This document shows, one piece after another, positions 1 through 64,000 of a DNA stretch of 64,000 bases. Within the stretch, counting starts at the first letter, position 1. Each line of letters begins with the position of its first letter. The position numbers and the translations under genes are program-made. The notes beneath the pieces are model-generated. The model was not told the origin of the DNA. It did no database searches and saw nothing but the letters and a program-made list of their open reading frames with translations. This DNA is from an uncultured Gammaproteobacteria bacterium (GTDB lineage Bacteria > Pseudomonadota > Gammaproteobacteria > SZUA-229): positions 65,782-129,781 of the forward strand of contig CAVRHW010000031.1 in assembly GCA_963721085.1 (NCBI GenBank), in the 5' to 3' direction.

Positions 1-537
1 AATGTAAAAACATTGCCCATCGCTTTACGCATTTCAGCAATACTGAGATAGCGACTTTCATTGATCAGGTCCCAGTGCATGCAGGTCATACGATACACAT
101 CGCGCTGGGTGTTTGATTTGAGGTACATGGAAGTCGTGAAAGTCACAATGCTCGGGCCACCATCGGAATAAATGCCTGCTGTTCGTAGACTGGCGAACAT
201 GGTGGCTCGCGACGAACTCAGGTCGGTCTGGTCCATCACGCGCACAATATCGAAAGTGTCTGGCTGCACAGTACGCGCCCGATCAGACAGGGTATACAGT
301 TCGAATTTGCAGTGAGGATAGTATTTATTGATGGCCGAGTACGGCTTGATACTGCCGTCCTGCATATACACACCCAGGCTATTGGCGGCGACAGGAATGC
401 TCTGGTTCAGTATCAGCCTGGAGCCTGCTGGAACACGGGTAAATTCCGAGTGTTCGTCATAAGGGTGGCTCACGCAGGCCAGCAGCCCAAAGCCTGCAAT
501 CAGTATTAAAATCCAGCCTCCGCGAGGTTTCAACATA
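1..537 (-). CDS. putative lipoprotein; C-terminal end runs off the window (partial)
   Basis: Absent from the ORF track because it is open to the window edge. My translation of the minus strand from ATG at 537 gives MLKPRGGWILILIAGFGLLAC-VSHPYDEH..., a signal peptide with lipobox LLAC. I saw no stop before position 1. Confidence 0.55.
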
Positions 538-630
538 AGCCTTTCTCCACAGACCGCCGCCCTTGAAACGTACGGATTGACACCCATTTAGAATATAGTA
601 AGTCTTCTATTCTATTTATGAAAGGTCGCT

Positions 631-1071
631 ATGTCCGAGTATCGCCATATTGCCTGCCCAAAATGCGCCGCCAAAAACCGCGTGCCCGTTGCCAGACTGG
701 GCGCTGGCGGTAACTGCGGAAAATGCGGCACGCCTTTATTCAACCAGCACCCGATCGAGCTGACCACCGCCAATTTTGACCGCATGATCAATAACCATGA
801 CATTCCGGTGCTGGTGGATTTCTGGGCGCCCTGGTGCGGGCCGTGCAAAATGATGGCGCCCGCTTTTGAACAGGCCGCGCAAAAACTGGAACCTCAATTG
901 CGGCTGGCAAAGCTGAATACTGAAAATGAACAGGCGATTGCAGCGCGTTTTAATATTCGCAGCATTCCTACGCTGGCAATCTTTAAGAACGGGCGCATCA
1001 TCGCCCAGCAGGCGGGAGCGATGAATCTTGATGGTCTGTTATCCTGGGCACGCGCAAACGTTTCGCGCTAA
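631..1071 (+). CDS. trxC: thioredoxin 2 (TrxC type, with N-terminal zinc-finger extension)
   Basis: 146 aa. N-terminal CPKC...CGKC cysteine pairs are followed by a thioredoxin fold with the WCGPC active site. Confidence 0.9.
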   Translation: MSEYRHIACPKCAAKNRVPVARLGAGGNCGKCGTPLFNQHPIELTTANFDRMINNHDIPVLVDFWAPWCGPCKMMAPAFEQAAQKLEPQLRLAKLNTENEQAIAARFNIRSIPTLAIFKNGRIIAQQAGAMNLDGLLSWARANVSR

Positions 1072-2396
1072 CTCGCTGACAGAGTATCACGCATCGTGCG
1101 CAGCGCATCTCTGAAACGTTTCGGATCGAAGCGGTCTTCGTTGTCCAGCGTCCGGTAAAGCTCCTTGATTTCTTTTTTAATGCTGGCCTTGCGCGGATTG
1201 CTGAATGGCGCCATTTTGTCCCATGACACGGTCAGCGCACTGATCGCCATCGCAGCCTGTTCGGCAGCGACATAATTTCTGTACTCGCCCCAGACACCTT
1301 CATTCAGCAAACTCAGTGATATTTTCTGAATATCGTTTGCGCTGAACTTGTGTGGCATTATCTTCTCCTTGATCTCTTTTACCAGCGTCTGCATTTCACT
1401 CACTTTTTCATCCAGGGCCGCGTAACCCTCAGTCGAAGCAATATGCATTTCCTTGATCATGGTTTTAAGCTTCCATGCCAGCGCCGCATCGACTGGCACC
1501 GCAACGTTTCGCAGCATCAGCAAACTCGAATCATTAATGGTCACTACCCCCGGGCCAAGGCCGGTGCCGCGTCTTGGCGCCCAGGTTTTTTTCGACATGG
1601 AATGATGACAGCTCTGGCAATCGAACAGACTCAGTTCCGGGAACAGCTTGCCTGTTTGCATGCGATCACTTTTCAGCATTTTTAGCATTGCCTCGGCAGC
1701 GACCACCTGCCCAACCGCCCAGACCTTGACGTGGCTATACGCGATCTTGCGTTCACTATAATCCTTGTCCTGGACAAAATGTGGCGGCTGCAGTGCGCTG
1801 TAGGTATCCATCTCAAAGCTGATACGCGGATGGCCTGCGCCCATAATGTCATGACTGACAAACTGGTGCTTGTTGCCATAATGACATGACAGGCACACCC
1901 GGGTGCGCAGCACGATGTTGTCATTCGGATACAGGCCCTTCGCCACGTTATCTTTATGTGTGGCTTTTTTACTGGTGTGTGTTTTTAACCATTTCTCAGA
2001 ACCGCCGTGACATGCCTCACAACCGATACCGTCTTCTATGTGAAACTTTTTACCGCGAAATTTTTCGGCCACGTAGCTGGCATGGCAGACCAGGCAGGCA
2101 GGTTCTTTATAAGCCGGTTTCATCCCCAGTTTTGTCGTGATGTCAGTAAACTGTTTACCGAACATTTTTTTATACGACTGGCTGTGCGGATCTTTTCTTT
2201 CCCAGGTAATGTATTCGTTGTGCAAAATGTTCGAGTGCTGATAAGCCAGAACAGAACCATGGCAATTACTGCCCGCGCAGGTGGACACGCCTTCGTGCAC
2301 ATATCCGTCCTGCAGCGGCAATGGCGGCTCGCCTGCTGCGTGGCTTATTGTGCTGGTGAGCAGTAAAGCAAAACTGATGCATAGCTTATTTAGCAT
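1068..2396 (-). CDS. multihaem c-type cytochrome (4 CXXCH + 1 CX4CH) with helical C-terminal domain
   Basis: 442 aa. Signal peptide MLNKLCISFALLLTSTISHA. Haem motifs CAGSNCH, CLVCH, CEACH, CLSCH, CQSCH. The C-terminal ~170 aa are K/E-rich and helical, with no haem motif. The ATG overlaps the upstream stop by 11 nt. Confidence 0.85.
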   Translation of the reverse strand: MLNKLCISFALLLTSTISHAAGEPPLPLQDGYVHEGVSTCAGSNCHGSVLAYQHSNILHNEYITWERKDPHSQSYKKMFGKQFTDITTKLGMKPAYKEPACLVCHASYVAEKFRGKKFHIEDGIGCEACHGGSEKWLKTHTSKKATHKDNVAKGLYPNDNIVLRTRVCLSCHYGNKHQFVSHDIMGAGHPRISFEMDTYSALQPPHFVQDKDYSERKIAYSHVKVWAVGQVVAAEAMLKMLKSDRMQTGKLFPELSLFDCQSCHHSMSKKTWAPRRGTGLGPGVVTINDSSLLMLRNVAVPVDAALAWKLKTMIKEMHIASTEGYAALDEKVSEMQTLVKEIKEKIMPHKFSANDIQKISLSLLNEGVWGEYRNYVAAEQAAMAISALTVSWDKMAPFSNPRKASIKKEIKELYRTLDNEDRFDPKRFRDALRTMRDTLSAS

Positions 2397-5300
2397 TTGT
2401 CACCCTGTCGTTGACGGTCCAGACTTTTCCGTTTTTATCCAGATATAATTTCTGCATTTCCTCAAGAGTGAAAGGCCGGGAACCAAGACGCCCGAACACT
2501 GCGATCTGGTTGCCAGTTTCATCCACCGCCCGGTCACGATCAAGCCCCTTGGATAAGGACAGGGCCGGCGCGCCTGTCGGATAGGTCGCAATCAGTTGCG
2601 GGTGCGGTTGCGGACTAAAACCGTAGAAATCCGGCTGGCTGTCCGGCGATGTCATTTGCAGCACTTTCAGACCATTTTTACCGTCGGCAACATAACCGAT
2701 CAAACTGGCGTTTGTGGTCGCCACGATCACATCGCGCGCATCGTTTAATTTGCCGTCCGCGGTAAATAACTGCACCAGCTTCGGTTGCTCGGCTTTTTCA
2801 ACATCGATAATTGCAAGTCCCTGTTTACCAGCAGCGACATAGGCATAGGTCCGCGCCACATAAACACGGTGCGCATCTTTCAGTCTCACCAGCGCTCTGG
2901 TGATGCGCGGTTTGTCCGGATGGGTTACATCAACCACTTTCAGGCCATCTGCATCGGTGACGAACAGATATCTGAATTGCAGGCTGGTCGCGCGCGCTGT
3001 TTTGAGATTGATCACCGACGCCACTTTGGGTGCCAGTGGATTATCCAGATTGACTACCACGATACCGGCATCGGCTGCGATGTAAGCATAATAACCGCCG
3101 ATGGTGATATGTCGTGCGCCGTTCAGGATTCCGTTCGGGTTCCAGGTGAGCGCACGCTTGAGAAAATTATTACGCGCATCGCCATCGGCCATGGTATCTA
3201 CATTGGTTAAAATCAGCCCTTCCTTGCTATCGGTGATCAATGCGTAGTTATAGATGGGATGCATTGCCTGTTCTTCATCATCCACCCGCACGATCTTACG
3301 TGCATTGCGTACCGGATCGATCATCTGGTTTGTTGGCAACGCAATGCAGGTAGCATCACTGGTTTCTATATGTGTGTCGTGTCCAGCCGAGCTGTAAGGC
3401 GCGGTGATAATACGTTGCGCAACGCCCTTGTTGGCAATACTGGCAACATCGTATACCTGCACACCGTTCTTGCCCTGTGCTACGTATACATACTCGCCGC
3501 GTAACTGCAGACAGCGGGTCTCGCCGGAATCGTGCGTGTAGGCCTGCTTCAGTACCCGATTATTATCAAGGTGTTGTTGATAGAAATCCGGATACGCATA
3601 TTTCTGCAAATAGCTGCCGATCACTGCCTGCGGTTCATCCCATTCGGTCACGCGTACCGCTTCGATGTCCTGCTCGGTACCCACCCAGGCATTCAGGCCC
3701 ACAAAGTTGACAAAGTTGGTACCCAGCAATAACAACTGCGACATGATGGCATTGTTATCATCAGCATCCGAAATATGGCAATCGGTGCAGGTTTTTGTTT
3801 CTGTTAACCGTACAGTGTGTGGAAAATGCGGCGCGAAAGCCTGCGAACTAAAACCAGCGCTGGAAATGGGCGGCTGCTGCACATATATATGTTCACGATT
3901 GGCATTGGTCGATGACAGCACCAGCGCAGAGGATGATCGTACTGGCGCGATGCGACCGTCTTTTAACGGCCCGCGTTTGCCCAGCTGGAACATCTGGTCA
4001 CGCGCCACCTGTGGGTTATAAGTTGCGTAGTTCCGCGTCTCGCCACCTTCAAAATGCAGGCGCGGTGTTTTGTTGTTGGCTTCTATCGGCAGATGACAGC
4101 CGCCGCAACTGGTGGTCCATGAAGTATGACAGGAATAACATGTCATTTTGCTGTTGCTGTGCGCACGGTCCTTCGGTTTAACGCCCAGCCCCCAGGCCTG
4201 GGTGCTGGTGTTTGTGCTCATTAGTTTGGCGCGCGCGGATCGTGCATTGTAATGTTTACTTTTTGGATTCACCGCATCCTTGACCAGACTCATTTCCCAT
4301 TGCAGTCCTGGTGTCAGCATCGAGCGCTGGTACAGTTTTCCATTGATCCATTGAAAACGTTTTCTGCCATCGGGGTTGCGCAATAAAGTCAGATCGGTGC
4401 CACCGGGAGGGGCCGCCGGGCCCGAGGTGCGCAAACTGGGATACGCATCCGCAGTGCCATGGCAGTCCTTGCATGTGATCTCGACCGCAGCCGCGACTTC
4501 ACCGTGAATATTTCCGGTGCCATGACTGTCCTGTGCAAAATGGCAGTCAACACAATGCATGCCCTTGTCCATGTGAATCGACGCCATGTGCACGGCCTTG
4601 CGGAATTTATCCGGGTCCTTGTCATCCACGATCTTGCCATTCTTGTCGAGCAGATGGCCATGACGATCACGTTTGAACACCGCGCGGAAATTCCAGCCGT
4701 GGCCGTGATAATCCGCAAACTGGGTGTCTTTCAGTTCTGGATTCAGATCACGCACATTACGCAAAAAGGTTTCATCCGCCCATTTACCACGCGGCGCGGC
4801 GCCTTCCGGGTTGCGCTTGTAAACTTCACGCAGCTCGGCGGCGGTTGGATACTTCTGTTTTTTCGGCCACATGAACGGTGCATCGGATTCATAATCCCAC
4901 ATGGTGTAACCCATGAAGGTATTCATGAACATATTCGGCTGGTGCATGTGACAGGTCATGCACTGCGATGTCGGTATCGAACGCGTGAAGCTGTGCCTGA
5001 TCGGATGCCCTTCCTGGTGCTTCGGGATAGTAGGATCGATGGTCTCGGTAGTGCCGGTATGACCATCGATACTATACGGACCCGAATGTAACGGATCGCG
5101 ATCATTAGCGTATACGCTGTGGCAGCCTGCGCAACCCGATTGACGATAATCACCCGGCTGATCGTTGGTACCCATAAACCACATATGTGGATCATTCAAA
5201 CGTGTTTTGGTGAGATTGATCAGCGGTACCGCAATACGTCCCCCGGTGCCAGGGCCGCGATTGGACTGTTTAAAATCCGGGCGACCATCTTCTTCCAGTT

Positions 5301-6129
5301 TTTGCAATTCGCCTGATACGTTTGGAATACCGACTTCGGGAAATACATTGCCGAGGTTGCGGCCGCCATTTTCAAACACGCGGAAAATATCGGCAGGGGG
5401 CGTGACTTCCCAGGCAGGCAAAGGATAGAGCGCCGGCAGCACGCCTCGCGCCAGCATTTTTGCATCGGGCTCCTGCGGATTCAGGATCTCGGCAGGCGTG
5501 CCATCGCGCATATAGCTTTCACCCAGAATGTAATGCTTCAGCGGCAGGATGCCGTTGTTATAAGACGCGCCGCCCCAGAGCATCGCCGAGGTACTCATTA
5601 AACTACGTTTTGCCGCATCGATGATTTGCTGGTGACAGGCACCACAGGCTTCATCGGCGACACGGTAATCTGATGGATTAACAAAACGAACAAACTCGGG
5701 GCTTTCGCGATTCAACAAGGTGTAGCTGCTGCGCGGATTGGCACTCGACGGCAGATGCCAGGCATCAGGATAGCGCGGCAGCACATGCGCTTTTTCCATG
5801 GCCCGCAAATAAGCGACGTCTTTCTGTTTTGTGCCAGTCGGTTTTAATATCTTACTATCGCCGCCATGACAGTCGATACAGGCCAGGTTCACGTCTCCGC
5901 TTGGGTGCATCGTGGGCGAATCGGTTTTCGTGTGGCAACTCACACAACCCGTGTTTTTGGCGTCTACCTCTGCGGGCAACTGCGAAGCCGGTGCGTTCGG
6001 CGCAGTGACATAATGTCGCTCGACAGGATGTTCACCTTCCGATGCATAAACATTCATCACAGGCATTAGCAGGCCTATGCAGGCACAAAGCGCTAACCGT
6101 TTTAATACTATGTAAGTTCTATATTTCAT
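2386..6129 (-). CDS. decahaem c-type cytochrome fused to a C-terminal LVIVD-repeat beta-propeller
   Basis: 1247 aa with an N-terminal signal/anchor (LALCACIGLLMPVMNVYA). Ten CXXCH motifs: CVSCH, CIDCH, CGACH, CAGCH, CMTCH, CVDCH, CKDCH, CYSCH, CGGCH, CTDCH. The C-terminal ~430 aa carry repeated LVIVD-type blades (YVYVAQGKNGVQVYDV, YAYIAADAGIVVVNLDNP, YLFVTDADGLKVVDVTHP, YAYVAAGKQGLAIIDVEK, GYVADGKNGLKVLQM). Confidence 0.85.
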   Translation of the reverse strand: MKYRTYIVLKRLALCACIGLLMPVMNVYASEGEHPVERHYVTAPNAPASQLPAEVDAKNTGCVSCHTKTDSPTMHPSGDVNLACIDCHGGDSKILKPTGTKQKDVAYLRAMEKAHVLPRYPDAWHLPSSANPRSSYTLLNRESPEFVRFVNPSDYRVADEACGACHQQIIDAAKRSLMSTSAMLWGGASYNNGILPLKHYILGESYMRDGTPAEILNPQEPDAKMLARGVLPALYPLPAWEVTPPADIFRVFENGGRNLGNVFPEVGIPNVSGELQKLEEDGRPDFKQSNRGPGTGGRIAVPLINLTKTRLNDPHMWFMGTNDQPGDYRQSGCAGCHSVYANDRDPLHSGPYSIDGHTGTTETIDPTIPKHQEGHPIRHSFTRSIPTSQCMTCHMHQPNMFMNTFMGYTMWDYESDAPFMWPKKQKYPTAAELREVYKRNPEGAAPRGKWADETFLRNVRDLNPELKDTQFADYHGHGWNFRAVFKRDRHGHLLDKNGKIVDDKDPDKFRKAVHMASIHMDKGMHCVDCHFAQDSHGTGNIHGEVAAAVEITCKDCHGTADAYPSLRTSGPAAPPGGTDLTLLRNPDGRKRFQWINGKLYQRSMLTPGLQWEMSLVKDAVNPKSKHYNARSARAKLMSTNTSTQAWGLGVKPKDRAHSNSKMTCYSCHTSWTTSCGGCHLPIEANNKTPRLHFEGGETRNYATYNPQVARDQMFQLGKRGPLKDGRIAPVRSSSALVLSSTNANREHIYVQQPPISSAGFSSQAFAPHFPHTVRLTETKTCTDCHISDADDNNAIMSQLLLLGTNFVNFVGLNAWVGTEQDIEAVRVTEWDEPQAVIGSYLQKYAYPDFYQQHLDNNRVLKQAYTHDSGETRCLQLRGEYVYVAQGKNGVQVYDVASIANKGVAQRIITAPYSSAGHDTHIETSDATCIALPTNQMIDPVRNARKIVRVDDEEQAMHPIYNYALITDSKEGLILTNVDTMADGDARNNFLKRALTWNPNGILNGARHITIGGYYAYIAADAGIVVVNLDNPLAPKVASVINLKTARATSLQFRYLFVTDADGLKVVDVTHPDKPRITRALVRLKDAHRVYVARTYAYVAAGKQGLAIIDVEKAEQPKLVQLFTADGKLNDARDVIVATTNASLIGYVADGKNGLKVLQMTSPDSQPDFYGFSPQPHPQLIATYPTGAPALSLSKGLDRDRAVDETGNQIAVFGRLGSRPFTLEEMQKLYLDKNGKVWTVNDRVTNAK

Positions 6130-6172
6130 TTATAAAATAAATTCCAGTTCGCAGCTGAAAGCTTAGTTTTAC

Positions 6173-6202
6173 ATCTGCGTACATCCGCGTTTATCTGCGG
6201 AC
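6173..6202. repeat. three phased 10-bp repeats (ATCTGCGTAC ATCCGCGTTT ATCTGCGGAC); single arm related to the palindromic element family at 30.9 kb and 62.7 kb
   Basis: Read directly in the 78-nt gap between the barrel gene and the decahaem/propeller gene. 22 of 30 positions are identical to 62751-62780 (ATTTGCGTGCATTTGCGTTCATTAGCGGAC). Confidence 0.6.
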
Positions 6203-6207
6203 AAGTC

Positions 6208-7950
6208 TTAATACCTGAACACAAAATTACCCAGCACGCTGTAATCCAGCGTATCGCCAAACATCTGTTTGTAGCCCTTGCCCGGTACCAGCACCGCGGC
6301 TGACAAACGCAGCACAATATTCTGGCTGTACAGGGGCCGATAAATACTGGCCAGCGAAACATCCCAGCCGATATCGTTGCTGATATTACCCTGATTCCGC
6401 GCTGCTTCGAGCACTGCGGTGTTATCAAACCAGAGATGATTAATATTGGTGGTGAGGCGCAATAATGGAGTCACGTCAAAATCCATTCCATAACCGATTA
6501 AACGTATGCCCGGGTTGGTAAAATTGGACTGCCCCTCTTCTTTTGAGGAACGCATCGAATTCAGCAGGCCGTTACGTCCCGACAGCGCAACACCACCGCC
6601 ACCAATATTGGCCACCGGCTGCCGAATCCAGAAACTGGTGTCCGCACCTGCAATCAGGGGATTTTCCAGAATCGAATCGAAACCGGTGGAGCGGTCATCG
6701 TAAGGATTTTTATCGCCACTACCGTATACCAGCGACAGGCGCGCACGAATCCAGTCGTAATCGCGGGCCAGTTCGGCCGCCGCAAAAAATGCGCTGATAC
6801 GTGATGGCTGAATACTGAAGGTACTGTGGTTTTCATTGCCGCTGACGTAATAAGTAGAAACACTAACATCAGTTCTACCAAAATGCCCGTCACCGTTATA
6901 CCCGAGATAAGTCACCTGGTATTCGCGCAACTGCTCGGTTCCGAGCGATGCCGGCCTGACCAGAAATCCGTTGTTGTCGTAATAATTATCTTTGTTCTCG
7001 CGATTGATGTTGTGTATCAACGACAGCTCAGAAGTGAAGCCAGGTGTCGGAAAATCCTGTCGATAAATATTCGCAACGAATACATCATCATCGCGCAGCG
7101 GTTTAGTCGTATCATTCAGTCCGCTGTTGGTGTCTTTTTCAATGCGGCGGAACCAGGCGATGTTGTACTGATAGATATTATTATCGCGGGTTCCAAAAAG
7201 GCGAATCCCGACCGGGTTGTCTATAAACAGGAAACCGCGAAAATCCGCGGTGAATGGTTGAACGCCTACACGCACACTGTCAAAGTCATAGCGCTCCGAA
7301 ACATTGCGCAAATGCTTGTCGATATACAGGTCCTGAATACCCACATGAGAATCCTGGCGCGTCTCACCCTGGTTGGGATCAATCGACAGAACGCGTAATT
7401 CCTCCGTGCGCACATAGTTTGAATTTACTACGGCAGTAAATCGGTATTCATAATCCGGTGGACGGAAAATGGTATCGCCCTTGTAATAATCTGCGCTGAT
7501 TATGAAGTTCTGGTTCAGCACCAGCTGGTCACCGCTGCCGATCACATCAATACTGCCGGGATTATTCGTGGTGGCAGGCCCCACCGGTGTCGGTAAACGC
7601 CGCGGCTCGATGACACTGTCAGAGATCAGTGACAGATCTAAAAACCAGTCATCATGAACTGGCTTATCGCCTTTCAGTGTGTTCTGGTGATAGGGGTCGT
7701 ACCAGTGTTCTTTGGTGACACCCAGGGTGTCGAGCAAACGCCAGCGATCGGGTACCGGTATCGACTCGCGTTTCAGATCAGGGCCCGGCGGTTCGATCGC
7801 ACCCGGATTATATACTGGTGCTGAACCCGAGGAACGTTCCGTGCTCGCACCCGGACGTTGCCGTTGCCAGTCATCATCTGCATGGCTTGCAGTCGCCGAT
7901 AATAAAATGGCGATGCTGATAGTTAATACGGATGCTCGCTTATTTACCAT
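6208..7950 (-). CDS. outer-membrane beta-barrel protein, function unknown
   Basis: This is the frame of ORF 6208..8091. My preferred start, ATG 7950, gives signal peptide MVNKRASVLTISIAILLSATASHA-DDDW. The sequence is long, rich in alternating-hydrophobic strands and in Y/F/W/G/N/D, and ends ...NFVFRY (aromatic C-terminus typical of OM barrels). The start overlaps the upstream stop by 11 nt. Confidence 0.7.
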   Translation of the reverse strand: MVNKRASVLTISIAILLSATASHADDDWQRQRPGASTERSSGSAPVYNPGAIEPPGPDLKRESIPVPDRWRLLDTLGVTKEHWYDPYHQNTLKGDKPVHDDWFLDLSLISDSVIEPRRLPTPVGPATTNNPGSIDVIGSGDQLVLNQNFIISADYYKGDTIFRPPDYEYRFTAVVNSNYVRTEELRVLSIDPNQGETRQDSHVGIQDLYIDKHLRNVSERYDFDSVRVGVQPFTADFRGFLFIDNPVGIRLFGTRDNNIYQYNIAWFRRIEKDTNSGLNDTTKPLRDDDVFVANIYRQDFPTPGFTSELSLIHNINRENKDNYYDNNGFLVRPASLGTEQLREYQVTYLGYNGDGHFGRTDVSVSTYYVSGNENHSTFSIQPSRISAFFAAAELARDYDWIRARLSLVYGSGDKNPYDDRSTGFDSILENPLIAGADTSFWIRQPVANIGGGGVALSGRNGLLNSMRSSKEEGQSNFTNPGIRLIGYGMDFDVTPLLRLTTNINHLWFDNTAVLEAARNQGNISNDIGWDVSLASIYRPLYSQNIVLRLSAAVLVPGKGYKQMFGDTLDYSVLGNFVFRY

Positions 7951-9868
7951 GGCAAACATCTGTTTCGGTTGAATCCAGGAACGGTGACTGCGGGCACTGC
8001 ACAAACCGCAGGTGTATACCCATTGGCGCAAGATTATCGGCGCGCATCGCTGCCGGTGCATTATTGATGGTGCCCAGTATTGCACTGGCATTGTTCAGGC
8101 CAAGAAATGAAACCATGTCATCCTGATCGACGCCATCGCCGGAAACACCAATGCCGCCGACCAGAATATTGCCACGATAAATCGGCACGCTACCTGGAAA
8201 CACCTGCATGCCATTGGCAAGTCGGCTCAGCGTGGTACAGTTTTGCGGCGCATCCGGGCCGCCACCTTTGACATAAACCACGTGCTGAATAACGCGGTTC
8301 ATCACCAGGTCAAGCTGCATACCGTCGGAAAACGGGCTCCATTCGCTGATCGGTTTGCTAAACGGGCCGTTGACCGAACCAACCGTGCCGTCCGGAAAAA
8401 ACGGGCGCGACAGATTGCCGCCGGAACGGTCGGCAAAGGCATATGCACCATCGGCCAGTGCGGTCGGTGCGCCGAGAAAATTTCGCACCGCAGACACATA
8501 ATCAGCAATGCTGATCTGGATGCCGCTCGGGCTCGCATCCGGATTTCTATAAATCGTGTTCGGTACCGCGCTCAGTTCAGCCGCGCCGTGGGTGCCGGAA
8601 AAAAAAGTTGCGGTGCGCGCTTTCTGCAGAGACACGTCGGTACCGAACACCGGGCCATCACGCGTGCGCGCAATACCCAGTATTTTGCCATTGGTATCAA
8701 CCACCGACACGGTGACGCGCGCCTGGCTGCCCAGCGGCCGGCGAATTTGTGAACGCGCGCGATTTGCGACTGCCAGCGCACTGCTGATCAGCTGTTTCAC
8801 TTCGCTGGCAGACAATGCATTCGCGCCATCACTGCCCGCAGTCGGCGGGAAGCGATTCACATTGCTGTTATCGACCAGCACAAAAGCATCCAGCCCGGGA
8901 TAATCAACCGGGTCTGCGCGTATCCCCGAATCGGGCTGACCAAAGGCCTTGCCATCGATCACTGCGCCTGCGGTATAACCGGTCACTGCCTGCAGACTGC
9001 CTGCACTGCCATCGATGCTGGCAAAACTGGGCGCATTGCCCGGCGTTGTCGCCAGGTCAGAAAAATCGACGTCAGAGAACCGCGCCACCTTGCCGTCCAG
9101 TGTAATCTTTTCTCTGCGATCAACCGGCGCGGCAAAACCATAACTGCCGGCGACTGCAATCAGTTCATCGATATTGCGATCGCGATCGTTGGTATTCAGA
9201 TCCAGTCCATAGACACCATCCGCAATCACACCAATACCACCGACCAGCGCGCCGTTTTTATATAAAGGCAGACCACCGGGGTCGGCGGACAAACCCAGCG
9301 GCGTGCGATGCGGTCCGGCATCTGCACCTGCGCTAAAGCGCGTATTCAGATCCGAACAGGGTAAATTACTGAACTGCACGCCGAACAAAGGGCCGCCCGG
9401 CTGGCCGGTTTCACCTGGATTAAAATGTTCCTGCACGATCTGGCTGGCGGTTCGCGTACTAAAGGCATTGCCTTCGGATGACAGATAGGCACCTGTCATC
9501 GCTTTTGAAATCGCGGCCAGGGTATCCGGGATCACATTGATGCCTTCCAGACCACCGCTGACATTGCGTCCCGAATCAATGGTGATATCGGTCGATGCCG
9601 AATTCATTCTGAATACCGCGAGCACGTTGCCCACGCGATCGACAACCGCAATGGTCCCCGCAACGCCCTGCGCCTGCGCTTCTGTCACCGCCTGAGCAAT
9701 AATGGTTTCGGTTTCGGCAACACTGAGAAAACTGCTGGCATTGGTGCAGCTACCGTTGCACTCTACTGCTCCCGCGCCGGTACCTGCTGTCGAATCACCA
9801 TTGCCACTGCTGCAGGAGAGCAGAACACTCAGCACACCAAAACAACCGGCTTTGAGAATGCTATTCAT
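7940..9868 (-). CDS. lipoprotein with two GlcG/HbpS-like (DUF336, haem-binding/degrading family) domains
   Basis: Frame of ORF 7940..9883. ATG at 9868 gives MNSILKAGCFGVLSVLLSC-SS (lipobox LLSC). There are two copies of the DUF336 signature: PLYKNGALVGGIGVIADG, and PIYRGNILVGGIGVSGDGVDQDDMVS preceded by VVDRVGNVLAVFRM / VVDTNGKILGIARTRDG. The start overlaps the upstream stop by 8 nt. Confidence 0.7.
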   Translation of the reverse strand: MNSILKAGCFGVLSVLLSCSSGNGDSTAGTGAGAVECNGSCTNASSFLSVAETETIIAQAVTEAQAQGVAGTIAVVDRVGNVLAVFRMNSASTDITIDSGRNVSGGLEGINVIPDTLAAISKAMTGAYLSSEGNAFSTRTASQIVQEHFNPGETGQPGGPLFGVQFSNLPCSDLNTRFSAGADAGPHRTPLGLSADPGGLPLYKNGALVGGIGVIADGVYGLDLNTNDRDRNIDELIAVAGSYGFAAPVDRREKITLDGKVARFSDVDFSDLATTPGNAPSFASIDGSAGSLQAVTGYTAGAVIDGKAFGQPDSGIRADPVDYPGLDAFVLVDNSNVNRFPPTAGSDGANALSASEVKQLISSALAVANRARSQIRRPLGSQARVTVSVVDTNGKILGIARTRDGPVFGTDVSLQKARTATFFSGTHGAAELSAVPNTIYRNPDASPSGIQISIADYVSAVRNFLGAPTALADGAYAFADRSGGNLSRPFFPDGTVGSVNGPFSKPISEWSPFSDGMQLDLVMNRVIQHVVYVKGGGPDAPQNCTTLSRLANGMQVFPGSVPIYRGNILVGGIGVSGDGVDQDDMVSFLGLNNASAILGTINNAPAAMRADNLAPMGIHLRFVQCPQSPFLDSTETDVCHGK

Positions 9869-11561
9869 TGTTCGTACGCACATCGCTGTTGCCCATCAGC
9901 AAAGTGTCGGGCTCATGAAATTTATGACAGGTAATACAGGTCGATGCCAGCTTGTCGCTACTATGCGCACCGCCGTGGCAGTCGCGACAGACCTTGATTC
10001 CTGGCAACAACACATCTTCACTGCTCTTTGACTCTTTCGCCTTATGGCAGTCTTCGCATTTTGAATTGCGATGCGCGCGATGATCAAATTCACCCTTGCT
10101 GAACCAGCGCTGCGAAATATGCACCTTTGGAATTCGCCAGCCATATTCTGCAGTCGGGTCACGCATCACCTTGTGGCACAGATTGCAGCTACGAAACTCG
10201 ATCACTTCTTCTTTAACATCGGCGGCCTTGTCTTTTGCCCAGGCCATCGCGGTTTTCATTTCTTTCGGTGTTAATGTTTTTCCCGGAATGCGTCTTTTCC
10301 TGACGATGTCGGGCGCCGGGAAATCGGTGTCCTGATAATTTCCCCTCAGCGCCATGAATGCGTAAAACTCATTTAACATCGAGGTCATGGTGCCCAGGTC
10401 GGCGTGAGGCAATTGTCGATCGGGAGCGTTCTGATCAAAGTCCAGGCGATGACATTCCTGACAGTGCACTTCCATCTGGATGGGCAGCATATAATTGCCA
10501 CTGGCATCGGTTTGATGACAGCTGCTGCAATTGAGCACCCGGTTTCCTGTCGGACTATCCACACCATTTACATCGAGATGCACCTTGTGTGAAAAAATCA
10601 GCCCGGTTTCCTGTTTAAGCCCGGGTGTATCCAGACTGACACGGTGCCACACCGGTTTACCGATACCCGGGTCGATATCAGTTAGCAGACGCGGCCGGAA
10701 CTCGACATGATGTTTTCCAAAATCTTCAATATCAGCCAGTTTTGTTTCTGTTAGCTTGCTCAAATGCTCATGACAGTTGCTGCATAAAGCCTGATCCTGT
10801 CTTACCAGAAATGCTGTGCCCTTGTGTTCCTGATGACAGTCGGTACAGCTGGCATGTGTTAATTGCCTGATATTGAATATCTCGGGGTCCGCATGTACCG
10901 TGACATCTTTATGGCATGCGAGACAGGCCGCGTTTTTTACTTTTTGAAATGGTTTTACATGGCAGGCATTGCAGTTACTGGCGAAATGTTTGTGCTGCGA
11001 ACTGATTTCACCACTCAGCCAGAGACCGTCATCAGGTGCAACCGGTATTTTGTGCAACAGCTTGCCTGTGTCCTGATTAAAAAATCCGGCCATAGGGACA
11101 ATAAGGCATAATAGCAATATCAGCACGAAGCCAGTCCAGGCAGCACGACGCCGACTTAACCAGGTGTCTTCCAGCTTTCTTGCCGTCTGGTGCTCACTCT
11201 GAACATCAACAATGTCGTCGTATACCTGCTCGACGGTAATGTCGATATCAATGGGTGCAGCGCCAGGTTCGACCGTAATCCTGTAAGGACCCACCTGTAT
11301 TTCGCCGCGCCCTTTGAACGAACCGCTTTGCGAAAAACGGCCGTTAACATGAAGCCCGGCCTTGCTCAGCGAAGTAACACCAACCTGGCCATTTCCCGCA
11401 ACGGTGAGCTGCGCGTGCTGGTAAGCCACACCCAGATCGGAAAGAAAAATGTCCTGGTCGGTCGCACGGCCGATACTGATGACCGCTTTATTGAGCACCT
11501 GTTCATTCTGAACAATTGTGCCTTTGCGTTTATGAACAATATGACGAATACGTGTTTGCAT
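9861..11561 (-). CDS. FHA-domain, single-pass membrane-anchored decahaem c-type cytochrome
   Basis: 566 aa. The N-terminal ~100 aa are FHA-like (ISIGRATDQDIFLSDLGVAYQHAQL...LHVNGR). A positive-inside TM follows (SRRRAAWTGFVLILLLCLIVPMAGFF). Then ten CXXCH motifs: CNACH, CLACH, CTDCH, CSNCH, CSSCH, CQECH, CNLCH, CEDCH, CRDCH, CITCH. Confidence 0.85.
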   Translation of the reverse strand: MQTRIRHIVHKRKGTIVQNEQVLNKAVISIGRATDQDIFLSDLGVAYQHAQLTVAGNGQVGVTSLSKAGLHVNGRFSQSGSFKGRGEIQVGPYRITVEPGAAPIDIDITVEQVYDDIVDVQSEHQTARKLEDTWLSRRRAAWTGFVLILLLCLIVPMAGFFNQDTGKLLHKIPVAPDDGLWLSGEISSQHKHFASNCNACHVKPFQKVKNAACLACHKDVTVHADPEIFNIRQLTHASCTDCHQEHKGTAFLVRQDQALCSNCHEHLSKLTETKLADIEDFGKHHVEFRPRLLTDIDPGIGKPVWHRVSLDTPGLKQETGLIFSHKVHLDVNGVDSPTGNRVLNCSSCHQTDASGNYMLPIQMEVHCQECHRLDFDQNAPDRQLPHADLGTMTSMLNEFYAFMALRGNYQDTDFPAPDIVRKRRIPGKTLTPKEMKTAMAWAKDKAADVKEEVIEFRSCNLCHKVMRDPTAEYGWRIPKVHISQRWFSKGEFDHRAHRNSKCEDCHKAKESKSSEDVLLPGIKVCRDCHGGAHSSDKLASTCITCHKFHEPDTLLMGNSDVRTNNE

Positions 11562-11575
11562 GCTCTATTCGCCAG

Positions 11576-12472
11576 CTACCAGTAGAAAAATACGGAAATA
11601 ATATGCGCAATCAATGCCGCAAGCAGCGCAAATGACAGGGGCACATGAATGTACAGCCAGAGATCAAGATAGGCTTTATACTGCATATCACGACGTAGCT
11701 GCTCAACCAGGCGCTCTTTCTGGCCAATCAATAAATCAGTGAGCTGCAACATCGTCGCGCCGGTGTCGTCACTTTCTTTTGCAATACGGCTCGCCATAAA
11801 CGCCATGGTGCTATCAAGATCGCGTTTCTCCATTTTTTCCTGCTGATATTTTGCTTCCTGCACCAGCCCCTGCAGATCATCCGATTTTTTGCTGCCAAAC
11901 ACGATGTCAAAAACACTGCCGCCGAGACGCGTGCGCTGAATACTTTTCAACACGCGTTCGTGGGTTTCGGGATTAATTTCGCTGGCCAGCACAAGTGCCT
12001 GTCGGTCGATGTCCTGTATCTGGCGAATTAAAGAGTCGGGTGAAGATTCGCCACGGTTGTCGGTCATCAATGTCGGAAAATGCAGGTAACAATAAACGCC
12101 GTAAATGCCACTGAAAATAACCAGCATCATCAGCACGTAGGCCAGGGTGTGAACATTCCAGCCAAACTGGAACCCGGTGTGCAAGGTCGCGAGCACGATC
12201 AGCGCCAGCCCGAGATACACATGCGCCGACAACCAGCCCGCAGCGGTGCCCATGCTGGAGCGATAGCGACGTTTGCGTATACCGAACCACATCAACCAGA
12301 CAATCAATAACGCCGATATCGTGCCCAGGGTGTAACCCAGCCAGGTGCCGCCATTCGGCGGCATGGTGGGATTATCCAGCGCATAGGCCAGAATAGCGCC
12401 TGTGCACAGCGCCACGCTCCACCAGAGATAGCGCGAGCCACGGTAACTGAGGATTGTCTGGTGCATCGCCAT
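11576..12472 (-). CDS. integral membrane protein with two His-x13-His helices (candidate dihaem b-type transmembrane electron carrier)
   Basis: Frame of ORF 11576..12589. ATG at 12472 lies 2 nt after the upstream stop. I read about five hydrophobic helices. One is SAHVYLGLALIVLATLHTGF and another is YIHVPLSFALLAALIAHIISVFFYW, each with His at i and i+14. A ~120-aa polar loop lies between helices 4 and 5. Confidence 0.7.
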   Translation of the reverse strand: MAMHQTILSYRGSRYLWWSVALCTGAILAYALDNPTMPPNGGTWLGYTLGTISALLIVWLMWFGIRKRRYRSSMGTAAGWLSAHVYLGLALIVLATLHTGFQFGWNVHTLAYVLMMLVIFSGIYGVYCYLHFPTLMTDNRGESSPDSLIRQIQDIDRQALVLASEINPETHERVLKSIQRTRLGGSVFDIVFGSKKSDDLQGLVQEAKYQQEKMEKRDLDSTMAFMASRIAKESDDTGATMLQLTDLLIGQKERLVEQLRRDMQYKAYLDLWLYIHVPLSFALLAALIAHIISVFFYW

Positions 12473-12474
12473 GT

Positions 12475-14886
12475 TTATGAGCGCCCTGCGTAGTTCGCCA
12501 GCTGATCCGGCTTGATGCGTATCGCGGCACCGGTCGGGCAGGCGCGCACACAGGCCGCACCACCGCTGAGGTCTTTGCACATATCGCACTTCACTGCTTT
12601 TTTCACCGCCTCGCTATCTTTTTTGCCATAGCCTTTGGGCGCCTGGCCGGGGCCGGGGCCAATACCGAACAACAACCATGGGATCAGGCCCGGTTTTTTC
12701 GGTGGCTTTGTCGCCATCTGGATCACACCGTAGGGACAGTTGCGCTGACAGTTACCGCATCCGATACAGTTATCGGCAACATACACTTCGCCGTCGGGCG
12801 CACGCTTGATCGCATCGGGAGGACAATCCTTCATGCAGTGCGGATGCTCGCAATGACGACATGAAGTCGGCACATGAATCGCCGCATAGGTGGGGCCGGC
12901 TTCACGATCCAGCCGCGAGGTTCCATCGTGCGTTTCCGCGCAGGCTTTTTCACAATTGTCGCAACGAATGCACAGGGACTCATCGATCAATAATACATCG
13001 GTGGCTTCGCCAACCCCCTGGCTGACCAGGAAGGAAATAATGCTGTTGCCACCCTGCTGCTGCATGCGCAGATTATTTGAAACACGCTGCTTGTATTCTT
13101 TTTCGATGTTGCGCCTGAGCGCCTCATCCTGTTCGAGCAGATAACGAAACTCATCCGCGCCCAGTTCGATGGTTTCGGTCGCCGTGGCTGCGCGCACGGT
13201 TGCCGTACGGCGGCTTTTACCCATGATGCCCATTTCACCAACATAGTTGCCCGCGGGCAGATACGACATCACCACTTCGTGTTCGCCAAGACGGCGCGAA
13301 ATTGTTACCGATCCTCGCCGGATCACATGAAAGCTTTCTGCTTCATCGCCTTCATTAAACAATACTTCACCAGCGCGATATGACTGCAGTTTTGCCTTTT
13401 TGGCAATTGTTGCCAGGCTCTGAATCGGTGTGGTATTGGCAAATCGCGTCTGCAGGGTGCGCACAATAAACGCTTCGTCAATCGTGCGCTTCACCGACTC
13501 GACAGAGCTGATCAATTTATTCATCGAGCGCCGAGGCGTTTCGATCAACACACATTTTTTGCCTGCGCGTATGGTTGCCGAGCGACGACGACCAGACAAT
13601 AAACTCATTTCACCGAAAAACTGGCCCGGGGTTAACGCAATTGTTTTGTCAGGATCGTTCTCATCGATTTCAATCAGCACTTCACCGCTGATAATGCAGA
13701 AAAATGTATTGGTGTAATCATTTTTACGAAAAATATAATCGCCCGGGGAAGCAACATATATTTCACTGTCGAGAAAAAACTCACGTAACTGCAGAACCGT
13801 GAGGCCAGAAAGCAACGGCACTATCTTTCTGATTGAGCGTAATGCCTGGTTTACTGCGGGCTTGCCGGGTATTTTTTCAAACCGCGCCTTAAGCAAAGGC
13901 TCGTCTGCGGGCTCGACCGGATTGCCCTCAATGTATTCGACAACTTCGTATCCCTGGTTCATACATTGCTTGATCAGGGGGTAGCCGCCCAGCGCACCAA
14001 TAATATAAATGCCGGGCACATTGCTTTCGTATTGATCGGACAACTCGGGCACTGCACCGATATCTGCATTCGGAAAACGAATGCCGCAGGATTCAATGAA
14101 CTTGCGCGGCGGAATCGCGCCAAGACGTGCGATGATGCGATCGAAAGGCACTTCCGCTTCGCCTTCGGGTGTTTCCAGCACCAGTACGGCTTTTTGCGCG
14201 GCACCTTCGGGGCTCTGTTCGATGCGTACCGAATTGGCCTGATAAAAACATTCGATCACGCCTTTTTCGATCTTGTCGAGTATCGCGGCATTGTTCGCTT
14301 CCTTGGCGCGGGTGAACTCGGGCTGGCGATTCACTATATATACCGTATTGTGGCCACATAGCGCGAGCGCGTTTTCGATACCGGCATCGCCGCCGCCAAT
14401 GACAACAATATGTTCATCTTCGTATTCGTCAGGATCGTCCAGGGTGTATTGCACCAGTGGCGCTGCTTCCCCGGGAATACACAGCATACGTGGATTTCCC
14501 TGCACCCCCACGGCCAGAACGATATGCTCGGCGCGGATGGTTTCACCCTGTTTCAGGCTGATTTCGAATCCACCCTTGCTGCCACTGATCGCCGAAACTT
14601 CAGCATTGCATTTGAGATTGACCCGATGCGTGTCGATTCCGTGTTGCCAGGTATCCAGGACTTCTTCTCGTTTGGCGGCGGTGAACTTGATCGGACTGCG
14701 CAGCGGCAGCACACGCGGTTCGTCCATCACGTGCTTGCCTTTCTGGTAGTGGAATATGGTGTTACAGATATGAGGTTCAGCTTCGAGCAATATATGGTTA
14801 ATGCCCAGTTCTGCGGCACGTGAAGCCGCGCTCAGGCCACCGGGGCCCGAACCGATGATGGCGATTCGATAGTTGTTACCACCCAT
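12475..14886 (-). CDS. fusion protein: FAD/NAD(P)-binding pyridine-nucleotide-disulfide-oxidoreductase-like domain + two cyclic-nucleotide-binding domains + four-cluster [4Fe-4S] ferredoxin domain
   Basis: 803 aa.
- N-terminus: IAIIGSGPGGLSAA (dinucleotide fold) and a second GGGDAGIENA.
- Two cNMP signatures: FGEMSLLSGRRRSATIRA and VGEMGIMGKSRRTATVRA.
- C-terminal cluster motifs: CIRCDNCEKAC, CRHCEHPHCMKDCP, CIGCGNCQRNCP, CDMCKD...CVRACP.
- No signal peptide or TM. Confidence 0.85.
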   Translation of the reverse strand: MGGNNYRIAIIGSGPGGLSAASRAAELGINHILLEAEPHICNTIFHYQKGKHVMDEPRVLPLRSPIKFTAAKREEVLDTWQHGIDTHRVNLKCNAEVSAISGSKGGFEISLKQGETIRAEHIVLAVGVQGNPRMLCIPGEAAPLVQYTLDDPDEYEDEHIVVIGGGDAGIENALALCGHNTVYIVNRQPEFTRAKEANNAAILDKIEKGVIECFYQANSVRIEQSPEGAAQKAVLVLETPEGEAEVPFDRIIARLGAIPPRKFIESCGIRFPNADIGAVPELSDQYESNVPGIYIIGALGGYPLIKQCMNQGYEVVEYIEGNPVEPADEPLLKARFEKIPGKPAVNQALRSIRKIVPLLSGLTVLQLREFFLDSEIYVASPGDYIFRKNDYTNTFFCIISGEVLIEIDENDPDKTIALTPGQFFGEMSLLSGRRRSATIRAGKKCVLIETPRRSMNKLISSVESVKRTIDEAFIVRTLQTRFANTTPIQSLATIAKKAKLQSYRAGEVLFNEGDEAESFHVIRRGSVTISRRLGEHEVVMSYLPAGNYVGEMGIMGKSRRTATVRAATATETIELGADEFRYLLEQDEALRRNIEKEYKQRVSNNLRMQQQGGNSIISFLVSQGVGEATDVLLIDESLCIRCDNCEKACAETHDGTSRLDREAGPTYAAIHVPTSCRHCEHPHCMKDCPPDAIKRAPDGEVYVADNCIGCGNCQRNCPYGVIQMATKPPKKPGLIPWLLFGIGPGPGQAPKGYGKKDSEAVKKAVKCDMCKDLSGGAACVRACPTGAAIRIKPDQLANYAGRS

Positions 14887-15148
14887 GAAGTACTATCCTT
14901 ACGCGCCTTGAGTTTAATCAGGGGCAACTTGTTATTATTATCGATCCAGCTTTTTGCCTGATCACAGAAGGTAAAGAATGGCATAGTTCCCTATTCGGCA
15001 CAAATATTTCATCTTTATATATGAAGCCTGTCAAATAATGGCGGCCTGGTTCTCAACCTGTCTGCACATTACCGATAATCGTACCCCACTATTGCCAAAT
15101 GCGCTGAACCGCGACAAGCTTGTTGCCGCCACAACAGAAGAGAGCGCA

Positions 15149-16378
15149 ATGCTGGTCAATATCTGGTTTGGATTTTTTGTCGCCGCTTTTATCGCCGCGC
15201 TGTATCAATGGCTGGGACTCGGTCACGCTGATATTTTCAGTCAACTCATCCAGTCCAGCTTCGATATGGCCGCACTCAGCGTTAATGTGGCCATTGGCCT
15301 GATCGGGGTACTCTGCTTCTGGCTGGGTCTGTTCAAAATCGCGGAAAATTCGGGGCTGATCAATATATTGTCACGCGCGCTCGAGCCGCTGTTTCTCAAA
15401 CTCATGCCCGATGTCCCGCGCGGTCATCCTGCGCACGGCAGCATGACCATGAACATCGCCGCCAACATGCTCGGCCTCGATAACGCGGCCACCCCGATGG
15501 GCCTGAAGGCCATGCAGGATCTGCAAACACTCAACCCCAGCAGTGATACCGCGAGCAATGCACAAATTCTGTTTCTGGTGATCAATGCCTCTTCGGTTAC
15601 GCTGTTACCTGTGACTATATTTATGTATCGCGCGCAGCAGGGCTCGAGCGATCCGACCGCAGTGTTCATTCCGATTTTACTGGCGACCACCGCATCGACC
15701 CTGACCGGTCTGCTTTCGGTGGCCTGGGTGCAGAAAATAAACCTGTTCAATCGTGTGGTGCTGAGCTATTTCACCGGTTTTGCGCTGCTCATGGCGGGAC
15801 TCACCAGCTGGCTGCTCAGCCTGCCTGCGGCAGAGATGGCGAGCCAGTCTTCATTGCTGGGTAATCTGATTTTGTTCAGCCTGATCATGCTGTTTCTGGG
15901 CTGGGGCTGGTTCAAAAAAAATAATATCTATGATGATTTCATCGACGGCGCCAAACAGGGTTTTGAAGTCGCGGTCAAACTGATCCCGTACCTGGTCGCG
16001 ATGCTGGTCGCGATCGGCCTGTTGCGCACCAGCGGCGTACTCGATGGCGCGGTCTGGTTGCTGGACAAGGGATTCTCCGCGCTCGGTATCAACACCGATT
16101 TTATCCAGGCATTACCCACCGCGCTGATGAAACCACTTAGCGGCAGCGGCGCACGCGCGATGATGCTGGAAACCATGCATCACTTCGGTGTGGATTCTTT
16201 TCCTGCCACGGTGTCGGCCATCATGCAGGGCAGCACCGAAACCACCTTCTATGTACTGGCAGTTTACTTCGGCAGCGTCGGCATCAAACACGTGCGCCAC
16301 ACTCTGGCCTGTGCCTTGCTCGCTGACCTTGCCGGTATCACGGTCGCAATACTCGCAGGCTACTGGTTTTTTCATTAA
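15149..16378 (+). CDS. nucleoside-recognition (Gate) domain membrane protein, fused SpmA/SpmB-like
   Basis: Frame of ORF 15038..16378. ATG 15149 is preceded by gaagagag. The sequence MLVNIWFGFF...NMLGLDNAATPMGLKAMQDLQ...TASNAQILFLVINASSVTLLP matches the SpmA-type pattern, and the second half is SpmB-like. Confidence 0.75.
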   Translation: MLVNIWFGFFVAAFIAALYQWLGLGHADIFSQLIQSSFDMAALSVNVAIGLIGVLCFWLGLFKIAENSGLINILSRALEPLFLKLMPDVPRGHPAHGSMTMNIAANMLGLDNAATPMGLKAMQDLQTLNPSSDTASNAQILFLVINASSVTLLPVTIFMYRAQQGSSDPTAVFIPILLATTASTLTGLLSVAWVQKINLFNRVVLSYFTGFALLMAGLTSWLLSLPAAEMASQSSLLGNLILFSLIMLFLGWGWFKKNNIYDDFIDGAKQGFEVAVKLIPYLVAMLVAIGLLRTSGVLDGAVWLLDKGFSALGINTDFIQALPTALMKPLSGSGARAMMLETMHHFGVDSFPATVSAIMQGSTETTFYVLAVYFGSVGIKHVRHTLACALLADLAGITVAILAGYWFFH

Positions 16379-16398
16379 ACGCGTCACAGGAGACTCAT

Positions 16399-17043
16399 GT
16401 GCACAGTGTTAACAGAACAATATGCCATTTATTTTTTATTCTTCTGCTAGTACCGGCCCTCAACCCGGCCTTTGCCAGCGATGCAAAAAATGAACTCCCG
16501 CCCGCCTGTCGCACCGACTGCGTTTCACCTTACGGCAGTGTTCTGGGCGCGGATTCAGATAAAGTAAAAGCCTATTCAAATTGCCAGTCGAACTGTGTGA
16601 TTTTCGAACCCAATAAATGGCACGGTACCTACACCGGTATCAAGTGGCAGTGCGTTGAATATGCGCGGCGCTGGTTACTCATTCACAAAGGCATGGTCTA
16701 TGGCGATGTTGATGTTGCTGCAGACATCTGGAACAAGATTGATCATCTCACGCGCGTGAGCACAAAAAAACAGGTGCCACTTAAATCCTATGTAAATGGC
16801 TCGATCCATGCACCCGAAGTGGGTGATTTACTGGTATATGCCAGGGCCTTTTATAATACCGGCCATGTTGCTGTGGTCACCGAAGTAGATTTAAAAAAAG
16901 GTTTGATAAAAGTCGGTGAGCAAAATTATAACAATAAGCCATGGCCTGGAAATTACGCTCGAAGTATCCAGCTCTACAAAAAAGGCGATCACTACTGGTT
17001 GCTGGATGCTTATATTCTGGGCTGGAAACACGCTGAAGGTTGA
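16399..17043 (+). CDS. secreted CHAP-domain protein (glutathionylspermidine-amidase-like cysteine amidohydrolase)
   Basis: GTG start 6 nt after AGGAG. Signal peptide ...LLLVPALNPAFA. Candidate catalytic Cys in WQCVEYARRWLL and His in TGHVAVV. Confidence 0.65.
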   Translation: MHSVNRTICHLFFILLLVPALNPAFASDAKNELPPACRTDCVSPYGSVLGADSDKVKAYSNCQSNCVIFEPNKWHGTYTGIKWQCVEYARRWLLIHKGMVYGDVDVAADIWNKIDHLTRVSTKKQVPLKSYVNGSIHAPEVGDLLVYARAFYNTGHVAVVTEVDLKKGLIKVGEQNYNNKPWPGNYARSIQLYKKGDHYWLLDAYILGWKHAEG

Positions 17044-17078
17044 GCCGCTTTCTGGTTGCTATATCCTGTACATGCTCT

Positions 17079-18959
17079 TTATTCGAGCAGACTGGCAACC
17101 TGCTGTTGTAGTCCTTCTACTGTCACCCGCTCGGGTGCTATCGGTGCAGCTATAATCAAATCAATTCGCGATCGTATGCCTCGATACAGACGCCGTAGCA
17201 CAAATTCTTTTTTGCGACTAAATGCGCTGCCCCATAAACCTTTTAACGCCATAGCAATTACTGGTACCGGTGTGGTTTCGATAATACGTTTGATGCCGGG
17301 TTTAAAAATATTCATCTCGCCATCGCTGGTGAGTTTTCCTTCGGGGAAAATACACACCACTTCACCCGCCTTTAGCGCGGCCTCAATTTTCACAAACGCC
17401 TGCTCCATGAGTTCCGGGTTTTCTTTGTATCCCGCAATTGGAATCACACCCGCAGTACGAAATACGAAATTCAATATGGGCAATTGATAAATTTTGTAAT
17501 GCATGACAAAACGTACCGGACGTCGAATGCAACCAGCAATAATCAACGCATCCACATAACTGACATGATTGCACACCAGTACCACGGGGCCTGTTTCCGG
17601 AATATTATCCAGACCACGCTTGCCGACACGGTAAATGCTGTGAATCAGCATCCACACCAGAAAGCGCATGAAAAATTCTGGCACCAGTGTGTATATATAG
17701 AGTGCGACCACGGCATTGAGAATCGCAACCGTCAACAGTAATTGTGCAATGCTAATCCCGGCTTTAAGCATAGCGATGGCATAAACAGCAGAAATCACCA
17801 TCAACAATGCATTCAGGATATTATTGCCCGCGATCACACGCGACAGATGCGCCGCTTCGCTACGCTCCTGCACCAGTGAAAACAGCGGCACGATATACAG
17901 ACCACCAAACATACCGATCAGCATTACGTCGACAATGACCCTCACATTACCTGTGTGCCGGATAAAATCAGCAGGCCCCATCAGCACACTGGACACCATA
18001 TCCGGCCGCGCAAAATACAGATCCAGGCCAAACAGGGTGAGCCCAATCGAACCCAGCGGCACCAGGCCCAGCTCGATCATATGTCCCGACAGGCGATTGC
18101 ATAATAATGAGCCCGCGCCGATACCGATGGTGAACAGGGTCAGAATCAGGGTGACCACATGCACATCACCACCCAGCGCGACCCGCGTGTAACTGGGTAG
18201 CTGCACCAGATAAATGGCGCCCAGAAACCAGAACCAGGAAATGCCCAGCACAGACAGGAACACGGTGCGGTTCTGTTTGATGAAGTGAATATTGCGCCAG
18301 GTTTCGGTCAGCGGGTTCCAGTTAATTTTTAAATCGGGCTGCAACGATGGCGTGTCCGGTATCCAGCGACTGGCGAGATAACCCAGCACGGCCAGTACCA
18401 CGACTGCGAGCGCCACCTGGTTACGGCCCGCATCACTGGCGATCAAAATCCCGCCCAGGATGGTGCCCAGCAAGATCGCGATAAACGTGCCGCCCTGCAC
18501 CAGCGCATTGCCCGCGACCAGCTCGTCGGCAGTCAGATGTTGCGGTATATAACTGTATTTCGCCGGCCCGAAAAAACTCGATTGCGCGCCCATCAGAAAC
18601 AACAGCGCGATCAGCCAGTACAGCTGGCCGGCAACAAAGGCCAGCGCTGCGCCCAGCATGATCACTACTTCGAGCAATTTGATAATACGGATCGACCAGG
18701 CCTTTTCATATTTGTCGATCCATTGGCCAGCGGTCGCCGACAACAGAAAAAACGGCAGCACAAACAGGCCCGCGCTGAGATTGGTCAGAACATTGGGGTT
18801 CACACTGCTGAATTTCGCACCCTGAAATGCGATCAGGATGATCAGCGCATTTTTGAACACGTTATCATTGAAGGCGCCGAGAAACTGGGTAATAAAAAAT
18901 GGCAAAAAACGCTTTTCTGCTAGCAGATAAAACTGGCCGCGCGGTCGTTGCTCACTCAT
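17079..18959 (-). CDS. lysophospholipid transporter (LplT-like MFS) fused to a PlsC-type acyltransferase domain
   Basis: 626 aa. The N-terminal ~400 aa are a 12-TM MFS (FLPFFITQFLGAFNDNVFKNAL). The C-terminal part has acyltransferase motifs NHVSYVDALI and IFPEGKLT. Confidence 0.8.
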   Translation of the reverse strand: MSEQRPRGQFYLLAEKRFLPFFITQFLGAFNDNVFKNALIILIAFQGAKFSSVNPNVLTNLSAGLFVLPFFLLSATAGQWIDKYEKAWSIRIIKLLEVVIMLGAALAFVAGQLYWLIALLFLMGAQSSFFGPAKYSYIPQHLTADELVAGNALVQGGTFIAILLGTILGGILIASDAGRNQVALAVVVLAVLGYLASRWIPDTPSLQPDLKINWNPLTETWRNIHFIKQNRTVFLSVLGISWFWFLGAIYLVQLPSYTRVALGGDVHVVTLILTLFTIGIGAGSLLCNRLSGHMIELGLVPLGSIGLTLFGLDLYFARPDMVSSVLMGPADFIRHTGNVRVIVDVMLIGMFGGLYIVPLFSLVQERSEAAHLSRVIAGNNILNALLMVISAVYAIAMLKAGISIAQLLLTVAILNAVVALYIYTLVPEFFMRFLVWMLIHSIYRVGKRGLDNIPETGPVVLVCNHVSYVDALIIAGCIRRPVRFVMHYKIYQLPILNFVFRTAGVIPIAGYKENPELMEQAFVKIEAALKAGEVVCIFPEGKLTSDGEMNIFKPGIKRIIETTPVPVIAMALKGLWGSAFSRKKEFVLRRLYRGIRSRIDLIIAAPIAPERVTVEGLQQQVASLLE

Positions 18960-19200
18960 CGTTTTATCTGCCCATTCCTCGTATCCAGGCTCAGAACAAT
19001 ACCAGACAGCCCGGCAGGAACAGGCTGTCTCGCCAGATATCCGAGCTTCCGCTACCGTCTTATCTTCTCGTCAACTATTCGCCCGGAGCAATCCAGACCG
19101 AATCACTGTATAGTGCTATAGTAGTTTTATCGGATCAGGGGTGCATTTTTGAAAATGCCGCCTATTATTACGTCAATATCATACTCACAGCGCCATTGTC

Positions 19201-19482
19201 ATGACCGAAATTAAACGCAGTCATCCACGCCATGATATCAGGATCAATGCCGCCCTGACATGTCTGAGTACTGATTCGCGCATCGTCAAAACCCGTGATA
19301 TCAGCGCAGGCGGCATGTTCCTGTTGCTCGATAATCCGGATGATTTCCCTATCGGCGAGATGGCACATATCCACTTTCTTGACCCACTCAATAATGAAGC
19401 CGACACTTTCAAGGACGCGGTTATCGTGCGTGTCACCAATGACGGAATTGCGCTCTCTTTCGTCGAACTGGACGAGTTTTAA
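19201..19482 (+). CDS. PilZ-domain protein (c-di-GMP receptor family)
   Basis: 93 aa. RSHPR (RxxxR) followed by DISAGG (D/NxSxxG). Confidence 0.8.
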   Translation: MTEIKRSHPRHDIRINAALTCLSTDSRIVKTRDISAGGMFLLLDNPDDFPIGEMAHIHFLDPLNNEADTFKDAVIVRVTNDGIALSFVELDEF

Positions 19483-19535
19483 AAAACTCTCTGATCAGGC
19501 TTGCCTGAACAGCCCATCTGCCGTAACTTCTTCGC

Positions 19536-21036
19536 ATGAAGAAGACGCAGCGCATTATCAATCGATTTCTGTCTTTGTCCCAGGCCGCTCGCCTCGCGGG
19601 TATCAAACGCCGCACTCTACAAAAACGCATTCAGGATGGGGACATCCTCACCTTTGAAGGCATGGTGTCGCTCGAAGAACTGCTCAAGGCCTACCCGCAG
19701 ACCGAAATCGAAGATAACACCATGATTGAGCATTCAAAACACATTAAGCATTCGGCCTACAACAAGCTGCTGCACGATGCCAGCAGCCTCCCTGATTCTG
19801 AAGTCACTCTCTACCCGCGTTACTGCGCTCAGCCAGGAACTCAGCGAAACACGTTCATTGGCTAAAAAATATGTCGAAATTGTCGATTCCCTGAAAACTC
19901 GGCTAGGCTCATTAGATGCCAGCCAGCAACAGCTGGACGCACTAAAGAACTGGCTCGAAGAAGCTACCGAAGCGCCGAGCGCCGATGTACAGGCTTCCGC
20001 ACAACTTATCGCAAATGATACTTTGTTACGACTTATGACTGCACATGTACGAATTCTACCCAGTGGCCATGACTTTTTTGTCGAGGGCACCTCCAGCCTG
20101 CTGGAAGCCGGGCTTCGCGCCGGGCTTGCGCTGAATTATGCATGCAGCAACGGCAATTGCGGCAAATGCAAGGCGCGACTGGTGTCTGGCCAAATCAAGC
20201 AGATCCAGCCGCACGATTACACGCTCAGTGAAGAACAGAAAGCCACTGGCCATTTCCTCATGTGCAGCAATGCTCCGGTCAACGATGTTGTGATCGAAGC
20301 CATCGAAGCCAGTAATGCGCGTGATATTCCGCAGCAGCAAATTACCGCCAAAGTGAAAAAAATTGAAATCAAGGATGATGTTGCTCTATTACATTTGCGC
20401 ACACCGCGGACGAATCGCCTTCGGTTTTTCGCCGGGCAGTACGTTAACCTGAGCATGGGCTCGGAATTTCCCAGCGCTGAATACTCGATCAGCAGCTGCC
20501 CATGTGATGATATGAACCTGCATTTTCAAATTCCTGAAACTGCGGATGACGCCTTTGCTGATTTTGTTTTCCACGATCTGAAAAGCGGTGACTCCATAGA
20601 TGTTGCGGGGCCTCGCGGTGATTTTGTGCTGGATGAAGACTCTGTGCGTTCACTGGTATTTATTGCCTGGCACACAGGTTTCGCGCCCATCAAAAGTCTC
20701 ATCGAGCATGCTATGGCGCTGGATGATGCTGAACACATACATTTATTCTGGATTACCGCGAAACCAGAAGACCGCTATCTCAATAATCTTTGTCGCGCCT
20801 GGCAGGATGCACTGGATAACTTTCATTACCACACTATTGATGCCGACCTGCTAAATGGTGGGGCGGGCGCACACCAGCAGGCGATGAATGCTGTCTTTGA
20901 TCAACTTGAAAATCACGCGGACCATGATTATTACATTGCCGGGCTGGACTCACTGACCACGGCCTGCAGCAATGTGGCGCAGCAGCGTGGCGTCCCTGCC
21001 ACACAAATTATGGGCGATGCCATCAAACACGAATAA
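19536..21036 (+). pseudogene. HTH + coiled-coil + plant-type [2Fe-2S] ferredoxin + FNR-like FAD/NAD(P) reductase; reads as one gene interrupted by a +1 frameshift near 19800-19865 (alternatively two genes)
   Basis: ORF 19536..19865 has an HTH-like N-terminus (LSLSQAARLAGIKRRTLQKRIQDG). ORF 19726..21036 continues it in the +1 frame: ...STRVTALSQELSETRSLAKKYVEIV, then CSNGNCGKCKARLVSG...MCSN (Cx4CxxC...C), then FNR motifs (AEYSISS, GPRGDF, AWHTGFAPI). Confidence 0.65.
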
Positions 21037-21065
21037 GCGTCTGACGGCGCTCGAGTGTCGTTTAA

Positions 21066-21785
21066 TTAAAAATGCAGGAAGGCGCCGACCATAACGCCTT
21101 TGAATGTCAAATCTGTATTAATGTTGTCGACGTCTGATATTTTTATTTTAGTTGAACGCACGCCGGCTTCGACACCGACCACACCAAACTCATAGGCGGC
21201 GCGAATTCTCATATCGTTATAAGTGCTGCCGCTATAACTCACCACCTTGTAATCTGCGCCTACTGAAAGCCCTGTTAGCGGCAGATCAAACGCTGCAGAA
21301 GCGTACAGCATCGGTACAGTCGCAGACACCGAAGAAACCTCACTGCCGATCGCGAAGCGACCATCAATTTTCCGCACATCAAGACCCAGATCAAGATTGA
21401 CCCAGTTATCCAGAAGTCGGTAATACAGGATCGCATCCGTGCTATCCAGGGTGGCTTCGAAAGCACCGGATGCACTCGAATTGCCATTGAAGTTATAAGT
21501 AGTACTGGCATTACCGGTATTTGATAATGATGACTTTTCCAGTCTGATGTTCGGTAAAAATGGGACCGGGTGCTCAAATGCCATCCAGACGTAGGATTCG
21601 GATTTTTTGCCCACATTCAGGTCGGATTTTATATCGATGGTACTACTACCCGTCTGGGTCGAACTGAAGTTACCGGAGGGATCATGATTCCAGCTGCCGC
21701 CACCCACATACAGCCCCAGCGTATCCGCCGATGCGCTGGCAAATGGAAATATCAAAATAAAACAAATAGTTAAAATCTTTTGCAT
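21066..21785 (-). CDS. small outer-membrane beta-barrel protein (resembles the TIGR04219 OMP family)
   Basis: 239 aa. Signal peptide MQKILTICFILIFPFASASA. GLYVGGGSWNHDPSG...AFEHPVPFLPNIRL. C-terminal ...VGAFLHF. Confidence 0.65.
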   Translation of the reverse strand: MQKILTICFILIFPFASASADTLGLYVGGGSWNHDPSGNFSSTQTGSSTIDIKSDLNVGKKSESYVWMAFEHPVPFLPNIRLEKSSLSNTGNASTTYNFNGNSSASGAFEATLDSTDAILYYRLLDNWVNLDLGLDVRKIDGRFAIGSEVSSVSATVPMLYASAAFDLPLTGLSVGADYKVVSYSGSTYNDMRIRAAYEFGVVGVEAGVRSTKIKISDVDNINTDLTFKGVMVGAFLHF

Positions 21786-21988
21786 GATTTTCTCCGCGGT
21801 AGTCTGTAATCTATCAATGGAGTGTAGACGACGGGATCGCTTGTGCTTGCTCTGTCAGTAAATTTATTGAGAACTGGGTAGCATAATCCGAAGTTATTCA
21901 TTAGATCGTAGCCGGGCCAGGGACTACTCAACAGCACTGCTCCATGTTCTGGCATTGGTATTATTCGAGGAATCAATCAGTAACAGGC

Positions 21989-22192
21989 TTATCCACTCTT
22001 CTCCATGGCCTGCGCACATAAGCCACATTCCAGTTCTTCACCGATCATGGTGGCACGGCTTTCCGCGGTCAGCACCCAGGGTCGATTCTGCCAGGGTGGG
22101 CGGTGACGAACATGCCGCGCATGACCACATGATAATTCCGCCACCCAGTCGCCCACTTCATCCTGCTTATATCCTGTGATTTTTCGTTTCAT
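21989..22192 (-). CDS. DUF3565-like small protein
   Basis: 67 aa. GYKQDEVGDWVAELSCGHARHVRHRPPWQNRPWV...ECGLC pattern. Confidence 0.6.
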   Translation of the reverse strand: MKRKITGYKQDEVGDWVAELSCGHARHVRHRPPWQNRPWVLTAESRATMIGEELECGLCAQAMEKSG

Positions 22193-22232
22193 GCACGAAT
22201 GTACAACTGGCTATCTATTCTGATTTTCTGGT

Positions 22233-23284
22233 TTAGTCTGCATGTCCAAGCAAGGCGCCGATCCAGCGGGTTTCGGATTTGCTATCCAGCGCCAGCTTTA
22301 CGGTTACGGTGAGCGGGACCGACAGCAGCATGCCGACCGGTCCTAGCACCCAGCCCCAGAACACCAGAGAAACAAACACCACCAGCGTCGACAGACCCAG
22401 ACCCTTACCCATGAGCTTTGGCTCGATGCACATTTCCAACCAGCTACATTGACGATTACGTATGTGCCTGCTGTCAGCATTGCTGTACCGCTGCCGGCCT
22501 GCACCAGCGCAACCAGAACCGCCGGCACCGCAGCAATGATCGAACCGATATTGGGAACATAGTTCAGTAAAAACGCCAGCACTCCCCACAGTTGCGGATA
22601 ATCCACGCCCAGCAGCCATAAAACCAGGGCAACCAGCAAACCCGTGAGCACGCTCATCCATGTTTTGATGCTCATGTACTCTCTTACTTTTTCGGTAAAG
22701 GCGGTAGCAAATTCAGCGCTATCGGTTTCTGGATCATTCGATTCGTTAATGGCTTTCAGCTTGCGAGTAAAGCTGCTCGACTCGAGCAATATAAATATGA
22801 CAGTGACAATAATCAGAAATGAATTTGCCATCACGTTACCGAGTCCGGTGAGAATCGTGCGCGTCATCTGAATCGCTGATCGCGGATCAAAATGACTTAA
22901 CAGCTCCTTTTCTGGCAGGGCAACACCCATGCTCATTCAGATGCGCAAGAATCCGGGTCCATTGCTCGGTTATCCTGCCTTCGTACATCGGTAAATTTCT
23001 TGTGAAATCATCAACCGAACTTCCTACCATCATCACCAGTCCCGCACCGATAATGATTACCAGCAGAATCACCAGAACGATTGCCAGCCCCTCAGGAATA
23101 CCTTTCTTTTTTTCAGTCCCTGCATTGCGGGCAGGCACAGAACCGCAATAAACACCGACAACAAAAAAGGCACCAGCAAACTGGCCGCTTCGCGCATGCC
23201 TGCAATCACAATCACCAGTGCTGCCGCAATGATAATGATCCGTGCCGCCTTGGAAAAACCCGGCATTCCTGATGTAGTTGTCAT
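22233..23284 (-). pseudogene. AI-2E family (PerM-like) transporter; frame interrupted at least 3 times as assembled
   Basis: Four overlapping ORF pieces (23069..23290, 22887..23312, 22343..22936, 22233..22661) join into one AI-2E-type protein: ...LLVPFLLSVFIAVL / GIPEGLAIVLVILLV / [23 protein letters not shown] / [40 protein letters not shown]. Shifts lie at the A7 run 23107-23113, near 22915-22935, and near 22437-22447. The ATG at 23284 overlaps the rmuC stop (TAATG). Confidence 0.8.
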
Positions 23285-24491
23285 TAACAATCAATCCTCT
23301 TCGGATCATCATCGAGCAGCTCTATTTTTAATTTGTCATCCAGCTCTACTTTCTCTATTTTTTCGAAACGGCTGCTGATTTTTTTGGCCGAGGTATGCAC
23401 CTGACCCACATCATCATTGGCCTGTTTAATGTGTTTTGCAAGGTCTCCCATACGTACTTTAAAGCGATCAAAATCTTTTGACAGTGCCACCAGGTGTTCC
23501 TGAATCAGGTGGACCTGTTTGCGGGTTGCAGAATCTTTCAGTACTGCCCTTGCTGTTGTTAATACCGCCATCATCGTCGTCGGCGACACCATCCAGACAC
23601 GACGACGCTGCGCTTCTTCTACCAGATCTGAATGATGCGCGTGTATTTCCGCAAATACCGCTTCTGCCGGGATAAACATCATGGCGCCGTCCGCTGTTTC
23701 ATTGGCAATAATATATTTATCCGCAATATCGCTTATATGTTTTTTAATATCCTGTTTGAACTGGCGCTCGGCACTGAGACGGTCTGTGGCATGCGACGTC
23801 CGGATCCACCATGCGCTGATACGAGTCCAGCGGAAATTTTGAATCGATCACCATATTGCCTGATGGCTCAGGCAGAAACAGCACACAGTCTGCGCGCTTT
23901 CCATTCGATAGTGCATATTGCAATGAAAATGTGTTCTCGGGCATCACGTTTCTTACCAGCGCTGCCATCTGAACTTCACCAAAGGCGCCTCGTGATCGCT
24001 TGTCGGTCAGCACTTCCTGAAGACTGACCACATTGCTGGATAGTTCGGTAATTCGTTTTTGTGCCTGATCGATCAGGGCAAGGCGCTTGACTACATCGGT
24101 GAAAGTTTCGTTGGTTTTTTCAAAACCTTTGCTCAGGCGCTTTTCGACCTGGCCGCTGATCTCTGTCAGTCGTTCGTTAAGCGTCTGCTGAATCTGTAAA
24201 TTCGATTTCGCCTGGCGCTCCACATTGGCTTCTGACATTTCACCAAGTCGTTTTTCTATGCTCTGCTGCAGGTCACCAAAACGTTTTTCCAGTTTGAGCT
24301 GAACATCAGCCAGACCTTTGATCTGGTCTTCGCGCAACTGGTTCTGCGATTGCATAAGGCCGGCGTACTGTTTGTCGAGGTCACCTTCACTGCGCTGCAT
24401 CTTTTTTAACAGCGTAACGATATATACCAGCGCAGCCACGAGCCGCCACAGCCAGCACCAGAATGACTATCCAGTTTACTTCCTGATTCAT
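23284..24491 (-). pseudogene. rmuC: DNA recombination protein RmuC; frame interrupted twice as assembled
   Basis: N-terminal TM MNQEVNWIVILVLAVAA (tail of ORF 24387..24842), then ORF 23744..24439 (coiled coil), then my own translation ...SHATDRLSAERQFKQDIKKHISDIADKYIIANETADGA joining ORF 23284..23682 (MMFIPAEAVF...). Shifts lie near 24437-24450 and 23795-23803. Confidence 0.8.
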
Positions 24492-24623
24492 TTCAACCAA
24501 CACCTTGGATGCTTTGTCCAGCAGACCGTTTTGCCGCTGTTGTTCATAGCTCATGTCAGGATTGTTATACTGCCCGACACATATAATCTGCTCCAACCTT
24601 ACCATTTTAAGTAGGTTCTTCAC

Positions 24624-24992
24624 GTGAAATATAGTCTTTGCCCTGCCAGTGAGATTGCCGATCCTGGCAGCCGTGCTTTTACGCTCAGCTTTCATGACGC
24701 ACCGCTGGACGTGTTTGTTGTGCATAGCAACGCCAGCTTCCATGCCTATGTGAACAGCTGCCCGCACACCGGCGTCAATCTGGAATGGCAGGAAGACCAG
24801 TTTCTGGATCTGGACAAGGCCTTCATCCATTGCTCCACCCATGATGCACTGTTTGAAATCGATAGCGGCCTGTGTATTGCCGGCCCTTGCGTAAACCAGT
24901 TTTTGCAGCCGCTGGCACTGAGCCAGGAAGACGGCGTGCTGGTACTGGAAGTTCCTGATAATTTCACCAATCGGAACGCGCCTTCGAGCTGA
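24624..24992 (+). CDS. small Rieske [2Fe-2S] domain protein
   Basis: 122 aa, GTG start. Rieske ligand boxes SCPHTG and CSTHDALF...CIAGPC. Confidence 0.8.
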   Translation: MKYSLCPASEIADPGSRAFTLSFHDAPLDVFVVHSNASFHAYVNSCPHTGVNLEWQEDQFLDLDKAFIHCSTHDALFEIDSGLCIAGPCVNQFLQPLALSQEDGVLVLEVPDNFTNRNAPSS

Positions 24993-25044
24993 TCTCCGGC
25001 CGGGCCAGCGTCCTGCAGGACCGCACGCTCTGGTAAAAAAATGC

Positions 25045-25108
25045 TTGACATCAGGCGACTTCAGCGACTATGTTAGTAATCGTTCACTTATGTTAGTGAA
25101 CACTAACA
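25045..25108 (+). promoter_or_regulatory. candidate sigma70 promoter with overlapping operator upstream of tusA
   Basis: TTGACA at 25045-25050, an 18-nt spacer, then TATGTT at 25069-25074. TATGTTAGT occurs twice, 20 bp apart (25069 and 25089). There is a perfect 18-bp palindrome TGTTAGTGAACACTAACA at 25091-25108. GTTCACT (25082-25088) pairs with AGTGAAC (25095-25101). Confidence 0.6.
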
Positions 25109-25134
25109 AATACTCCAACTACCGAGGTGATATT

Positions 25135-25368
25135 ATGAGCGCTTTCGACGCTGAACTAGATGCAACTGGCCTGAACTGCCCACTTCCAATCCTGCGTGCT
25201 AAAAAGGCAATTGCAGGCCTTGAAGGCGGCCAAACTCTGAAAATCATTGCAACCGATCCAGGTTCAGTGAAAGATTTCGAAGCTTTCTGCAAACAGACCG
25301 GCAACGAACTGCTTTCCAGCGGTGAAGAATCCGGCAAGTTCGTATTCATGATCAAAAAGGCAGCCTGA
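25135..25368 (+). CDS. tusA: TusA-family sulfurtransferase
   Basis: Frame of ORF 25045..25368. ATG 25135 lies after GAGGTGA. 77 aa with active-site motif LNCPLPIL. Confidence 0.85.
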   Translation: MSAFDAELDATGLNCPLPILRAKKAIAGLEGGQTLKIIATDPGSVKDFEAFCKQTGNELLSSGEESGKFVFMIKKAA

Positions 25369-25449
25369 TTGGCTGTTTGCGAAGCGCCGATTCGGAGATT
25401 CATCGAACAAGAGGTATAACGAATCGGCGCCCAGCAACCGAGACCCCAG

Positions 25450-26091
25450 ATGAACCAACGCATGCCTGCTGTTCAGCGCCGCGATTCAATCCTCAAGGTC
25501 GCGCTGAAGCTGTTTGCGGAAAAAGGCTTCCATGGTGTCTCGATCGACGAAATTGCCCGCAAGGTTAATGTCTCCCCTGCGATCCTGTATCGCCATTTTG
25601 ATTCCAAACAACAGCTCTACGATACCGTGCTCCAGACCATGTCTGCCCAGCGCGAATCCTATGTCGACACGGTGGTCAACAGCAGCACCAGTTTTGAAGA
25701 TGTGCTCATCGGCATGACCCAGGTGTATATCAAGAGCGTGGCCGATAATCCGGACATGCTGCGCATCGAACTACAGAGCCTGCTCGATGGCAGCGCAGCG
25801 ACCAATGATTTTTTTATCAACCGCTGGAAAAGCTTTACCGACTATATCGAATTCGGTCTCAACGAACGCATGACGCATGACATTCCCAATCGGGAAATCA
25901 CCATTATGGCAGCGGGCCTGATGTTTCAGGGCATGGTGCGCGAAGCACTGGTGCAAAAATTCCTGCAGCCGCACGACCGTCTGGTCGATCTGAGCATGGA
26001 AGAACTCAGCCAGGAACTGGTAGCATTGTTTCTACGCGCTGTCGGTATCAGTAAGTCGCATTTGTCGCGACGCGCGGTTATCAAAACATAA
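25450..26091 (+). CDS. TetR/AcrR family transcriptional regulator
   Basis: 213 aa. N-terminal HTH: RRDSILKVALKLFAEKGFHGVSIDEIARKVNVSPAILYRHF. Confidence 0.9.
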   Translation: MNQRMPAVQRRDSILKVALKLFAEKGFHGVSIDEIARKVNVSPAILYRHFDSKQQLYDTVLQTMSAQRESYVDTVVNSSTSFEDVLIGMTQVYIKSVADNPDMLRIELQSLLDGSAATNDFFINRWKSFTDYIEFGLNERMTHDIPNREITIMAAGLMFQGMVREALVQKFLQPHDRLVDLSMEELSQELVALFLRAVGISKSHLSRRAVIKT

Positions 26092-26170
26092 GGTACGACT
26101 CAATAACCAGCTGTTGAACTTCTCGGACTGTACACAGACCAAACGCCAATCAATCTGGAGCACCAAACAC

Positions 26171-26764
26171 ATGCTACGCACAATGACACGCCTGCTTTCA
26201 GCATCCTTTCTGCTTGCCCTGACCAGCATTGCCTGGGCCGGTAATCCTGAAGTCAGGATGGACACCAGTGCAGGCTCGGTAATTATCGAACTCTATCCGG
26301 ACAAAGCACCGGAAACCGTGAAAAATTTTCTGCGCTATGTTGCAGACGGCAAATACAATGGCACCATCTTCCATCGCGTTATTCCAGGCTTCATGAATCA
26401 GGGTGGCGGTTACACTCAGGACTATACCAAAGTGGCGACCTATTCTCCGATCAAAAACGAGGCGGACAATGGTCTGAAAAATATTCGCGGCAGCATTGCC
26501 ATGGCGCGTACCGGCGACCCGAACTCTGCCACCAATCAGTTTTTTATAAACACGGTCAACAATCGCGGTCTTAATTTTCGTGACAAAACGATTAGCGGCT
26601 GGGGCTATTGTGTCTTCGGTCAGGTCAAACAGGGCATGGATGTGATGGATAAAATTGCTGCGATGAAAACAGGACCCGCCGGCCCGTTCCCTTCAGACGT
26701 ACCTGCGACACCAGTAATCATCAAACAGGTGACTTTGCTTAAGAAAGATAAAGTGAAGAAATAG
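26171..26764 (+). CDS. ppiA: periplasmic cyclophilin-type peptidyl-prolyl isomerase
   Basis: Frame of ORF 26114..26764. ATG 26171 gives signal peptide MLRTMTRLLSASFLLALTSIAWA. Contains FHRVIPGFMNQGGG. Confidence 0.85.
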   Translation: MLRTMTRLLSASFLLALTSIAWAGNPEVRMDTSAGSVIIELYPDKAPETVKNFLRYVADGKYNGTIFHRVIPGFMNQGGGYTQDYTKVATYSPIKNEADNGLKNIRGSIAMARTGDPNSATNQFFINTVNNRGLNFRDKTISGWGYCVFGQVKQGMDVMDKIAAMKTGPAGPFPSDVPATPVIIKQVTLLKKDKVKK

Positions 26765-26766
26765 TT

Positions 26767-28656
26767 TTACGCTGGTTCAAGCCAGCGGCGCAGGACTGAC
26801 TCCAGCTCATCCAGCTTCACCGGCTTGCCGATGTAATCGTCCATGCCCGCTTCCAGGCAGCGCTCGCGATCACCTTCCATCACATTCGCGGTCATGGCGA
26901 TCACTGTGGTGCGCTCTTTTGATAACTGCTTTTCATAATCGCGCAATATCCGCGTTGCTGCAAAACCGTCCAGCTCAGGCATCTGGCAGTCCATAAACAC
27001 CACATCAAAATCTTCGTGCTCGAGTTTTTTCAGCGCCTGATTACCATTCGCAGCCACTACCACTTCAAGGCCCAGCTGTTCCAGCATACGATTGGCCACC
27101 ATCTGATTCACTGGATTGTCTTCTGCCAGCAATATCCGCGAACTCGGTAAAGGACTATGGTCCACCTGTGCAACAGCCGTTTTCTTTTTCGGCCCCTGCG
27201 TTGCCACGCCCACCGGTATTTGAAACCAGAAAGTAGAGCCTTTTCGCGGCACACTTTCCACACCCAGCTCACCACCCATCAGGTGCACCAGTTGTTTGAC
27301 AATCGCCAGCCCCAGTCCGGTGCCGCCATATTTTCGTGTGGTTGTGCCATCCGCCTGGGTAAAGGCGGTGAACAGTTTTTCCAGCGTAATTTCATCTATA
27401 CCCACGCCTGTGTCACTGACTTCAACACGTAGCCGGGCTTTGTTGTCTGCATGGCTCAGCACTTTCAGGCGAACACTTATCTCACCCTGTTCGGTAAACT
27501 TCATCGAATTCGATACAAGGTTTAACAGCAATTGCCTGATGCGTACCGGGTCGCCCACCACGAATTCCGGCAGCGCCTCGTCTACTTCGGACAGCAGCTT
27601 CAGATTTTTTTGTTCGGCAATAGGTGCATTTAAATTCACGATATCAGCGAGCACTTCACGCATATCAAATGTGATGTTCTCAATACTGAGTTTGCCCGCT
27701 TCGATTTTTGACAGATCTAAAATATCATTCAAAATTGCCAGCAAGGCCTCGGCAGACTTGTGCGCAGTGGCAACATATTCCGCCTGAGTGTCTGATAGCT
27801 CCGAAGTTTCCAGCAACTGCAGTGTGCCAATCACTCCGTTCATCGGAGTACGGATTTCATGGCTCATATTGGCCAGGAACTGGCCTTTGGCCTGCGACAT
27901 TTTTTCAGCATGATCGCGTGCTTCAACCAGGTCGGACTCAACCTGTTTTACATATTCGATTTCATCACTGAGATTCTGGTTCAGGCGCTCCAGGTCCTGA
28001 CCTGCACGCGTCAGATCCGAAATCAGTTTTTCGTTTGCGTATGACAGTTCCAGCGCGGCGGTAGATGACTGATACATTTTATGTACAGCCAGGATCATCA
28101 CACCAAAAAAGAAACCAGTCATCGCGGACAGCGAATAATACACCTCGCCACCAATACTGAATAAACGCAACATCAGGGGCAGCAGCACGAAACCCACATA
28201 AGCGTAGTACACCCAGGCGACGTGCGAATACATAATACCGCTGGCGGAGACGCCAACCAGAATAAAAGCCAGCACGATCTGTTCGATCTGGTTGTAAGGA
28301 AACATCAGCACTGAAGTGATGCCCCAGCCGGCGCCGGTGACCATCACCGCGATTAAATACCAGCGGCAGACAATATCCCGCGGTATCCCCGCGAACGATG
28401 TTTTATACAGGCCAAAATAATGTATCCCGGCTCTGAATAAAAACAGCAGGCTCATGCCACCCAGCCAGACCAGCAATACCTGAGAAGGCAATTCACGCCA
28501 GACCAGTGCCGTCCAGATCACGGCCATCACATAGGCGATCGCATTGCCAAAGCCCGAACTTTCGATCAGCCTGGATATCTGGGTCTGACGCACGCGATCG
28601 CGATATTCTCTGGTTTCGACACTGATCGAGCTGATCGCTACGGGATTTATTTCCAT
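26767..28656 (-). CDS. hybrid sensor histidine kinase/response regulator with multi-TM N-terminal sensor
   Basis: 629 aa. About 6-7 N-terminal TMs, coiled coil, H-box MSHEIRTPMNGVIG, HATPase (GTGLGLAIV), and a C-terminal receiver (ILLAEDNPVN...DVVFMDCQMPELDG). Confidence 0.9.
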   Translation of the reverse strand: MEINPVAISSISVETREYRDRVRQTQISRLIESSGFGNAIAYVMAVIWTALVWRELPSQVLLVWLGGMSLLFLFRAGIHYFGLYKTSFAGIPRDIVCRWYLIAVMVTGAGWGITSVLMFPYNQIEQIVLAFILVGVSASGIMYSHVAWVYYAYVGFVLLPLMLRLFSIGGEVYYSLSAMTGFFFGVMILAVHKMYQSSTAALELSYANEKLISDLTRAGQDLERLNQNLSDEIEYVKQVESDLVEARDHAEKMSQAKGQFLANMSHEIRTPMNGVIGTLQLLETSELSDTQAEYVATAHKSAEALLAILNDILDLSKIEAGKLSIENITFDMREVLADIVNLNAPIAEQKNLKLLSEVDEALPEFVVGDPVRIRQLLLNLVSNSMKFTEQGEISVRLKVLSHADNKARLRVEVSDTGVGIDEITLEKLFTAFTQADGTTTRKYGGTGLGLAIVKQLVHLMGGELGVESVPRKGSTFWFQIPVGVATQGPKKKTAVAQVDHSPLPSSRILLAEDNPVNQMVANRMLEQLGLEVVVAANGNQALKKLEHEDFDVVFMDCQMPELDGFAATRILRDYEKQLSKERTTVIAMTANVMEGDRERCLEAGMDDYIGKPVKLDELESVLRRWLEPA

Positions 28657-28727
28657 GGATAAGTCACAGGTATCATTTGGCTACCAGATAAATAGTTGAG
28701 AACATACTAAAACACCAGCGCATGCGC

Positions 28728-30842
28728 TTATACCGAGCCATATCTTTCAGCGCTGCCCAGCCAGCGCCGAATCAGCGGCTGCACACATTCTGGATGCTGC
28801 TGCATAATATTAGCGGCCGCCTGCCTGATTTCCGGTAGCATTGCCTGCTCACGCACGATGTCCGCAATGCGCAATTGCAATAAGCCGGTCTGGCGCGTAC
28901 CCAGCACTTCGCCAGGACCGCGCATTTCGAGATCTTTTTCTGCGACGACAAAACCGCTGCCGGTTTCGCGCAACACTGATAAGCGCTGTTTCCCCTGCAC
29001 GGACAAGGGTGCGTGGTACATCAAAACACAGGCGCTTTTTCTGCTGCCGCGACCGACGCGACCGCGCAGCTGGTGCAGCTGCGCCAGCCCGAGGCGCTCG
29101 GCGTTTTCGATCACCATCAGGGAAGCATTGGGTACATCAACCCCGACTTCGATCACCGTGGTCGCAACCAGTAGATCGATTTCTCGTTGCCTGAATTTTT
29201 CCACGACCTGGCTTTTTTCTGCCTGTTTCATGCGCCCGTGCACCAGGCCAATATTGAGCTCGTGCAATTCTTCACCCAGCTGCGCTGCCGCTTCTTCCGC
29301 CGCCTGGCATTGCAGAACTTCAGACTCTTCGATCAGCGTGCACACCCAGTAGGCCTGCTCGCCATGTTTACAGGCATTGGCGACGCGATCAATCACTTCC
29401 TGTCGTCGCGTGTCAGACACCACCACGGTGGACACCGGTTTGCGGCCTTCGGGCAATTCGTCGATTGCAGAATAATCCAGGTCGGCATAGGCGGTCATCG
29501 CCAGACTGCGCGGAATCGGTGTCGCGGTCATGATCAACTGGTGTGGCACCGTATTTTTATGTTTACCTTTCTGCTGGAGAGCCAGTCGTTGATGCACACC
29601 AAATCGGTGCTGTTCGTCGATGATCGCCAGAGCAAGATTGTTAAATTCGACTTCATCCTGAAACAGGGCATGCGTGCCAATGACAATCCGCGCTTCGCCA
29701 CTGGCGATCGCTTCCAGTCTTTGTGCACGCGCCTTGCCTTTGTGTTTTCCGGTGAGCAGAATACATTGATGCTCATCCTGATCAAACCAGCGGGAGAAAT
29801 TTTCAAAATGTTGCTGCGCAAGAATTTCGGTCGGCGCCATCACTGCCGCCTGCTTGCCATTGACCACAGCCGCCAGTACAGCACTGGCAGCGACCACGGT
29901 TTTACCCGAACCCACATCACCCTGCAACAAGCGCAACATCGGTGTTGTCTGCGAAAGATCGCGCAGAATCTCGGCGATTACTTTTTGTTGTGACCGGGTC
30001 AGCTCAAACCCTAGTTTTGCAACAAATGCGTTATAAGGCTCTCGTTCCAGCAATAAACGCTGCGCCTTGCGCGATTGAATACGTTTGCGTAACTGCGCCA
30101 GACTCAGCTGATGCGCGAGCAGTTCTTCGAACACCAGCCTGCGTTGCGCCGGATGTTGACAGGCTTCGATATCACTTAATGAAACATCCGGTTCAGGCTG
30201 GTGCACGGTGCGGATAGCAGTCTGCAAATCAGGAAAAGCATGTTGTTTGCGTATCGCTTCGGGCAACCAGTCCTTCACATTGCCGGCTTCGAGCTGTTTG
30301 ATCACTTCAGCCGCCATGCTGCGCATCAGGGTCTGGTGCACGCCTTCGGTTTTTGGATACACTGGCGTCAGGCGGTCATCCACTGCGGTGACACTGTTGT
30401 CGAACATGCGACGATATTCCGGATGCGATATTTCCAGCTGCCGCGCGCCGGCACGCACTTCACCAAAACAGCGCAGACGCACACCTTTAGCCAGGTTCGC
30501 CTGCTGGCTGGCGTTGAAATGAAAAAAACGCAGCACGATACCGCCGCTGCCATCGGCAAGATAACACAGCAGGCTACGGCCACTACGACCACGCGTGCGA
30601 CGACCGTTGTATTTCACTTCGCTGTGTTCGATCACACCTTCGATCACCGCCTGCTGGCCCGGCTGCAATGAGCCGATAGGAATGATTCGGGTACGATCTT
30701 CATAACGAAGCGGAAGGTGGAACAAGACGTCCTGTATATTATGTATATCGAGTTTCGCGAGCTTCTCGGCAACAGCCGGGCCCACGCCTTTTAACGTGGT
30801 GACACTGCGATACTCAAAAGAATCGTCCTGATCTTTATTCAT
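28728..30842 (-). CDS. recG: ATP-dependent DNA helicase RecG
   Basis: 704 aa. Wedge domain, Walker A GDVGSGKT, DEQH box (IIDEQHRFGV), QLHQLRGRVGRG. Confidence 0.95.
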   Translation of the reverse strand: MNKDQDDSFEYRSVTTLKGVGPAVAEKLAKLDIHNIQDVLFHLPLRYEDRTRIIPIGSLQPGQQAVIEGVIEHSEVKYNGRRTRGRSGRSLLCYLADGSGGIVLRFFHFNASQQANLAKGVRLRCFGEVRAGARQLEISHPEYRRMFDNSVTAVDDRLTPVYPKTEGVHQTLMRSMAAEVIKQLEAGNVKDWLPEAIRKQHAFPDLQTAIRTVHQPEPDVSLSDIEACQHPAQRRLVFEELLAHQLSLAQLRKRIQSRKAQRLLLEREPYNAFVAKLGFELTRSQQKVIAEILRDLSQTTPMLRLLQGDVGSGKTVVAASAVLAAVVNGKQAAVMAPTEILAQQHFENFSRWFDQDEHQCILLTGKHKGKARAQRLEAIASGEARIVIGTHALFQDEVEFNNLALAIIDEQHRFGVHQRLALQQKGKHKNTVPHQLIMTATPIPRSLAMTAYADLDYSAIDELPEGRKPVSTVVVSDTRRQEVIDRVANACKHGEQAYWVCTLIEESEVLQCQAAEEAAAQLGEELHELNIGLVHGRMKQAEKSQVVEKFRQREIDLLVATTVIEVGVDVPNASLMVIENAERLGLAQLHQLRGRVGRGSRKSACVLMYHAPLSVQGKQRLSVLRETGSGFVVAEKDLEMRGPGEVLGTRQTGLLQLRIADIVREQAMLPEIRQAAANIMQQHPECVQPLIRRWLGSAERYGSV

Positions 30843-30897
30843 AGTTAGTTAATACCTTGCTGCCGCAGAACACGACAAAAGATTTAACAATAAAATT

Positions 30898-31040
30898 GTC
30901 CGCAAATGACGCAAAAAACGCGAAGGAAAAACTGGATCGCTTAACACAGCCGGGAAATACTGCATCATGCTTGCGATAGTTGTAACGAACAACCACGATG
31001 ATGCATTTTCATTTGCGTGCATTTGCGTTCTTTGCGGTGA
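30898..31040. repeat. imperfect palindromic intergenic element, family B copy 1
   Basis: The left arm GTCCGCAAATGACGCAAAAAACGCGAAGG (from 30898) faces the right arm CATTTGCGTGCATTTGCGTTCTTTGCGG (31010-31037). The 20-mer ATTTGCGTGCATTTGCGTTC (31011-31030) is identical to 62751-62770. Confidence 0.6.
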
Positions 31041-31074
31041 TCGTTTTTTGCCTTCTGACGTTGCAAAATGAATC

Positions 31075-31458
31075 TCAGCTCAGCACCAGAATCGCATCCA
31101 TTTCGACCTGCGCACCTTTTGGCAGTGCGGCAACACCCACCGCTGCGCGCGCTGGATAGGGTTGCGTGAAATATTCTGCCATCACTTCATTCACCACCGG
31201 GAAGTGCACCAGGTCGACAAGAAACACATTAAGTTTGGCAATGTCCTGCAAACTGCCGCCGGCGGCTTCAGCGACCGCCTGCAGATTATCGAACACGCGC
31301 CTGATCTGCGCCGCGATGTCACCCGCCACCAGCTCCATGGTTTCGGGTACCAGTGGAATCTGTCCTGAAAGATACACGGTGTTGCCGCTCTTCACTGCCT
31401 GCGAATAAGAGCCAATAGCCTGCGGCGCTTTTGTTGTTGCAATAATTTCTTTACTCAT
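31075..31458 (-). CDS. ridA: RidA/YjgF family reactive-intermediate deaminase
   Basis: 127 aa. [12 protein letters not shown]...VYLSGQIPL...[21 protein letters not shown]. Confidence 0.9.
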
Positions 31459-31593
31459 GCGTGATCCTTAATTTATTAACTGTTTACTCGCATACATGGA
31501 TGTGCTGCCATTTAAAATGAGAAAAAGGTAAAATCGATTTTATCTTTTTCGTGCTCAATTCATGGATGAATTATTCAGGGCTTCCTTAACATA

Positions 31594-33771
31594 TCAAACG
31601 CGTGCGATACGCAGCACGTTCGGCACCTTGCGCAAACGCCGCATGATACTGGCGAGATGTATACGATCCTTTACTTCGATCAAATATACGATACTCATAT
31701 TGATGCCATCGCGATCTTCGATTTCAACATTCTGAATATTGGCACCTTCCTCCGAAAGCACTGTCGCTGTGCGCGCAAGCACGCCCGGCTTGTTGCTCAC
31801 ATCCAGCCTCACTTCGCAGACAAACACGCCGACGGCATCACTGGACCACTGCACATCGATATATTTATCCGTTTGTGTGCGCGTCTGATCAAGATTACGA
31901 CAGCCTTCACGATGCACCACGATTCCGCGCCCCTTGCTGAGCACACCGATCACCTGATCGCCCGGAATCGGGTGACAGCATTTACCGTAAGACACGACCA
32001 TACCTTCGGTACCGTGTATGGCTAACGGGGCCTGGGTTTTCATTTCACGGGTTTCTTCGGAATCACCGTACGGGATTCGTTCCGGCACCAGTTTTCGCAC
32101 CACCAGGCTCGGGGGCCGATTACCCATGCCAACATCTTCCAGCAATTCATTCATGGTACTGAAGCCATACTCATTCAGTGCTTCGTCAATCGAGCTTTGC
32201 GGCACATCATCAAGCCGCAAACCCAGTCCTTTCAGGCAACGTTCCAGCAATCGCCGCCCCTGCGACACCGCTTCATCCGCCTGCATATTTTTCAGGTAAG
32301 AGCGTATATTGCTACGCGCTTTTGCGGTTACCACATAGTTCAGCCATGCCGGGTTCGGTCGCGCTGTCGGCGAGGTTATGATTTCGACTGTCTGGCCGCT
32401 ATATAAAGGCGTATTCAGTGGCGCGAAACTATGATCGAGTTTTGCTGCGACGCAAGTGTTACCAATATCGGTGTGCACATAGTAAGCAAAATCAACCGGC
32501 GTTGCATTACGTGGTAATTTGACGATATCGCCTTCTGGTGTGTACACATACACTTCATCGTGAAACAGATCGACTTTGACGTTTTCCAGAAACTCCAGCG
32601 AGTTACCCGCAGTCTGTTGCATTTCTAAAATTCCGGTCAACCAGTCACGCGCACGCGCATGTGCGCCTGTTAAACCGGTTTCGTCGGGTGACTTGTACAG
32701 CCAGTGCGCCGCAATACCACTTTCGGCAAACTTGTCCATATCGGCGGTTCTAATCTGCAGCTCCATCGGAATACCGTGCGGGCCGTACATGGCCGTGTGC
32801 AAAGCCTGGTAACCGTTGCTCTTTGGAATAGCGATATAGTCTTTAAATCTGCCCGGAATGGGTTTGAATAAGTTATGCGCAATACCGAGAACACGATAAC
32901 ACTCATCGACGGTATCAACGATCACGCGTAGCGCATACACATCAAATACTTTATCAAACGATAAATGTTTGATCCGCATCTTGTTATACAGACTATATAA
33001 ATTCTTTTTACGAGAACGCACTTCGGCCTTGATGCCCAGCTCTTCCAGCCTTGCTACCAGTCCGGCATCAATCTTATTGATAACTTCCTTGCGATGACCG
33101 CTGGCCTTGTTGACCGCGTGTTCAAGTATGCGATAACGCAATGGATACATGGCACGAAACGAAAGATCTTCGAGTTCATGACGCATGGTGTAAATGCCAA
33201 GGCGGTTGGCAATCGGAATATATATATCGAAGGTTTCCTGCGCGATACGCCGACGCTTTTCTGGTGACAAACTGTCGAGCGTGCGCATATTGTGCAGACG
33301 GTCCGCCAGCTTGATCAGCATGACACGTATATCCTGTGCCATCGCCAGCAATACCTTTTGAATGTTCTCGGCCTGCTGTTCGTACTTGTTCTTGAACTTG
33401 ATATGGGTGAGCTTGCTGACACCGTCAACAAGATGCGCAACATCTTCGCCAAATTCGCGTGAGATCAGTTTGCGGGTTGCAGGGGTATCTTCGAGTACGT
33501 CGTGCAAAATAGAAGCGACGATACTTTTAACATCCATGTGCATCTGCGCAAGGATGCGCGCCACCGCGACTGGATGATAGATATATGGTTCACCAGAAGC
33601 ACGGTGCTGACCTTCGTGTGCCTGCGCTCCGAATAAATAAGCGCGGTACACATCCTTGACCTGATCGCGCTCCATATAGGTGCCCACCAGATCACACAAA
33701 TCCGAAATTAAAAAGCGCTCGTCTGCCTTGCCTGTGGCGCCGGATGAATCACTGCGGACAGAATTGCTCAT
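31594..33771 (-). CDS. spoT: bifunctional (p)ppGpp synthetase/hydrolase SpoT/RelA family
   Basis: 725 aa. HD domain (HRASGEPYIYHPVAVA, HDVLEDT), synthetase domain, TGS and ACT-like C-terminus. It sits in the gmk-rpoZ-spoT context. Confidence 0.9.
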   Translation of the reverse strand: MSNSVRSDSSGATGKADERFLISDLCDLVGTYMERDQVKDVYRAYLFGAQAHEGQHRASGEPYIYHPVAVARILAQMHMDVKSIVASILHDVLEDTPATRKLISREFGEDVAHLVDGVSKLTHIKFKNKYEQQAENIQKVLLAMAQDIRVMLIKLADRLHNMRTLDSLSPEKRRRIAQETFDIYIPIANRLGIYTMRHELEDLSFRAMYPLRYRILEHAVNKASGHRKEVINKIDAGLVARLEELGIKAEVRSRKKNLYSLYNKMRIKHLSFDKVFDVYALRVIVDTVDECYRVLGIAHNLFKPIPGRFKDYIAIPKSNGYQALHTAMYGPHGIPMELQIRTADMDKFAESGIAAHWLYKSPDETGLTGAHARARDWLTGILEMQQTAGNSLEFLENVKVDLFHDEVYVYTPEGDIVKLPRNATPVDFAYYVHTDIGNTCVAAKLDHSFAPLNTPLYSGQTVEIITSPTARPNPAWLNYVVTAKARSNIRSYLKNMQADEAVSQGRRLLERCLKGLGLRLDDVPQSSIDEALNEYGFSTMNELLEDVGMGNRPPSLVVRKLVPERIPYGDSEETREMKTQAPLAIHGTEGMVVSYGKCCHPIPGDQVIGVLSKGRGIVVHREGCRNLDQTRTQTDKYIDVQWSSDAVGVFVCEVRLDVSNKPGVLARTATVLSEEGANIQNVEIEDRDGINMSIVYLIEVKDRIHLASIMRRLRKVPNVLRIARV

Positions 33772-33883
33772 GACGCAGCTTGAAACACAGTTCTGTATGA
33801 ATCTCGATACACACGGTCAGGCCCTGATCGATGCTGGCGCACCGAACATTCGCCGGTCGTGTGTGCATGAGAGTCATCTATGA

Positions 33884-34147
33884 TCAGAAACCTGCCTGAA
33901 GATCCCCTTCGATAAACATTTCCATGTCGTCCTGTGGCACAACCACTTCTTCAGCATCCATGGTTTCCTTGGTGATAATGCCTTCAGCGATTTCACGCAA
34001 GGCCAGCACGGTGGGCTTGTCATTATCCAGCGCTACCTGTGCATCAGCGCCCATGGCCAGCTGGCGAGCGCGGCGCGCAGCCAGCAACACCAGCTCAAAA
34101 CGGTTTTCTACATTCTGCAGACAATCTTCTACGGTTAAACGTGCCAT
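33884..34147 (-). CDS. rpoZ: DNA-directed RNA polymerase subunit omega
   Basis: 87 aa. [30 protein letters not shown]. Confidence 0.95.
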
Positions 34148-34151
34148 GCGG

Positions 34152-34781
34152 TCACTCCACTTGTTTGTTCATTAACAGTGCGGCCAGCAAGTCCGCATTT
34201 TTTTCCTGCTGATATTCTTTCAGCGTTCGATTGCTGATAAATATGGCGGCCAGCTCTTCGCGTGCGCGCTCAAAATCGTCATTGATTACTATATAGTCGA
34301 ATTCATTATAATGCGACATTTCTCTCACCGCTTCCTGCATGCGGCGCTCGATCACAGTGGCATCATCCTGGGCGCGACTGTTCAAACGTTCGCGCAATGC
34401 CGATATACACGGCGGCAGCACATATATTGACCTGCAGCCAGCCATCAGCTCGCGTATCTGGCGCGCCCCCTGCCAGTCGATTTCCAGAATCACATCCTTG
34501 CCCAGTTCCAGCTGTTCCTGGATGTGCTGGCGCGAAGTGCCATAGTGATTACCGAACACTTCGGCGTGTTCCAGAAACTCACCCTGTTTGACCATCGATT
34601 CAAATGTATCCTGAGACACAAAATAATAGTCTACGCCTTCGACTTCCCCCGCGCGCATAGCACGCGTGGTATGCGATACCGATACGACTACATCATCCAG
34701 TTTGGTCAGCAGGGCCTGTACCAGCGTGGTTTTACCGGCACCCGAAGGCGCGGAAATAATATACAGACTGCCTTTAGCCAC
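34152..34781 (-). CDS. gmk: guanylate kinase
   Basis: 209 aa. P-loop [11 protein letters not shown] and the guanylate kinase pattern. Confidence 0.95.
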
Positions 34782-34813
34782 AGACTTTACTCATACTCGA
34801 TTGAATGACCAAC

Positions 34814-34890
34814 TGGTCGGAGTGAGAGGATTTGAACCTCCGACCCCTACGTCCCGAACGTAGTGCTCTACCAAGCTGAGCTACACTCCG
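34814..34890 (-). tRNA. tRNA-Pro (anticodon CGG)
   Basis: The reverse complement CGGAGTGTAGCTCAGCTTGGTAGAGCACTACGTTCGGGACGTAGGGGTCGGAGGTTCAAATCCTCTCACTCCGACCA folds as a 77-nt cloverleaf. The anticodon loop is TTCGGGA, and the CCA end is encoded. Confidence 0.9.
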
Positions 34891-34965
34891 AAGCGGCGTA
34901 TTCTAGCAGTTTGTTTGCTCTGTGGGGCTTTGCGCGTGCGGATTGTGTGAATCTGTTCGGATTTT

Positions 34966-35949
34966 TCAGCTACACCGCTCGACCGAAAAATCGGCCAGCG
35001 CGATCAGCGCTTCGCGATACTCGGATGCGGGCAAATGCGCGAGCTGGGTGCGTGCGAGTTCCGCTTCCTGCCTGGCCACCGATTCGGTGTAGGCCAGCGC
35101 GCCAGTGGACTGAATAATGTCCTGCACCTGATCGAGCAGGTCATAGCCGCCGTTCTCGATCGCGCGCCGCACCAGCGCAGACTGTTCGGCGGTGCCCTGC
35201 GCCATGGCATAAATCAACGGCAGGGTGGGCTTGCCTTCGGCCAGATCATCGCCGACGTTTTTGCCCATGGCATCGCTGTCCGAGCTGTAATCCAGCACAT
35301 CATCGATCAGCTGAAACGCGGTACCCAGATGCATGCCATAGGCTGCCATGGCGTTTTCGTCCTCGGCGCTGCGATCGCACAGCACCGCGCCCAGCCGGGT
35401 CGCCGCCTCGAACAGCTTGGCGGTCTTGCAGTGAATCACGTCCATGTAGCTCGCCTCGCTGGTGTCCGCATCGTGCACATTCATCAGCTGCATCACCTCA
35501 CCTTCGGCGATCACATTGGTGGTATTGGCCAGAATCGCCATCACCCGCATATCGTTCGCATCCACCATCATCTCGAACGCGCGCGAATACAGGAAATCAC
35601 CGACCAGCACACTGGCGGCATTGCCGAACAGCGCGTTCGCGGTTTCGTGGCCGCGGCGCAAATCGGACTCATCGACCACATCGTCGTGCAGCAGGGTGGC
35701 AGTGTGAATAAATTCGATAATCGCCGCCAGCAAATGGTGCCGATCACCCTCGTAACCATAGGCGCGGGCCGCGAGCAGGGCCAGCAGCGGGCGCAGGCGC
35801 TTGCCGCCGGATTCCACGATATAATTGCCCAGCTGGTTGATCAGCACCACATCCGAGGCCAGGCGCTGGTGAATCACCGCGTCCACCGCCCGCATATCGG
35901 CTGCGGTCAGCTGCTTGATGTCATCCAGGGTGTATTTGTTCGCGGGCAC
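34966..35949 (-). CDS. ispB: octaprenyl-diphosphate synthase (polyprenyl synthetase)
   Basis: 327 aa, GTG start. First DDxxD in LLHDDVVDESDLRRG and second in FQLIDDVLDY. Divergent from rplU, as in other gammaproteobacteria. Confidence 0.9.
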   Translation of the reverse strand: MPANKYTLDDIKQLTAADMRAVDAVIHQRLASDVVLINQLGNYIVESGGKRLRPLLALLAARAYGYEGDRHHLLAAIIEFIHTATLLHDDVVDESDLRRGHETANALFGNAASVLVGDFLYSRAFEMMVDANDMRVMAILANTTNVIAEGEVMQLMNVHDADTSEASYMDVIHCKTAKLFEAATRLGAVLCDRSAEDENAMAAYGMHLGTAFQLIDDVLDYSSDSDAMGKNVGDDLAEGKPTLPLIYAMAQGTAEQSALVRRAIENGGYDLLDQVQDIIQSTGALAYTESVARQEAELARTQLAHLPASEYREALIALADFSVERCS

Positions 35950-36119
35950 AGGTGTTCCATTAGATTAAAGATTGCGCATCCTATTTACCACCGGTCGGCA
36001 GGTCAAGCCAGATCGGAAAAAACCGCTCCAAAACCGGTAATTATGGTAAATCCCGCTTGCCAGCAGGGCGCGCAAACAGTAGAATTTGCGCCCTTTCATT
36101 ACACGATTTGGAGAACGCC

Positions 36120-36431
36120 ATGTACGCGGTTATGAGTACAGGTGGTAAACAGTACAAAGTAGCGCAGGGCGATGTCTGCCGTGTCGAAAAACTGGATGCC
36201 GAAGAAGGGGCTTCAGTAGAGCTCGACAAAATATTGATGATCGCTGATGGCGACAAGATCACCATTGGCACCCCGCTGGTTGCGGGTGGCAAGGTCACGG
36301 CCACGGTCAAGTCACACGGCCGCGCCGACAAGGTCGAAATCATGAAATTTCGCCGTCGCAAACATCACCAGAAACGTACCGGCCACCGCCAGTACTATAC
36401 TGAAATTGAAATCACCGCTATTGCTGGTTAA
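36120..36431 (+). CDS. rplU: 50S ribosomal protein L21
   Basis: Frame of ORF 36057..36431. ATG 36120 lies after [24 protein letters not shown]... Confidence 0.95.
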
Positions 36432-36464
36432 GTCAGCTGGTTAAGCGTTCAGGAGCACTTTACA

Positions 36465-36722
36465 ATGGCACATAAGAAAGCCGCGGGCAGTACCCGCAAC
36501 GGTCGCGAGTCACAATCCAAGCGACTGGGTGTAAAAAAATTCGGTGGCGAGTCCGTACTTGCCGGCAATATTCTGGTGCGCCAGCGCGGCACCCAGTTCC
36601 ACGCCGGTAACAATGTAGGCATGGGACGCGACCACACGCTGTTCGCCAAGGCGGAAGGCAATGTGGTATTTGAAGTTCGCGGCCCGAAGAATCGCCGAAC
36701 GATCAGCGTTCAGCCGGCCTGA
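36465..36722 (+). CDS. rpmA: 50S ribosomal protein L27
   Basis: 85 aa. [28 protein letters not shown]. Confidence 0.95.
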
Positions 36723-36741
36723 GGCACAGCGCACTCTGCTG

Positions 36742-36770
36742 AAAAAAGCCCCAGATCTGGGGCTTTTTTT
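36742..36770 (+). terminator. rho-independent terminator after rpmA
   Basis: AGCCCCA-GATC-TGGGGCT stem-loop (36747-36764) running into a T run that ends at 36770. Confidence 0.75.
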
Positions 36771-36822
36771 ATGTATATTTACAACACAGGACAAAGAAAA
36801 AACATCTGAAGACAAAAAGCTG

Positions 36823-36952
36823 AACCACAGAGGCACAGAGAACACGGAGGAAAGCTATATCTTTGTTCGTAAAATACGCGGTCATCTGAGACCAGACTTT
36901 TACGCTTTTAATACCAGATTTTTTACTCTGTGTTCTCTGTGCCTCTGTGGTT
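36823..36952. repeat. MITE/REP-like palindromic element, family A copy 1 (23-bp perfect terminal inverted repeats)
   Basis: AACCACAGAGGCACAGAGAACAC (36823-36845) is the exact reverse complement of 36930-36952. The 84-nt interior begins GGAGGAAAGC..ATCTTTGTT, as in copy 2. Confidence 0.75.
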
Positions 36953-36984
36953 TCGCCTGTAGTTTTTAGATTAATTTTTTATAA

Positions 36985-39128
<2,144 letters not shown>

Positions 39129-39148
39129 ACATAAAAACCATAAGCTGA

Positions 39149-39240
39149 AACCACAGAGACACAGAGAACACGGAGGAAAAGCAAAATCTTTGTTTTAAAA
39201 CACAATAAGTTTTCTCTGTGTTCTCTGTGCCTCTGTGGTT
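39149..39240. repeat. MITE/REP-like palindromic element, family A copy 2
   Basis: AACCACAGAGACACAGAGAACAC (39149-39171) faces GTGTTCTCTGTGCCTCTGTGGTT (39218-39240) with one mismatch. The 46-nt interior GGAGGAAAAGCAAAATCTTTGTT... is related to copy 1. Confidence 0.75.
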
Positions 39241-39292
39241 CAGCCTTTGTATTTAGATGTTTTTTTCTGGTTTTGTGCTTTTCAGCCAGACA

Positions 39293-39322
39293 CAAAAAAG
39301 CCGGTCAGTGACCGGCTTTTTC
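39293..39322. terminator. bidirectional rho-independent terminator (serves rpsT on the minus strand)
   Basis: AAAAAAGCCGGTC-AGT-GACCGGCTTTTT: a GC-rich stem flanked by an A run and a T run. Confidence 0.75.
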
Positions 39323-39339
39323 GCTAATCTGAAACAATC

Positions 39340-39600
39340 TTACATCGCGCGGATGTTGTTGTTCATGCGGCTCTTGTGGCGTGCGGCCTTGTTGGCATGA
39401 ATCAGGCCTTTGCCTGCAATGCTGTCGATGATCGGGCAGGCGACCTTATAGGCAGCTTCAGCAGCGGCTTTGTCGCCAGCGCCGATTGCGCTATAAACAC
39501 GCTTGATATAAGTACGCATGGTCGAGCGCGCGCTGGCGTTCTGAACACGGTGCGTTTCGGCCTGTCTGGCGCGTTTCTTTGCTTGAGCTGAGTTAGCCAA
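39340..39600 (-). CDS. rpsT: 30S ribosomal protein S20 (TTG start)
   Basis: Frame of ORF 39340..39663. The conserved N-terminus (L/M)[12 protein letters not shown] begins at TTG 39600. E. coli rpsT is also known to use UUG. Confidence 0.85.
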
Positions 39601-39728
39601 TGGAGTAAACCTGTACTGGAAAAAAAGAGCGCGTAAAATGCCAGTTTTAGAGGGCTTTGTCAATCCGTTTTCGCTACAATTGGCCCTCGTTTCACCAGTT
39701 CAGCAGCATAAACAGAAGGAGTACCCCA

Positions 39729-41291
39729 CTGAGTAAAAGGCTTTTGCACTCTACCCTGACGGTTGGAGGCATGACACTGGTGTCGCGGGTTTTCGGGCTG
39801 TTGCGCGATGTTACCCTGGCCACTATTTTCGGCGCCAGTGGCGGCACCGATGCTTTTCTGGTCGCTTTCAAAATACCGAATTTTATGCGCAGACTATTCG
39901 GAGAAGGCGCATTTTCGCAGGCGTTCGTACCCGTTTTCTCGGAATACCGCGAAAAACGCAGCAGAGAAGAACTGCAGGATTTGCTCGACCACGTTGCTGG
40001 AAAACTCGGTGGCATATTGTTACTCATAGCCATCACCGGCTCTCTGGCCGCACCATGGCTGGTCTATTTGTTCGGCCCGGGATTCAAATTCGGTGACTCA
40101 CCTGGGCGGTTCGAGCTCACTGCCGAAATGCTGCGAATTACCTTCCCTTATATGTTCTTTATATCACTGGTGGCCTTTGCCGGCGGTATTCTGAATAGTT
40201 GTGGACGTTTTGGCATTCCCGCGTTCACACCGGTATTACTCAATGTATGCCTGATCGCGGCGGCTTACTGGTTTGCGCCTTATTTCGACCAGCCACTAAT
40301 GGCGCTGGCCTGGGGCGTGTTCGTCGCCGGTGTCATACAGCTATTATTTCAGATCCCTTCATTATTAAAGCTCGGACTGCTGCCTCGACCGCGGCTTGTA
40401 CACCGCCACGAGGGCGTGAGCAAAATTCTGCGCCTGATGCTGCCAGCGGTGATCGGTTCCTCGGTGATGCAGATCAATCTGCTGCTCGACACCGTAATCG
40501 CTTCGTTTCTGGCCGTGGGCAGCGTGACCTGGCTGTATTACTCTGACCGTCTGCTGGAATTTCCGCTGGGCGTGCTCGGTATCGCGGTCGCTACCGTGAT
40601 TCTGCCCGCTCTGTCCGACCAGCATGCGCGCGAGTCCAGTACTGAATTTAACACCACCCTGAACTGGGCCAGCCGCCTGGTGCTGGTGATTGCGATGCCC
40701 GCCTGTGTCGGCATGGTCGTGCTTGCCGCGCCGGTGCTGACCACCTTGTTTGGTTATGGCGAGTTCGGCGCCCGCGATGTTCATCTGGCCAGCCTCAGTC
40801 TGATGGCTTTTATGCTTGGCCTGCCTGCATTCATACTGGTCAAGGTACTGGCGCCGGGCTATTACGCGCGCCAGGACACCAGAACCCCGGTGCGGATCGC
40901 GATCATCGCCATGGTCAGCAATATGGTCCTGAACCTCGCCTTTGTTCTGCCACTGGTTCTGTCTGATTATGAAGCGCCGCACGTCGGGCTCGCGCTGGCC
41001 ACTTCCAGCTCGGCCTATCTCAATGCTTTCCTGCTTTACCGCGGGCTGCGTAAAAACGGGATTTTCACGCCGACTCCCGGCTGGGGCCGGCTTTTCATGC
41101 AGATCGCCCTCGCATCTGCAGCGATGGCACTGCTACTCTGGCAAATCACTCCAGCGCTGTCCGCCTGGAGCAGCTGGCACGCGGTTGAGCGCCTGGCACA
41201 CCTGGGTCTGGTTATCATACTCGCGGCCTGCTGTTATTTTGCTGTGCTCTGGATTGCAGGCATGCGTCCTGCTGTGCTGAGGCGACACTGA
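39729..41291 (+). CDS. murJ: lipid II flippase MurJ (MviN); start codon uncertain
   Basis: Frame of ORF 39657..41291. Conserved N-terminus ...LLHSTLTVGGMTLVSRVFGLLRDVTLATIFGAS. AGGAG at 39717-39721 sits 7 nt before CTG 39729. TTG 39744 and ATG 39771 are alternative starts. Confidence 0.85.
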   Translation: MSKRLLHSTLTVGGMTLVSRVFGLLRDVTLATIFGASGGTDAFLVAFKIPNFMRRLFGEGAFSQAFVPVFSEYREKRSREELQDLLDHVAGKLGGILLLIAITGSLAAPWLVYLFGPGFKFGDSPGRFELTAEMLRITFPYMFFISLVAFAGGILNSCGRFGIPAFTPVLLNVCLIAAAYWFAPYFDQPLMALAWGVFVAGVIQLLFQIPSLLKLGLLPRPRLVHRHEGVSKILRLMLPAVIGSSVMQINLLLDTVIASFLAVGSVTWLYYSDRLLEFPLGVLGIAVATVILPALSDQHARESSTEFNTTLNWASRLVLVIAMPACVGMVVLAAPVLTTLFGYGEFGARDVHLASLSLMAFMLGLPAFILVKVLAPGYYARQDTRTPVRIAIIAMVSNMVLNLAFVLPLVLSDYEAPHVGLALATSSSAYLNAFLLYRGLRKNGIFTPTPGWGRLFMQIALASAAMALLLWQITPALSAWSSWHAVERLAHLGLVIILAACCYFAVLWIAGMRPAVLRRH

Positions 41292-42246
41292 TGCAACTGA
41301 TCCGCGGGCTTTACAATCTACGTCCGGAAAACAGGGGCTGCGTGCTCAGCATCGGCAATTTCGACGGCCTGCATCTCGGCCATCAGGCCCTGCTCAAACT
41401 GCTATGCCAGCAGGCCGGGAGTTACAGACTCGCTCCTGTCTGCTCAGTTTCGAACCACTGCCGCACGAATATTTCAATCAGAAGCACGGCAAGCCGGGCA
41501 GCAGCCGACTGATGAACACGCGGGAAAAACTCATCACCCTGCAACAACTGGACTCCGACCTGTGTCCGGACGCACTGATGCTGATGCGTTTTTCAGACCG
41601 GCTGGCCGAGATGCGCGCGACCGATTTTATCCAGCAGGTCCTGGTCGAATCGCTGGCCATACGCGCGCTGGTGATCGGTGATGATTTTCGTTTCGGTCGC
41701 GGTCGTGAAGGCAGTATCGAAACCCTGGAACAGGCCGCCCGAGAGCACGGCTTTACCATCACTTCGCTCTCGACCCACGTGCTCGATGATTTGCGGGTGA
41801 GCAGCACCCGGGTTCGTGAAGCACTGCAACAGGATCGACTGGCCGATGCTACGCGCATGCTGGATCGCGAATACAAAATTTGCGGCCGAGTGGTGCACGG
41901 TGAAAAACGCGGTCGCACGATCGGCTTCCCGACCGCAAATATTCGCCTGAAACGCACAGCCAGCCCGCTCCACGGCGTGTATTCTGTTACCATGCACACT
42001 ATAGAGCACGGTGCGCTGCCCGCGATCGCAAATCTCGGCACACGACCAACCGTATCGGGAACGGAGATCCGCCTCGAAGTCCACGCATTCGATTTTTCCG
42101 GTGACCTCTACGGGCAAAACGTATGCGTTGCCTTCCATGAAAAAATACGTGACGAGCTAAAATTTGATGGCCTGGATGCGCTCAAACAACAGATCGCGAT
42201 GGATTGCGAAACCGCAAAACAGCAATTAAGAATGAATAATGAATAA
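41291..42246 (+). pseudogene. ribF: bifunctional riboflavin kinase/FMN adenylyltransferase RibF; frame interrupted once as assembled
   Basis: ORF 41291..41512 (MQLIRGLYNL...SIGNFDGLHLGHQALL) continues in ORF 41404..42246 (...LLSFEPLPHEYF...GEKRGRTIGFPTAN). The shift is at the GGCCGGGA stretch, about 41414-41420. Confidence 0.9.
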
Positions 42247-42327
42247 TGAAAATTTAATCAACAATTGCTGATTTTTTGAAAACATTATTCATTATTAATT
42301 ATCCATTATTCATTAGTTTCTAAAACC

Positions 42328-45158
42328 ATGGCTGACTACAAACACACTCTCAACCTGCCGCACACTGAATTCCCGATGCGCGGCAATCTTGCGCAACGCG
42401 AACCGGAAATGCTCAAGGCATGGGAAGAGAGCAATCTCTACCAGAAAATCCGCAAGGTCTGTGACGGACGGCCGACCTTTGTGCTGCACGATGGCCCGCC
42501 TTATGCCAATGGCGACATTCATATCGGTCACGCAGTCAACAAGATTCTGAAAGATATTATTATCAAGAGCCGCACGCTCGACGGTTTTGATGCGCGTTAT
42601 ATTCCCGGCTGGGACTGCCACGGCCTGCCGATCGAATTGATGGTTGAGAAAAAAGTCGGTAAAGCCGGCGTCAAGGTCGACGCCAAAACCTTTCGCCAGA
42701 AATGTCGCGAATACGCAGCGAAACAGGTCGACGGCCAGCGCCGTGATTTTAAACGCCTGGGCGTGCTCGGTGACTGGGACGAGCCCTATCTCACCATGGA
42801 TTTTAAATTCGAAGCCAACATCGTGCGCTCGCTCGGCAAGGTGATCGAAAACGGACACATACACAAGGGCAGCAAGCCGGTGCACTGGTGCCTGGACTGC
42901 GGTTCCGCGCTGGCCGAAGCCGAAGTCGAATACAAAGATAAAGAATCACCCGCGATCGACGTTATTTTCCGCGCTGTCGATAACGCAGCGTTTCTCAAAG
43001 CTTTCGATTGCGATCAGGGTGAAGGCGATGTCGCGCTTGTGATCTGGACCACCACACCCTGGACCCTGCCCGCGAATCAGGCGGTGGCGCTGAACCCGGA
43101 ATTCGATTATCAATTGATCCAGGTGCAAACCGAGAACGGCCCGCTGCGCCTGGTGCTGGAAACCACTCTGGCCGATGCCGCGCTGCAACGCTACGGCCTG
43201 ACTGACAACAAAAACGCTGGCAACCACCAAAGGCAGCGCACTGGAAAATCTTTTACTGAAGCATCCGTTTTATAACAAACAGGTGCCGGTGATTCTGGGC
43301 GATCATGTCACCACCGAAGCCGGTACCGGCGCGGTGCACACCGCACCCGGTCACGGCCAGGACGACTTTGTTGTCGGTCAGCGTTACGGGCTTGAAGTTT
43401 ACAATCCGGTCGGCGGTGACGGTGTGTTTTTACCCGACACCGAATTGTTCGCAGGCATTCATGTCAACAAGGCCAACGATGTCATTCTCGAAACACTGCG
43501 CAACAATCATGCACTGCTGAAACTGGCAAAACTGCAACACAGTTATCCCTGTTGCTGGCGACATAAAACGCCGATCATTTTCCGCGCCACGCCGCAATGG
43601 TTTATCAGCATGGAGCAAAATGATTTGCGCAAACATGCGATGCAGGAAATTGCCAGAACACGAATGGTTGCCCGACTGGGGCCGCGCACGCATCGAAGGC
43701 ATGGTAAAAAACCGGCCCGACTGGTGTATTTCCAGACAGCGCACCTGGGGCGTACCGATCACTTTATTCGTACACAAAGAAAGCGGTGAGCTGCATCCCG
43801 ATACTGCCGGCCTGATCGAACAGGTGGCACAACGTATCGAACAAAAAGGCATTGATGCCTGGTTCGATCTAGATGCGTCAGAACTACTCGGCGAAGATGC
43901 AACACATTACGACAAAACCAGCGACACACTCGATGTCTGGTTCGACTCTGGCGTGACCCACGCCTGCGTGCTCGGTCAACGCGATAAAGTCACGTTTCCT
44001 GCCGATCTGTATCTTGAAGGTTCTGATCAGCACCGCGGCTGGTTTCAGTCTTCCTTGTTGACCTCGGTGGCGATGAATAATGTAGCGCCTTACAAATCGG
44101 TATTGACCCATGGCTTCACTGTCGATGCCAACGGTCACAAAATGTCGAAGTCACTCGGCAATGTGCTGGCACCGCAAAAAGTGGTTAATTCGCTGGGCGC
44201 GGATATTCTTCGTCTCTGGGTCGCGAGCAGCGATTACAGCGCGGAAATGACCGTGTCAGATGAAATCCTGAAACGCGCTGCCGACTCCTATCGCCGCATC
44301 CGTAACACTGCGCGTTTTCTGCTCGCCAACCTCAACGGTTTTGATCCTGCACAGGACAAGCTCAAAGCCGAAGACATGCTCTCGCTGGATCGCTGGGCAG
44401 TGGCACGCAGCGCACAGCTGCAAAATGAAATTATCGAAGCGTATCGCAGTTATAATTTCCACACCATATACCAGCAGCTGCACAACTTCTGCTCGGTCGA
44501 CATGGGAAGTTTTTATCTCGATATTATCAAAGACCGGCAGTACACCACGCAGACCAACAGCATCGCACGTCGCTCTGCGCAAACTGCGCTGTATCACATT
44601 GTCGAAGCGATGTGCCGCTGGATGGCGCCGATTCTGAGTTTTACTGCAGAAGAACTCTGGCAACAGATTCCTGGCAAGCATAGTGACTCGGTTCTGCTCG
44701 AAACCTGGTACGGTGATTTGTTCGAACTCGATAACAACGACACACTTAACATGGAGTCCTGGCTGCGCATCCTGGAAACACGCAGCGCAGTGAGCAAACA
44801 GCTGGAAACATTGCGCGGCAGCAATCAGATTGGCTCTTCGCTCGATGCCGAAGTGACTCTGTTCTGTAACGGTAGCTTGCAAACCGACCTGAACAAACTG
44901 GATGATGAACTACGTTTTGTACTGATTACATCGGAGGCCGATACCCAGGCGCCCGATGCGTCCAATCCTGATGCAGTGATGACCAGGCTGGATAGCGGTG
45001 AAACTCTGGGAATCTACGCCCGTGCCTCGACACACAGCAAATGTATTCGTTGCTGGCACCATCGTGCAGATGTGGGCAAGAACAGCGAGCATCCTGAATT
45101 GTGCGGGCGCTGTGTCGAAAATGTTGCAGGGAGCGGCGAGCAACGCCGCTTTGCATAA
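42328..45158 (+). pseudogene. ileS: isoleucine--tRNA ligase IleS; frame interrupted twice as assembled
   Basis: Three ORF pieces (42328..43275, 43283..43789, 43620..45158) join into a colinear IleRS: [12 protein letters not shown] ... [24 protein letters not shown] ... [30 protein letters not shown] ... KMSKSLGN ... C-terminal CIRCWHH..CGRC. Shifts lie near the A5 run 43210-43214 and near 43650-43665. Confidence 0.95.
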
Positions 45159-45160
45159 AC

Positions 45161-45628
45161 ATGATGAAGTGGCTCTGGCTCAGTGTGTTGGCGGTGGTAC
45201 TCGATCAGATCAGCAAGCAGATAGCGAATGCGCAACTGGTGATTCATCATTCGCTTGCAATTTTTCCGGGTTTCAACTTCACTCTTATTTACAATGAAGG
45301 TGCGGCGTTCAGTTTTCTCAGTAATGCCGGCGGCTGGCAGCGCTGGTTTTTTACTATGCTATCGATTGTCATCAGTGCTGTGCTGTTTGTCTGGTTGAAA
45401 AAACTTGATCACAGTAAACGCATGCTTGCGGCCGGGCTTGCCTTCATACTGGGTGGCGCTATTGGTAACCTGATCGACCGCGTTGTTTATGGTCATGTTA
45501 TTGATTTTATCGACGTGTATTATAAAAACTATCACTGGCCTGCTTTTAATCTTGCGGACTCTGCAATCACACTGGGTGCCACCCTGCTGATTTTAGATAT
45601 GCTTCTGGAACGAAAAACACATGGCTGA
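45161..45628 (+). CDS. lspA: lipoprotein signal peptidase II
   Basis: Frame of ORF 45101..45628. ATG 45161 lies 2 nt after the ileS stop. MMKWLWLSVLAVVLDQISK...NEGAAFSFL...GGAIGNLIDR...FNLADS. Confidence 0.9.
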   Translation: MMKWLWLSVLAVVLDQISKQIANAQLVIHHSLAIFPGFNFTLIYNEGAAFSFLSNAGGWQRWFFTMLSIVISAVLFVWLKKLDHSKRMLAAGLAFILGGAIGNLIDRVVYGHVIDFIDVYYKNYHWPAFNLADSAITLGATLLILDMLLERKTHG

Positions 45629-46082
45629 TGAAATCAACATGCACAGTCTGGTACTGATGCATTACAGCATCACGCTGACCAATGGAACCGAGATCGAAAG
45701 CAGTTTCGATGAAGAGCCGATGGAAGTCAGAATGGGTCATGGCGATCTTACTGAAGGTATGGAGCTGGCGATCTTCGGTTTAAAAGAAGGTGATACCCAG
45801 ACTTTAACTTTGACACCGGAACAGGGCTTTGGTGTTCGCGATGAAGACAATATTCATCCCATGCCCCTGTCTGATTTCCCAGAAGAAATCAGGGCCGAGG
45901 AGGGCATGACTTATTTGTTTGGCACTCCGGAAGGTGACGATATTCCCGGCACCGTGCTGGCCATACACGACGAGGTTGCCGATGTTGATTTCAATCATCC
46001 GCTCGCCGGTTACGAACTGGTGTTCAGCGTACAGATTCTTGGCGTGGACAACGCACACGTACAGGCCTATGAGGGTTCATGA
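45621..46082 (+). CDS. fkpB: FKBP-type peptidyl-prolyl isomerase (FkpB/SlpA-like)
   Basis: 153 aa. [18 protein letters not shown]...[20 protein letters not shown]. Lies in the conserved ileS-lspA-fkpB-ispH position. Confidence 0.85.
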
Positions 46083-47020
46083 GCATGGACGTATATCTGG
46101 CTAATCCGCGTGGATTTTGTGCAGGGGTTGACCGCGCTATTGAGATCGTCGAACGTGCTCTGGAGATTTTTGGCGCACCTGTTTATGTACGCCACGAAGT
46201 CGTACACAACCGCTATGTGGTCAATGACCTGATCAACAAGGGTGCGGTATTTGTCGAAGAGCTGAACGAAGTTCCGGACAATGCCACAGTGATATTCAGC
46301 GCGCACGGCGTTTCACAAAGCGTACGCGCAGAAGCCGAAAACCGTACGCTACAGGTTTTCGACGCCACCTGCCCGTTGGTCACCAAGGTGCATCTTGAAG
46401 TGGCGCGCCATGCCAAAGACGGTGACGATGTCATCCTGATTGGCCACGCCGGCCACCCCGAAGTGGAAGGCACGCTTGGCCAGTACGACGCTGGATCGAC
46501 AGGCGATATTTTTCTGATCGAAACACTGCAGGACGCCAATAACATTCAGATACACGACGCCAGCAAACTCGCCTATGTCACCCAGACCACTTTATCGGTG
46601 GACGATACACTGGAAATTATTGACACCCTGAAAGCACGTTTTCCGGATATCAAAGGCCCACGCAAAGATGATATTTGCTACGCCACGCAAAATCGCCAGG
46701 ACGCAGTACGCGAACTGGCAAAAAAAGTAGACGTGGTCCTGGTGATCGGTTCTGCCAACAGCTCAAACTCCAACCGCTTGCGTGAACTCGCCGAAAAACA
46801 GGGTGTACGCGCCTATTTAATAGATCAGGCAGAAGACATTAAAGATGAATGGATGCAGGACGTAAAAGCAGTCGGCGTCACTGCGGGCGCCTCGGCACCG
46901 GAATTACTGGTAGGCGCTGTTATGGATGCGTTAGAACAAAAATATAACGCTATTAGTCATGTCGATAGCGGTAATACCGAATCGGTGCATTTTCAGCTGC
47001 CCAGAGCACTCAGAAGCTGA
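46079..47020 (+). CDS. ispH: 4-hydroxy-3-methylbut-2-enyl diphosphate reductase
   Basis: 313 aa. [18 protein letters not shown]...VRHEVVHN...[11 protein letters not shown]...ICYATQNRQ. Confidence 0.95.
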
Positions 47021-47027
47021 ACACATA

Positions 47028-47062
47028 AAAAAACAGAGGCCCGGTGCGGGCCTCTGTTTTTT
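47028..47062. terminator. bidirectional rho-independent terminator between convergent ispH and pilE
   Basis: AAAAAAA-CAGAGGCCCG-GTG-CGGGCCTCTG-TTTTTT (stem 47034-47056). Confidence 0.85.
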
Positions 47063-47081
47063 GTTTCCACCTTGAATAATT

Positions 47082-47500
47082 CTACCAGCAGGCGGCAGGT
47101 GTTTTTACGCCGGTTGAATCCAGCGTCATTGTTGTACAGTCACCAGCACTCGTGGTTGTATCATTCGCCTGTGGCTTGCCCGCCACTGCAACTGCCGTTG
47201 CTGTGTATCCTGTCGTTGGCGTCTGCGCGCAGTCAACTGAAAGCGTATAATACCCCTCATCCGAAGTTGTACGATCATGTTCAAACCTGAGCTGTGGTAG
47301 AAGTCGTATAGGTATTGTTCTGCAGATAAAACCTTTCCTCTCTGTCGACAATTTTGGTCAACGCCACCTTGGCATCCGAGCGACGGGACTTTTTCATGTA
47401 CTTGTCATAACTGGGGTAAGCGATTGCACTGATAATACCAATGATCGCCACCACCACCATGAGCTCTATCAGCGTAAAGCCTTTGCTTGTCGTTAATCAT
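47082..47500 (-). pseudogene. pilE: type IV pilin PilE-like (prepilin N-terminal methylation motif); frame interrupted twice as assembled
   Basis: ATG 47500 lies after AGAGGA. My translation gives MINDKQ, then a shift at AAA 47482-47484, then [41 protein letters not shown]...[11 protein letters not shown] second shift leads into ORF 47082..47351 (C-terminal disulfide-loop region ...DCTTMTLDSTGVKTPAACW). Confidence 0.8.
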
Positions 47501-47531
47501 ATAATGTCCTCTTTAAATTCCTGTCGTCAGC

Positions 47532-50500
47532 TTACTGCTCTTGTTCGTACCAGTAAGATTTCTGTACTGTATTAGATACACTCGCTTTCGTGCATTCCGC
47601 ACCCACACACAATGTGGCCACACCTGTATCTGTAACAATAACGTTAGGTGAAGGCGGAATACCGGTACGTGTCAATTTCGTATTAGCGTTCCGGCGCTGT
47701 ACCCACCGTACCCGTATGATAGGTAGGCGTGCCATCGACCACCTGAACATAATACACCTTACCCAAACCGGCATTCGGCGTACAACCTGCGGTTCCAGTC
47801 GAGGTAGATGCAATGGGTGTATAGGTGGTGAAAATCGCGCTGCCATTCAAAATCAGCGGTTCAGAGAGACCTTTTTCACCAATAAATGCACCACCGTCAG
47901 CTTGTCTGCTTCAGATCGATATACCAGCCTTGGTCGTACTGCTTGAGACGCCGCTGCAGTTGCTGCTGGGTCGTTGTTGGCGTGGCATGTACCATCGCCA
48001 CCGCAATGAGATTAGCCGTGGTATCGAACAGATCGGATTCGGTCACCATCTTGGACGCATAATCAGAATTGGCTGGCTTGTTATATACATCGGTGTCACG
48101 AATCATATAAGCGCGATCATGTACCGTGGTATTCAACGGATGCGCACGATAGCCTGATACCGCAACCACTGATAAATAAGGCGGTTTGCCAGGTTCTGCT
48201 ATCAAAGCCACATCGGGTGGATAGTAGAAGCGACGCGTAGCCGTGGTATCAGAATCCACTGCCAGGTCGGCAATACGACCGCCTGTGATCAGAGTCGACA
48301 GATTAGTGCTGGTATCGCTGGCCTTGATATCAAAGCGCCATATCTGGCCACCCATATCACCTGCATAGAGACGATCGATATAACCATCACCATCCATATC
48401 CAGCGCCTTGATTCGACCGGGGATACTGTACTTCATATCAGTCATCTGCGTGCTGGCGCCACTGTCCGGGCCGGCGCGCCAGAGCATCTGGCCGGTAATC
48501 GCATCGACTATATAGATGCCTCGACCAACGGTATCAGGCGTTCTTACTGTATCGCTGTCCTGCGCAGTGTCATAACCTGCGCCAAAGATCAGCACTTCGC
48601 GATCCGCTACCCCCCAGTTTGAGTTTGGCAAGATCAGGTGCTGACCAGGTCTGGCCAAGCTCAGCAAAATCACCGACTCCACCTTCGATCATCCAGCGCA
48701 GTTTCGGGTGCGTTCTGTCACTGACGTCCAGTAGAATAAATATTGCGACCACCGCGGCGCTGACCAAAGTACAGATAAACAAAATCACCTGCGCCAGTAT
48801 CGATGGTGCCATCGTGGCTCACGTCATTGATCCAGGGAATCACATCGCCATCGAGTCCGTAAGACTTGCCGCTCGCGGAGTCATCAAATATTGTGCTCAG
48901 GTTGGGCAGCAGCTCCTGCGGCACAAAACTGAAGTATTCCTGCCCCGTCAGCGAATTGAACGCGTGCAGATAGCCATCATTGGTAGCGACATAAGCCACC
49001 AGGTCCGTGGATCGCCGGTGCCTGTCAAGGCCATACTGCACCAGCCCTGGCTGAGCATGCAATGGATCGCCCATAATGCGTCTGGCCTGGATCGCTTCTG
49101 TAGTATTGTCGATATCATAGCCCTGAGCCCACATCAGCAAAGCGGTTTGATAAGACACGGTGACGTCGGCTACTGTTATGTCTGTAAGTCACATCCGAGT
49201 TCGATGCCACACCGCCGAGCATAGTGTCGGTGATATTGGTGTTGCTCTGACTCAGCAAATTCGTTGAGGAAGTCAGATCGCCGGTAACTCCGGATGGACT
49301 CATCACACCATTGTTGTTGGAATAGGTACCCGTAAAGGTATAAACATTCCTGGGCGGCGTGCCATCTGGAGACGGAAGCGTCAACCTGCTGGCAGCACCA
49401 CCTATGGCCGGATCGGCACCATCAGGCGCATCAGCCGCTGCCGTCCAGTAGCTGACACTGGTGTCTTTAAAGAAGCCCGTTGTCGGGTCAACAGCATCCA
49501 CGCCGTTTTTATCAGCAATAAACGGATCGCCGGTTGTTGTATCGAACGCCAGCTTGAATTTCTTCAGATTACCATTCCAGTGCGGGCCATTGGCTGGTTT
49601 GAACAAAGTGAAATACAGATCGTCCAGATTCGTGGCACGGTTATAGGCATTCACCGACACCGCAGGCGATGAAAACGTCGAACTAACTGCGAGGATCTCT
49701 CCAAGAATTTTGTCAAACACATCCTGCAAACTAGGCGCATCCGTAGCCGGATAAAATTTGCCGCCACCTGCGCTCGCGGTATCTTTCAATAGCGCAATAG
49801 CATCCGTGTCACTTTGAACGTCACCACCAAAACCGATGGTATAAGTAGTAATGGTCTGCTTGCCTACATGAGACGCATAGTCAGTATCACGTTCGGCCAC
49901 ATCATTGTTCTTGGCCCAGCCTGCCAGTTCATCCAGGCAATTATCATCGGTTGCAGTTGCCGAATTAGTAGCATCCAGGTTCGAATTTCCCCAGGGCGAG
50001 GCCGGAGAAGCATCACATGGACCCCGCCGGGAAAGTACTGGCCAGCGATTTCTGTCGAGTAATACTTAGAAAATCTGAAGTCGGCGCACCATCTGTGAGA
50101 TACACAATAAAGTTTTTCTGGCAAACATCGCTTAACGGTGTTTGATAATATTTATTTCCGGTACCGTTTTCCGTACTCCCGGTCTGATTGCTCGGGTTCG
50201 CTGCATTCCCATAATCAACCGCCTTTCCGCCAAAATACCGCAAGGCCTCATAATAGGTTTCTGACAGGGGCGTGCTGCCATTCGCTTGCAGGGTTTTAAC
50301 TCGTGAATTAAAATCGTTACGGCTGGATTTTACATCTGCGCACGGGTACACAACCGAACCACCTTCACCGCCGCTATCGTAGACCATCAGACAAATATTA
50401 ATATTGTTGTTGGTGTCTACAATGCCTTCAACTGCATCCTTAACGACATCAAGTCGTGACGGTGCCGGGCTTTGCAGCAGGGCACTCGGATCATTCAGAT

Positions 50501-51161
50501 AGTTGAGATAATTGCCATCGTACAGATATAACATGCCATTGGTGCTACTCCATATTGAGGGTGATGTTGCAGTATTGGTCCAGCCACCACTATTGTTAAT
50601 CCACATATTTGGGGTTGGAGCGGCGTTGCTGCCGTGAAGGCCCGCATCTGCTTTACATTCAACCGGATAATTCCGTCGCGTGCTGTTTCGGTTTCTGGTA
50701 AAGTCCTGCCATCTAGACCCGGTGGATTGCGCCATCTGATCGCTGTAAAAACCATTTTTTTGCAGCGGTCCGGCAGTAGCGTCGGTCACCACGCCATTAT
50801 CATATGTCTTGACCGAGTTATCACAGTTGTTAGCCGTTTTAAGAAAAGCGTAGTTGAGACTGTTCGATGGTTTATTTTTGTTGCTCTGGGTAAAATAAAT
50901 ATAGTCTTTGTCATAAGTATTCCACGATTTCCCGCCTCCGGCATAAGTCTGGGTGTAATCATAAGGAACTCTGGCATTTACGTCTGAGCTCATACTGCCT
51001 GAGGTATCAACGATGAACATGACATTCGGCTGAATGGTTGCAGAGGCCAGGGAACCCTGGGTGTAGATCTCGATATCATCCGCATGCAATGGAGCCGCCA
51101 CACACATAGCCAGCATGAATCCTGTGAGTAGAGCACTGAATTTATGTTTAATGTTCATCAC
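47532..51161 (-). pseudogene. pilY1: type IV pilus tip adhesin/biogenesis factor PilY1 (vWA N-domain, C-terminal beta-propeller); at least 6 frame interruptions as assembled
   Basis: The pieces are colinear:
- 50013..51161: signal peptide, NVMFIVDTSGSMS vWA MIDAS motif
- 49115..50025
- 48718..49190
- 47897..48682: calcium-site motif DMDGDGYIDRLYAGDMGGQIWRFD
- my own translation DGGAFIGEKGLSEPLILNGSAIFTTYTP
- the tail of 47532..47846: LTRTGIPPSPNVIVTDTG... Confidence 0.85.
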
Positions 51162-51214
51162 ATCAACCTCTTGTTGTATTACTCGCCACCGTAACTGTCA
51201 TATACAGATGGAGC

Positions 51215-51546
51215 TTATTCAGACCAGCGAATCGCCGTCACCTCAGCCGTTTTAGCATTAAACTGGATAAACGCTGCTTTGCCGAACCTGCTTGCGGCAC
51301 GTGATATATCGACTTTTTTTCCATTGACAAACACCTGTGTCTTCGGCGTTATCTTTACGAATTTAAAATCGCAATACGGGCAGGTGATATCCTTAATAAT
51401 GCCCGGTACCATCCTTGCCCAGAAGGATATTCAAGTTTATAGTTTCACTTTCTGCATACGTTTTTTCAGACGGCGTGTGCCTGCGCCTGCGCAGCAACAG
51501 CAAACAGCATAGTCATAACCAGAAACAAACTCGATAAAATTTTCAT
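51215..51546 (-). pseudogene. small secreted protein of unknown function between pilX and pilY1; 2 frame interruptions as assembled
   Basis: ATG 51546 lies after GGAG. My translation gives MKILSSLFLVMTMLFAVAAQAQA, a shift, TPSEKTYAESETINLNILLGKDG, a shift, then ORF 51215..51412 (VPGIIKDITCPYCDFKFVKI...). Confidence 0.5.
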
Positions 51547-51576
51547 GTTATATCTCCGCATGTCTTTCACGCATCA

Positions 51577-52110
51577 TTACTCTGGACAGTCTTTCACCGT
51601 GCCACGTACACCCTGACTCTGAATCGAGCGAGCTATACCACCAGCTGCTGTTGCTGTAACATCTATTTCAAATGTTCTAATCCCAACACCCTTACCTTCC
51701 TGCTGGCTATTGCCAAAGCCCTGTGGTACAGCCTTCGTAGTAACATTGCGTCTGCTGTCGCAGCGCCAGCCTGTACCATCTGGGCAGCCGTCTGACAGGT
51801 CACAGGTCTGCGTTTGTACGGCAGCGGCGGGACATTGCCAGACGGTCAGGCATGTGAGATCTTGACATCAACCGCATTCGCTGAGCTTTCAGGCTGAGAC
51901 AACATATACTGAACACGCGACTGCGCAGCCCTGAAAAGCAATATTGTGCTGCTGCATATTACTCGCAACACGCATCTGCATACTCGAACCGGTCATAGAT
52001 GCAACACCAATCAGCGTCATCACAGTCAGCAGCACCAGCGCCATCACCAGCACCGCACCTGTTCTGCCGGTGTTTATGCTGCATGTATATGTGTGTATGA
52101 GATATGTCAT
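51577..52110 (-). pseudogene. pilX: type IV pilus minor pilin PilX-like; frame interrupted as assembled
   Basis: ORF 51889..52110 carries a PilX_N-type segment (GAVLVMALVLLTVMTLIGVASMTGSSMQMRVASNMQ). The reading continues in other frames to ...RGTVKDCPE-stop at 51577. Confidence 0.65.
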
Positions 52111-52137
52111 TACGCGCTCCGCCTTGTCGGCCAGATA

Positions 52138-53225
52138 TTAATACTTGGGGTTTCTTAAATTCACGACACTGCTGACCATATAATAACGATGACCATCGTT
52201 ATATGTGATTGGGCCATGATTCGCCAGAGTAAACGTTTGCGCACCCAGCAGGAAGATCTCATGTCTTTTCTTCCCGAACGCATCAGCACCCAGATTTTGA
52301 CGCTGTGCAAACGGCTCCAGTCTGTTTGCATTCTTGGAGTTCGTAGCGCTGCTTGCAATAGAGCTGTCCCGCATCTACATATGTATTGACAGAACCATCC
52401 TGTAGGCGTCGGTGTCAATACCATACTGAAACTGCAGATCGGCGACACCGGAAAGTAGCATTTTGTCTTTCATCACCGGGCCCGGTGTCAGTTCGACTCG
52501 GTGCAATGATGGAACACCGGCAACGCCATCGGAATCATTGCTGACATAATACACGTTCGCATACCAGTCTGCGATTTTTGTTATCTTCTTTGTTTGCCAT
52601 CTGTATTTTTCCAGTAATTCAAACCGTCATAAGGCCCCGATCGTCGGGATCACGTTGCCTATAAACAGACCACCGACATCATAATTGCTTCTTATGTAAG
52701 TTACGTCTGCCGCTAACTAGATTGGTTGGGTACGACTCTATCGTGACGGATCGGCATAATGCACACCCAGAACATCAGTGTTAGCTCTGTAGTTATCGGT
52801 AGTGCAGGTGGTGGTCATAATGACTCAAATTATCAGATGCGCTTATCGGGTTTCGTCAAGATCGATATACCACGAAGTCGCGCAGTCCCCGGTGGCCAGG
52901 CTCAGCGCATCTGCGCCCGTACAATGTGCGCCTGTGTTGCCTGGATTGCTGTCTTTATGGTGCAGTCAATAGACGTGGTGACACTCGCCGCACCCCAGTA
53001 ACCGGCCTGGCGCAAATCATCACTAATAGTATTTATCACAAACCGCGCATCCGAAATCAGCTGCAACTGGTCTTCCGAGACGCGCTGGGTGTTACGCGTC
53101 GAAATATACAGACTCATCACACCACCGATGATAATCAGTCCGATCACCATGGCGAGCATCAGCTCAATCAGTGAAAAACCACGGCTGGACATATTGTATT
53201 TTGGTGTGCGCACAGAGTTCAGCAT
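52138..53225 (-). pseudogene. pilW: type IV pilus minor pilin PilW-like; multiple frame interruptions as assembled
   Basis: ORF 52902..53225 starts ...SSRGFSLIELMLAMVIGLIIIGGVMSLY (prepilin cleavage/methylation motif). ORF 52138..52374 supplies a plausible C-terminus. The 52375-52900 interior is only readable in shifting frames. Confidence 0.7.
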
Positions 53226-53235
53226 GACATACTCC

Positions 53236-53766
53236 TCACATATCCTGGGTGGTGGAATAAGTCATATTGATCGTCGCGTTCGGATCAGACGGATCACGCT
53301 CCTGCCAGTTAATGGTCACGGTCACCTGTTGCGGCCGCAACCGATGGTGATGCAGCGCCGGGAACCATCGTAATGGTTGCTGTAGTGGTGGACGGAAACA
53401 CGCTGAGGATGTCCTGCTTCCACAGGTACACATCTGACAGCGCCATCTTTGTGCCTGAAGGCAGGAACAGTGGCGCATGTGGACGGCACCCACCACATAT
53501 GTCCGCCGGCGCAGTAAGGCCGCCACCTGTGCCAGCACTATATAGCCCAGCAAGCCCGAGTGATTGGCACGCATACGCTCGAGGATTGCTTCGGCTTTTC
53601 ATCGTGGCCGCGGAGCGCAAAGTAGCAGTAGTAGCCTGCACGCAAGGAAATCGTCTGCAATGAAGCAATACCCAGCATGCCGACCGATAAAATCAAAAAG
53701 GCTACCAGCGCTTCAATCAGACTGAAGCCATGTTGCCTGATAAATGTTGGGGTAGGATGTTGTCAT
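53236..53766 (-). pseudogene. pilV: type IV pilus minor pilin PilV-like; at least 3 frame interruptions as assembled
   Basis: ATG 53766 (MTTSYP...), then a shift within the first 17 codons (C4 run), then QHGFSLIEALVAFLILSVGMLGIASLQTISLRAG. Further shifts lead into the frames of ORFs 53309..53668 and 53236..53574 (ending ...VTVTINWQERDPSD...). Confidence 0.7.
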
Positions 53767-53785
53767 ATCAGTACTCGGCTCGCTG

Positions 53786-54363
53786 TCATGGGCAGGAAAC
53801 AATCTTGGCTGCATCATGGGTTGATCGAACACTGCCGGCCGCATTTAGCTCGACACCACTGGCTACCGACAATACCACGCGCATCGCAAACACTGAATAC
53901 CCCTGCCTGAGAGTTACCGCCAGAATCCTTGGGAACACCGCGCGAAGTAAACGAAACACAACTAGTCAAACTTGCATCCTGCGGTGTAATCGAAACACCG
54001 TTGCCGTCAACCGCAGGATGGACTCTTACCAGAACATCGCGTCGGTGCCAAATGTGCATGCCGTCGGCAGGAAGCGCAGCGGGGTCTTTTGCAAATACAA
54101 TCCAGCCATCTGCCCAGGTGCACCCCGCATCGACACGCAGTACCGGTACTGCTCTTGCACACTGTGGCCCGCGAACCACGCCTGATAGCCTCAGCGCGCG
54201 CCAGATTCAGGGCCGTGACCAGATCATTGGTATTGCTCACCATCTGATTACTCTGAAAAAAGACCTTCAGCTGGGGCACACCCACCGTCAGCAGGATAGC
54301 CACCACGGCCAGCATGGTCATCAGTTCAATCAGGGTATAGCCAGTATTCTTTTTCATGCTCAT
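53786..54363 (-). pseudogene. GspH/FimT/FimU-family minor pilin; frame interrupted as assembled
   Basis: ORF 54007..54363 begins MSMKKNTGYTLIELMTMLAVVAILLTVGVPQL...LARAEAIRRG. It continues in ORF 53814..54179 (DAGCTWADGWIVFAKD...). The 3' end is either 53814 or 53786, depending on a further shift. Confidence 0.65.
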
Positions 54364-54617
54364 AATTTAAGTCCAGTAAATATATAGAGCCAGCGGCACT
54401 GGGATGGATAGAGCGATATAACAGACAGGCGGTCAATATTTACACATTAAAATGCCTTGCCTGCTTTTTTCTGATGAAAAACTGACACATATCCAGAATT
54501 TCAACACCCCCGCCCAGACGCAAATGTATCAAATTCAGGCAGCTGTACAATTCATTCAGGATTACTGGTAGCATTGCGCCGATCAGGTATTTTAATGAAC
54601 CCTAATATAGGAACCCC

Positions 54618-55166
54618 ATGAATCTCGACAAAGTACAGCCCGGAGACAAAGCGCCGGACGAGATCAACGTCATCATCGAAATCCCGGCGCACAGCGACCC
54701 GGTCAAATACGAGGTTGATAAAGCCACCGGCGCCATGTTTGTCGATCGCTTTATGAGCACCGCGATGCACTATCCCTGTAATTACGGCTATGTGCCCCAT
54801 ACCTTGTCGATGGATGGCGACCCGGTCGATGTACTCGTGGTCACGCCGGTGCCTCTGATTACTGGCTCGGTGATCGTCTGCCGACCCGCAGGCGTGCTAA
54901 AAATGACCGACGAATCCGGTGATGACGCCAAGGTCCTTGCCGTACCCATCGATAAATTGTGCAAATCCTACCGCCATGCCAAAGATATCGGTGATATGCC
55001 GCCGATGCTGCTGGAGCAGATCGCTCACTTTTTCGAGCATTACAAAGATCTGGACGAAGGCAAATGGGTGCGGGTCGAAGGCTGGGGCGGTGTCGAGGAC
55101 GCCAGGGCCGAGATCCTGGCCAGCATCGAGCTCTACAAACAGGCGCCGGTGAAGCCGCTGTTCTAA
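54618..55166 (+). CDS. ppa: inorganic pyrophosphatase
   Basis: 182 aa. [20 protein letters not shown]...[19 protein letters not shown]. Confidence 0.95.
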
Positions 55167-55176
55167 ACCGAAAGAA

Positions 55177-55252
55177 TGGTGCCGGAAATAGGAATCGAAC
55201 CTACGACCTTCTCATTACGAATGAGCTGCTCTACCAACTGAGCTATTCCGGC
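55177..55252 (-). tRNA. tRNA-Thr (anticodon CGT)
   Basis: The reverse complement GCCGGAATAGCTCAGTTGGTAGAGCAGCTCATTCGTAATGAGAAGGTCGTAGGTTCGATTCCTATTTCCGGCACCA is a 76-nt cloverleaf with anticodon loop TCGTAAT. Confidence 0.9.
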
Positions 55253-55319
55253 AGTTGTGCAAATAATTGAACGGATTTAACACTCGCTTACTGCGCGGCG
55301 CAGTATATCAAACCTGCGC

Positions 55320-56408
55320 TCAGTGGGCTGCGCTCATACTGTAGTCACTGGCATCACAAAATGTTTTTTTCCCGAGCACGATTTCTGTGAGCAGCTGCGC
55401 CGAGGCCGGGCCGAGCACGATGCCGTTGCGATAATGCCCGGCATGGACGTACAGGCCTTCAATTTCATCGTGCGTACAGATATAAGGTATCCCGTTTAAA
55501 GTGCCCGGCCTGAGTCCGGCCCATTGACGCTCGATCGGCAGTTCTGCAAGCAGCGGCACCAGTGCGGCAGCATCTGCGCTGAGGGTCTCCGTCGCTTCAT
55601 CCGTAATCTGTTTTTCAAAGCCGGTTTTCTCGAGGGTGCTGCCCGCCAGCACCCGGCCGTCACGGCGCGGAATAATATAGTGTCCCTGTGATAACACCAT
55701 GGTCCGTACTCGATCAGGTTCGCCACGAAACATGAGCATCTGACCCTTCACTGGCTCAATATTTATATCACCGAGACCCTGCATCACGCGTGCGCTCCAG
55801 GCACCGCTGGCCACGATCACCCTGCCGGCCAGCAGGTCCCGCTCAGCGGTGCGCACCCCGGTAACTTTTCCGCCCGAACACAAGATATCCTGGACTTCGG
55901 TATGCTCGATACAGCGCAGACCTCGGGTCTGTAAACTGCCGCGTAGCGCCTGTACCAGTTTTGGGTTTCGAATCTGGCGGATATCGGGCATCCAGATCGC
56001 GCGTTCGATATCCGGATGCAGGGCGGGTTCTATGTCCTGCAGTGTCTGCCGGTCGGTAACCAGCTCCAGCCTTTGGTCCCATTTCTGTGCCCAGGCACGC
56101 GCCACTTCGAGTTCTTCGATATCGGTATAGAGCATACCGCTACTAAGCAGCTCACAATCGATTCCACTTTCGGCCTGAAGCTCTGCCGCAAGCCCTGGAT
56201 AAAGCGTTTTGCTTTGTTCCGCGAGTTGGTTGACTGCGTCGCTATAACGCCAGGGATACAGGGGTGAAATAATACCGCCACCTGCCCAGGAAGATTCGCC
56301 ACCAAGACTGCCGCGCTCGACCAGCAGCACATCCAGGCCGGCATGGTGTAAGGAACGGGCTGTGAGCAGACCGATAACGCCACCGCCAATCACTATGCAA
56401 TCGGCCAC
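55320..56408 (-). CDS. thiO: FAD-dependent glycine oxidase ThiO
   Basis: 362 aa, GTG start. CIVIGGGVIGLLTA dinucleotide fold, DAO-family pattern, and a thiamine-gene neighbourhood (thiS-thiG nearby). Confidence 0.75.
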   Translation of the reverse strand: MADCIVIGGGVIGLLTARSLHHAGLDVLLVERGSLGGESSWAGGGIISPLYPWRYSDAVNQLAEQSKTLYPGLAAELQAESGIDCELLSSGMLYTDIEELEVARAWAQKWDQRLELVTDRQTLQDIEPALHPDIERAIWMPDIRQIRNPKLVQALRGSLQTRGLRCIEHTEVQDILCSGGKVTGVRTAERDLLAGRVIVASGAWSARVMQGLGDINIEPVKGQMLMFRGEPDRVRTMVLSQGHYIIPRRDGRVLAGSTLEKTGFEKQITDEATETLSADAAALVPLLAELPIERQWAGLRPGTLNGIPYICTHDEIEGLYVHAGHYRNGIVLGPASAQLLTEIVLGKKTFCDASDYSMSAAH

Positions 56409-56461
56409 GTTATCGCTTTAAAAAAAGAGAACAGAGATATGCTGACAGAACCGTCAGCCTG

Positions 56462-56493
56462 AAAAAAACTTGCCCACACATAGTGCAGGCAAG
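56462..56493 (-). terminator. candidate rho-independent terminator after the 56531..57556 gene
   Basis: The minus strand reads CTTGCC-(13 nt loop)-GGCAAG followed by TTTTTTT. Confidence 0.5.
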
Positions 56494-56530
56494 TTTACGT
56501 TAGCAGCAAAGTCCGGGGCAAGTTATCTAG

Positions 56531-57556
56531 TCATTTGCATGCACTGGGCATGGCTTTGATATTAGCTGGCGCCTGATCGATATATTTCTCGCAATAACAG
56601 CGGTTCTCGCCTCTGCCCCACGCACTTTTGCACATGGCCAGCATTTTGCTTTCGATCTCCTTTTTCAACTCCTGTTGCTTGAGCTTGCTGGCAGCGATGG
56701 CAGCAGCTTCCCGTTGTTGCTGTAATTCAAGTTTGTGACGCGCTTCTTCTTCTTTTTTCTTTTTCTCTATTTCTGCTTTTCGTTTTTTTTCTTTTTCAGC
56801 TTCGCGTGTTTTTCGAACCTGACTAACCTGCTCTTCCATGGCTGTATGTGCGCGGCCCTCGTCAACTACCGAATTGCATGGGTATTGAACTGGTTTTATA
56901 GTTTCAAAGCCTGGTGGCGGTTTCACAGTACAAATACTGGTTGCCGCCGTTGATTTAGATGGCTTTGCCTCAGCTTTTGCTGGTGTCCGTTCAGGCATGA
57001 CTCGGGCAACCATGCTCGAAAAATCAGCGAGCGAAAGATTGACAATGTTAGTGGTTCTGAATGGCTTAAGAACAAAAGACAGTGTTTTTCCTTTTTTCAA
57101 CGCATCTAATGTGTTCCGATTCAAGGTCATGGTAAACAGACCATTTTCACCTCGATTTTCACATATATTCTTTTCAACGGTCAGGCCCTGCTGAAGAAAA
57201 CGACTCTGCTTTTCCTGGTGGTCCAGACACCACTGGAACAGCGGTATGCGCTGGCCATCAATCTTTACATCGTTGACTGCGAACTGTTCAAAATGCCTGG
57301 CGCTTTCGGGAGTATTGGCTTTGTCACCACTGAGCTTCAAACTCAGTAACTTGCCGTCAAACATCAAATGATAATAAGTATCAGAATCAAGCGAATCCCG
57401 TGCTGTCTTGACCGCAGTATCATTTTTATATTGCCACGAGACATTTGCACCAATAGTGGTTTCCACTGATCTGTTGAACGGATTTGCGCCGCCTGCCGCG
57501 AGCGCTTGTGTTGAAATCAGCAACAGGCTGAATAATAAAATTTTGGTCTTATGCAT
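56531..57556 (-). CDS. secreted hypothetical protein with K/E-rich coiled-coil and Cys-rich C-terminus
   Basis: 341 aa. Signal peptide MHKTKILLFSLLLISTQALA. C-terminal REAEKEKKRKAEIEKKKKEEEARHKLELQQQRE...CKSAWGRGENRCYCEKY...SACK. I recognise no family. Confidence 0.6.
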   Translation of the reverse strand: MHKTKILLFSLLLISTQALAAGGANPFNRSVETTIGANVSWQYKNDTAVKTARDSLDSDTYYHLMFDGKLLSLKLSGDKANTPESARHFEQFAVNDVKIDGQRIPLFQWCLDHQEKQSRFLQQGLTVEKNICENRGENGLFTMTLNRNTLDALKKGKTLSFVLKPFRTTNIVNLSLADFSSMVARVMPERTPAKAEAKPSKSTAATSICTVKPPPGFETIKPVQYPCNSVVDEGRAHTAMEEQVSQVRKTREAEKEKKRKAEIEKKKKEEEARHKLELQQQREAAAIAASKLKQQELKKEIESKMLAMCKSAWGRGENRCYCEKYIDQAPANIKAMPSACK

Positions 57557-57734
57557 AATCCAGAATGTGTCTGTAGAGTGTTTATATAAAAATCGCGCAC
57601 CGAAGCACTGCTGTTCGCCGCGCGATTACATAATTTAAGGTATAGCACAAGATTTGTGCTTTACCCTGTGCAAAGCGCCGAGATAACCTGCACAAACCAA
57701 ACTTGTGTTCGTGATTGCGGTAAAATCTGCCCCC

Positions 57735-57935
57735 ATGAAGATCATTATCAACGGCGAACCACGCGAACTCGAGTCCAGCACCAGCCTTGAACAGCTGGTA
57801 CAACTTCTTGATTTACAAGAAAAACGCCTGGCGATCGAGGTTAACCAGGCAATCGTGCCACGCAGCCAGTTCGCCAGCTTTCAGCTGTCTGAGCACGATC
57901 GGGTGGAAATCGTCCACGCTATCGGCGGCGGCTGA
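57735..57935 (+). CDS. thiS: sulfur carrier protein ThiS
   Basis: Frame of ORF 57705..57935. ATG 57735. 66 aa: MKIIINGEPREL...VEIVHAIGGG (C-terminal GG). Confidence 0.9.
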   Translation: MKIIINGEPRELESSTSLEQLVQLLDLQEKRLAIEVNQAIVPRSQFASFQLSEHDRVEIVHAIGGG

Positions 57936-57969
57936 TGCTTTCTCTCACACTTTTAAATGAGTAAAAACG

Positions 57970-58791
57970 ATGGCGAATCTAGCAGAGCCCATAAATGACA
58001 TCACCACAAACACCGACGATACCCTGATTATCGCCGACAAAGCGTATCGTTCGCGCCTGCTGGTGGGCAGTGGCAAGTATAAAGACCTGGAAGAAACCCG
58101 GCTCGCCACTGAAGCCAGTGGTGCTGAAATCATCACCGTCGCTATCCGTCGTACCAATATCGGACAGGATCCAAATGAACCCAGCCTGCTGGACGTGATA
58201 TCCACCGATAAATATACCCTGCTGCCCAACACCGCCGGCTGCTACACCGCAGAGGACGCGGTGCGTACCTGCCGACTGGCGCGCGAGCTGCTCGACGGCC
58301 ACGACCTGGTCAAACTCGAAGTACTGGGGGATGAAAAAACCCTGTTCCCGGATGTCACCGCGACACTGGACGCCGCCAGAACCCTGGTCAAGGATGGTTT
58401 CAAGGTCATGGTTTACACCAATGATGACCCGCTGATCGCAAAGCGCCTGGAAGAACTGGGCTGTGTTGCGGTAATGCCGCTGGCGGCGCCCATCGGCTCG
58501 GGCCTGGGGATTCGTAATCCCTACAATATTCTCACCATAGTGGAAAATGCCAGGGTGCCTATTCTGGTCGATGCCGGTGTCGGCACCGCCTCGGATGCGG
58601 CGATCGCGATGGAGCTCGGCTGCGACGGCATATTGATGAACACCGCCATCGCTGCTGCGCGCAACCCGGTGCTGATGGCCTCGGCGATGAAAAAAGCCGT
58701 GCAGGCCGGGCGCGAAGCGTTTCTGGCCGGGCGCATGCCGCGCAAGCGCTTTGCTTCGGCATCCTCACCCATCGACGGCACATTCTTTTAA
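57970..58791 (+). CDS. thiG: thiazole synthase ThiG
   Basis: 273 aa. [14 protein letters not shown]...KLEVLGD...[13 protein letters not shown]...[12 protein letters not shown]. Confidence 0.95.
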
Positions 58792-58933
58792 CAGGCCGCT
58801 GAGCTAGCACAATACGGCGTTAACCATGGCCTCAAAATACTCATTGACTGCGTGTAGACTCCGTTTTTTCGGCCACGGTTGCCTTGTCTTGCACTCATCT
58901 GAATTAGCTCAGCGACCTGTTAGATAAGCGAGT

Positions 58934-59611
58934 ATGGAAATCCGCCGCACCATCCGCAGCTATGTGCTGCGCCAGGGCCGTCTCACGCCCGGCCAGAAAC
59001 TGGCGCTGGAACAGCGCTGGGCCGACTATGGAATCGATTACGCTAATGCACCGCTCGATCTGGCGGCGATATTCGGCCGTAGCGCGCCGCTGACCCTGGA
59101 AATCGGTTTCGGTGATGGCGACTCTTTGCTGCAACAGGCCATACAGCATCCCGAGCGCAACTTTCTGGGTATCGAAGTTCACCGGCCCGGCGTTGGCCGC
59201 CTGCTCAGCCGTTGCCACGAAGCCGGATTACGCAATCTACGCGTGTTCAATCACGATGCAGTCGAGGTGCTCAAAAATCAGATACCGGACCAGAGCCTGG
59301 ACTGTATGCAGCTGTTTTTTCCTGATCCCTGGCACAAAAAACGGCACCATAAACGGCGCATTGTGCAACCCGAGTTCGCCGCTCTGGTCCTGCGCAAACT
59401 CAGGCCGGGCGGCGTCTTCCACCTGGCCACCGACTGGCAGGCGTATGCCGAACACATGCTCACAGTTATGGAGTCCAGTCCGGGTTTTGTCAACGAGGCC
59501 GGCGCCGGCCAGTACAGCCGTAATGAAGGACTGCGCCCACTGACCAAATTCGAGCAGCGCGGTCTGCGCCTCGGCCATGGTGTGTACGATTTACGTTATA
59601 TCAGGAGCTGA
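58934..59611 (+). CDS. trmB: tRNA (guanine-N7)-methyltransferase
   Basis: 225 aa. [15 protein letters not shown]...[11 protein letters not shown]...[15 protein letters not shown]. Confidence 0.9.
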
Positions 59612-59793
59612 ACACCTCAAAGTGCGCCCCATCAAGCCTATGAGCAGCGACAGGCAGCTGAAGATGACTGCATCGAGGCAAAAAAACCGTTAGAATGGCG
59701 CACTTTTTCGGGCGAGCACGCGCCCCGGGCTAGCACTGGCTCCTCGCCATCGCCGCCAAAACCAGATTTTTTACAAGTTTCAGGAGAACACTT

Positions 59794-60679
59794 ATGTCTA
59801 ACAAACACCCAGTGGTAGCGGTTACCGGCTCATCCGGCGCAGGCACATCTACCGTCAAGCACGCCTTCGAGATGATTTTTGAGCGTGAAAAAATCAATCC
59901 GGTCATTATTGAGGGCGACAGCTTCCACCGCTATGATCGCGCAGCCATGAAAACTGCCATGGCCGATGCCGAGAAGAACGGCAACCGCCATTTCAGTCAT
60001 TTTGGCCCTGAAGCCAACCTGTTCGACAAGCTCGCCGAGCTGTTCAAAAGCTATGGCGAATCCGGTACCGGTAAAAGACGTCTCTACCTGCACAGCGATG
60101 AAGAAGCCAAACCCTATGCACCGCTGACTGCAGGCCAGTTCACGCCGTGGGAAGATATTCCGACCAACACCGACCTGATGTTTTACGAAGGTCTGCACGG
60201 CGGCGTGGTCACCGATGATGCTGACGTTGCCGGTCAGGTTGATTTGCTGGTGGGCGTTGTACCCAGCGTCAACCTCGAGTGGATCCAGAAAATTCATCGT
60301 GATAATGCACAGCGCGGTTACTCTGCTGAAGTCATCGTCGACACCATCTTGCGCCGCATGGATGACTATGTACACTACATTACACCGCAGTTCTCGCGTA
60401 CCGATATCAACTTCCAGCGCATTGCCACAGTCGATACATCGAATCCATTCATCGCACGCGATATCCCGACACCGGATGAAAGCCTGGTTGTGATTCGCTT
60501 CAGCGATCCCAAAAAATTCAATACCGACTTCCCGAATTTGCTCAACATGATTCCACATTCATTCATGTCTCAGACGTAATACCATTGTTGTTCCCGGTGG
60601 CAAAATGGGCATGGCGATGGAAATTATTCTGACCCCCATCATTCATGACATGATTGAAAAAGCAAAAAAAGCGCGTTAA
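59794..60679 (+). pseudogene. prk: phosphoribulokinase; C-terminal ~35 aa in another frame as assembled
   Basis: ORF 59794..60579 (P-loop VTGSSGAGTST...IEGDSFHRYDR) stops at ...SFMSQT. My translation of the next frame gives RRNTIVVPGGKMGMAMEIILTPIIHDMIEKAKKAR-stop (60677-60679), the expected PRK C-terminus. The shift lies at about 60565-60575. Confidence 0.9.
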
Positions 60680-60693
60680 TCAGTCCTGATTTC

Positions 60694-60727
60694 ACAAAAA
60701 AAGCCGGTCTATACCGGCTTTTTTTGT
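60694..60727 (+). terminator. rho-independent terminator after prk
   Basis: AAAAAAAGCCGGT-CTAT-ACCGGCTTTTTTTG. Confidence 0.8.
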
Positions 60728-60783
60728 GTCTGTAATTTCAATGTCGGGTCGTAGTACACTGTGTCTCCGACACGGGGGACATT

Positions 60784-61900
60784 ATGAAAAGTTTCTTCAG
60801 CATAAGTTGCCAGCATTCGACAGCGCAGGCTGTTATCGACGACTGCGTACAACAACTTAAAGACATGCCCGAGGACGCTAATTTCGGATTTATCTACGCC
60901 ACGGATACGATGTCACCGGATTACAAAAACCTGCTTGAAGCTTGCAAAGATCACACTGGCATAAAACACTGGGTCGGCACACTGGGTGCCGGCATCATTT
61001 CCAGACGGCAGGGAATACTACGACACGCCCGCAGTCAGTATTATGCTGGCGAACTTTGATCAACGGGATTTCGCCATGTTGCCATTGATCAGCCAGCCTG
61101 ATGAGATTGCAGTCAACATTGCTACTCCGCGCGAGTTCGCTACCAGCCTGGGCATTGTGCACGGCGATCCGTATAATCCGGAAACACAGAACATGGTTCA
61201 AACTCTGCAGCAAGAAATCAAAAACAGCTTTCTTGTAGGCGGATTGACCTCATCGCGCAATGAGCAACTTCAAATAGCAGACAATGTATACAGCGGGGGA
61301 ATTTCCGGCGTTCTATTTTCAGAAAACGTCAGCGTACTGTCTAATCTAACTCAGGGCTGCAGCCCTGTTTCTGACAAACGAAAAATCACCCGCGCCCAGG
61401 ACAATGTAATATTTGGCCTCGACCACAAACCCGCGCTCGACGTACTGATGAATAACATGAAACTAAAAACACATGAAGACCTGCAAAATGATGCTCACAA
61501 TGTGCTCACCGGCCTGTGTATACCCGGTAGTGATAAAAGTGACTACACGGTGCGCAATCTGATTGGTGTTGACTTTGAACACAAAGCATTTGCGATTAAC
61601 GACTACATAAAGGAAGGCGATGACATTTTATTTTGCCGCCGCGATAGCCAGACAGCCGTTGACGACATGAAGCAAATGTTAGACAACATGGCCAAACGTT
61701 TGCACAACACACCTAAAGGTGGAATCTATATTTCATGCGTTGGTCGCGGTCGCGAGCAGTTCGGCAACAATTCTGAAGAGGTCAAATTAATTCATGAGAA
61801 GCTGGGGGATTTCCCCCTGACCGGCTTTTTTGCAAACGGAGAAATACACCATGATCGGCTGTACGGCTACACCGGCGTGCTAACCGTGTTCACTCAATAA
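60784..61900 (+). pseudogene. FIST N/C-domain sensory protein; frame interrupted once as assembled
   Basis: ORF 60784..61059 (…FGFIYATDTMSPDY…HWVGTLGAGII) continues in ORF 60986..61900 (…GREYYDTPAVSIMLANF … ISCVGRGREQFG…LTGFFANGEI). The shift lies at about 60990-61010. Confidence 0.7.
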
Positions 61901-61910
61901 ACCAGAACAC

Positions 61911-62663
61911 ATGATAGACGCGCACTGCCATCTCGATTTTGAAGCGTTTGATGACGACCGCGAAGCCGTAATCAAACGCGCCGAAGCAGCCGGTATAGAA
62001 CATATCATTATTCCTGGCGTAAAGTCCGAACACTGGGGCCGCATCACAAAACTGTGCGAGCGATCTAATCTCCACGCATGCTATGGCCTGCATCCTTATT
62101 ATGTAGATCTGCACAGCAATGCGGACTTGTCAAAACTTGAACAGCAGCTTTCGGCACAGGATTGCGTGGCACTGGGCGAATGCGGACTTGATTATCGTGA
62201 TGGCCAGCCAGAAAAACAGTTGCAACTTAAATTCTTCAAAGCACAGCTGGATATCGCAAACAATCACAACAAGCCTGTAGTGATTCATTCTGTTCGCGCA
62301 ACAGAAGATGTGATTCGTTTATTAAAAGAATATCCAGAACTCACCGGCATGATACACAGCTATTCGGGCAGTGCAGAGCAGGCAAAACAGCTGATCAACA
62401 TGGGTTTTTATATTAGCCTGGGCGGCAGTATCACCTATCCGCAGGCAACTAAAACACGCAAAGCGGCCGCGCAGATCGATCTCAGCCACCTGTTGATAGA
62501 AACAGACTCGCCTGACCAGCCAGATGCATTGCACAAAAACGAACGAAACGAACCGGCTTTTCTCAGTAACGTGCTGCACTGCCTCACAGAACTGCGTACC
62601 GAATCTGCTGATGAAATCGCAGCGCAGACTACTAAAAATGCCCGACGCTTATTTAATATCTGA
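61911..62663 (+). CDS. TatD-family metal-dependent hydrolase
   Basis: 250 aa. MIDAHCHLDF...GECGLDY...PVVIHSVRA...ETDSPD. Confidence 0.9.
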   Translation: MIDAHCHLDFEAFDDDREAVIKRAEAAGIEHIIIPGVKSEHWGRITKLCERSNLHACYGLHPYYVDLHSNADLSKLEQQLSAQDCVALGECGLDYRDGQPEKQLQLKFFKAQLDIANNHNKPVVIHSVRATEDVIRLLKEYPELTGMIHSYSGSAEQAKQLINMGFYISLGGSITYPQATKTRKAAAQIDLSHLLIETDSPDQPDALHKNERNEPAFLSNVLHCLTELRTESADEIAAQTTKNARRLFNI

Positions 62664-62676
62664 TGAACGTGTAAAG

Positions 62677-62785
62677 CATCAGTCCGCTAATGAACGCGAA
62701 TGTTTTCCTGTGCGCCTGCGGCGCACAGGTGTGTAGAATATTTTGTTTATATTTGCGTGCATTTGCGTTCATTAGCGGACTGATG
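62677..62785. repeat. palindromic intergenic element, family B copy 2 (26-bp inverted arms with an inner 10-bp-stem hairpin)
   Basis: CATCAGTCCGCTAATGAACGCGAATG (62677-62702) faces CATTTGCGTTCATTAGCGGACTGATG (62760-62785) with one mismatch. An inner hairpin CCTGTGCGCC-TGC-GGCGCACAGG lies at 62707-62729. The element sits between convergent tatD and plsC. Confidence 0.75.
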
Positions 62786-62800
62786 TAGTGCTTTGCTTTT

Positions 62801-63557
62801 TTACCTGTCCCAGCGTGCTGGATCAGATATTTCCTGCATGGCATTTTCGATCCATGTTCTGGCCTCATCCATGATGTCCTCGGGCTTACGCCCGGTGGTT
62901 TCGATATAAGGCCCTATACGTACCTCAATCACCCCCGGCCATTTTATAAAACTATGCCGCGGCCAGTATTCACCGGCATTGTGCGCAATCGGCAATACCG
63001 GATAACCACTGCTTGCCGCCAGCACTGCCGCACCCATTTTATACCGGGTTTTTTCACTCGGACTGGTGCGAGTCCCTTCTGGAAAAACATTGATCCACTT
63101 ACCCTGTTTTAATTTCTCGGTGCCGCGCGTGACCAGCTGGTTTACCGCGGTACGCCCGGCGCCACGATCGATCGCGATCGGATCTGTACAGGCAAGCGCC
63201 CAGCCAAAAAGCGGGATGCGCATCAACTCGCGCTTGAACACCCAGCGCCCAAGTGGAATGATTGCGTGCAGCGCAATGGTTTCCCATGTGGACTGGTGCT
63301 TTGCGAATACGATGGCATTGCGCGTTGTAATATTTTCTTTTCCGGTAACATGATAATCCAGCTTGCAAATCACTTTCAAAAGCCAGAGATTTGTCGTGCC
63401 CCAGTATCTGGCTATGCGCAAACGCGTATCAGGATTGAGCGGGTAGGCCATGATCACGGCTATACCAACAATAATGGTGGTAACTAAAAAACCCTATCCA
63501 GAATACAACTGAGCGCAAATACAGAACCGCTTTTGCAGGAGCAGATATCGCGCTCAA
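62801..63557 (-). pseudogene. plsC: 1-acyl-sn-glycerol-3-phosphate acyltransferase PlsC; N-terminal TM segment in another frame as assembled
   Basis: ORF 62801..63457 has the KHQSTWET and FPEGTR acyltransferase blocks. My translation upstream (TTG 63557 overlapping the gmhB stop) gives MSAISAPAKAVLYLRSVVFWIGF, which joins ...LVTTIIVGIAVIMAYPL across the A6/T6 run at 63486-63491. Confidence 0.8.
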
Positions 63558-64000
63558 GATCCCATCTCCTTATCGAGCAAGGCATCGACTGCTTCCGCCA
63601 GATCCGAGTACACAGGCACATCATCAAAACCGTTCGCATCTTTTTCCAGCAAAGTACGTTCACCCTTGCCGGTTTTTACCAGCACCGGTTTGGCACCCGC
63701 CTGTTGCGCACAGCGCAGGTCGCTCAAAGTATCGCCAATATAAAAAACATCATTCAGCGGCGCGGAAAACCGCCGACTGATATCCAGTAACAATCCAGGC
63801 TGTGGTTTTCTACAGGCGCACTTGTCACGTGGTGCATGCGGACAGAAAAAAACACCTTCGACACGACCACCGAGCTGCGACAGCATGTCATCCATTTTGT
63901 GATGCATTGCCGAAAGCGTCTGCAGGTCAAAATAACCGCGCGACAAACCAGACTGATTGCTGGCCACAGTCACGGTATAACCCGCACGATTCAGTTTTGC
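63554..64000 (-). CDS. gmhB: D-glycero-D-manno-heptose 1,7-bisphosphate phosphatase GmhB; N-terminus off window (partial)
   Basis: The frame of ORF 63554..63973 stays open to the window end (…AKLNRAGYTVTVASNQSG…). Zinc motif FCPHAPRDKCACRKPQPG and GDTLSD. Confidence 0.85.
   Translation of the reverse strand, partial: AKLNRAGYTVTVASNQSGLSRGYFDLQTLSAMHHKMDDMLSQLGGRVEGVFFCPHAPRDKCACRKPQPGLLLDISRRFSAPLNDVFYIGDTLSDLRCAQQAGAKPVLVKTGKGERTLLEKDANGFDDVPVYSDLAEAVDALLDKEMGS

Follow-up and report, generated by a model that had tools for sequence, protein, structure and literature searches.

The window, by which we mean the whole 64-kb stretch of DNA analysed, contains seven open reading frames on the minus strand (g1–g7) at positions 1068–14886, and our coordinates agree with those of the original prediction. 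Their products have predicted locations that step from the cytoplasm to the outer membrane, as had been proposed, and the features are as follows.

14887–15037, no strand assigned (divergent): intergenic region 5′ of g1, 151 nt, the presumed promoter region
12475–14886, minus strand: g1, 803 residues, cytoplasmic, with flavin/NAD(P), tandem cNMP and ferredoxin domains
11576–12472, minus strand: g2, 298 residues, five-helix inner-membrane protein with a charged cytoplasmic insert of ~145 residues
9861–11561, minus strand: g3, 566 residues, with a cytoplasmic FHA domain, one transmembrane helix and a periplasmic decahaem c domain
7940–9868, minus strand: g4, 642 residues, lipoprotein with three GlcG/HbpS-like (DUF336) units
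6208–7950, minus strand: g5, 580 residues, predicted 18-strand outer-membrane β-barrel with a signal peptide
2386–6129, minus strand: g6, 1247 residues, with a type-I signal peptide, a decahaem c domain and a C-terminal LVIVD β-propeller
1068–2396, minus strand: g7, 442 residues, periplasmic pentahaem protein (four CxxCH and one CX4CH) with a C-terminal domain of ~180 residues

When the originally chosen start codons are used, the coordinates give junctions of +2, +14, −8, −11, +78 and −11 nt, and the seven-gene layout is as claimed. Alternative starts are possible for g4 (at 9883) and g5 (at 7959), and a public annotation begins g6 at Met22, with which its signal peptide would be lost. Terminator-like sites inside the operon are not in excess (20, versus 16.6 ± 3.6 in shuffled sequences). 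The sequence AAGGA lies 10 nt 5′ of the g1 ATG; on direct reading of the 151 nt upstream, no convincing sigma-70 match was found and no regulator sites were identified. It had also been remarked that this is the sole large block in the window without frameshifts; this is true but uninformative, since the essential gene ileS is interrupted in another part of the window, so that the frameshifts are better ascribed to assembly indels than to biology.

The g1 protein, for which no signal peptide is predicted, consists of a flavin/NAD(P)-binding region (residues 1–330), tandem cNMP-binding domains (residues ~350–610) and a C-terminal ferredoxin region (residues 630–790). These are matched in Pfam by Pyr_redox_2/3 (Pyr_redox_3, 5e-33), cNMP_binding (5e-39, two stretches) and the Fer4_7/Fer4_11 dicluster domains, and by sequence in the PDB by YpdA/TrxR-like flavoproteins, the tandem cNMP-binding domains of PKA regulatory subunits and HycB four-cluster ferredoxins. 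Sixteen cysteines in four cluster motifs are 96–98% conserved among 50 orthologues (cofactor-site conservation was computed over 50–80 orthologues per gene), enough for four [4Fe–4S] clusters, and the FGE...R phosphate-binding cassette of the cNMP domain is conserved in domain A. In g2, the His-x13-His helices of the original prediction were found as two pairs, H84/H98 and H276/H290, inside predicted helices; together with H108, these residues are 98% conserved among 58 orthologues and are also invariant in A4. Under the positive-inside rule, each pair would have one histidine at either leaflet (H84 and H276 cytoplasmic, H98 and H290 periplasmic), and with the pairs in register for two b haems g2 is predicted to be a dihaem b-type transmembrane electron carrier. 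Pfam gave sub-threshold matches only (Ni_hydr_CYTB, 22.7 bits against a cut-off of 30.1, and DUF4405), a profile search of the PDB gave none, and one homologue in UniRef is labelled 'Ferric reductase like transmembrane component'.

The third protein, g3, is predicted to have an N-in topology with a single helix (residues 143–161, with RRR on its N-terminal side), which separates an FHA domain (residues ~20–100; 33 bits against a Pfam cut-off of 20.7, 6e-8) from a decahaem region (residues 190–549) matching cytochrome c3/c7 families. Its ten CxxCH motifs and ten further conserved histidines, enough for ten bis-His haems, are kept in 55 of 57 orthologues. The phosphothreonine-binding residues of the FHA domain are partly conserved (G31 95%, R32 72%, H49 67%), a weakness that counts against a gating role for this domain. 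Both the NAD(P)H-type entry module and the two kinds of signalling domain noted earlier are real, and the inner-membrane half of the system (g1–g3) is, as far as sequence can indicate, well supported.

The earlier count of 25 c-haem motifs was confirmed, although one of them is CX4CH (CAGSNCH, in g7); besides the ten in g3, the 24 CxxCH motifs comprise ten in g6 and four in g7. All five haem sites of g7 are 100% conserved, the CX4CH site among 54 orthologues, alongside five to six further conserved histidines; the protein matches Cytochrome_C554 (32 bits against a cut-off of 20.8), and its signal peptide ends ...SHA/AG. The g6 protein joins a decahaem domain of ~860 residues (3550–6129) to the LVIVD propeller (2389–3549; Pfam 6e-15), a fusion kept in six of the seven divergent relatives tested. 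Fourteen non-motif histidines are invariant among its close orthologues, and 12 of them are kept in relatives at 40–50% identity. ExtM is matched weakly (75.7 bits against a cut-off of 800), neither sequence nor profile comparison with the PDB gave a match, and structure prediction reached a pLDDT of 44. The catalytic-haem signatures CxxCK and CX15CH are both absent from g6; with histidines enough for all-bis-His ligation, an enzymatic terminal step is thus unproven.

As originally described, g4 is a lipoprotein with GlcG/HbpS-like domains: its lipobox is LLSC, and Pfam finds HbpS-like in three stretches (1e-20). Its PDB sequence matches are EfgA, a PduO C-terminal domain and a putative extracellular haem-binding protein. 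Serine at position +2 of the window protein suggests sorting to the outer membrane. A strict lipobox, a Gly-rich tether and a conserved CxGxC occur together in 43 of 63 orthologues; four cysteines and no histidines are conserved among the orthologues. For g5, neither Pfam (even at E = 10) nor a sequence search of the PDB gave a match, but the AlphaFold2 model (pLDDT 71, pTM 0.70) has 18 long strands, so that the protein is predicted to be an all-β outer-membrane barrel, as claimed, rather than soluble. Foldseek places AlgE first in the PDB (E 7e-17, TM 0.64–0.68), followed by the OccD/OprD/OccK 18-strand channels. The protein, whose relatives are 57–78% identical, has a conserved disordered N-terminal segment (residues 25–100), a long conserved internal loop (residues ~420–480), 11 invariant Arg and 14 invariant Asp residues, and a C-terminus of ...FVFRY.

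The operon is conserved in hundreds of species, mostly proteobacterial. There are more than 7,900 database relatives of g6 at 62–81% identity, all named 'hypothetical' or 'LVIVD repeat', with matches in at least 600 species genomes. Complete flanks were available for 37 loci, which come from Acidobacteriota as well as Gamma-, Beta- and Alphaproteobacteria; all seven genes are linked in 27 of these despite rearranged order (1234567 in 11, 2345671 in nine, inverted sub-blocks in others). Genes g2–g3 and g5–g6 are adjacent in every locus and g4, where present, is directly upstream of g5; g4 is missing from about five related loci, and g7 is relocated or absent in some. A chance juxtaposition is not borne out, as synteny of the set extends to dozens of distant genomes, and the linkage kept across rearranged loci upholds a single conserved functional unit. 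Nevertheless, [1][2-3] and [4-5-6][7] behave as blocks that are rearranged independently of one another, on opposite strands in some loci, and a few loci hold g4–g6 without g1–g3 within the fetched flanks. These observations would suit two separable systems, in which g1–g3 form a regulated periplasmic reductant supply and g4–g7 are fed mainly by the quinol or cytochrome c pool. We consider this decidedly unlikely: g1–g3 and g4–g7 lie <10 kb apart in the great majority of loci from several phyla despite rearrangement, and junctions in the window are 2 to 14 nt or overlapping, as selection for co-expression predicts.

The original prediction likened the crossing of the outer membrane to a porin–cytochrome conduit, and this was not supported. 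MtrB has 26 strands and sheathes a decahaem cytochrome, whereas g5, with 18, would by analogy be too small to do so; its modelled fold resembles the 18-strand AlgE/OprD channels, which suggests the passage of solutes more than the housing of a cytochrome. Furthermore, the signal peptide is type-I in g6 and its orthologues alike, and g6 lacks a valid lipobox. In an MtrCAB-type conduit, g6 would be exposed at the cell surface, with an electron route running through g5 or beside it, and the acceptors that it reduces would be insoluble or lie outside the cell (e.g. Fe(III), Mn(IV), humics or partner cells); under O2 scarcity, surplus NAD(P)H would be disposed of in this way. The operon does encode large multihaem proteins alongside a barrel and a lipoprotein, 25 haems exceed the need of a periplasmic enzyme and the hosts are largely sediment and soil organisms. 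LVIVD repeats have been described as surface-protein repeats, β-propeller genes stand beside outer-membrane cytochrome clusters in Tenderiales and D. ferrophilus, and some distant g6 relatives have lipoboxes, one carrying an MtrC/MtrF domain. However, MtrB is absent among the best 50 structural matches to g5, Pfam gives no MtrB_PioB match to it, and no conserved secretion genes were found near the operon. Surface cytochromes diverge rapidly, unlike g6 with its 62–69% identity across phyla. We regard such a conduit as unlikely.

Our preferred reading, which we hold tentatively, is that g1–g7 form one regulated, quinone-pool-independent chain carrying electrons outward, with g5 as a channel. The chain appears to start from NAD(P)H in the cytoplasm, to cross the inner membrane and, by way of 25 c-type haems, to end at a channel complex in the outer membrane. 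In g1, the flavin domain would oxidize NAD(P)H and the four [4Fe–4S] clusters would carry electrons onward; two b haems in the paired H-x13-H helices of g2 would provide the inner-membrane crossing to the ten bis-His haems of membrane-anchored g3, followed by pentahaem g7 and the decahaem–propeller g6. The last would act with g4 and g5 on the periplasmic side of the outer membrane, the barrel being, given its AlgE/OprD-like size, most likely a channel for the entry of a specific small acceptor, which may be anionic, or for the exit of a product, and unlikely a cytochrome sheath. The far stronger conservation of g6, g4 and g5 (~45–70% identity) than of the wire-like g3 and g7 (~27–49%) hints that the complex or its substrate is specific. 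This NAD(P)H drain, which would otherwise waste energy, may be gated by the cNMP domains (g1) and the FHA domain (g3); in favour of such regulation are the intact cNMP phosphate-binding cassette and the Ser/Thr kinase, PP2C and FHA genes that adjoin the operon in about 15 loci.

Signalling domains built into redox proteins could instead mark a redox sensor that relays the redox state of the periplasmic haems to FHA, cNMP and kinase partners in the cytoplasm. The adjoining kinase, PP2C and FHA genes would suit this as well, and the GlcG/HbpS family includes sensors such as EfgA. Yet 25 c haems, two b haems, four FeS clusters and an outer-membrane channel go far beyond the need of a sensor, a transcriptional output domain is absent, and neither the window nor most loci contain kinase genes, which makes this the least probable of the readings considered.

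Compared with known systems, none of g1–g7 reaches the cut-off of a curated family model, in keeping with the earlier view that the parts are not those of Mtr/Pio/Mto, Nrf, Hao, Otr or Dsr, and no characterized homologues were found in database, PDB and UniRef comparisons. The suggestion that the system is undescribed stands in part: no prior description of the lipoprotein–barrel–decahaem/propeller trio (g4–g6) was found in the literature, but modules related to g1–g3 appear in preprints, an independent notice that speaks for the preferred reading. In Ferrigenium, a g1–g3-like trio with an FHA–nonahaem cytochrome, its function called unknown, adjoins nirK and an SHP gene without g4–g7 (doi 10.64898/2026.01.22.701106), an arrangement that would also suit two separable systems. 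Its authors propose that electrons flow inward, from Fe(II) oxidases by way of this cytochrome, and quinol has also been suggested there as an electron source; g3 might likewise draw on quinol, in the manner of NapC/CymA-type cytochromes with a single helix. Inward flow here, with g6/g7 oxidizing a periplasmic or extracellular donor and a cytoplasmic NAD(P)+ or ferredoxin-like acceptor being reduced, is conceivable in that all cofactors are reversible in principle. From bioenergetics, however, we infer that the membrane potential would assist outward flow and oppose inward flow through the dihaem b protein, for which a donor well below −320 mV would be needed; most hosts, moreover, are aerobic heterotrophs or methanotrophs, and we consider this reading very improbable. 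The ptdABCDEFG operon, its function likewise called unknown (doi 10.1101/2023.11.21.568154), has a similar NAD(P)H/cNMP/FeS, transmembrane and decahaem module but pairs it with other cytochromes and a porin, which again would fit two separable systems; these partners, together with the Ferrigenium trio, indicate that the two halves may be loosely coupled. Set beside these relatives, g1–g7 is a genuine, widespread and uncharacterized redox system.

The seven open reading frames of the operon (g1–g7) all run on the minus strand between positions 1068 and 14886 of the window. With the start codons of the original prediction, its junctions of +2, +14, −8, −11, +78 and −11 nt were reproduced, and its 25 haem c sites were recovered as ten CxxCH motifs in g3, ten in g6 and four in g7, which also carries a CX4CH motif (CAGSNCH). 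A Pfam search of g1–g7 upheld the domain calls, and the cut-off of an NCBIfam model was attained by none of the seven proteins. The genes with their Pfam matches, and other features of the window considered here, are as follows.

12475–14886, minus strand: g1, flavin/cNMP/FeS protein; Pyr_redox_2/3, two cNMP_binding, 4Fe-4S dicluster
within 1068–14886, minus strand: g2, five-helix membrane protein; only a sub-threshold match of cytochrome b561 type
within 1068–14886, minus strand: g3, FHA-decahaem cytochrome; FHA, cytochrome c3/c7
within 1068–14886, minus strand: g4, lipoprotein; HbpS-like, three stretches
within 1068–14886, minus strand: g5, outer-membrane barrel; no match even at E = 10
within 1068–14886, minus strand: g6, 1247-residue decahaem-propeller protein; LVIVD
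1068–2396, minus strand: g7, pentahaem cytochrome; Cytochrome_C554
631–1071, plus strand: thioredoxin-2-type gene (Zn-ribbon and thioredoxin), converging on g7 with a 4-nt overlap at the stop codons
22343–22936, minus strand: AI-2E transporter gene, truncated
23744–24842, minus strand: RmuC gene, split
42328–45158, plus strand: ileS, split into two or more ORFs (class-I synthetase profile positions 2–185 and 207–413)

The neighbours of the operon are the convergent thioredoxin-2-type gene, the adjacency of which is not kept at other loci, and, on the other side, a nucleoside-transporter gene in divergent orientation. Inside the operon, terminator-like sites show no enrichment, and no convincing promoter or regulator site was found for it. 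Its freedom from frameshifts, remarked on earlier, was considered as a biological signal, a reading that we reject: since the essential ileS is itself split, the frameshifts elsewhere in the window resemble assembly error and are best ascribed to indels of assembly or sequencing, and the intactness of the operon is not a signal of biology.

The seven genes are widely conserved as a unit. More than 7,900 database relatives of g6 (62–81% identity) were found, every one named 'hypothetical' or 'LVIVD repeat', and the picture for g5 is alike (57–78% identity). Exact-sequence look-ups of g6 and g2 matched no record; the nearest relatives come from uncultured Gammaproteobacteria. A scan with g6 at one genome per species gave at least 600 matches; among the matches listed, the loci belong to Gamma-, Beta- and Alphaproteobacteria, Acidobacteriota and one Bacteroidia bin. 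When the seven proteins were searched by tblastn and blastp against 81 loci, the same genes surrounded g6 at nearly every sufficiently long contig, and all seven were present at 27 of the 37 loci with full flanks, which rules out the chance juxtaposition that had been named as a possible refutation. Among these 37 the gene order is 1234567 in 11 and 2345671 in nine, other variants having g1–g3 inverted or g7 moved. The g2–g3 and g5–g6 pairs are never separated; g4 lies directly upstream of g5 where present and is absent at about five loci (Steroidobacteraceae and Methylococcales). Clustering of all ORFs of the 81 loci gave mostly antisense artefacts and no eighth universal gene. Two separable systems sharing one neighbourhood would account for the independent rearrangement of blocks and for a trio of genes found alone or with other partners, but the linkage persists across phyla, and we judge this reading to be quite unlikely. 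Persistence of the linkage through rearrangement is instead strong evidence for a shared function. Identity across loci is about 45–70% for g6, g4 and g5 but only about 27–49% for g3 and g7; this suggests that g4–g5–g6 may form a specific complex or recognize a specific substrate, with g3 and g7 as probable wires.

Some loci carry further genes. Directly downstream of g7, at one related locus (L001, 14988–21023) and at about 15 others, of Halieaceae/Cellvibrionales type, are genes for a PP2C phosphatase, a double-FHA protein and Ser/Thr kinases; the window has no such genes. From this proximity, g3 may take part in a phospho-signalling circuit through its FHA domain. Alphaproteobacterial loci have an additional gene between g3 and g4, encoding 311 residues with faint CusB/biotin-lipoyl-like matches at one locus (L082, 12642–13577) and 146 residues at another (L083, 12621–13061). 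At the latter locus a PAS hybrid histidine kinase and a sigma-54 activator are encoded immediately upstream (2022–7089).

The inner-membrane half comprises g1, g2 and g3. The g1 protein has no export signal and begins with a Rossmann GxGxxG motif; in the PDB it matches flavoproteins of the YpdA/TrxR type, PKA regulatory subunits in their tandem cNMP domains, and four-cluster ferredoxins of the HycB type. The 16 cysteines that form its four cluster motifs are 96–98% conserved, and the phosphate-binding cassette FGE...R is conserved in the first cNMP domain. Five helices are predicted in g2, together with a charged insert of about 145 residues on the cytoplasmic side. The two His-x13-His helices noticed earlier are present, and their residues (H84/H98 and H276/H290) are 98% conserved among 58 orthologues and show no variation across an alignment of 12 sequences. 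The positive-inside rule would have both helices run from cytoplasm to periplasm, which would place H84 and H276 at one leaflet and H98 and H290 at the other. Two such pairs on two transmembrane helices, with about 13 residues between partners, are the geometry of two-haem transmembrane cytochromes b, and haem binding by g2 is predicted on this basis. Among curated families g2 attained no cut-off (Ni_hydr_CYTB, 22.7 bits against 30.1; DUF4405, 14.9 against 26.7), and a profile search of the PDB gave no match; some of its homologues have a precomputed b561-type Pfam match, and another label, 'Ferric reductase like transmembrane component', is attached to one homologue. The g3 protein consists of a cytoplasmic FHA domain, a single helix with RRR ahead of it, and a periplasmic domain in which ten CxxCH motifs and ten further histidines are kept in essentially all orthologues, the pattern of a predicted bis-His electron wire. 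The phosphothreonine-binding residues of its FHA domain show patchy conservation. By analogy with NapC/CymA-type cytochromes, which share its single-helix anchor, g3 might exchange electrons with quinol; it gave no Pfam match to Cytochrom_NNT, the NapC/NirT/CymA tetrahaem family, at E ≤ 0.01.

In the outer half, g4 is a lipoprotein with a strict lipobox followed by a Gly-rich tether in 43 of 63 orthologues. It is built of GlcG/HbpS-like units (Pfam PF03928, DUF336; 74.4 bits against a cut-off of 25, in three stretches), its PDB relatives include EfgA and PduO-C, and it has no conserved histidine. Its orthologues carry CxGxC just past the tether (CNGSC at 9730–9770 of the window, residues ~37–45) and four further conserved cysteines. 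An AlphaFold2 model of g5, of moderate confidence (pLDDT 71, pTM 0.70), has 18 long strands in a barrel. Its best Foldseek match is AlgE (E = 7e-17, TM ~0.65), followed by the OprD/Occ family (E from 7e-17 to 1e-8 overall), and no MtrB structure is among the best 50 matches. A long internal loop and the N-terminal segment are among the most conserved regions of g5, and 11 Arg and 14 Asp residues are invariant. The likeness to the 18-strand barrels of AlgE and OprD/Occ is one of fold: sequence identity is only 10–12%, Pfam gives no match, and g5 has a conserved N-terminal extension of about 75 residues and an invariant loop of about 60 residues. Exopolysaccharide secretion through an AlgE/AlgK-like pair was rejected, the conserved neighbours including no polysaccharide-synthesis gene.

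The g6 protein has a type-I signal peptide in the orthologous group of the window protein, with ten CxxCH motifs and 12–14 conserved extra histidines. The propeller is kept in six of seven divergent relatives tested (~35–48% identity), and none of the seven revealed a further informative domain. A search of a representative library with the haem domain returned only its own family and fragments; the AlphaFold2 model of this domain is of low confidence (pLDDT 44.5). Sequence or profile searches of the PDB with g6, g5, g7 and g2 gave nothing significant. The similarity of g6 to the model of ExtM, a cytochrome of a selenite/tellurite reduction operon according to NCBIfam, is weak (75.7 bits against a cut-off of 800). 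A NosZ-like copper propeller was rejected because the propeller lacks conserved histidine. Two motifs, CMxCHMHQPN (residues ~390–399, window 4690–4710) and YHGHGWNFR (473–482, window 4940–4960), are invariant among close orthologues; H396 is retained in distant relatives, H475 and H477 are not. They could form a non-haem metal or substrate site. Relatives of g6 vary in architecture: one (P0255, 1648 residues) combines 28 CxxCH motifs, an MtrC/MtrF II–IV domain and LVIVD, another (P0326) joins the C-terminus of g5 to g6 in an apparent fusion or miscall, and several at 40–50% identity (the P0249/P0257/P0259/P0260 group) have lipoboxes, which the window protein does not. The periplasmic pentahaem cytochrome g7 has all five haem sites invariant.

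These features bear on whether the operon encodes a true Mtr-like conduit to extracellular acceptors. The operon shares with MtrCAB, PioAB and MtoAB the grouping of genes for decahaem cytochromes, an outer-membrane barrel and a lipoprotein, and in it electrons would likewise move toward the envelope. However, g5 is modelled with 18 strands, whereas the MtrB/PioB family is defined by a barrel of about 26 strands that sheathes a decahaem cytochrome, and it matches neither MtrB_PioB nor any other Pfam family at E ≤ 10; g6 is not a lipoprotein, and entry would be from NAD(P)H rather than from quinol through CymA. The DmsE/MtrA and OmcA/MtrC models scored only 17–23 bits against cut-offs of 192–209, roughly tenfold short (TIGR03508: g3 20.9 and g7 16.6 bits, cut-off 192.2; TIGR03507: g3 22.9 bits, cut-off 209, and no match for g6). 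Owing to the barrel size of g5 and the type-I signal peptide of g6, we consider an Mtr-like conduit unlikely. The original porin-cytochrome reading is partly supported: it stands in so far as the operon is a conserved redox unit with parts outside the curated Mtr/Pio/Mto models, but finds no support in the barrel size or in the signal peptide of g6. Because g5 is channel-sized, the Mtr-like label that a barrel-plus-multihaem cluster invites would be wrong here, a warning against that shortcut. A Cyc2-type fused porin-cytochrome is excluded, as g5 contains no CxxCH motif. The catalytic haem motifs CxxCK and CX15CH (NrfA, HAO, Otr, MccA and ONR types) are absent from the operon proteins; the only similarity to such enzymes is that of g6 to octahaem nitrite reductase at E ~0.8, and the NrfB-type model scored 15.6 bits against a cut-off of 184. 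In Tenderiales and Desulfovibrio ferrophilus, too, clusters for outer-membrane cytochromes are accompanied by β-propeller genes.

We propose a quinone-independent chain in which electrons would pass from NAD(P)H to FAD, four [4Fe-4S] clusters, two haems b and then haems c, in the order of ten in g3, five in g7 and ten in g6, ending on the periplasmic side of the outer membrane. There, g5 would admit a small acceptor or release a product; gating of the chain would fall to the cNMP and FHA domains. As a whole, this chain seems to us to have somewhat less than an even chance of being correct. Outward flow is favoured since the membrane potential would aid electrons moving from cytoplasm to periplasm and oppose the reverse; inward electron uptake, being bioenergetically unfavourable, is most improbable. 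The proposed outward pathway would conserve no energy, which fits heavy regulation. Its regulatory domains might also belong to a sensing device, which we regard as hardly credible because the cofactors are too many for such a job. A fuller and more doubtful version extends NADPH-oxidase/ferric-reductase logic across the Gram-negative envelope: a quinone-independent export gated by cyclic nucleotide and phosphothreonine would run from FAD through four FeS clusters and two haems b to 25 haems c, and would end in a novel outer-membrane catalytic complex (AlgE-like channel, tandem DUF336 lipoprotein and decahaem-propeller) that, in hundreds of aerobic species from soil, sediment and sea, reduces a specific substrate.

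The operon is a genuine, very widespread and uncharacterized redox system, of the loosely defined porin-cytochrome-like kind of gene cluster, with an unusually clear inner-membrane module and an outer module outside the Mtr paradigm. The suggestion that it was undescribed holds for g4–g5–g6, of which the searchable literature gave no description (combinations of LVIVD, decahaem, HbpS and multihaem), but not for the inner module, since a related ptd operon and a Ferrigenium trio have already been noted; a paper on Woeseiaceae goes no further than mtrCAB calls of the FeGenie type. Among the hosts are Halieaceae, Woeseiaceae, Steroidobacteraceae, Limnobacter, methanotrophs, soil Acidobacteriota and marine Alphaproteobacteria. 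Should the chain operate as proposed, many common aerobic or microaerobic bacteria would spend cytoplasmic NAD(P)H at the outer membrane by a large, tightly conserved pathway that is absent from current models of respiration, detoxification and extracellular electron transfer; the five-helix dihaem protein, the FHA-anchored decahaem and the decahaem-propeller fusion would then be new biochemical entries. As several hosts are in culture, the question is directly testable; cultured carriers include Parahaliea maris HSLHS9, Limnobacter alexandrii LZ-4, Sphingoaurantiacus capsulatus KCTC 42644, Hyphococcus sp. ECK-19, Fontimonas sp., Oceanibacterium hippocampi, Kineobactrum salinum and Pseudohalioglobus lutimaris.

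Two described systems come closest to the inner module. The ptdABCDEFG genes of the marine Alphaproteobacteria UBA11136 and others (IMG Ga0066848_100031354 neighbourhood), described by bioinformatics with a function called 'completely unknown', encode an FAD/NAD(P) oxidoreductase, a cNMP-binding 4Fe-4S protein, a ferric-reductase-like membrane protein, decahaem, pentahaem and tetrahaem cytochromes and a porin (10.1101/2023.11.21.568154). Compared by description, the match is architectural: the PtdE-F-G order mirrors g1–g2–g3, the oxidoreductase and the cNMP-binding 4Fe-4S protein are both present, and a membrane protein precedes a decahaem cytochrome, although g2 has no Ferric_reduct Pfam match despite its 'ferric reductase like' homologue. 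There are also clear differences. A single protein, g1, unites the flavoprotein and cNMP/FeS parts and has four clusters, where ptd is described with two; the g3 decahaem is membrane-anchored and bears an FHA domain; the tetrahaem PtdD has no counterpart in the operon; and ptd lacks both the 1247-residue decahaem-LVIVD protein and the HbpS-like lipoprotein. PtdA is an NrfA-COG pentahaem with a β-sandwich, likened to the solved pentahaem c552 of T. tepidum (10.1101/2023.11.21.568154); g7 matched no PDB entry at E ≤ 0.1, that structure included. In Ferrigenium straubiae, a trio of unknown function groups an FHA-nonahaem cytochrome c with a five-helix protein and with a [4Fe-4S] protein of the cytosol; its authors describe it as novel, could assign the membrane protein to no family, called the union of FHA and multihaem cytochrome unprecedented and favoured inward flow to quinone, the His pairs not being remarked upon (10.64898/2026.01.22.701106). 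By description, its three-gene architecture and predicted topology are those of g1–g2–g3, but it has nine haems rather than the ten of g3 and adjoins nirK and an SHP gene, without g4–g7. The best 120 g2 homologues, where checked, all came from the present seven-gene family and revealed no ptd-type or Ferrigenium-type context.

Better-known systems share the principle of the inner half. In NOX/FRE ferric-reductase-domain proteins and Fre-MsrQ, electrons pass from NAD(P)H through flavin and two b haems on paired His-x13-His helices to an acceptor across the membrane, which is the working principle proposed here. Unlike these, the operon proteins have no Ferric_reduct Pfam match, g2 has five helices and a large cytoplasmic insert, a four-cluster FeS wire would lie between flavin and haem, and the acceptor would be a 25-haem c chain. 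In the Tmc, Hmc and Qrc complexes of sulfate reducers, a multihaem cytochrome in the periplasm is joined by a cytochrome b in the membrane and an FeS protein in the cytoplasm, the same three kinds of component as proposed for the operon. Nevertheless, the NCBIfam models of TmcA, HmcA and QrcA scored 16–26 bits against cut-offs of 114–400, and the operon has flavin/NAD(P) and regulatory domains but no HdrD/CCG domain. The inner half resembles NOX/FRE, Fre-MsrQ and Tmc/Hmc and is a member of none of them.

Follow-up and report, generated by a model that had tools for sequence, protein, structure and literature searches.

A widespread decahaem cytochrome fused to an LVIVD beta-propeller, a candidate output module of a signal-gated electron-export chain

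Analysis of a 64,000-nucleotide window from an uncultured Gammaproteobacteria bacterium (GCA_963721085.1 CAVRHW010000031.1:65782-129781) revealed a 1247-aa protein, here termed A (2386..6129, minus strand), in which a decahaem cytochrome c module is fused to an LVIVD beta-propeller. As judged from the sequences compared, A belongs to a large, highly conserved and very widespread family that is not a named enzyme, and its gene is part of a conserved seven-gene operon. The explanation we favour, to which we give an even chance, is that A acts as the exported, soluble output subunit of a chain that is signal-gated, fed by NAD(P)H and carries electrons out across the cell envelope. An earlier sequence-only reading of this DNA had overlooked the gene context, which holds most of the functional information.

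The identification of A is supported by an open reading frame, ten CXXCH motifs, a Pfam LVIVD match and full-length homologues at 63-81% identity. The frame runs for 1247 codons without interruption over exactly the above interval of the minus strand, on which all features described below lie; the plus-strand translation is rich in stops. The sequence-only reading had thus been right about the frame and the fusion but had overlooked the strand. A start at 6129 yields a signal peptide (aa 1-29, MKYRTYIVLKRLALCACIGLLMPVMNVYA, 6043..6129) with a hydrophobic segment at aa 6-30 and a predicted cleavage site between ..VYA and SEG. It is of the SPase-I type and has no lipobox; the same A-x-A pattern followed by serine is common to the homologues of A, of which only 3 of 64 show a lipobox-like match. 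The database entry for this protein (P0001, 1226 aa) begins at Met22 and would be devoid of this signal.

The decahaem module (aa 30-812, 3694..6042), of which an AlphaFold2 model covering aa 48-860 has a pLDDT of 86.6, carries the motifs CVSCH (aa 62-66, 5932..5946), CIDCH (aa 84-88, 5866..5880), CGACH (aa 162-166, 5632..5646), CAGCH (aa 333-337, 5119..5133), CMTCH (aa 390-394, 4948..4962; followed by an invariant MHQPN), CVDCH (aa 526-530, 4540..4554), CKDCH (aa 553-557, 4459..4473), CYSCH (aa 664-668, 4126..4140), CGGCH (aa 675-679, 4093..4107) and CTDCH (aa 781-785, 3775..3789). The ten motifs, which had already been counted in the sequence-only reading, compare with a mean of 0.024 and a maximum of 1 in 2000 shuffles of the protein, and they account for 20 of its 24 cysteines, with 4 lying outside. 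All ten are kept in 78 of the 81 orthologues and likewise in relatives of 40-50% identity, in which the third motif alone toggles between CXXCH and CX4CH. Together with the signal peptide and 13 conserved histidines outside the motifs, they would mark A as a multihaem cytochrome c in the generic sense. The previously quoted segment FADYHGHGWNF is indeed present, at aa 471. A loop at aa 257-294 (5248..5361), with residues invariant in group A1 and a pLDDT below 50 in both models, is a candidate partner-binding segment, and a beta-rich stretch inserted between the ninth and tenth haems (aa 682-767, 3829..4086) forms strands in the second AlphaFold2 model.

The rest of the protein (aa 813-1247, 2389..3693) comprises the propeller domain and a C-terminal tail. 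Pfam LVIVD (PF08309) matches A with 54.7 bits against a gathering cut-off of 20.2 (E = 6e-15), and six repeats of the type Y-x-Y-V-A-x-G-x-x-G-L-x-V-V-D are recognizable, namely aa 880-894 (YVYVAQGKNGVQVYD, 3448..3492), 962-976 (3202..3246), 1014-1027 (3049..3090), 1054-1067 (2929..2970), 1095-1109 (2803..2847; the best Pfam stretch is aa 1085-1110) and 1143-1158 (2656..2703). AlphaFold2 models aa ~860-1200 as four-stranded blades, with pLDDT per 10-residue block mostly 80-97, and Foldseek retrieves only beta-propellers with this region (AztD, a YVTN S-layer propeller, LRP6 and WD40 proteins; E down to 5e-8). Strands 813-826 and 1178-1192 probably close a seventh blade. Motifs, Pfam, AlphaFold2 and Foldseek thus agree on a decahaem module joined to an LVIVD propeller, and the repeats, the modelled blades and the propeller-only matches make the earlier count of at least five blades correct. 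The accompanying suggestion of a substrate-binding propeller found no support: no histidine or cysteine of the propeller is conserved across clades, nor is any beyond aa 785, so that docking is no less likely a role than substrate binding.

Searches of Pfam and NCBIfam, PDB sequence and profile searches, and Foldseek recovered no named or characterized homologue of A, in agreement with the previous failure to recognize a named enzyme. The PDB phmmer and profile searches were empty, and the haem module, despite its confident model, had no structural match in the PDB by Foldseek (best E 2.9). The octahaem/HAO/Otr/MccA-type families to which the sequence-only reading had pointed showed no relationship to this module in either profile or structure comparisons, the HAO, Otr, MccA, NrfA and ONR families giving no Pfam or NCBIfam match to A at E <= 0.01. 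The only family model to detect the haem module is that of ExtM (NCBIfam NF040943; 75.7 bits, E = 2e-21), a weak and partial match with its best stretch at aa 509-567, around haems 6-7; since the score is far under the equivalog cut-off of 800 bits, A was not assigned to ExtM proper. ExtM (GSU2935) from the Geobacter sulfurreducens extHIJKLMNOPQS operon resembles A in being a large periplasmic multihaem cytochrome encoded near genes for a porin-like protein and a membrane cytochrome b, but it has 12 haems in ~600 aa and no propeller, and its operon has a Rieske/cytochrome b module where that of A has an NAD(P)H flavoprotein. Within the ext cluster ExtKL has been shown to be a polysulfide reductase, whereas ExtM is a neighbouring cytochrome with no demonstrated function. 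We also rejected A as an MtrC/OmcA-type surface decahaem cytochrome, given no match to TIGR03507, no Foldseek match and its SPase-I signal without a lipobox; the DmsE/MtrA model (TIGR03508) is likewise unmatched. Some homologues of A have precomputed matches to PF22113 that are weak or faint.

The operon consists of the genes G-F-E-D-C-A-B, all on one strand and separated by gaps of at most 78 nt or overlapping. Of 81 related loci, 80 have C, 67 D, 62 E, 61 G and 59 each F and B; where a gene is missing, the locus mostly lies at a contig end. C lies directly upstream of A in all but one of the 80 loci that have it. In three deeply divergent loci, where A is ~40% identical, C is again directly upstream of A in all three, and two of them also have homologues of F, E and G, the last as a split pair; D is absent from this divergent clade. 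Genes for PP2C, double-FHA proteins and Ser/Thr kinases flank the cluster in a subset of loci.

Of the encoded partners, G (12475..14886, 803 aa) is cytoplasmic; its TrxR/YpdA-like FAD-NAD(P) domain has no CXXC redox disulfide and is accompanied by two domains for cNMP binding and by one of the HycB/DmsB type that bears four [4Fe-4S] motifs. F (11576..12472, 298 aa from Met40) is a five-helix membrane protein with weak matches to cytochrome b561 and DUF4405; its histidine pairs H84/H98 and H276/H290, each 14 residues apart and read onto helices 3 and 5, would fit a di-haem-b pattern, the four histidines being conserved in at least 93% of 60 orthologues. E (9861..11561, 566 aa) has an N-terminal FHA domain, one membrane helix (aa 138-165) and ten CXXCH motifs, the motif number and the position of the helix ahead of the first haem being kept in 48 of 50 orthologues. 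D (7940..9883, 647 aa) is a lipoprotein (LLSC followed by SSG) with HbpS/GlcG-like (DUF336) domains (Pfam HbpS-like, E = 1e-20; PDB matches to EfgA and HbpS-type proteins), whose lipobox and Gly-rich tether are found in at least 38 of 61 orthologues. C (6208..7959, ~583 aa from Met45, in a frame running to 8091) is a putative outer-membrane beta-barrel of a new family that adjoins and is co-inherited with A (80/81 loci). The barrel call is based on its signal peptide, the Y or F with which 75 of 76 orthologues end and the UniRef name of one orthologue, 'Alginate export domain-containing'; the Alginate_exp match is weak, Pfam and the PDB give no match, and the count of amphipathic strands is no better than in shuffles. 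B (1068..2396, 442 aa), overlapping the end of A by 11 nt, is an exported c554-like cytochrome with four CXXCH and one CX4CH, a pattern kept in 51 of 54 orthologues.

The juxtaposition of a barrel gene with multihaem cytochromes and a total of ~25 c-type haem sites recalls the MtrCAB/Pcc systems of Shewanella and Geobacter; both have decahaem genes beside an outer-membrane barrel gene, enough haems for a chain spanning the periplasm and outer membrane, and a whole locus that appears to move horizontally. Hence, the cluster might be an ordinary respiratory conduit to metals or electrodes, fed with quinol by F as the quinol dehydrogenase and with G only as a regulator. The b561 and DUF4405 families that F resembles, whose members often react with quinones, would suit this, as would the sediment, soil and low-oxygen taxa in which the family occurs. 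Nevertheless, we consider it improbable: Pfam and NCBIfam reveal no NapC/CymA, NrfD or bc-type quinol dehydrogenase in the cluster; G, whose NAD(P)H-flavin domain is complete and which carries four Fe-S clusters, has the make-up of a dehydrogenase wire rather than a regulator fold; A is unmatched by TIGR03507/TIGR03508, and C has no detectable similarity to MtrB/PioB-type barrels; and among the carriers are named isolates of Limnobacter, Parahaliea and Sphingoaurantiacus, genera of aerobic heterotrophs. No sequence or fold relationship links the cluster to MtrCAB/Pcc: A is not a lipoprotein and has a fused propeller, the predicted input is cytoplasmic NAD(P)H via Fe-S and haem b instead of quinol via CymA/Cbc, and cNMP and FHA regulation is built in. 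Even so, F could be a quinol-oxidizing cytochrome b, in which case the input would be the quinone pool and not NAD(P)H.

Members of the A family, all annotated as hypothetical, were found at no fewer than 599 loci in species-representative genomes from several phyla. They are ~63-69% identical over their full length, a plateau that spans Proteobacteria, Acidobacteriota and Bacteroidia, with a mean column identity of 66%. No other protein of the operon is as well conserved as A (62-69% against 27-43% for E across phyla). Such conservation is not usual in a protein that only carries electrons and suggests either catalysis or a very tight complex, which weighs against the export reading. It also sets A apart from the MtrC/Omc-type surface cytochromes, which are reported to be highly diverse (PMC12977616).

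The conservation further bears on location. In one lineage an A-type protein (P0131) carries, fused to its N-terminus, a multihaem extension resembling E, which brings the CXXCH motifs to 28 in all; the E of the window is anchored in the inner membrane. This fusion, the conservation and the SPase-I signal without a lipobox make the periplasmic side of the outer membrane a more likely position for A than the cell surface, and the surface exposure suggested by the sequence-only reading is accordingly not supported.

Catalysis would be accommodated if A were a periplasmic redox enzyme of a new multihaem reductase/oxidase class, its substrate arriving via C as an outer-membrane channel and G-F-E and B only supplying or removing electrons; the reaction might then occur at one of the haems, at a site formed by spare histidines or in the central channel of the propeller. 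We regard this as unlikely, though deserving of serious consideration. An identity of 63-69% across phyla is extreme for a 1,250-aa protein, and A, C and D are all more conserved than the wire E. The 13 conserved non-motif histidines, for ten haems, leave three or more spare, among which H375/H379/H475/H477 are candidates that could form an active or metal-binding site, and there are long conserved insertions (e.g., TMWDYESD and FADYHGHGWNF). Moreover, the haem module, at 800 aa and without a fold counterpart in the PDB, is no simple c3/c7-type wire, the sole family hint for C points to a narrow AlgE-type barrel that would be unable to hold a cytochrome, and the Geobacter ext cluster sets a precedent, since there a porin gene lies next to those for a periplasmic multihaem enzyme and its multihaem feeders. 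Enzymes combining a cytochrome with a propeller also exist: cd1 nitrite reductase NirS, PQQ quinohaemoprotein dehydrogenases, hydrazine synthase and N2O reductase unite a haem domain with a propeller of seven or eight blades, and they are thus precedents for a 'wired propeller'. The Pfam and NCBIfam models for these enzymes all fail to detect A, whose propeller is, unlike theirs, of the LVIVD/YVTN type, with AztD and the YVTN S-layer propeller as best structural matches; an assignment to NirS cd1, PQQ dehydrogenase or N2OR propellers was rejected for want of a profile match and of cross-clade propeller His/Cys.

The absence of known catalytic signatures, however, argues against an enzyme. The atypical active-site haem motifs CXXCK (as in NrfA) and CX15CH (as in MccA) are both lacking in A, in which the sole long C..CH span is made up of two neighbouring CXXCH motifs. 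As NrfA, HAO, Otr and MccA are also without a model or fold match, the earlier impression of an enzyme module is not upheld; the cd1, PQQ and N2OR models are equally unmatched at E <= 0.01. Furthermore, the conserved histidines would suffice for bis-His ligation of all ten haems, the propeller lacks cross-clade His/Cys, and B and D, the obvious partners, are dispensable in divergent clades.

In the export reading, G would pass electrons from NAD(P)H to FAD and on to its four [4Fe-4S] clusters, a step gated by the two cNMP domains, and F would carry them across the inner membrane via two stacked b haems. The helix-anchored decahaem E would relay them through the periplasm, its cytoplasmic FHA domain coupling the chain to Ser/Thr-phosphorylation signalling, and A and the pentahaem B would receive them at the outer membrane. 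There, A may use its seven-bladed propeller to dock its haem chain onto C, the barrel protein, and onto the lipoprotein D in loci that have it. The electrons would then be discharged to an oxidant located at the outer membrane or outside it, for which a metal oxide, an organic acceptor and O2 are candidates. This scheme is supported by the conserved haem motifs and confident propeller, the operon, the G/F/E input module, the E-A fusion in P0131, the flanking kinase, PP2C and FHA genes, the SPase-I signal of A and lipobox of D, and the lack of a catalytic signature. Besides the high conservation of A, its spare histidines, the dissimilarity of C to MtrB/PioB-type barrels and the narrow barrel hinted at for C weigh against it.

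We infer the outward direction from the fact that electron transfer from the N to the P side follows the membrane potential, whereas inward flow to NAD(P)+ would need a donor of very low potential. The converse arrangement, an electron-uptake or lithotrophic module in which A oxidizes an extracellular or periplasmic donor and G passes the electrons to NAD(P)+ or a cytoplasmic substrate, strikes us as highly improbable. In its favour, ferredoxin-NADP reductases of the TrxR type can run in either direction, and the combination of a four-cluster ferredoxin and a di-haem b protein is reminiscent of NarH/NarI, which conducts electrons inwards; a trio similar to G-F-E by description also occurs in the Fe(II) oxidizer Ferrigenium. 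Yet, the electrons would have to move against the membrane potential, a donor near -320 mV is unlikely among typical environmental donors, and most hosts are not known lithotrophs.

The logic of the proposed export resembles that of eukaryotic and bacterial NADPH oxidases/ferric reductases (NOX/FRE) and of flavin-based EET in Listeria (Ndh2-EetAB-PplA), a likeness of logic only; no homology was detected. NOX/FRE proteins oxidize NAD(P)H in the cytoplasm and hold two stacked bis-His b haems on two helices with paired histidines; export of this type conserves no energy and must be tightly regulated. In the cluster, by contrast, dehydrogenase, b-haem protein and acceptor are separate proteins, and the b-haem step is followed by ~25 c-type haems and an outer-membrane component. 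A bolder proposal, which we put forward as rather doubtful, is that the cluster is a signal-gated (cNMP, FHA/phospho-Thr, neighbouring kinases, PP2C) multihaem counterpart of NADPH oxidase/ferric reductase, exporting NAD(P)H electrons across both membranes without the quinone pool. If so, A, with a decahaem fold absent from the PDB, would be a new kind of terminal reductase, such a device would be present in hundreds of mostly aerobic species, and its possible roles would include regulated extracellular reduction of superoxide or metals, or catalysis on another substrate.

The inner-membrane part of the favoured export chain has a parallel in Ferrigenium straubiae, for which a [4Fe-4S] protein, a five-helix membrane protein and an FHA-nonahaem cytochrome have been described (preprint 10.64898/2026.01.22.701106). 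That trio, as described, has nine haems, no flavin or cNMP domains on the Fe-S protein and no A/C-type pair. Compared by description only, it is the same three-part module as G-F-E, including the otherwise unreported fusion of FHA and multihaem domains, and, coming from an independent preprint, lends independent support to the G-F-E module.

Protein A, which joins a decahaem module to an LVIVD beta-propeller, is encoded on the minus strand by an uninterrupted open reading frame of 1247 codons (2386-6129). The frame recognised in the sequence-only reading is thus real, but its strand needed correction to minus; the plus-strand translation of this interval has stops throughout. The ten CXXCH motifs counted there (aa 62, 84, 162, 333, 390, 526, 553, 664, 675 and 781) were borne out against 2000 shuffles of the same residues, which gave a mean of 0.024 and never more than one, and the segment FADYHGHGWNF that it cited lies at aa 471. 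Its propeller likewise holds, with a Pfam LVIVD score of 54.7 bits (gathering threshold 20.2), six repeats of the form YxYVAxGxxGLxVVD within aa 880-1158, and four-stranded blades at aa ~860-1200 in an AlphaFold2 model of aa 48-1247 built with 64 close homologues (model 1; pLDDT of 10-residue blocks mostly 80-97). Foldseek matched this propeller part to beta-propellers only (AztD, a YVTN S-layer propeller, LRP6 and WD40). The haem part of model 1 was poor (mean pLDDT 62.9), so that its Foldseek matches are uninformative on the cytochrome and a second run was needed. Model 2, restricted to aa 48-860 and based on a 149-sequence alignment spanning two clades of homologues, reached a pLDDT of 86.6 and a pTM of 0.88. 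A loop at aa 257-294 (5248-5361) stays below a pLDDT of 50 in both models; its invariant residues include E280, G282, D285, R291, G292, T295 and G296, and it may be a segment that folds on a partner or cofactor. The start at 6129 endows A with a classical SPase-I signal peptide (..VYA/SEG), which the database copy of A (P0001, 1226 aa), starting at Met22, would lack; hence, the longer frame is the better gene model.

The idea that the haem module is an enzyme of the HAO/Otr/MccA type found no support in five tests, and the profile and structure check against these families matched no characterised one. Pfam and NCBIfam scans of A (E ≤ 0.01) recovered only generic c3/c7/c554 motif families and a weak match to ExtM (GSU2935), a functionally uncharacterised 12-haem cytochrome of the Geobacter ext cluster; this match is partial and scores 75.7 bits against an equivalog cut-off of 800. 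Searches of all PDB chains using phmmer with A and hmmsearch with a 64-sequence profile gave a best E-value of 0.32, to a c7-like motif. CXXCK and CX15CH motifs are absent from A. A Foldseek search of model 2 against 350,542 PDB chains returned nothing below E = 2.9, haem-less, coil-rich models of cytochromes being hard targets. We found no description of an A-type fusion in the literature on LVIVD, multihaem, propeller and FHA proteins and on the host taxa; the Tenderiales LVIVD protein, the Uet cluster, the peat EET clusters and the Methylobacter MtrAB-type cluster are systems distinct from that of A. Since all these checks were negative, the decahaem module cannot be placed by detectable similarity in any multihaem family whose structure or function has been characterised.

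A belongs to a very large and compact family without a name. More than 7,900 database proteins match it at E ≤ 1e-5, and the best 120 of these (~1,200-1,320 aa, 96-100% query coverage, 65-81% identity) are all named "hypothetical" or "LVIVD repeat-containing". A scan of one genome per GTDB species confirmed at least 599 related loci, of which the best 80 encode full-length proteins with 63-69% identity to A in Gamma-, Beta- and Alphaproteobacteria, Acidobacteriota and Bacteroidia. Carriers of the family include isolates (Parahaliea maris, Limnobacter alexandrii, Fontimonas, Sphingoaurantiacus capsulatus and Hyphococcus) and metagenome-assembled genomes labelled Methylobacter, Woeseiaceae and Steroidobacteraceae; Limnobacter, Parahaliea, Sphingoaurantiacus, Methylobacter, Woeseiaceae and Steroidobacteraceae are not usually counted as electroactive. 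The mean column identity in an alignment of 64 sequences is 66%, and an exhaustive HMMER search of 50%-identity representatives yielded only about fifteen full-length clusters at 40-65% identity. A second, divergent clade (~40-47% identical) is found in Planctomycetes, KSB1, Acidobacteria, Nitrospirota and candidate phyla. As a whole, this wholly unannotated family ranks among the more widely distributed uncharacterised multihaem proteins in our searches.

All ten haem sites are retained across the family. Site 3 (5632-5646 in A) is either CXXCH or CX4CH (e.g., CGTAGCH) among the homologues, the other nine being strictly CXXCH. Outside these motifs, 13 histidines are invariant or nearly so in both clades (H75, H115, H375, H379, H396, H475, H477, H514, H519, H536, H657, H692 and H771), a number that would allow bis-His ligation of all ten haems and leave three over. 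The propeller has no His or Cys that is conserved across both clades, and a catalytic metal site there was accordingly set aside.

A is the sixth gene of a minus-strand operon, G-F-E-D-C-A-B, whose genes overlap or are separated by at most 78 nt. In G (12475-14886, 803 aa) the FAD-NAD(P) domain is TrxR/YpdA-like but lacks the CXXC redox disulfide; the protein also has two cNMP-binding domains and four [4Fe-4S] Cys motifs, the latter in a domain of the HycB/DmsB type. Its cNMP domains (aa ~490-630) match the PADLOC Pycsar-effector models (PycTIR, E = 5e-24). A role in defence was considered because kinases and a caspase-like gene lie near the cluster in the related locus L001; the PADLOC scan matched only these cNMP domains of G, a case of a shared nucleotide-binding domain and no defence system. 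F and E lie with G in 9861-14886. F (298 aa from Met40), with five hydrophobic helices, weakly resembles cytochrome b561 and DUF4405. Four of its histidines, H84, H98, H276 and H290, are 93-98% conserved in 60 orthologues and form pairs exactly 14 residues apart, in helices 3 and 5 by reading of the sequence. By the positive-inside rule one histidine of each pair would lie close to the cytoplasmic side of the membrane and its partner close to the periplasmic side, a layout suggestive of the classical pattern for two stacked b haems. E (566 aa) is anchored by a single membrane helix, has its FHA domain in the cytoplasm and carries ten CXXCH motifs, a plan retained in 48 of 50 orthologues. D (647 aa) is a lipoprotein with HbpS/GlcG-like domains, and B (442 aa) a c554-like cytochrome with four CXXCH and one CX4CH. 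C (~583 aa) is made with a signal peptide, and in 75 of 76 orthologues the last residue is Y or F. UniRef calls one orthologue "alginate export domain-containing"; scans of 44 orthologues with Pfam and a profile search of the PDB placed C in no family, the sole match being one weak Alginate_exp hit. A home-made count of amphipathic beta-strands in C (26, versus 22 +/- 4 in shuffles) did no better and was discarded. Scans for promoters and terminators were not drawn on, promoter-like sites being fewer than in shuffles and the number of terminator-like sites differing from the shuffle mean by no more than one SD.

These genes recur together in related loci. In a tblastn search of 81 related loci, C was found in 80, all but one directly upstream of A, followed by D (67), E (62), G (61), F (59) and B (59), with absences mostly at contig ends. 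All-against-all clustering of the ORFs in these loci recovered precisely the seven operon families; further ORFs recur in subsets of loci, namely a PP2C phosphatase (16), a double-FHA protein (14), CcmH (13) and a Ser/Thr kinase (8). Where they occur, in a minority of the 81 loci (e.g., L001 14988-17069 and 19509-21023; L020 9112-9942; L026 15939-16922; L023 21305-22690), the PP2C, double-FHA and kinase genes lie beside the cluster and fit phospho-Thr control via the FHA domain of E. A variant without D occurs in five loci (L003, L008, L019, L052 and L057) labelled Steroidobacteraceae, Methylobacter, Methylococcales or uncultured Gammaproteobacteria, where C is 40-51% identical to ours versus 47-62% elsewhere.

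Across loci, conservation is highest for A (62-69% identity), the others being G (43-74%), C (40-62%), D (44-60%), F (37-50%), B (31-49%) and E (27-43%). It is this extreme conservation that best supports the main rival to an electron-transfer role, namely that A is a true enzyme and C its substrate channel. The spare conserved histidines, the long conserved insertions and a fold unlike simple haem wires point the same way, as does the precedent of ExtI and ExtKL, the ExtKL product of the Geobacter ext cluster having recently been shown to be a polysulfide reductase. However, A has no atypical haem motif, its propeller has no conserved cofactor ligands and no catalytic family was matched; we regard an enzymatic A as possible but rather unlikely.

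In each of three divergent-clade loci, the gene directly upstream of A again encodes a homologue of C (25-29% identical); two of the three also encode homologues of G, F and E, and D is absent. G is here divided between two proteins, cNMP+Fer4 and Pyr_redox+FHA(+Fer2), the rearranged input module lying at L084 4278-8168 and at L082 15628-17259 and 21457-23546. A 1296-aa gene call in this clade with three FHA domains, an E-like haem region and Pyr_redox may be a gene-calling merge. A metagenomic homologue, P0131 (1648 aa, 28 CXXCH in total), is an A-type protein with an N-terminal extension of ~530 aa that contributes 18 of these motifs and aligns to the beginning of E's periplasmic haem domain. 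It reads as a natural E-A fusion, and by the Rosetta-stone argument E and A would be direct partners in one compartment. G-F-E (9861-14886) also resembles an uncharacterised trio from Ferrigenium, comprising a [4Fe-4S] protein, a five-helix membrane protein and an FHA-nonahaem cytochrome (independent 2026 preprint, 10.64898/2026.01.22.701106); according to the same preprint, no FHA-multihaem fusions had been reported earlier. G-F-E may be a general module that pairs with varied terminal proteins.

From their domains, we predict that G-F-E is an NAD(P)H-to-periplasm electron-export module. G would oxidise NAD(P)H and pass the electrons, by way of FAD and then four Fe-S clusters, to F, whose two b haems would take them across the inner membrane. 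E would then relay them across the periplasm on its ten haems, as far as A and B at the outer membrane, where the propeller of A would dock the haem chain on C, and on D where present, the electron acceptor sitting at or beyond the outer membrane. A itself is probably periplasmic: it has an SPase-I signal but no lipobox, occurs fused to an E-type chain in P0131, and is the best conserved protein of the cluster. Flow is likely to be outward because electron movement from the N to the P side follows the membrane potential; a chain running inward for electron uptake is very improbable, as delivery to NAD(P)+ would require a donor near -320 mV. Export without energy conservation would drain reducing power, which fits the built-in controls envisaged here: the cNMP domains on the dehydrogenase G, the FHA domain on the wire E, and the neighbouring kinases and phosphatases. 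A more remote reading, in which the system is a NOX-like export device under regulation or a new class of enzyme, we consider unlikely.

Multihaem cytochromes that lie beside an outer-membrane barrel and move electrons through the envelope are already known in kind. What is new is the fusion of a propeller to a decahaem; the 800-aa decahaem module, which in the model appears to have a fold without a solved relative; the apparent cNMP and FHA control; and the predicted NAD(P)H/Fe-S/haem-b input, which would bypass quinones. A conventional quinol-fed respiratory conduit of the Mtr/Pcc type is improbable. If the export reading is true, it would constitute a new route for cytoplasmic reducing power to the cell envelope in bacteria not considered electroactive, one that skips the quinone pool and is governed by second messengers and phosphorylation. 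It would then bear on the unexplained extracellular superoxide of heterotrophs, on metal and humic reduction in oxic-anoxic transition zones, and on redox balancing when oxygen is limiting. Cultured carriers include Limnobacter alexandrii LZ-4, Parahaliea maris HSLHS9, Pseudohalioglobus lutimaris, Kineobactrum salinum and Sphingoaurantiacus capsulatus KCTC 42644, so that the proposal is directly testable.

The other neighbours of the operon are not conserved alongside it. On the plus strand these include a thioredoxin-2 with an N-terminal zinc ribbon (631-1071), a secreted CHAP-domain protein (16399-17043) and a Fer2 and NAD-binding reductase with a long N-terminal extension (19726-21036). Further along the window, the isoleucyl-tRNA synthetase gene (42328-45158, plus strand) is spread over three frames (42328-43275, ~43200-43650 and 43620-45158), implying two frameshifts in an essential gene; these most likely reflect assembly indels in this metagenome-derived contig, the alternative being a pseudogene.

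Follow-up and report, generated by a model that had tools for sequence, protein, structure and literature searches.

Gene cluster and domain architecture

The window, i.e., the whole stretch of 64,000 nucleotides that was analysed, holds a cluster of seven closely packed genes (overlaps or gaps of 2–78 nt), whose synteny extends as far as SAR86 (34% identity) and Sphingobium (30%), the flanking genes being unrelated. The genes, and the parts of the cytochrome under study, are the following:

12475..14886, (−) strand: soluble flavo-iron-sulfur protein, 803 aa (Pfam; synteny in all FHA-positive loci)
11576..12472, (−) strand: 5-TM protein, 298 aa, candidate dihaem cytochrome b (His pattern, sub-threshold PF01292)
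9861..11561, (−) strand: FHA/single-TM/decahaem cytochrome c gene, 566 aa, start codon ATG
11226..11561, (−) strand: predicted cytoplasmic FHA domain, residues 1–112 (PF00498, GarA alignment, AlphaFold2, Foldseek, column frequencies)
11154..11225, (−) strand: linker, residues 113–136, predicted disordered and poorly conserved (pLDDT, pairwise identity)
11079..11153, (−) strand: lone TM helix, residues 137–161, positive-inside (hydropathy, model helix, invariant columns)
9906..11036, (−) strand: predicted periplasmic decahaem domain, residues 176–552 (CXXCH, distal His, Pfam c7/c3 families)
7940..9868, (−) strand: HbpS-like/GlcG lipoprotein, about 642 aa (PF03928 74.3 bits, 4 stretches; syntenic)
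6208..7953, (−) strand: porin-like protein, about 581 aa (signal peptide, C-terminal ...FVFRY, syntenic homologues of 580–603 aa)
2386..6129, (−) strand: decahaem-LVIVD cytochrome, 1247 aa (ten CXXCH; LVIVD 54.7 bits; c3/c7 matches; syntenic)
1068..2396, (−) strand: c554-like cytochrome, 442 aa, the last gene of the cluster (four CXXCH and one CX4CH, signal peptide, syntenic)

CXXCH occurs exactly ten times in the 566-aa protein (residues 197, 213, 239, 260, 345, 367, 459, 502, 525 and 542), which exceeded the Pfam cut-offs for Cytochrome_C7, Cytochrom_c3_2, Cytochrom_CIII and Paired_CXXCH_1; a search of the PDB found no sequence relative of the decahaem domain. Nine candidate distal histidines (H190, H246, H285, H325, H328, H386, H494, H497 and H549) are invariant among homologues and a tenth, H223, is at least 90% conserved; their number equals that of the CXXCH motifs, which implies bis-His electron-transfer haems. 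The only hydrophobic segment lies at 143–161 and was modelled by AlphaFold2 as a helix spanning 137–161; it is preceded by SRRR, and R138 and P156 are invariant among homologues. The N-terminus has no signal peptide, an FHA β-strand beginning at residue 3. Attachment of c-type haem is periplasmic, and from this and the sequence features it follows that the protein would be oriented N-in/C-out. A preliminary description of the locus had proposed this same architecture, with an N-terminal FHA domain on the cytoplasmic side of a single positive-inside TM helix and ten haems beyond it, and the present analysis agrees with it on each of these points. Between the two domains, the linker has pLDDT values below 50 at residues 115–130 in the AlphaFold2 model and a mean pairwise identity of 0.24, lower than in the FHA domain (0.37) and the haem domain (0.44). 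The architecture is the same in 155 homologues with 33–98% identity, the FHA domain is kept in all 63 of 63 aligned homologues, and ten CXXCH motifs together with the N-terminal domain were found in 115 of 115 full-length gammaproteobacterial and 119 of 120 sphingomonad sequences.

The 803-aa protein combines an FAD/NAD(P) domain of the pyridine-nucleotide-disulfide type (Pyr_redox_3, 115 bits) and two cNMP-binding domains (cNMP_binding, 132.7 bits, 2 stretches) with a C-terminal domain bearing four Cys-cluster motifs, at 639, 676, 707 and 767, and Fer4_7/Fer4_11 matches; hydropathy revealed no TM segment in it. The gene for the 5-TM protein starts 2 nt past the upstream stop, its start being fixed by 298-aa homologues (one 100% identical), and the FHA gene begins 14 nt past its stop. 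Two H-x13-H pairs are present in the 5-TM protein, H84/H98 on TM3 and H276/H290 on TM5, and these four histidines are invariant in 39 of 39 sequences, including those from Bacteroidales, Thermodesulfobacteriota and Betaproteobacteria. Matches to PF01292 (cytochrome b561) were obtained for 48 of 52 members of the 5-TM family, all of them below the cut-off (best E 3.4e-8), and the weak AlphaFold model (pLDDT 66) found no structural or sequence relatives in the PDB; the protein is considered a candidate dihaem cytochrome b. Its conserved cytoplasmic loop, roughly 130 aa long, includes residues that are invariant in the FHA-positive clade. The start of the HbpS-like lipoprotein gene overlaps the end of the FHA gene, and the lipoprotein, in which the HbpS-like/GlcG domain is repeated, has an LLSC lipobox-like N-terminus, with M6 of the listed ORF as the probable start. 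The protein of about 581 aa matched no Pfam family and is a candidate outer-membrane β-barrel, and the 1247-aa decahaem-LVIVD protein, whose LVIVD repeats are of the β-propeller type, is a candidate outer or extracellular component.

The FHA domain and its phosphothreonine contacts

The N-terminal domain, which the preliminary description had recognised as FHA from its residue pattern, matched PF00498 in Pfam with 33.4 bits (cut-off 20.7, E 6e-8, residues 28–78), and GarA/Rv1827 was retrieved by phmmer against the PDB at E about 9e-7. The AlphaFold2 model has about 11 strands, with pLDDT above 90 over most of residues 1–110 (10-residue block means of 84–95), and all 50 of the 50 PDB matches listed by Foldseek were FHA domains, e.g., OdhI, GarA, EmbR and Ki67, the best having target TM-scores of 0.64–0.72 at prob 1.00. 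In the window protein, Ala46 aligns with the phosphate-binding Ser (S95 of GarA) and Ala68 with the peptide-binding Asn (N117 of GarA). Column frequencies were obtained from 235 family members, comprising the gamma clade (115) and the sphingomonads (120), and the only near-invariant FHA columns were G31, R32, D42 and H49; the conserved loop residues are G31-R32, T34-D35-Q36, D42 and H49. At position 46 the gamma clade has A/S/P/R and the sphingomonads have E/T/D/A, with Ser in 36 of the 235 members (15%); position 47, canonically basic or Asn, is L/Y or P across the family, and the canonical Asn at position 68 is absent from all 235. Judged from these columns, the FHA domain has lost most of its phosphothreonine-binding residues.

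Proposed conduit and alternative roles of the FHA domain

It is tentatively proposed, with a likelihood rated as somewhat short of even, that the cluster encodes a trans-envelope electron conduit in which the FHA domain serves as a module for docking or assembly that needs no phosphorylation. In the soluble 803-aa protein, the FAD would oxidise NAD(P)H, the four Fe-S clusters would relay the electrons, and the inner membrane would be crossed via two stacked b-haems held by the four invariant histidines of the 298-aa protein. The ten bis-His c-haems of the FHA-decahaem cytochrome would then receive the electrons and pass them onward to the HbpS-like lipoprotein, the porin-like protein and the outer multihaem proteins; the reverse direction would be equally possible. 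In the cytoplasm, the FHA domain, flexibly tethered by about 25 residues, would most likely secure to the membrane complex either the soluble flavo-Fe-S subunit or the long loop that the candidate cytochrome b exposes to the cytoplasm, the contact surface being the conserved apical loops (G31-R32-x-T-D-Q ... H49), where Arg32 may bind a carboxylate as in OdhI/GarA on their enzyme targets. Docking onto neighbouring gene products, which the preliminary description had offered in a phospho-dependent form, remains the best idea, though probably in a phospho-independent one. Precedents for such docking are OdhI/GarA and SctD, described below. The near-invariant Arg32 would equally be retained by a phosphate binder, and this counts against the proposal, as do the Ser kept at position 46 by 36 of the 235 members and the genuine phosphothreonine binding of OdhI/GarA. 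The visible regulatory input is the pair of cNMP-binding domains and not a Ser/Thr kinase.

The distribution of the partner proteins was compared between loci with and without the FHA domain. The FAD/Fe-S partner is soluble and of about 800 aa in nine of nine FHA-positive loci, whereas about 14 FHA-negative relatives combine a cytochrome bearing a signal peptide and 20–24 haems with an Fe-S/FAD partner (430–451 aa) that carries an N-terminal TM helix of its own. The FHA cytochrome described from Ferrigenium likewise neighbours a 4Fe-4S protein that has no TM helix. The FHA-negative relatives belong to Betaproteobacteria, Bacteroidales and Thermodesulfobacteriota, with 21–24 haems in the betaproteobacterial loci L006–L013, and the co-occurrence of FHA with a soluble partner represents two or three phylogenetically independent contrasts. 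Between the two classes, the FAD proteins share only about 30% identity and differ in domain order, so that the FHA domain has not simply taken the place of a membrane anchor.

Alternatively, the FHA domain might be a self-association or scaffold module, oligomerising the cytochrome as in SctD rings, or it might bind only the 5-TM loop and so stabilise the membrane complex without recruiting the electron donor, the flavo-Fe-S subunit being left unbound in either case. From the N-terminal FHA across one TM helix to the periplasmic domain, the topology is that of SctD and GltG, whose NCBIfam models gave weak matches, and the FHA domains of SctD work without phosphothreonine; the score for PF16697 is near the threshold (30.4 vs 33.2 bits), and the loop of the 298-aa protein has the invariant residues noted above. 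This score is nevertheless under the cut-off, no sign of oligomerisation was found, and the loop occurs in FHA-negative relatives too, so that it cannot account for FHA occurring only with soluble partners; the scaffold role is considered unlikely.

The preliminary description had coupled the FHA domain, as a phosphothreonine reader, to Ser/Thr-kinase signalling. Were it a working reader, a Hanks-type kinase and a phosphatase would be encoded elsewhere, and phosphorylation of a partner, or of the cytochrome's own linker, would let the FHA domain gate assembly or electron flow. Consistent with this are the Pfam match above the cut-off, the genuine phosphothreonine binding of OdhI and GarA, the nearest relatives in sequence and structure, the near-invariant phosphate-binding Arg and structural His, and the Ser at position 46 in 36 of the 115 gamma-clade members. 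However, Ser is replaced by Ala in the window protein and mostly by Glu, Asp, Thr or Ala in the sphingomonads, an acidic residue there being one that would repel phosphate; the next residue is Leu, Tyr or Pro, and the canonical Asn is missing throughout. In agreement with the preliminary description, a motif scan and tblastn with one kinase and one PP2C revealed neither a Ser/Thr kinase nor a PP2C in the window, and none was detected in nine syntenic FHA-positive loci with ±10 kb flanks, save for a single truncated Pkinase ORF at the extreme end of locus L023, about 9.6 kb off. This ORF, at roughly 10 kb, could be read in favour of a reader, but it is not conserved in synteny, and it is a separate, canonical FHA domain in L022 (GR, VSSEH, STNG) that adjoins both a kinase and a PP2C. 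With Ala46, Ala68 and no Asn in any member, the signalling claim is not supported, and a working reader is regarded as distinctly improbable.

Least probable of all is a CymA/NapC-like oxidoreductase linking periplasmic or outer-membrane redox partners to the quinone pool, with FHA in an accessory regulatory role and an electron path that bypasses the flavo-Fe-S and 5-TM proteins; such a role would fit the CymA/NrfH-like succession of one TM helix and a periplasmic multihaem domain, and was proposed for the FHA nonahaem cytochrome of Ferrigenium (bioRxiv 10.64898/2026.01.22.701106), but NapC/NirT is unmatched in Pfam and NCBIfam, matches to QrcA, DmsE and MtrC are far below their cut-offs, every haem site lies at least 35 residues past the membrane helix, and strict synteny and close packing with the candidate dihaem b and the four-cluster Fe-S protein offer a simpler, quinone-independent path.

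Comparison with known systems

The closest FHA domains by sequence and fold are those of OdhI and GarA, actinobacterial regulators of 2-oxoglutarate dehydrogenase, GDH and GOGAT, whose targets are large redox or metabolic enzymes. With the apical FHA face they bind OdhA/KGD via a phosphomimetic Asp, the Ser being dispensable, but they are small, soluble proteins that retain Ser and Asn and are inactivated when a kinase phosphorylates their own N-terminal tail, and the NCBIfam OdhI model gave only 31 bits (cut-off 200) for the window protein. SctD (YscD/PrgH/PscD, type III secretion) and GltG (Myxococcus gliding) are similar as bitopic inner-membrane proteins of trans-envelope machines, in which a single TM helix joins a cytoplasmic N-terminal FHA fold to a periplasmic domain. 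The FHA domain of SctD, which is without the phosphothreonine-binding Ser, docks the soluble cytoplasmic SctK with no need for phosphorylation; SctD also lacks the Arg that is near-invariant in the window family, the NCBIfam SctD and GltG scores fall far below their cut-offs, as the PF16697 score falls slightly below its own, and the periplasmic part of the window protein is a multihaem cytochrome instead of ring-building domains.

In FdnH-FdnI/HybA-type modules and in NOX/ferric-reductase flavocytochromes, an Fe-S chain or FAD feeds two membrane-stacked b-haems held by paired histidines. The window cluster resembles these systems in its Fer4_11-type Cys motifs, PF01292-like matches (below the cut-off) and H-x13-H pairs, but its Fe-S domain is predicted to be cytoplasmic and shares a polypeptide with an NAD(P)H/FAD domain and cNMP sensors, its b-type candidate crosses the membrane 5 times and carries its His on TM3 and TM5, and its proposed acceptor is a multihaem c wire, not quinone or O2. 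The MtrCAB/CymA conduits share multihaem c cytochromes with it and also match its candidate outer-membrane barrel-like protein, its large decahaem protein, a candidate outer component, and its proposed logic of electron transfer across the envelope; the DmsE/MtrA and OmcA/MtrC NCBIfam models, however, gave 21–23 bits (cut-offs 192–209), no NapC/CymA family match was found for the window protein, and entry at the inner membrane appears to be by NAD(P)H/Fe-S/haem b instead of quinol.

The FHA-multihaem fusion is already known and widespread, with more than 1,700 database relatives, including cultured Sphingobium. A 10-haem 'Forkhead-associated protein' was listed in the 2023 Gallionellaceae pangenome (PMC9900912), and an FHA-bearing nonahaem cytochrome, 'NHC', of Ferrigenium straubiae was described in a 2026 preprint (bioRxiv 10.64898/2026.01.22.701106). 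Compared by description, both share the cytosolic FHA domain, single TM helix and periplasmic multihaem domain, and NHC also adjoins genes for a 5-TM protein and for a 4Fe-4S protein lacking both signal peptide and TM helix; it differs in having nine haems instead of ten, although nine-haem variants are also among the representatives matched by the window's FHA and TM segment, and in its betaproteobacterial host and unlike neighbourhood (nirK, SHP). Similarly, PtdE-PtdF-PtdG of the ptdABCDEFG operon (2024; bioRxiv 10.1101/2023.11.21.568154), also compared by description, resemble the window genes, with a cNMP-binding/4Fe-4S protein, a membrane protein and a decahaem protein in the same order, and PtdF, the counterpart of the 5-TM protein, was independently called 'ferric reductase-like' there. 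The ptd cluster also includes a porin and tetra/pentahaem proteins, and its hosts include marine Alpha- and Gammaproteobacteria. In contrast to the window, its FAD oxidoreductase PtdC is a separate gene (locus L005 carries a split version of the FAD/Fe-S fusion), a pentahaem protein with a β-sandwich is listed whereas the 1247-aa decahaem-LVIVD protein and the HbpS-like lipoprotein are not, and PtdG is called periplasmic, with an FHA domain or membrane anchor never mentioned.

Architecture of the FHA-decahaem cytochrome

The FHA-decahaem protein is a real and conserved feature, encoded within a cluster of seven minus-strand genes that are tightly packed, with overlaps or gaps of 2–78 nt.

Genes of the cluster (coordinates in the window, strand, product)
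12475..14886, minus: 803-aa soluble protein, combining an FAD/NAD(P) domain of the pyridine-nucleotide-disulfide type with two cNMP-binding domains
11576..12472, minus: 298-aa protein with five TM helices
9861..11561, minus: FHA-decahaem gene, ORF with an ATG start, 566 aa
7940..9868, minus: lipoprotein with four HbpS-like/GlcG stretches
6208..7953, minus: signal-peptide protein of ~581 aa, no Pfam match, C-terminal FVFRY
2386..6129, minus: 1247-aa protein with ten CXXCH motifs and LVIVD repeats
1068..2396, minus: c554-like cytochrome with four CXXCH motifs and one CX4CH motif

Exactly ten CXXCH motifs were located in the 566-aa protein (residues 197, 213, 239, 260, 345, 367, 459, 502, 525 and 542), and all thirty of their Cys/Cys/His positions were found to be invariant in an alignment of 63 sequences. 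Additional His residues were likewise invariant in these sequences (H190, H246, H285, H325, H328, H386, H494, H497 and H549) or, in the case of H223, conserved in at least 90%; these ten conserved extra His residues provide ten candidate distal ligands, matching the expectation for ten bis-His electron-transfer haems. The Pfam profiles Cytochrome_C7, Cytochrom_c3_2, Cytochrom_CIII and Paired_CXXCH_1 each scored above their cut-offs, and the protein has the attributes of a multihaem cytochrome c of the c3/c7 superfamily, with predicted haem attachment in an exported domain. No sequence relatives of the haem domain were found in the PDB. The FHA profile search and structure prediction proposed in the preliminary description both returned an FHA domain at the N-terminus. 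The Pfam FHA profile PF00498 matched residues 28–78 with 33.4 bits (cut-off 20.7, E 6e-8), and GarA/Rv1827 was aligned with the same domain at E ~9e-7. With the family alignment as input, AlphaFold2 gave a model of mean pLDDT 82.7 (above 90 across most of residues 1–110) that presented about eleven strands in the FHA part, a disordered linker (115–130) and a helix (137–161). When the FHA model was compared with the PDB by Foldseek, all 50 of the matches listed, with OdhI and GarA at the top, were FHA domains; the N-terminal domain is modelled as an eleven-stranded FHA beta-sandwich. The combination of FHA domain, TM helix and ten haems noticed in the preliminary description is thereby upheld.

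The sole hydrophobic segment of the protein lies at residues 143–161, with SRRR just before it and with R138 invariant, and the FHA strand starts at residue 3, so that a signal peptide is absent. Haem c attachment is periplasmic. Because of the single hydrophobic segment, the SRRR motif, the missing signal peptide and the side of haem attachment, a topology with the N-terminus inside and the C-terminus outside is soundly predicted, in agreement with the earlier placement of the FHA in the cytoplasm and of the haems in the periplasm.

Phosphothreonine-contact residues of the FHA domain

In canonical FHA domains the phosphate is contacted by an Arg of the beta3-beta4 loop and a Ser of the beta4-beta5 loop, and the peptide backbone is held by an Asn of the beta6-beta7 loop. 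Alignment with GarA showed that its GR motif is retained in the 566-aa protein; GarA 'VSRRH' is replaced by 'VAYQH' (S95 to A46 and R96 to Y47), and 'SLNGT' by 'SKAGL' (N117 to A68). Residue frequencies were then determined for 235 homologues, 115 gammaproteobacterial and 120 sphingomonad. The canonical Arg is kept, with G31-R32 present in 234/235 homologues, and G31, R32, D42 and H49 were near-invariant in both the gamma clade and the sphingomonads, while T34-D35-Q36, directly after the Arg, was invariant in the gamma clade. Position 46, that of the canonical Ser, was occupied in the gamma clade by Ala (36), Ser (36), Pro (26) and Arg (10), and in sphingomonads by Glu (62), Thr (21), Asp (12) and Ala (10); position 47 is Leu or Tyr in the gamma clade and Pro in sphingomonads. 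The canonical Ser and the basic or Asn residue that follows it are missing from the FHA-decahaem protein, and Asn at position 68, the canonical Asn column, was found in none of the 235 homologues. The domain was present in all 63 aligned members and was more conserved than the linker (mean pairwise identity of 0.37, compared with 0.24 in the linker and 0.44 in the haem domain); it is thus maintained by selection, with conserved canonical binding loops and a non-canonical residue set.

As the preliminary description had stated, no Ser/Thr kinase or phosphatase gene is visible in the window, where neither a Hanks kinase nor a PP2C was found within the 64 kb. A scan of nine syntenic loci and their ±10-kb flanks detected no kinase or PP2C either, the exception being one truncated Pkinase ORF at the far edge of locus L023. 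A Sideroxydans locus (L022) served as positive control, its textbook FHA (GR, VSSEH, STNG) being directly preceded by genes for a kinase and a PP2C. This locus was rejected as a case of an FHA cytochrome beside a kinase, the protein being a canonical FHA protein devoid of haem motifs in the part covered. Canonical phosphothreonine reading is therefore unlikely to be the conserved function of this FHA. The earlier proposal that the domain, as a phosphothreonine reader, joins the cytochrome to Ser/Thr-kinase signalling is weakened by the sequence evidence, and with it the aspect that gave the finding its appeal. A CHASE2-type Ser/Thr kinase homologous to that of L022 was also observed in the betaproteobacterial loci L006–L009, L012 and L013 (at ~18.6–21.1 kb), ~7–9 kb downstream of a multihaem gene that lacks the FHA; this probably reflects neighbourhood conservation and not a functional link.

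The membrane and soluble partners

The family of the 298-aa protein comprises at least ~8,000 matches, mostly annotated 'hypothetical'. Four His residues, H84/H98 in TM3 and H276/H290 in TM5, each pair spaced as H-x13-H, were invariant in 39/39 sequences of an alignment that reached out to distant relatives in Bacteroidales, Thermodesulfobacteriota and Betaproteobacteria. From the RKRRYR loop, the turn between TM2 and TM3 is placed on the cytoplasmic side; each of the two helices would then bring one His close to either membrane face, as is classical for a pair of b-haems stacked through a membrane. The profile PF01292 (prokaryotic cytochrome b561 / Ni_hydr_CYTB) scored 22.7 bits with the window protein (cut-off 30.1). 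Of 52 members of the family, 48 gave a match at E <= 0.01, the best at 3.4e-8, but none reached the gathering score. The corresponding protein of the ptd operon, PtdF, has independently been described as 'ferric reductase-like' (bioRxiv 10.1101/2023.11.21.568154). The AlphaFold2 model of the 298-aa protein reached a pLDDT of only 66; Foldseek with this weak model gave nothing below E 0.6, and a PDB profile search gave nothing relevant. As the structure comparison yielded no match, the assignment is drawn from the His pattern and the sub-threshold PF01292 matches, which indicate that the protein likely represents an unrecognised family of dihaem cytochromes b.

The 803-aa protein is devoid of TM segments, has Cys-cluster motifs at four places (639, 676, 707 and 767) and presents the features of an unusual redox enzyme in which an NAD(P)H/FAD oxidoreductase is combined with a four-cluster Fe-S domain and built-in cNMP sensors. 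The HbpS-like lipoprotein is possibly a haem- or corrinoid-binding periplasmic component, and the product of 6208..7953 looks like an outer-membrane barrel from its sequence; both were observed to be strictly syntenic with the cytochromes. A promoter and terminator scan of the cluster gave counts at or below chance.

Synteny and the FHA-less module

The whole cluster was found to be syntenic on a 324-kb metagenome contig (53% identity), on SAR86 contigs (34% identity) and in Gammaproteobacteria and Stenotrophobium MAGs, with unrelated flanks in each case. In the cultured Sphingobium herbicidovorans MH it is carried by the 959-kb plasmid pMSHV as two opposed operons (30% identity), again between unrelated flanking genes; proteins of this strain are WP_231568103, WP_037469326 and WP_037469325. 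On pMSHV the genes for the flavo-Fe-S, 5-TM and FHA-cytochrome proteins are flanked by two metallophosphoesterase genes (locus L026, 5704..6447 and 13821..14669), one of them directly downstream of the FHA cytochrome; the window has no equivalent. Their products could be protein phosphatases, or else phosphodiesterases that act on cyclic nucleotides and so match the cNMP domains. In a Gammaproteobacteria MAG (L005, 5828..8251) the flavo-Fe-S partner is divided into a 401-aa FAD ORF and a 389-aa cNMP/Fe-S ORF, in resemblance to the ptd operon, where PtdC and PtdE are separate proteins; the division could be genuine or the product of a frameshift. A 436-aa 2Fe-2S / FAD_binding_6 / NAD_binding_1 oxidoreductase, encoded in the window at 19726..21036 (plus strand), ~5 kb upstream of the cluster, might be the counterpart of the flavohaemoprotein-like PtdC; its gene showed no conservation among the syntenic loci examined.

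The trio of FAD/Fe-S oxidoreductase, 5-TM protein and multihaem cytochrome also exists without an FHA, in ~14 loci from Betaproteobacteria, Bacteroidales and one Thermodesulfobacteriota MAG.

FHA-less trio (database loci)
L006, 7493..11725
L017, 7627..11518
also L007–L009 and L012–L021

In these loci the same 5-TM protein with His pairs is encoded, the cytochrome has an ordinary signal peptide and 20–24 haems, the Fe-S/FAD partner is a protein of 430–451 aa with an N-terminal TM helix, and further large multihaem proteins often come next. In all nine FHA-positive loci and in the window, the cytochrome consists of FHA, one TM helix and ten haems, and the partner is soluble, with ~800 aa (two ORFs in L005). 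The same pairing was reported for the Ferrigenium FHA cytochrome (bioRxiv 10.64898/2026.01.22.701106). This correlation, which amounts to just two or three independent contrasts, fits an FHA that tethers a partner lacking its own anchor in the membrane. Between the two classes, the FAD proteins share only ~30% identity and differ in domain order.

Proposed mechanism

Electrons would pass from NAD(P)H to FAD, through four Fe-S clusters to the cytoplasmic-side and then the periplasmic-side haem b, and on to the ten c-haems, from which the lipoprotein, the porin and the outer multihaem proteins would be reached; the reverse direction is also possible. The FHA, on a ~25-residue disordered tether to the TM helix, would serve, independently of phosphorylation, as a docking module for the flavo-Fe-S subunit or else for the cytoplasmic loop of 130 aa (residues 135–265) in the b-type protein. 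Such docking is plausible because of two precedents: OdhI/GarA, the closest relatives, bind OdhA/KGD at the apical FHA face via a phosphomimetic Asp, the Ser being dispensable, and the bitopic SctD docks SctK through an N-terminal cytoplasmic FHA without phosphothreonine. For the present cluster, a docking role is something that we only infer. Within the cluster, no regulatory input is obvious apart from the two cNMP domains. A tentative and rather doubtful extension would make the cluster a quinone-independent, cyclic-nucleotide-gated 'bacterial NOX-like' wire, with the FHA as the clamp that recruits the soluble dehydrogenase. Such a wire would start at cytoplasmic NAD(P)H, pass over Fe-S clusters and two b-haems to more than 20 c-haems, and end outside the cell; aerobes such as SAR86 and Sphingobium might use it, for example, to acquire iron reductively or for extracellular redox chemistry. 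If true, the FHA would here serve respiratory-type electron transfer in a new way that does not depend on phosphorylation.

Previous reports and significance

The fusion of an FHA with a multihaem cytochrome is not new to databases or literature, and the window protein belongs to a family that had been noticed before but is uncharacterised. Members are labelled 'FHA domain-containing protein' or 'cytochrome c3 family protein' by NCBI/UniRef. A search with the Sphingobium member returned 1,748 proteins at E <= 1e-5, and 877 of the 50%-identity representatives matched the FHA and TM segment alone at E <= 1e-3. Among the best 150 of these 877, 87 were at least 500 aa long, 65 of them with ten CXXCH motifs and 6 with nine, and the family spans at least 70 clusters at 50% identity. 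A 10-haem 'Forkhead-associated protein' was recorded in 27 genomes in the 2023 Gallionellaceae pangenome (PMC9900912), and a Ferrigenium FHA-nonahaem cytochrome (IMG 28784098774) with the same two neighbours was described in 2026, in a preprint that declared the association of FHA and multihaem previously unreported (bioRxiv 10.64898/2026.01.22.701106). The ptdABCDEFG operon was named in 2024, with the domain content and order of E-F-G as in the window; that preprint makes no mention of an FHA or membrane anchor on PtdG, of which PWN55205 and MBT5131322 are examples (bioRxiv 10.1101/2023.11.21.568154). Function was assayed in none of the three papers. New, as far as found, are the family-wide loss of phosphothreonine-contact residues, the invariance of four His residues in the 298-aa partner, the four-cluster Fe-S domain of the 803-aa partner, the correlation between FHA and soluble partner, and the occurrence of the cluster in cultured sphingomonads.

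If the model is true, the cluster would allow extracellular electron transfer without passage through the quinone pool, taking electrons straight from NAD(P)H via the flavo-Fe-S protein and the dihaem b, in hosts not usually thought electroactive, namely abundant aerobic marine SAR86 and common soil sphingomonads. After type III secretion, this would be another case in which an FHA on a bitopic protein fastens a cytoplasmic module to a machine that spans the envelope, the machine here being one that moves electrons. The occurrence of the family in cultured, genetically accessible Sphingobium makes this mechanistically attractive system testable.

Other features of the window

Isoleucyl-tRNA synthetase is encoded in two plus-strand ORFs (42328..43275 and 43620..45158) separated by ~345 nt and matching positions 2–185 and 207–413 of Pfam tRNA-synt_1, which suggests a frameshift or assembly error in an essential gene. 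The ORF at 22343..22936 (minus strand) matches only positions 128–271 of the 327-position AI-2E transporter profile and is possibly truncated or frameshifted. Three minus-strand ORFs of 261–341 aa (47897..48682, 49115..49900 and 56531..57556) gave no Pfam match at E <= 1e-5, and one of them is adjoined by a weak VWA-domain ORF (50013..51161).

Comparison with known systems

Membership in MtrCAB, CymA/NapC, QrcA, Hmc and Tmc was rejected, profile scores being absent or far under cut-off: MtrA/DmsE TIGR03508 gave 20.9 bits (cut-off 192.2), MtrC/OmcA TIGR03507 gave 22.9 (cut-off 209.3), and no NapC/NirT match for a quinol dehydrogenase was obtained in Pfam or NCBIfam at E <= 1. The first CXXCH motif of the 566-aa protein sits 36 residues past the TM helix. 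The SAR86 and 'Uet' literature on Tenderiales and the Woeseiaceae EET papers were found to be unrelated to the cluster, and none of the organisms named for PtdG or the Ferrigenium FHA-nonahaem cytochrome was among the database matches listed. Compared by description, the PtdE-F-G order (cNMP/4Fe-4S, ferric-reductase-like TM protein, decahaem) equals that of the 803-, 298- and 566-aa proteins, and the window trio is followed by porin-like and multihaem proteins, like the porin-cytochrome setting of the ptd operon. SctD/YscD has the same topology as the FHA-decahaem protein, but the scores for membership lie below cut-off (PF16697, 30.4 vs 33.2 bits; TIGR02500, 11.8 vs 86). In its contact residues, the FHA-decahaem family stands midway between GarA and SctD, the Arg being kept as in GarA and the Ser lost as in SctD.

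Follow-up and report, generated by a model that had tools for sequence, protein, structure and literature searches.

The locus studied here raises the question of how a cytoplasmic flavo-FeS protein and a periplasmic multihaem cytochrome, whose genes flank the gene for a protein of the inner membrane, might exchange electrons across that membrane. Porin-cytochrome conduits are usually thought to be joined to the respiratory chain via quinol-reactive NapC/NirT or CbcL-type proteins. In this study, we have analysed the intervening inner-membrane protein (IMP) in a 64,000-nucleotide stretch of gammaproteobacterial DNA, hereafter the window, and we conclude from sequence comparison and prediction that it very probably binds two b haems; the further proposal, that this dihaem protein completes a wire from NAD(P)H to the decahaem cytochrome, is one that we favour with a good deal less assurance.

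The IMP gene occupies positions 11576 to 12472 of the window on the reverse strand; its translation is 298 amino acids long, and its TAG stop codon lies at 11576 to 11578. The second ATG, at 12466 (M3), is an alternative start and may be the true one, since most homologues begin with MHQS; the protein aligns over its full length with homologues at 51 to 97% identity. The preliminary description of this DNA had placed the gene between those for an FeS protein and a decahaem cytochrome, and this arrangement was confirmed. The upstream partner (12475 to 14886, reverse strand) is a cytoplasmic protein of 803 amino acids that lacks any hydrophobic segment; its domains are Pyr_redox_3/2, two cNMP-binding domains and multi-[4Fe-4S], and the stop codon of its gene is separated from the IMP ATG by 2 nt. 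The downstream partner (9861 to 11561, reverse strand) begins 14 nt after the IMP TAG codon and encodes 566 amino acids, with a cytoplasmic FHA domain, one transmembrane (TM) segment (residues 138 to 165) and ten periplasmic CxxCH motifs.

The dihaem reading had been proposed on the grounds that two predicted TM helices each carry a His pair at i and i+14. Translation and hydrophobicity analysis bore out these pairs, which are H84/H98 and H276/H290. The first lies in SAHVYLGLALIVLATLH (residues 82 to 98), with H84 encoded at 12221 to 12223 and H98 at 12179 to 12181, and the second in YIHVPLSFALLAALIAH (residues 274 to 290), with H276 encoded at 11645 to 11647 and H290 at 11603 to 11605; both motifs fall within strongly hydrophobic segments. 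Each pair belongs to a longer W-x3-H-x13-H motif, formed by W80, H84 and H98 on TM3 and by W272, H276 and H290 on TM5, and an SGxxG motif is present on TM4. The IMP has five TM helices; the preliminary description had mentioned only two. Hydrophobicity analysis showed four hydrophobic windows plus TM1, and the AF2 model placed helices at residues 14 to 32, 44 to 66, 77 to 99, 107 to 130 and 236 to 297.

Conservation was assessed in 124 cluster representatives of 255 to 360 amino acids and 33 to 63% identity, and the features of the protein, all encoded on the reverse strand, are described here with their counts in that set. TM1 (12377 to 12427; residues 16 to 32) runs from the cytoplasm outward. 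TM2 (12278 to 12343; residues 44 to 65) carries a conserved G46-Y47-x-L49-G50 motif and is followed by an invariant cytoplasmic R66-K67-R68, of which R68 was kept in 124/124 sequences. TM3 (12176 to 12244; residues 77 to 99) bears W80-x3-H84-x3-G88-x9-H98, where H84, G88 and H98 were found in every sequence and W80 in 116 of the 124. It leads into a periplasmic loop motif (12149 to 12181), H98-x-G-F-Q-F-G-W-N106-x-H108, in which N106 (121/124) and H108 (123/124) are nearly constant; the length of this loop was always 7 to 8 residues in 56 sequences. TM4 (12083 to 12154; residues 107 to 130) contains S121-G122-x-x-G125, with G122 in all 124 sequences and G125 in 123; its small residues are expected to pack against haem. 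After a polar loop (11681 to 12082; residues 131 to 264), TM5 (11579 to 11680; residues 265 to 298) bears W272-x3-H276-x-P278-x11-H290, with H276 present in 116/124 and H290 in 117/124 sequences (5 gaps each) and W272 in 117/124. TM5 extends the long cytoplasmic helix that begins at residue 236 in the AF2 model, and the C-terminus lies at the periplasmic face.

The orientation of these helices determines where any haems would lie. The mean number of Lys and Arg residues, calculated for 56 sequences, was 2.3 in the N-terminus and 4.2 in loop 2, compared with 0.5 in loop 1 and 0.1 in loop 3. These positive-inside counts, together with recurrent in-frame fusions to the cytoplasmic flavo-FeS protein (described below), place the N-terminus inside the cell; it follows that H84 and H276 should be near the cytoplasmic face of the membrane, and H98 and H290 close to its opposite, periplasmic face. 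The positions of the four His residues on the membrane faces therefore fit two inter-helix bis-His haems.

The same topology bears on the polar loop, which had been suggested as a docking surface of about 120 amino acids. The loop is longer than was thought (about 134 amino acids), cytoplasmic and mostly helical; either the FHA domain or the FeS protein may still dock on it, whereas its cytoplasmic location puts the periplasmic haem domain out of reach. Among homologues it is variable in sequence and ranges in length from 111 to 151 amino acids, a Pfam search matched no known domain in it, and in relatives of 192 amino acids the corresponding loop is only about 30 amino acids long. Residue T222 was considered as a phospho-target of the FHA domain and was rejected, as it is invariant among close relatives only; most of the distant sequences have Ala, Leu or Val instead.

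Analysis of a second alignment, of 56 full-length representatives with a mean column identity of 34%, gave only 14 invariant columns: L49, G50, R68, W80, H84, G88, H98, N106, H108, G122, P133, H276, P278 and H290. Five of the 14 are His, and these include all four predicted ligands; the fifth, H108, lies outside the predicted ligand set. The four His residues are thus essentially invariant in both alignments, and neither of the two sequence-based conditions that the preliminary description named as refuting the dihaem reading, loss of these residues in homologues and an incompatible placement on the membrane faces, applies. The family is large, comprising at least 7,994 clusters at 90% identity, nearly all of them named "hypothetical," and 2,190 representatives at 50% identity with E values of ≤1e-3 (243 at ≤1e-30). 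A profile search of an evenly drawn sample of 401 Pseudomonadota genomes detected members in 34 genomes (about 8%) and in 25 of 212 genera.

It can be envisioned that the IMP is not a redox protein at all and is instead a scaffold that joins the TM anchor of the decahaem cytochrome to the cytoplasmic FeS protein, or that its His residues bind another cofactor or metal. A role of this kind was proposed for a related locus: in Ferrigenium straubiae, an unnamed 5-TM protein is encoded beside an FHA-nonahaem cytochrome, 'NHC,' and Becker et al. (bioRxiv 10.64898/2026.01.22.701106), who saw no redox motif via InterPro, suggested a binding platform. The F. straubiae trio, which was transcribed under all four conditions tested (10.64898/2026.01.22.701106), has the same gene set as the trio in the window, and the WX3HX13H motif is overlooked in that preprint. 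A pure scaffold role is hard to reconcile with the pattern of His and Gly invariance. A scaffold needs neither four buried His residues at an exact i/i+14 spacing on two parallel helices nor Gly residues on the flanking helices, all of which are invariant in proteins from 192 to 380 amino acids; furthermore, without a redox centre within the membrane, electrons could not pass between the FeS clusters in the cytoplasm and the haems in the periplasm.

Database comparisons bear on both sides of this question. The window IMP falls under every Pfam cut-off, as might be expected of a scaffold; its best match, to PF01292, scored 22.7 bits (E value, 9.6e-5), below the 30.1-bit gathering threshold, with the best stretch at residues 256 to 297. 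By contrast, four close homologues (P0042, P0060, P0067 and P0075) scored 31.3 to 33.1 bits, over residues ~16 to 125, and so pass this cytochrome b561 model. PF01292 was matched by 30 of the 56 representatives at E values of <0.01; weaker matches at E values of ≤0.01 were to DUF4405 (6/56) and Ferric_reduct (PF01794; 2/56). The alignment to PF01292 was collinear, with residues ~16 to 125 corresponding to model positions 17 to 123 and residues 256 to 297 to positions 132 to 165. An NCBIfam search of the IMP gave no match, and the IMP family has no domain-database entry of its own. These data suggest that the family is a divergent, borderline relative of PF01292, a genuine family of dihaem cytochromes b.

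Fold searches gave no significant match, which again counts in favour of the scaffold proposal. A search of PDB sequences with the family profile returned nothing but a chance match (E value, 1.2), and hhalign comparison of the family profile A3 with Escherichia coli CybB, YodB and MsrQ gave probabilities below 1% (MsrQ, 0.4%), although single-sequence templates make this a weak test. The AF2 model of the IMP had a mean pLDDT of 66.8 (73 to 87 in the TM helices and below 50 in the loop), and Foldseek searches with it against the PDB and BFVD found long-helix proteins only, at E values of >0.2. The loop-less 192-amino-acid relative P0270 gave a better model (pLDDT, 78.8; pTM, 0.71); its relationship to the IMP is reflected in an hhalign match between profiles A3 and A4 at 97.7% probability (E value, 1.4e-12), in which H84, H98 and SGxxG were aligned. 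When the P0270 model was compared with the PDB by Foldseek, the NOX5 TM domain ranked first (E value, 0.25; TM-score, 0.20), human NOX5 fourth and cytochrome b6 fifth and ninth, none of them significant (all E values, ≥0.25; TM-scores, 0.2 to 0.3). Weighing these results against the conservation data, we regard a non-redox function for the IMP as very improbable.

The reading of the IMP as a dihaem cytochrome b, which again is drawn from sequence, is a rediscovery of a published prediction. He, Barco, Emerson and Roden (2017; PMC5566968) described a "conserved IMP" of approximately 300 amino acids (192 to 310). It has five TM helices, of which TM3 and TM5 each bear WX3HX13H and TM4 bears SGXXG, and the authors, drawing an analogy to FRD and cytochrome b, put forward the hypothesis that it binds two b haems. 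They reported it from PCC3, PCC4 and the clusters of their Table S6 (a multihaem cytochrome, an IMP with two HX13H motifs and a redox protein). The Gallionella trios of Table S6 (PMC5566968) comprise a multihaem cytochrome of 544 to 556 amino acids, an IMP of 308 to 310 and a redox protein of 796 to 805; in Gallionella capsiferriformans ES-2 these are 544 amino acids with 9 haems, 308 and 796 amino acids, respectively. The window protein, with its 298 amino acids, five TM helices, both WX3HX13H motifs, SGXXG, and multihaem and redox neighbours, is like this IMP, and the sizes of the three genes in the window agree with those of the Table S6 trio. The trios differ in their surroundings, since those of Table S6 are listed as porin-less, whereas the window trio is followed by genes for a lipoprotein, an outer-membrane barrel and a decahaem-propeller protein. 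He et al. (PMC5566968) reported that the IMPs of PCC3 and PCC4 are not significantly homologous overall, whereas profile A3 detects both locus types, at E values of about 1e-15 to 1e-22.

The genes that accompany the IMP gene are the principal evidence on its electron transfer partners. We compared 80 close loci from named genomes, in which the IMP is 47 to 82% identical to that of the window; they come from Tahibacter, Dokdonella, Rudaea, Rheinheimera and many gammaproteobacterial metagenome-assembled genomes. The recurrent gene order was flavo-FeS protein, IMP, FHA-decahaem cytochrome, HbpS-like lipoprotein, outer-membrane protein and LVIVD-decahaem cytochrome. The decahaem gene was found in 78 of the 80 loci, and the remaining two extend no further than the IMP gene. 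The flavo-FeS gene was found in 72; four of the exceptions have no upstream sequence, and the other four, which form a subclade of Rhodanobacteraceae, have unrelated genes upstream of the IMP gene. P0235 (1110 amino acids) is an in-frame fusion in which the flavo-FeS protein is joined to the N-terminus of the IMP, and the same fusion occurs, as stop-free frames of 1118 to 1135 amino acids, in three genomes of one genus.

A similar picture emerged from a more diverse set of 20 hits from the profile search, each examined with 8 kb of flanking sequence on either side. Both Wx3Hx13H motifs were present in the IMP at all 20 loci, a multihaem cytochrome c gene lay directly downstream at all 20, and an FeS or flavo-FeS gene was located upstream of, or fused to, the IMP gene at 17. 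Twelve loci, including three fusions, have the arrangement of the window (type A): a flavo-FeS protein of ~810 to 950 amino acids, the IMP and an FHA-decahaem cytochrome. Five loci (type B) encode a 3- to 4-haem cytochrome, an FeS protein of 566 to 607 amino acids, the IMP and a decahaem cytochrome with a Cys-rich cytoplasmic N-domain, an order that fits the description of PCC4 and ptdDEFG. In the other three (type C), which fit the description of PCC3, the IMP gene is followed by genes for a 24-haem and a 27- to 46-haem cytochrome. The genome of the window itself has a second, PCC3-like locus on another contig, where a Fer4 plus Pyr_redox_3 gene is divergent from the gene for an IMP paralogue, which is followed by that for a 21-haem cytochrome; several genes there need frameshifts for read-through.

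The type B arrangement links the IMP to a further published system. In the preprint on ptdABCDEFG (bioRxiv 10.1101/2023.11.21.568154), PtdF is called "ferric reductase-like"; its cluster fits the description of PCC4, and it is by description that PtdF is likened here to the IMP. Both PtdF and the F. straubiae 5-TM protein, like the IMP, are flanked on one side by a cNMP/4Fe-4S protein and on the other by a deca- or nonahaem cytochrome with a membrane anchor. The ptd-type loci differ in that separate proteins carry the flavin part and the cNMP/FeS part, and the loci taken as ptd/PCC4 type (L128 to L135) have a decahaem with a Cys-rich cytoplasmic domain, not FHA.

These neighbourhoods must be weighed against a second alternative, namely that the IMP is a dihaem cytochrome b whose main partner is the quinone pool. 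In that case it would reduce quinone or oxidise quinol and so couple the respiratory chain to the periplasmic multihaem cytochromes, much like the cytochrome b subunits FdnI, HyaC and NarI, and the flavo-FeS protein would be an accessory or alternative input. PF01292, the sole database family that the IMP resembles, consists of quinone-reactive cytochromes b, and two PCC3-type loci (L131 and L134) together with the four Rhodanobacteraceae loci keep the IMP and a multihaem cytochrome with no adjacent flavo-FeS gene, so the link to NAD(P)H is not universal. In addition, a quinol site on the periplasmic side could account for N106 and H108, which are invariant beside the predicted outer haem, a bound ubiquinone has been found in MsrQ (PMC12525009), and quinone coupling is the published model favoured by He et al. 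(PMC5566968). Nevertheless, no quinone-site motif was identifiable in the IMP, and the adjacency of the flavo-FeS gene at 72 of the 80 close loci and its fusion to the IMP gene in one genus suggest that the inner haem exchanges electrons with a cytoplasmic FeS partner, be it donor or acceptor. Moreover, electrons from donors at the level of Fe(II) that moved inward across the two stacked haems would have to oppose the membrane potential. On these grounds, we consider a function centred on the quinone pool rather unlikely.

We favour a model in which the IMP is an inner-membrane cytochrome of the b type, with five helices and two haems, that acts as a transmembrane wire. This reading, already advanced as a possibility in the preliminary description, is supported by the invariance of the His residues, the topology, the gene order, the fusions and the borderline similarity to PF01292. 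The inner haem would be ligated by H84 of TM3 and H276 of TM5 near the cytoplasmic face, and the outer haem, about 21 Å from the inner one, by H98 and H290 towards the periplasm; the conserved glycines on TM2 and TM4 would make room for the porphyrins. The 803-amino-acid flavo-FeS protein would dock on the IMP from the cytoplasm, through contacts with the RKR loop, with the long loop or with the two together. Electrons from NAD(P)H would pass via FAD to the [4Fe-4S] clusters of that protein and, singly, to the inner haem, from there to the outer haem and the membrane-anchored decahaem cytochrome c, and finally to the other components of the envelope conduit, which is encoded by seven genes. 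Overall, the system would be a split, NOX/MsrQ-like exporter of electrons. We infer the binding of haem, the contacts between partners, the outward direction and the independence from quinones. Outward transfer is preferred because export would be aided by the membrane potential, whereas inward transfer to NAD(P)+ would be both uphill and against that potential. Transfer in the opposite direction, from Fe(II) to NAD(P)+, was rejected on these energetic arguments.

If this model is correct, then the IMP family would represent a different and very common inner-membrane module, one that may connect conduits directly to NAD(P)H. Its carriers include both iron oxidisers (Gallionellaceae) and aerobic heterotrophs (Tahibacter, Dokdonella and Rheinheimera). 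Compared with the study of He et al., what is new here is the quantified invariance, the topology, the flavo-FeS::IMP fusions and the borderline link to PF01292, along with the detection of the trio, PCC4-like, PCC3-like and 192-amino-acid forms as relatives at the profile level and the finding that an NAD(P)H-type partner is frequent, and not universal, beside the IMP. A broader hypothesis, which we put forward tentatively and with rather more doubt than confidence, is that the trio may be a self-contained, quinone-independent NAD(P)H:multihaem-cytochrome oxidoreductase, the split, FeS-wired bacterial counterpart of an NADPH oxidase, that, controlled by cyclic nucleotides, exports cytoplasmic reducing power directly to a conduit of haems across the envelope. 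The five-helix dihaem module, in its 192-amino-acid, PCC3, PCC4/Ptd and trio forms, would then be the common inner-membrane entry to many porin-cytochrome systems.

The proposed system is reminiscent of several known classes of membrane cytochrome and is identical to none of them. PF01292 proteins such as FdnI have four TM helices, with His ligands distributed 1+1+2 over TM1, TM2 and TM4. The IMP shares with this family (Ni_hydr_CYTB; FdnI, HyaC and CybB) the only similarity to a curated family that could be detected; unlike its members, it has five TM helices, 2+2 predicted ligands on TM3 and TM5 and an insert of about 134 amino acids, and there is no conserved His on its TM1 or TM2. In the arrangement of its predicted ligands the IMP resembles NOX, where they are on TM3 and TM5, and cytochrome b of the bc1 and b6f complexes, where they are on helices B and D: in each case there are two H-x13-H pairs on parallel helices with one helix between them. 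The spacing of the His pairs in NOX can also be x12. With the ferric-reductase-domain superfamily (NOX, FRE, STEAP and MsrQ), the IMP has in common both the His pairs on TM3 and TM5 and a cytoplasmic N-terminus, and in that superfamily electrons cross the membrane from a cytoplasmic NAD(P)H flavoprotein, as is proposed for the IMP. Unlike NOX, FRE and MsrQ, the IMP would receive electrons from an FeS wire and not directly from a flavin, and its acceptor would be a multihaem cytochrome c instead of O2, Fe(III) or MsrP. A precedent for a split, two-component system is MsrQ, which receives its electrons from an NADH oxidoreductase of the cytosol (PMC12525009), although it contains FMN and a single haem, as opposed to the two haems proposed for the IMP.

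The most highly conserved part of the inner-membrane protein (IMP) is the periplasmic loop between TM3 and TM4, which spans residues 98 to 108 (window positions 12149-12181, minus strand) and carries the motif H-x-G-F-Q-F-G-W-N-x-H; this loop is without exception 7 to 8 residues long. Among the 124 cluster representatives, which share 33 to 63% identity, a fifth invariant histidine, H108, was retained in 123 and N106 in 121, and both residues lie outside the predicted set of heme ligands (H84, H98, H276, and H290). It is possible that the N106/H108 loop contacts a heme propionate, acts as a docking or electron exit site, or forms a quinol site on the periplasmic side of the membrane. The 192-aa relatives differ in that they have H-A-G-V-H at the equivalent position.

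In three genomes of a single genus, the flavo-FeS protein and IMP are naturally fused in frame (L125, 5547-8954; L126, 3052-6423; L127, 5574-8930; library protein P0235), giving flavo/cNMP/FeS::IMP polypeptides of 1,110 to 1,135 aa in which a long insert separates TM2 from TM3; the FHA cytochrome encoded downstream has 8 or 9 CxxCH sites, not 10. A subclade of Rhodanobacteraceae/Lysobacterales metagenome-assembled genomes (L027, L034, L041, and L050) retains the IMP, FHA-decaheme, and HbpS-like genes; at these loci, the flavo-FeS gene is absent upstream of IMP, and unrelated genes, such as a TetR-like regulator gene or a MiaB/RimO-like gene, are found there. In loci of the PCC4/ptd type, the FHA domain of the downstream decaheme is replaced by a cytoplasmic, Cys-rich N-terminal domain of approximately 85 aa (YxRPxxxWxCG..., with approximately 10 Cys residues), followed by one TM helix (L128, 6369-8498; L129, 5509-8067; L130, 8705-11098; L132, 5673-7985; L135, 8701-10959). 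This domain appears to be previously undescribed and may bind a metal or a cluster.

The genome from which the window derives has a second, PCC3-like IMP locus (contig C35, L083, 4635-9738), where an IMP paralogue carrying Wx3Hx13H and SGxxG is divergently oriented from a Fer4 and Pyr_redox_3 gene and is followed by a 21-heme cytochrome gene and further multiheme open reading frames. Read-through of the flavoprotein and of the IMP paralogue requires frameshifts in each, and read-through of the cytochrome that follows apparently does too, whereas the 13.8-kb operon in the window requires none; the L083 frameshifts could reflect gene decay or a local assembly error.

The final gene of the window operon (1068-2396, minus strand) encodes a 442-aa protein with one CX4CH and four CXXCH motifs, which is related to the three- to four-heme cytochromes of PCC4/ptd-type loci (phmmer E values of 5e-11 to 9e-7), whose genes lie directly upstream of the FeS gene. 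The window operon therefore combines parts of two layouts, that of the flavo-FeS, IMP, and FHA-decaheme trio and that of PCC4.
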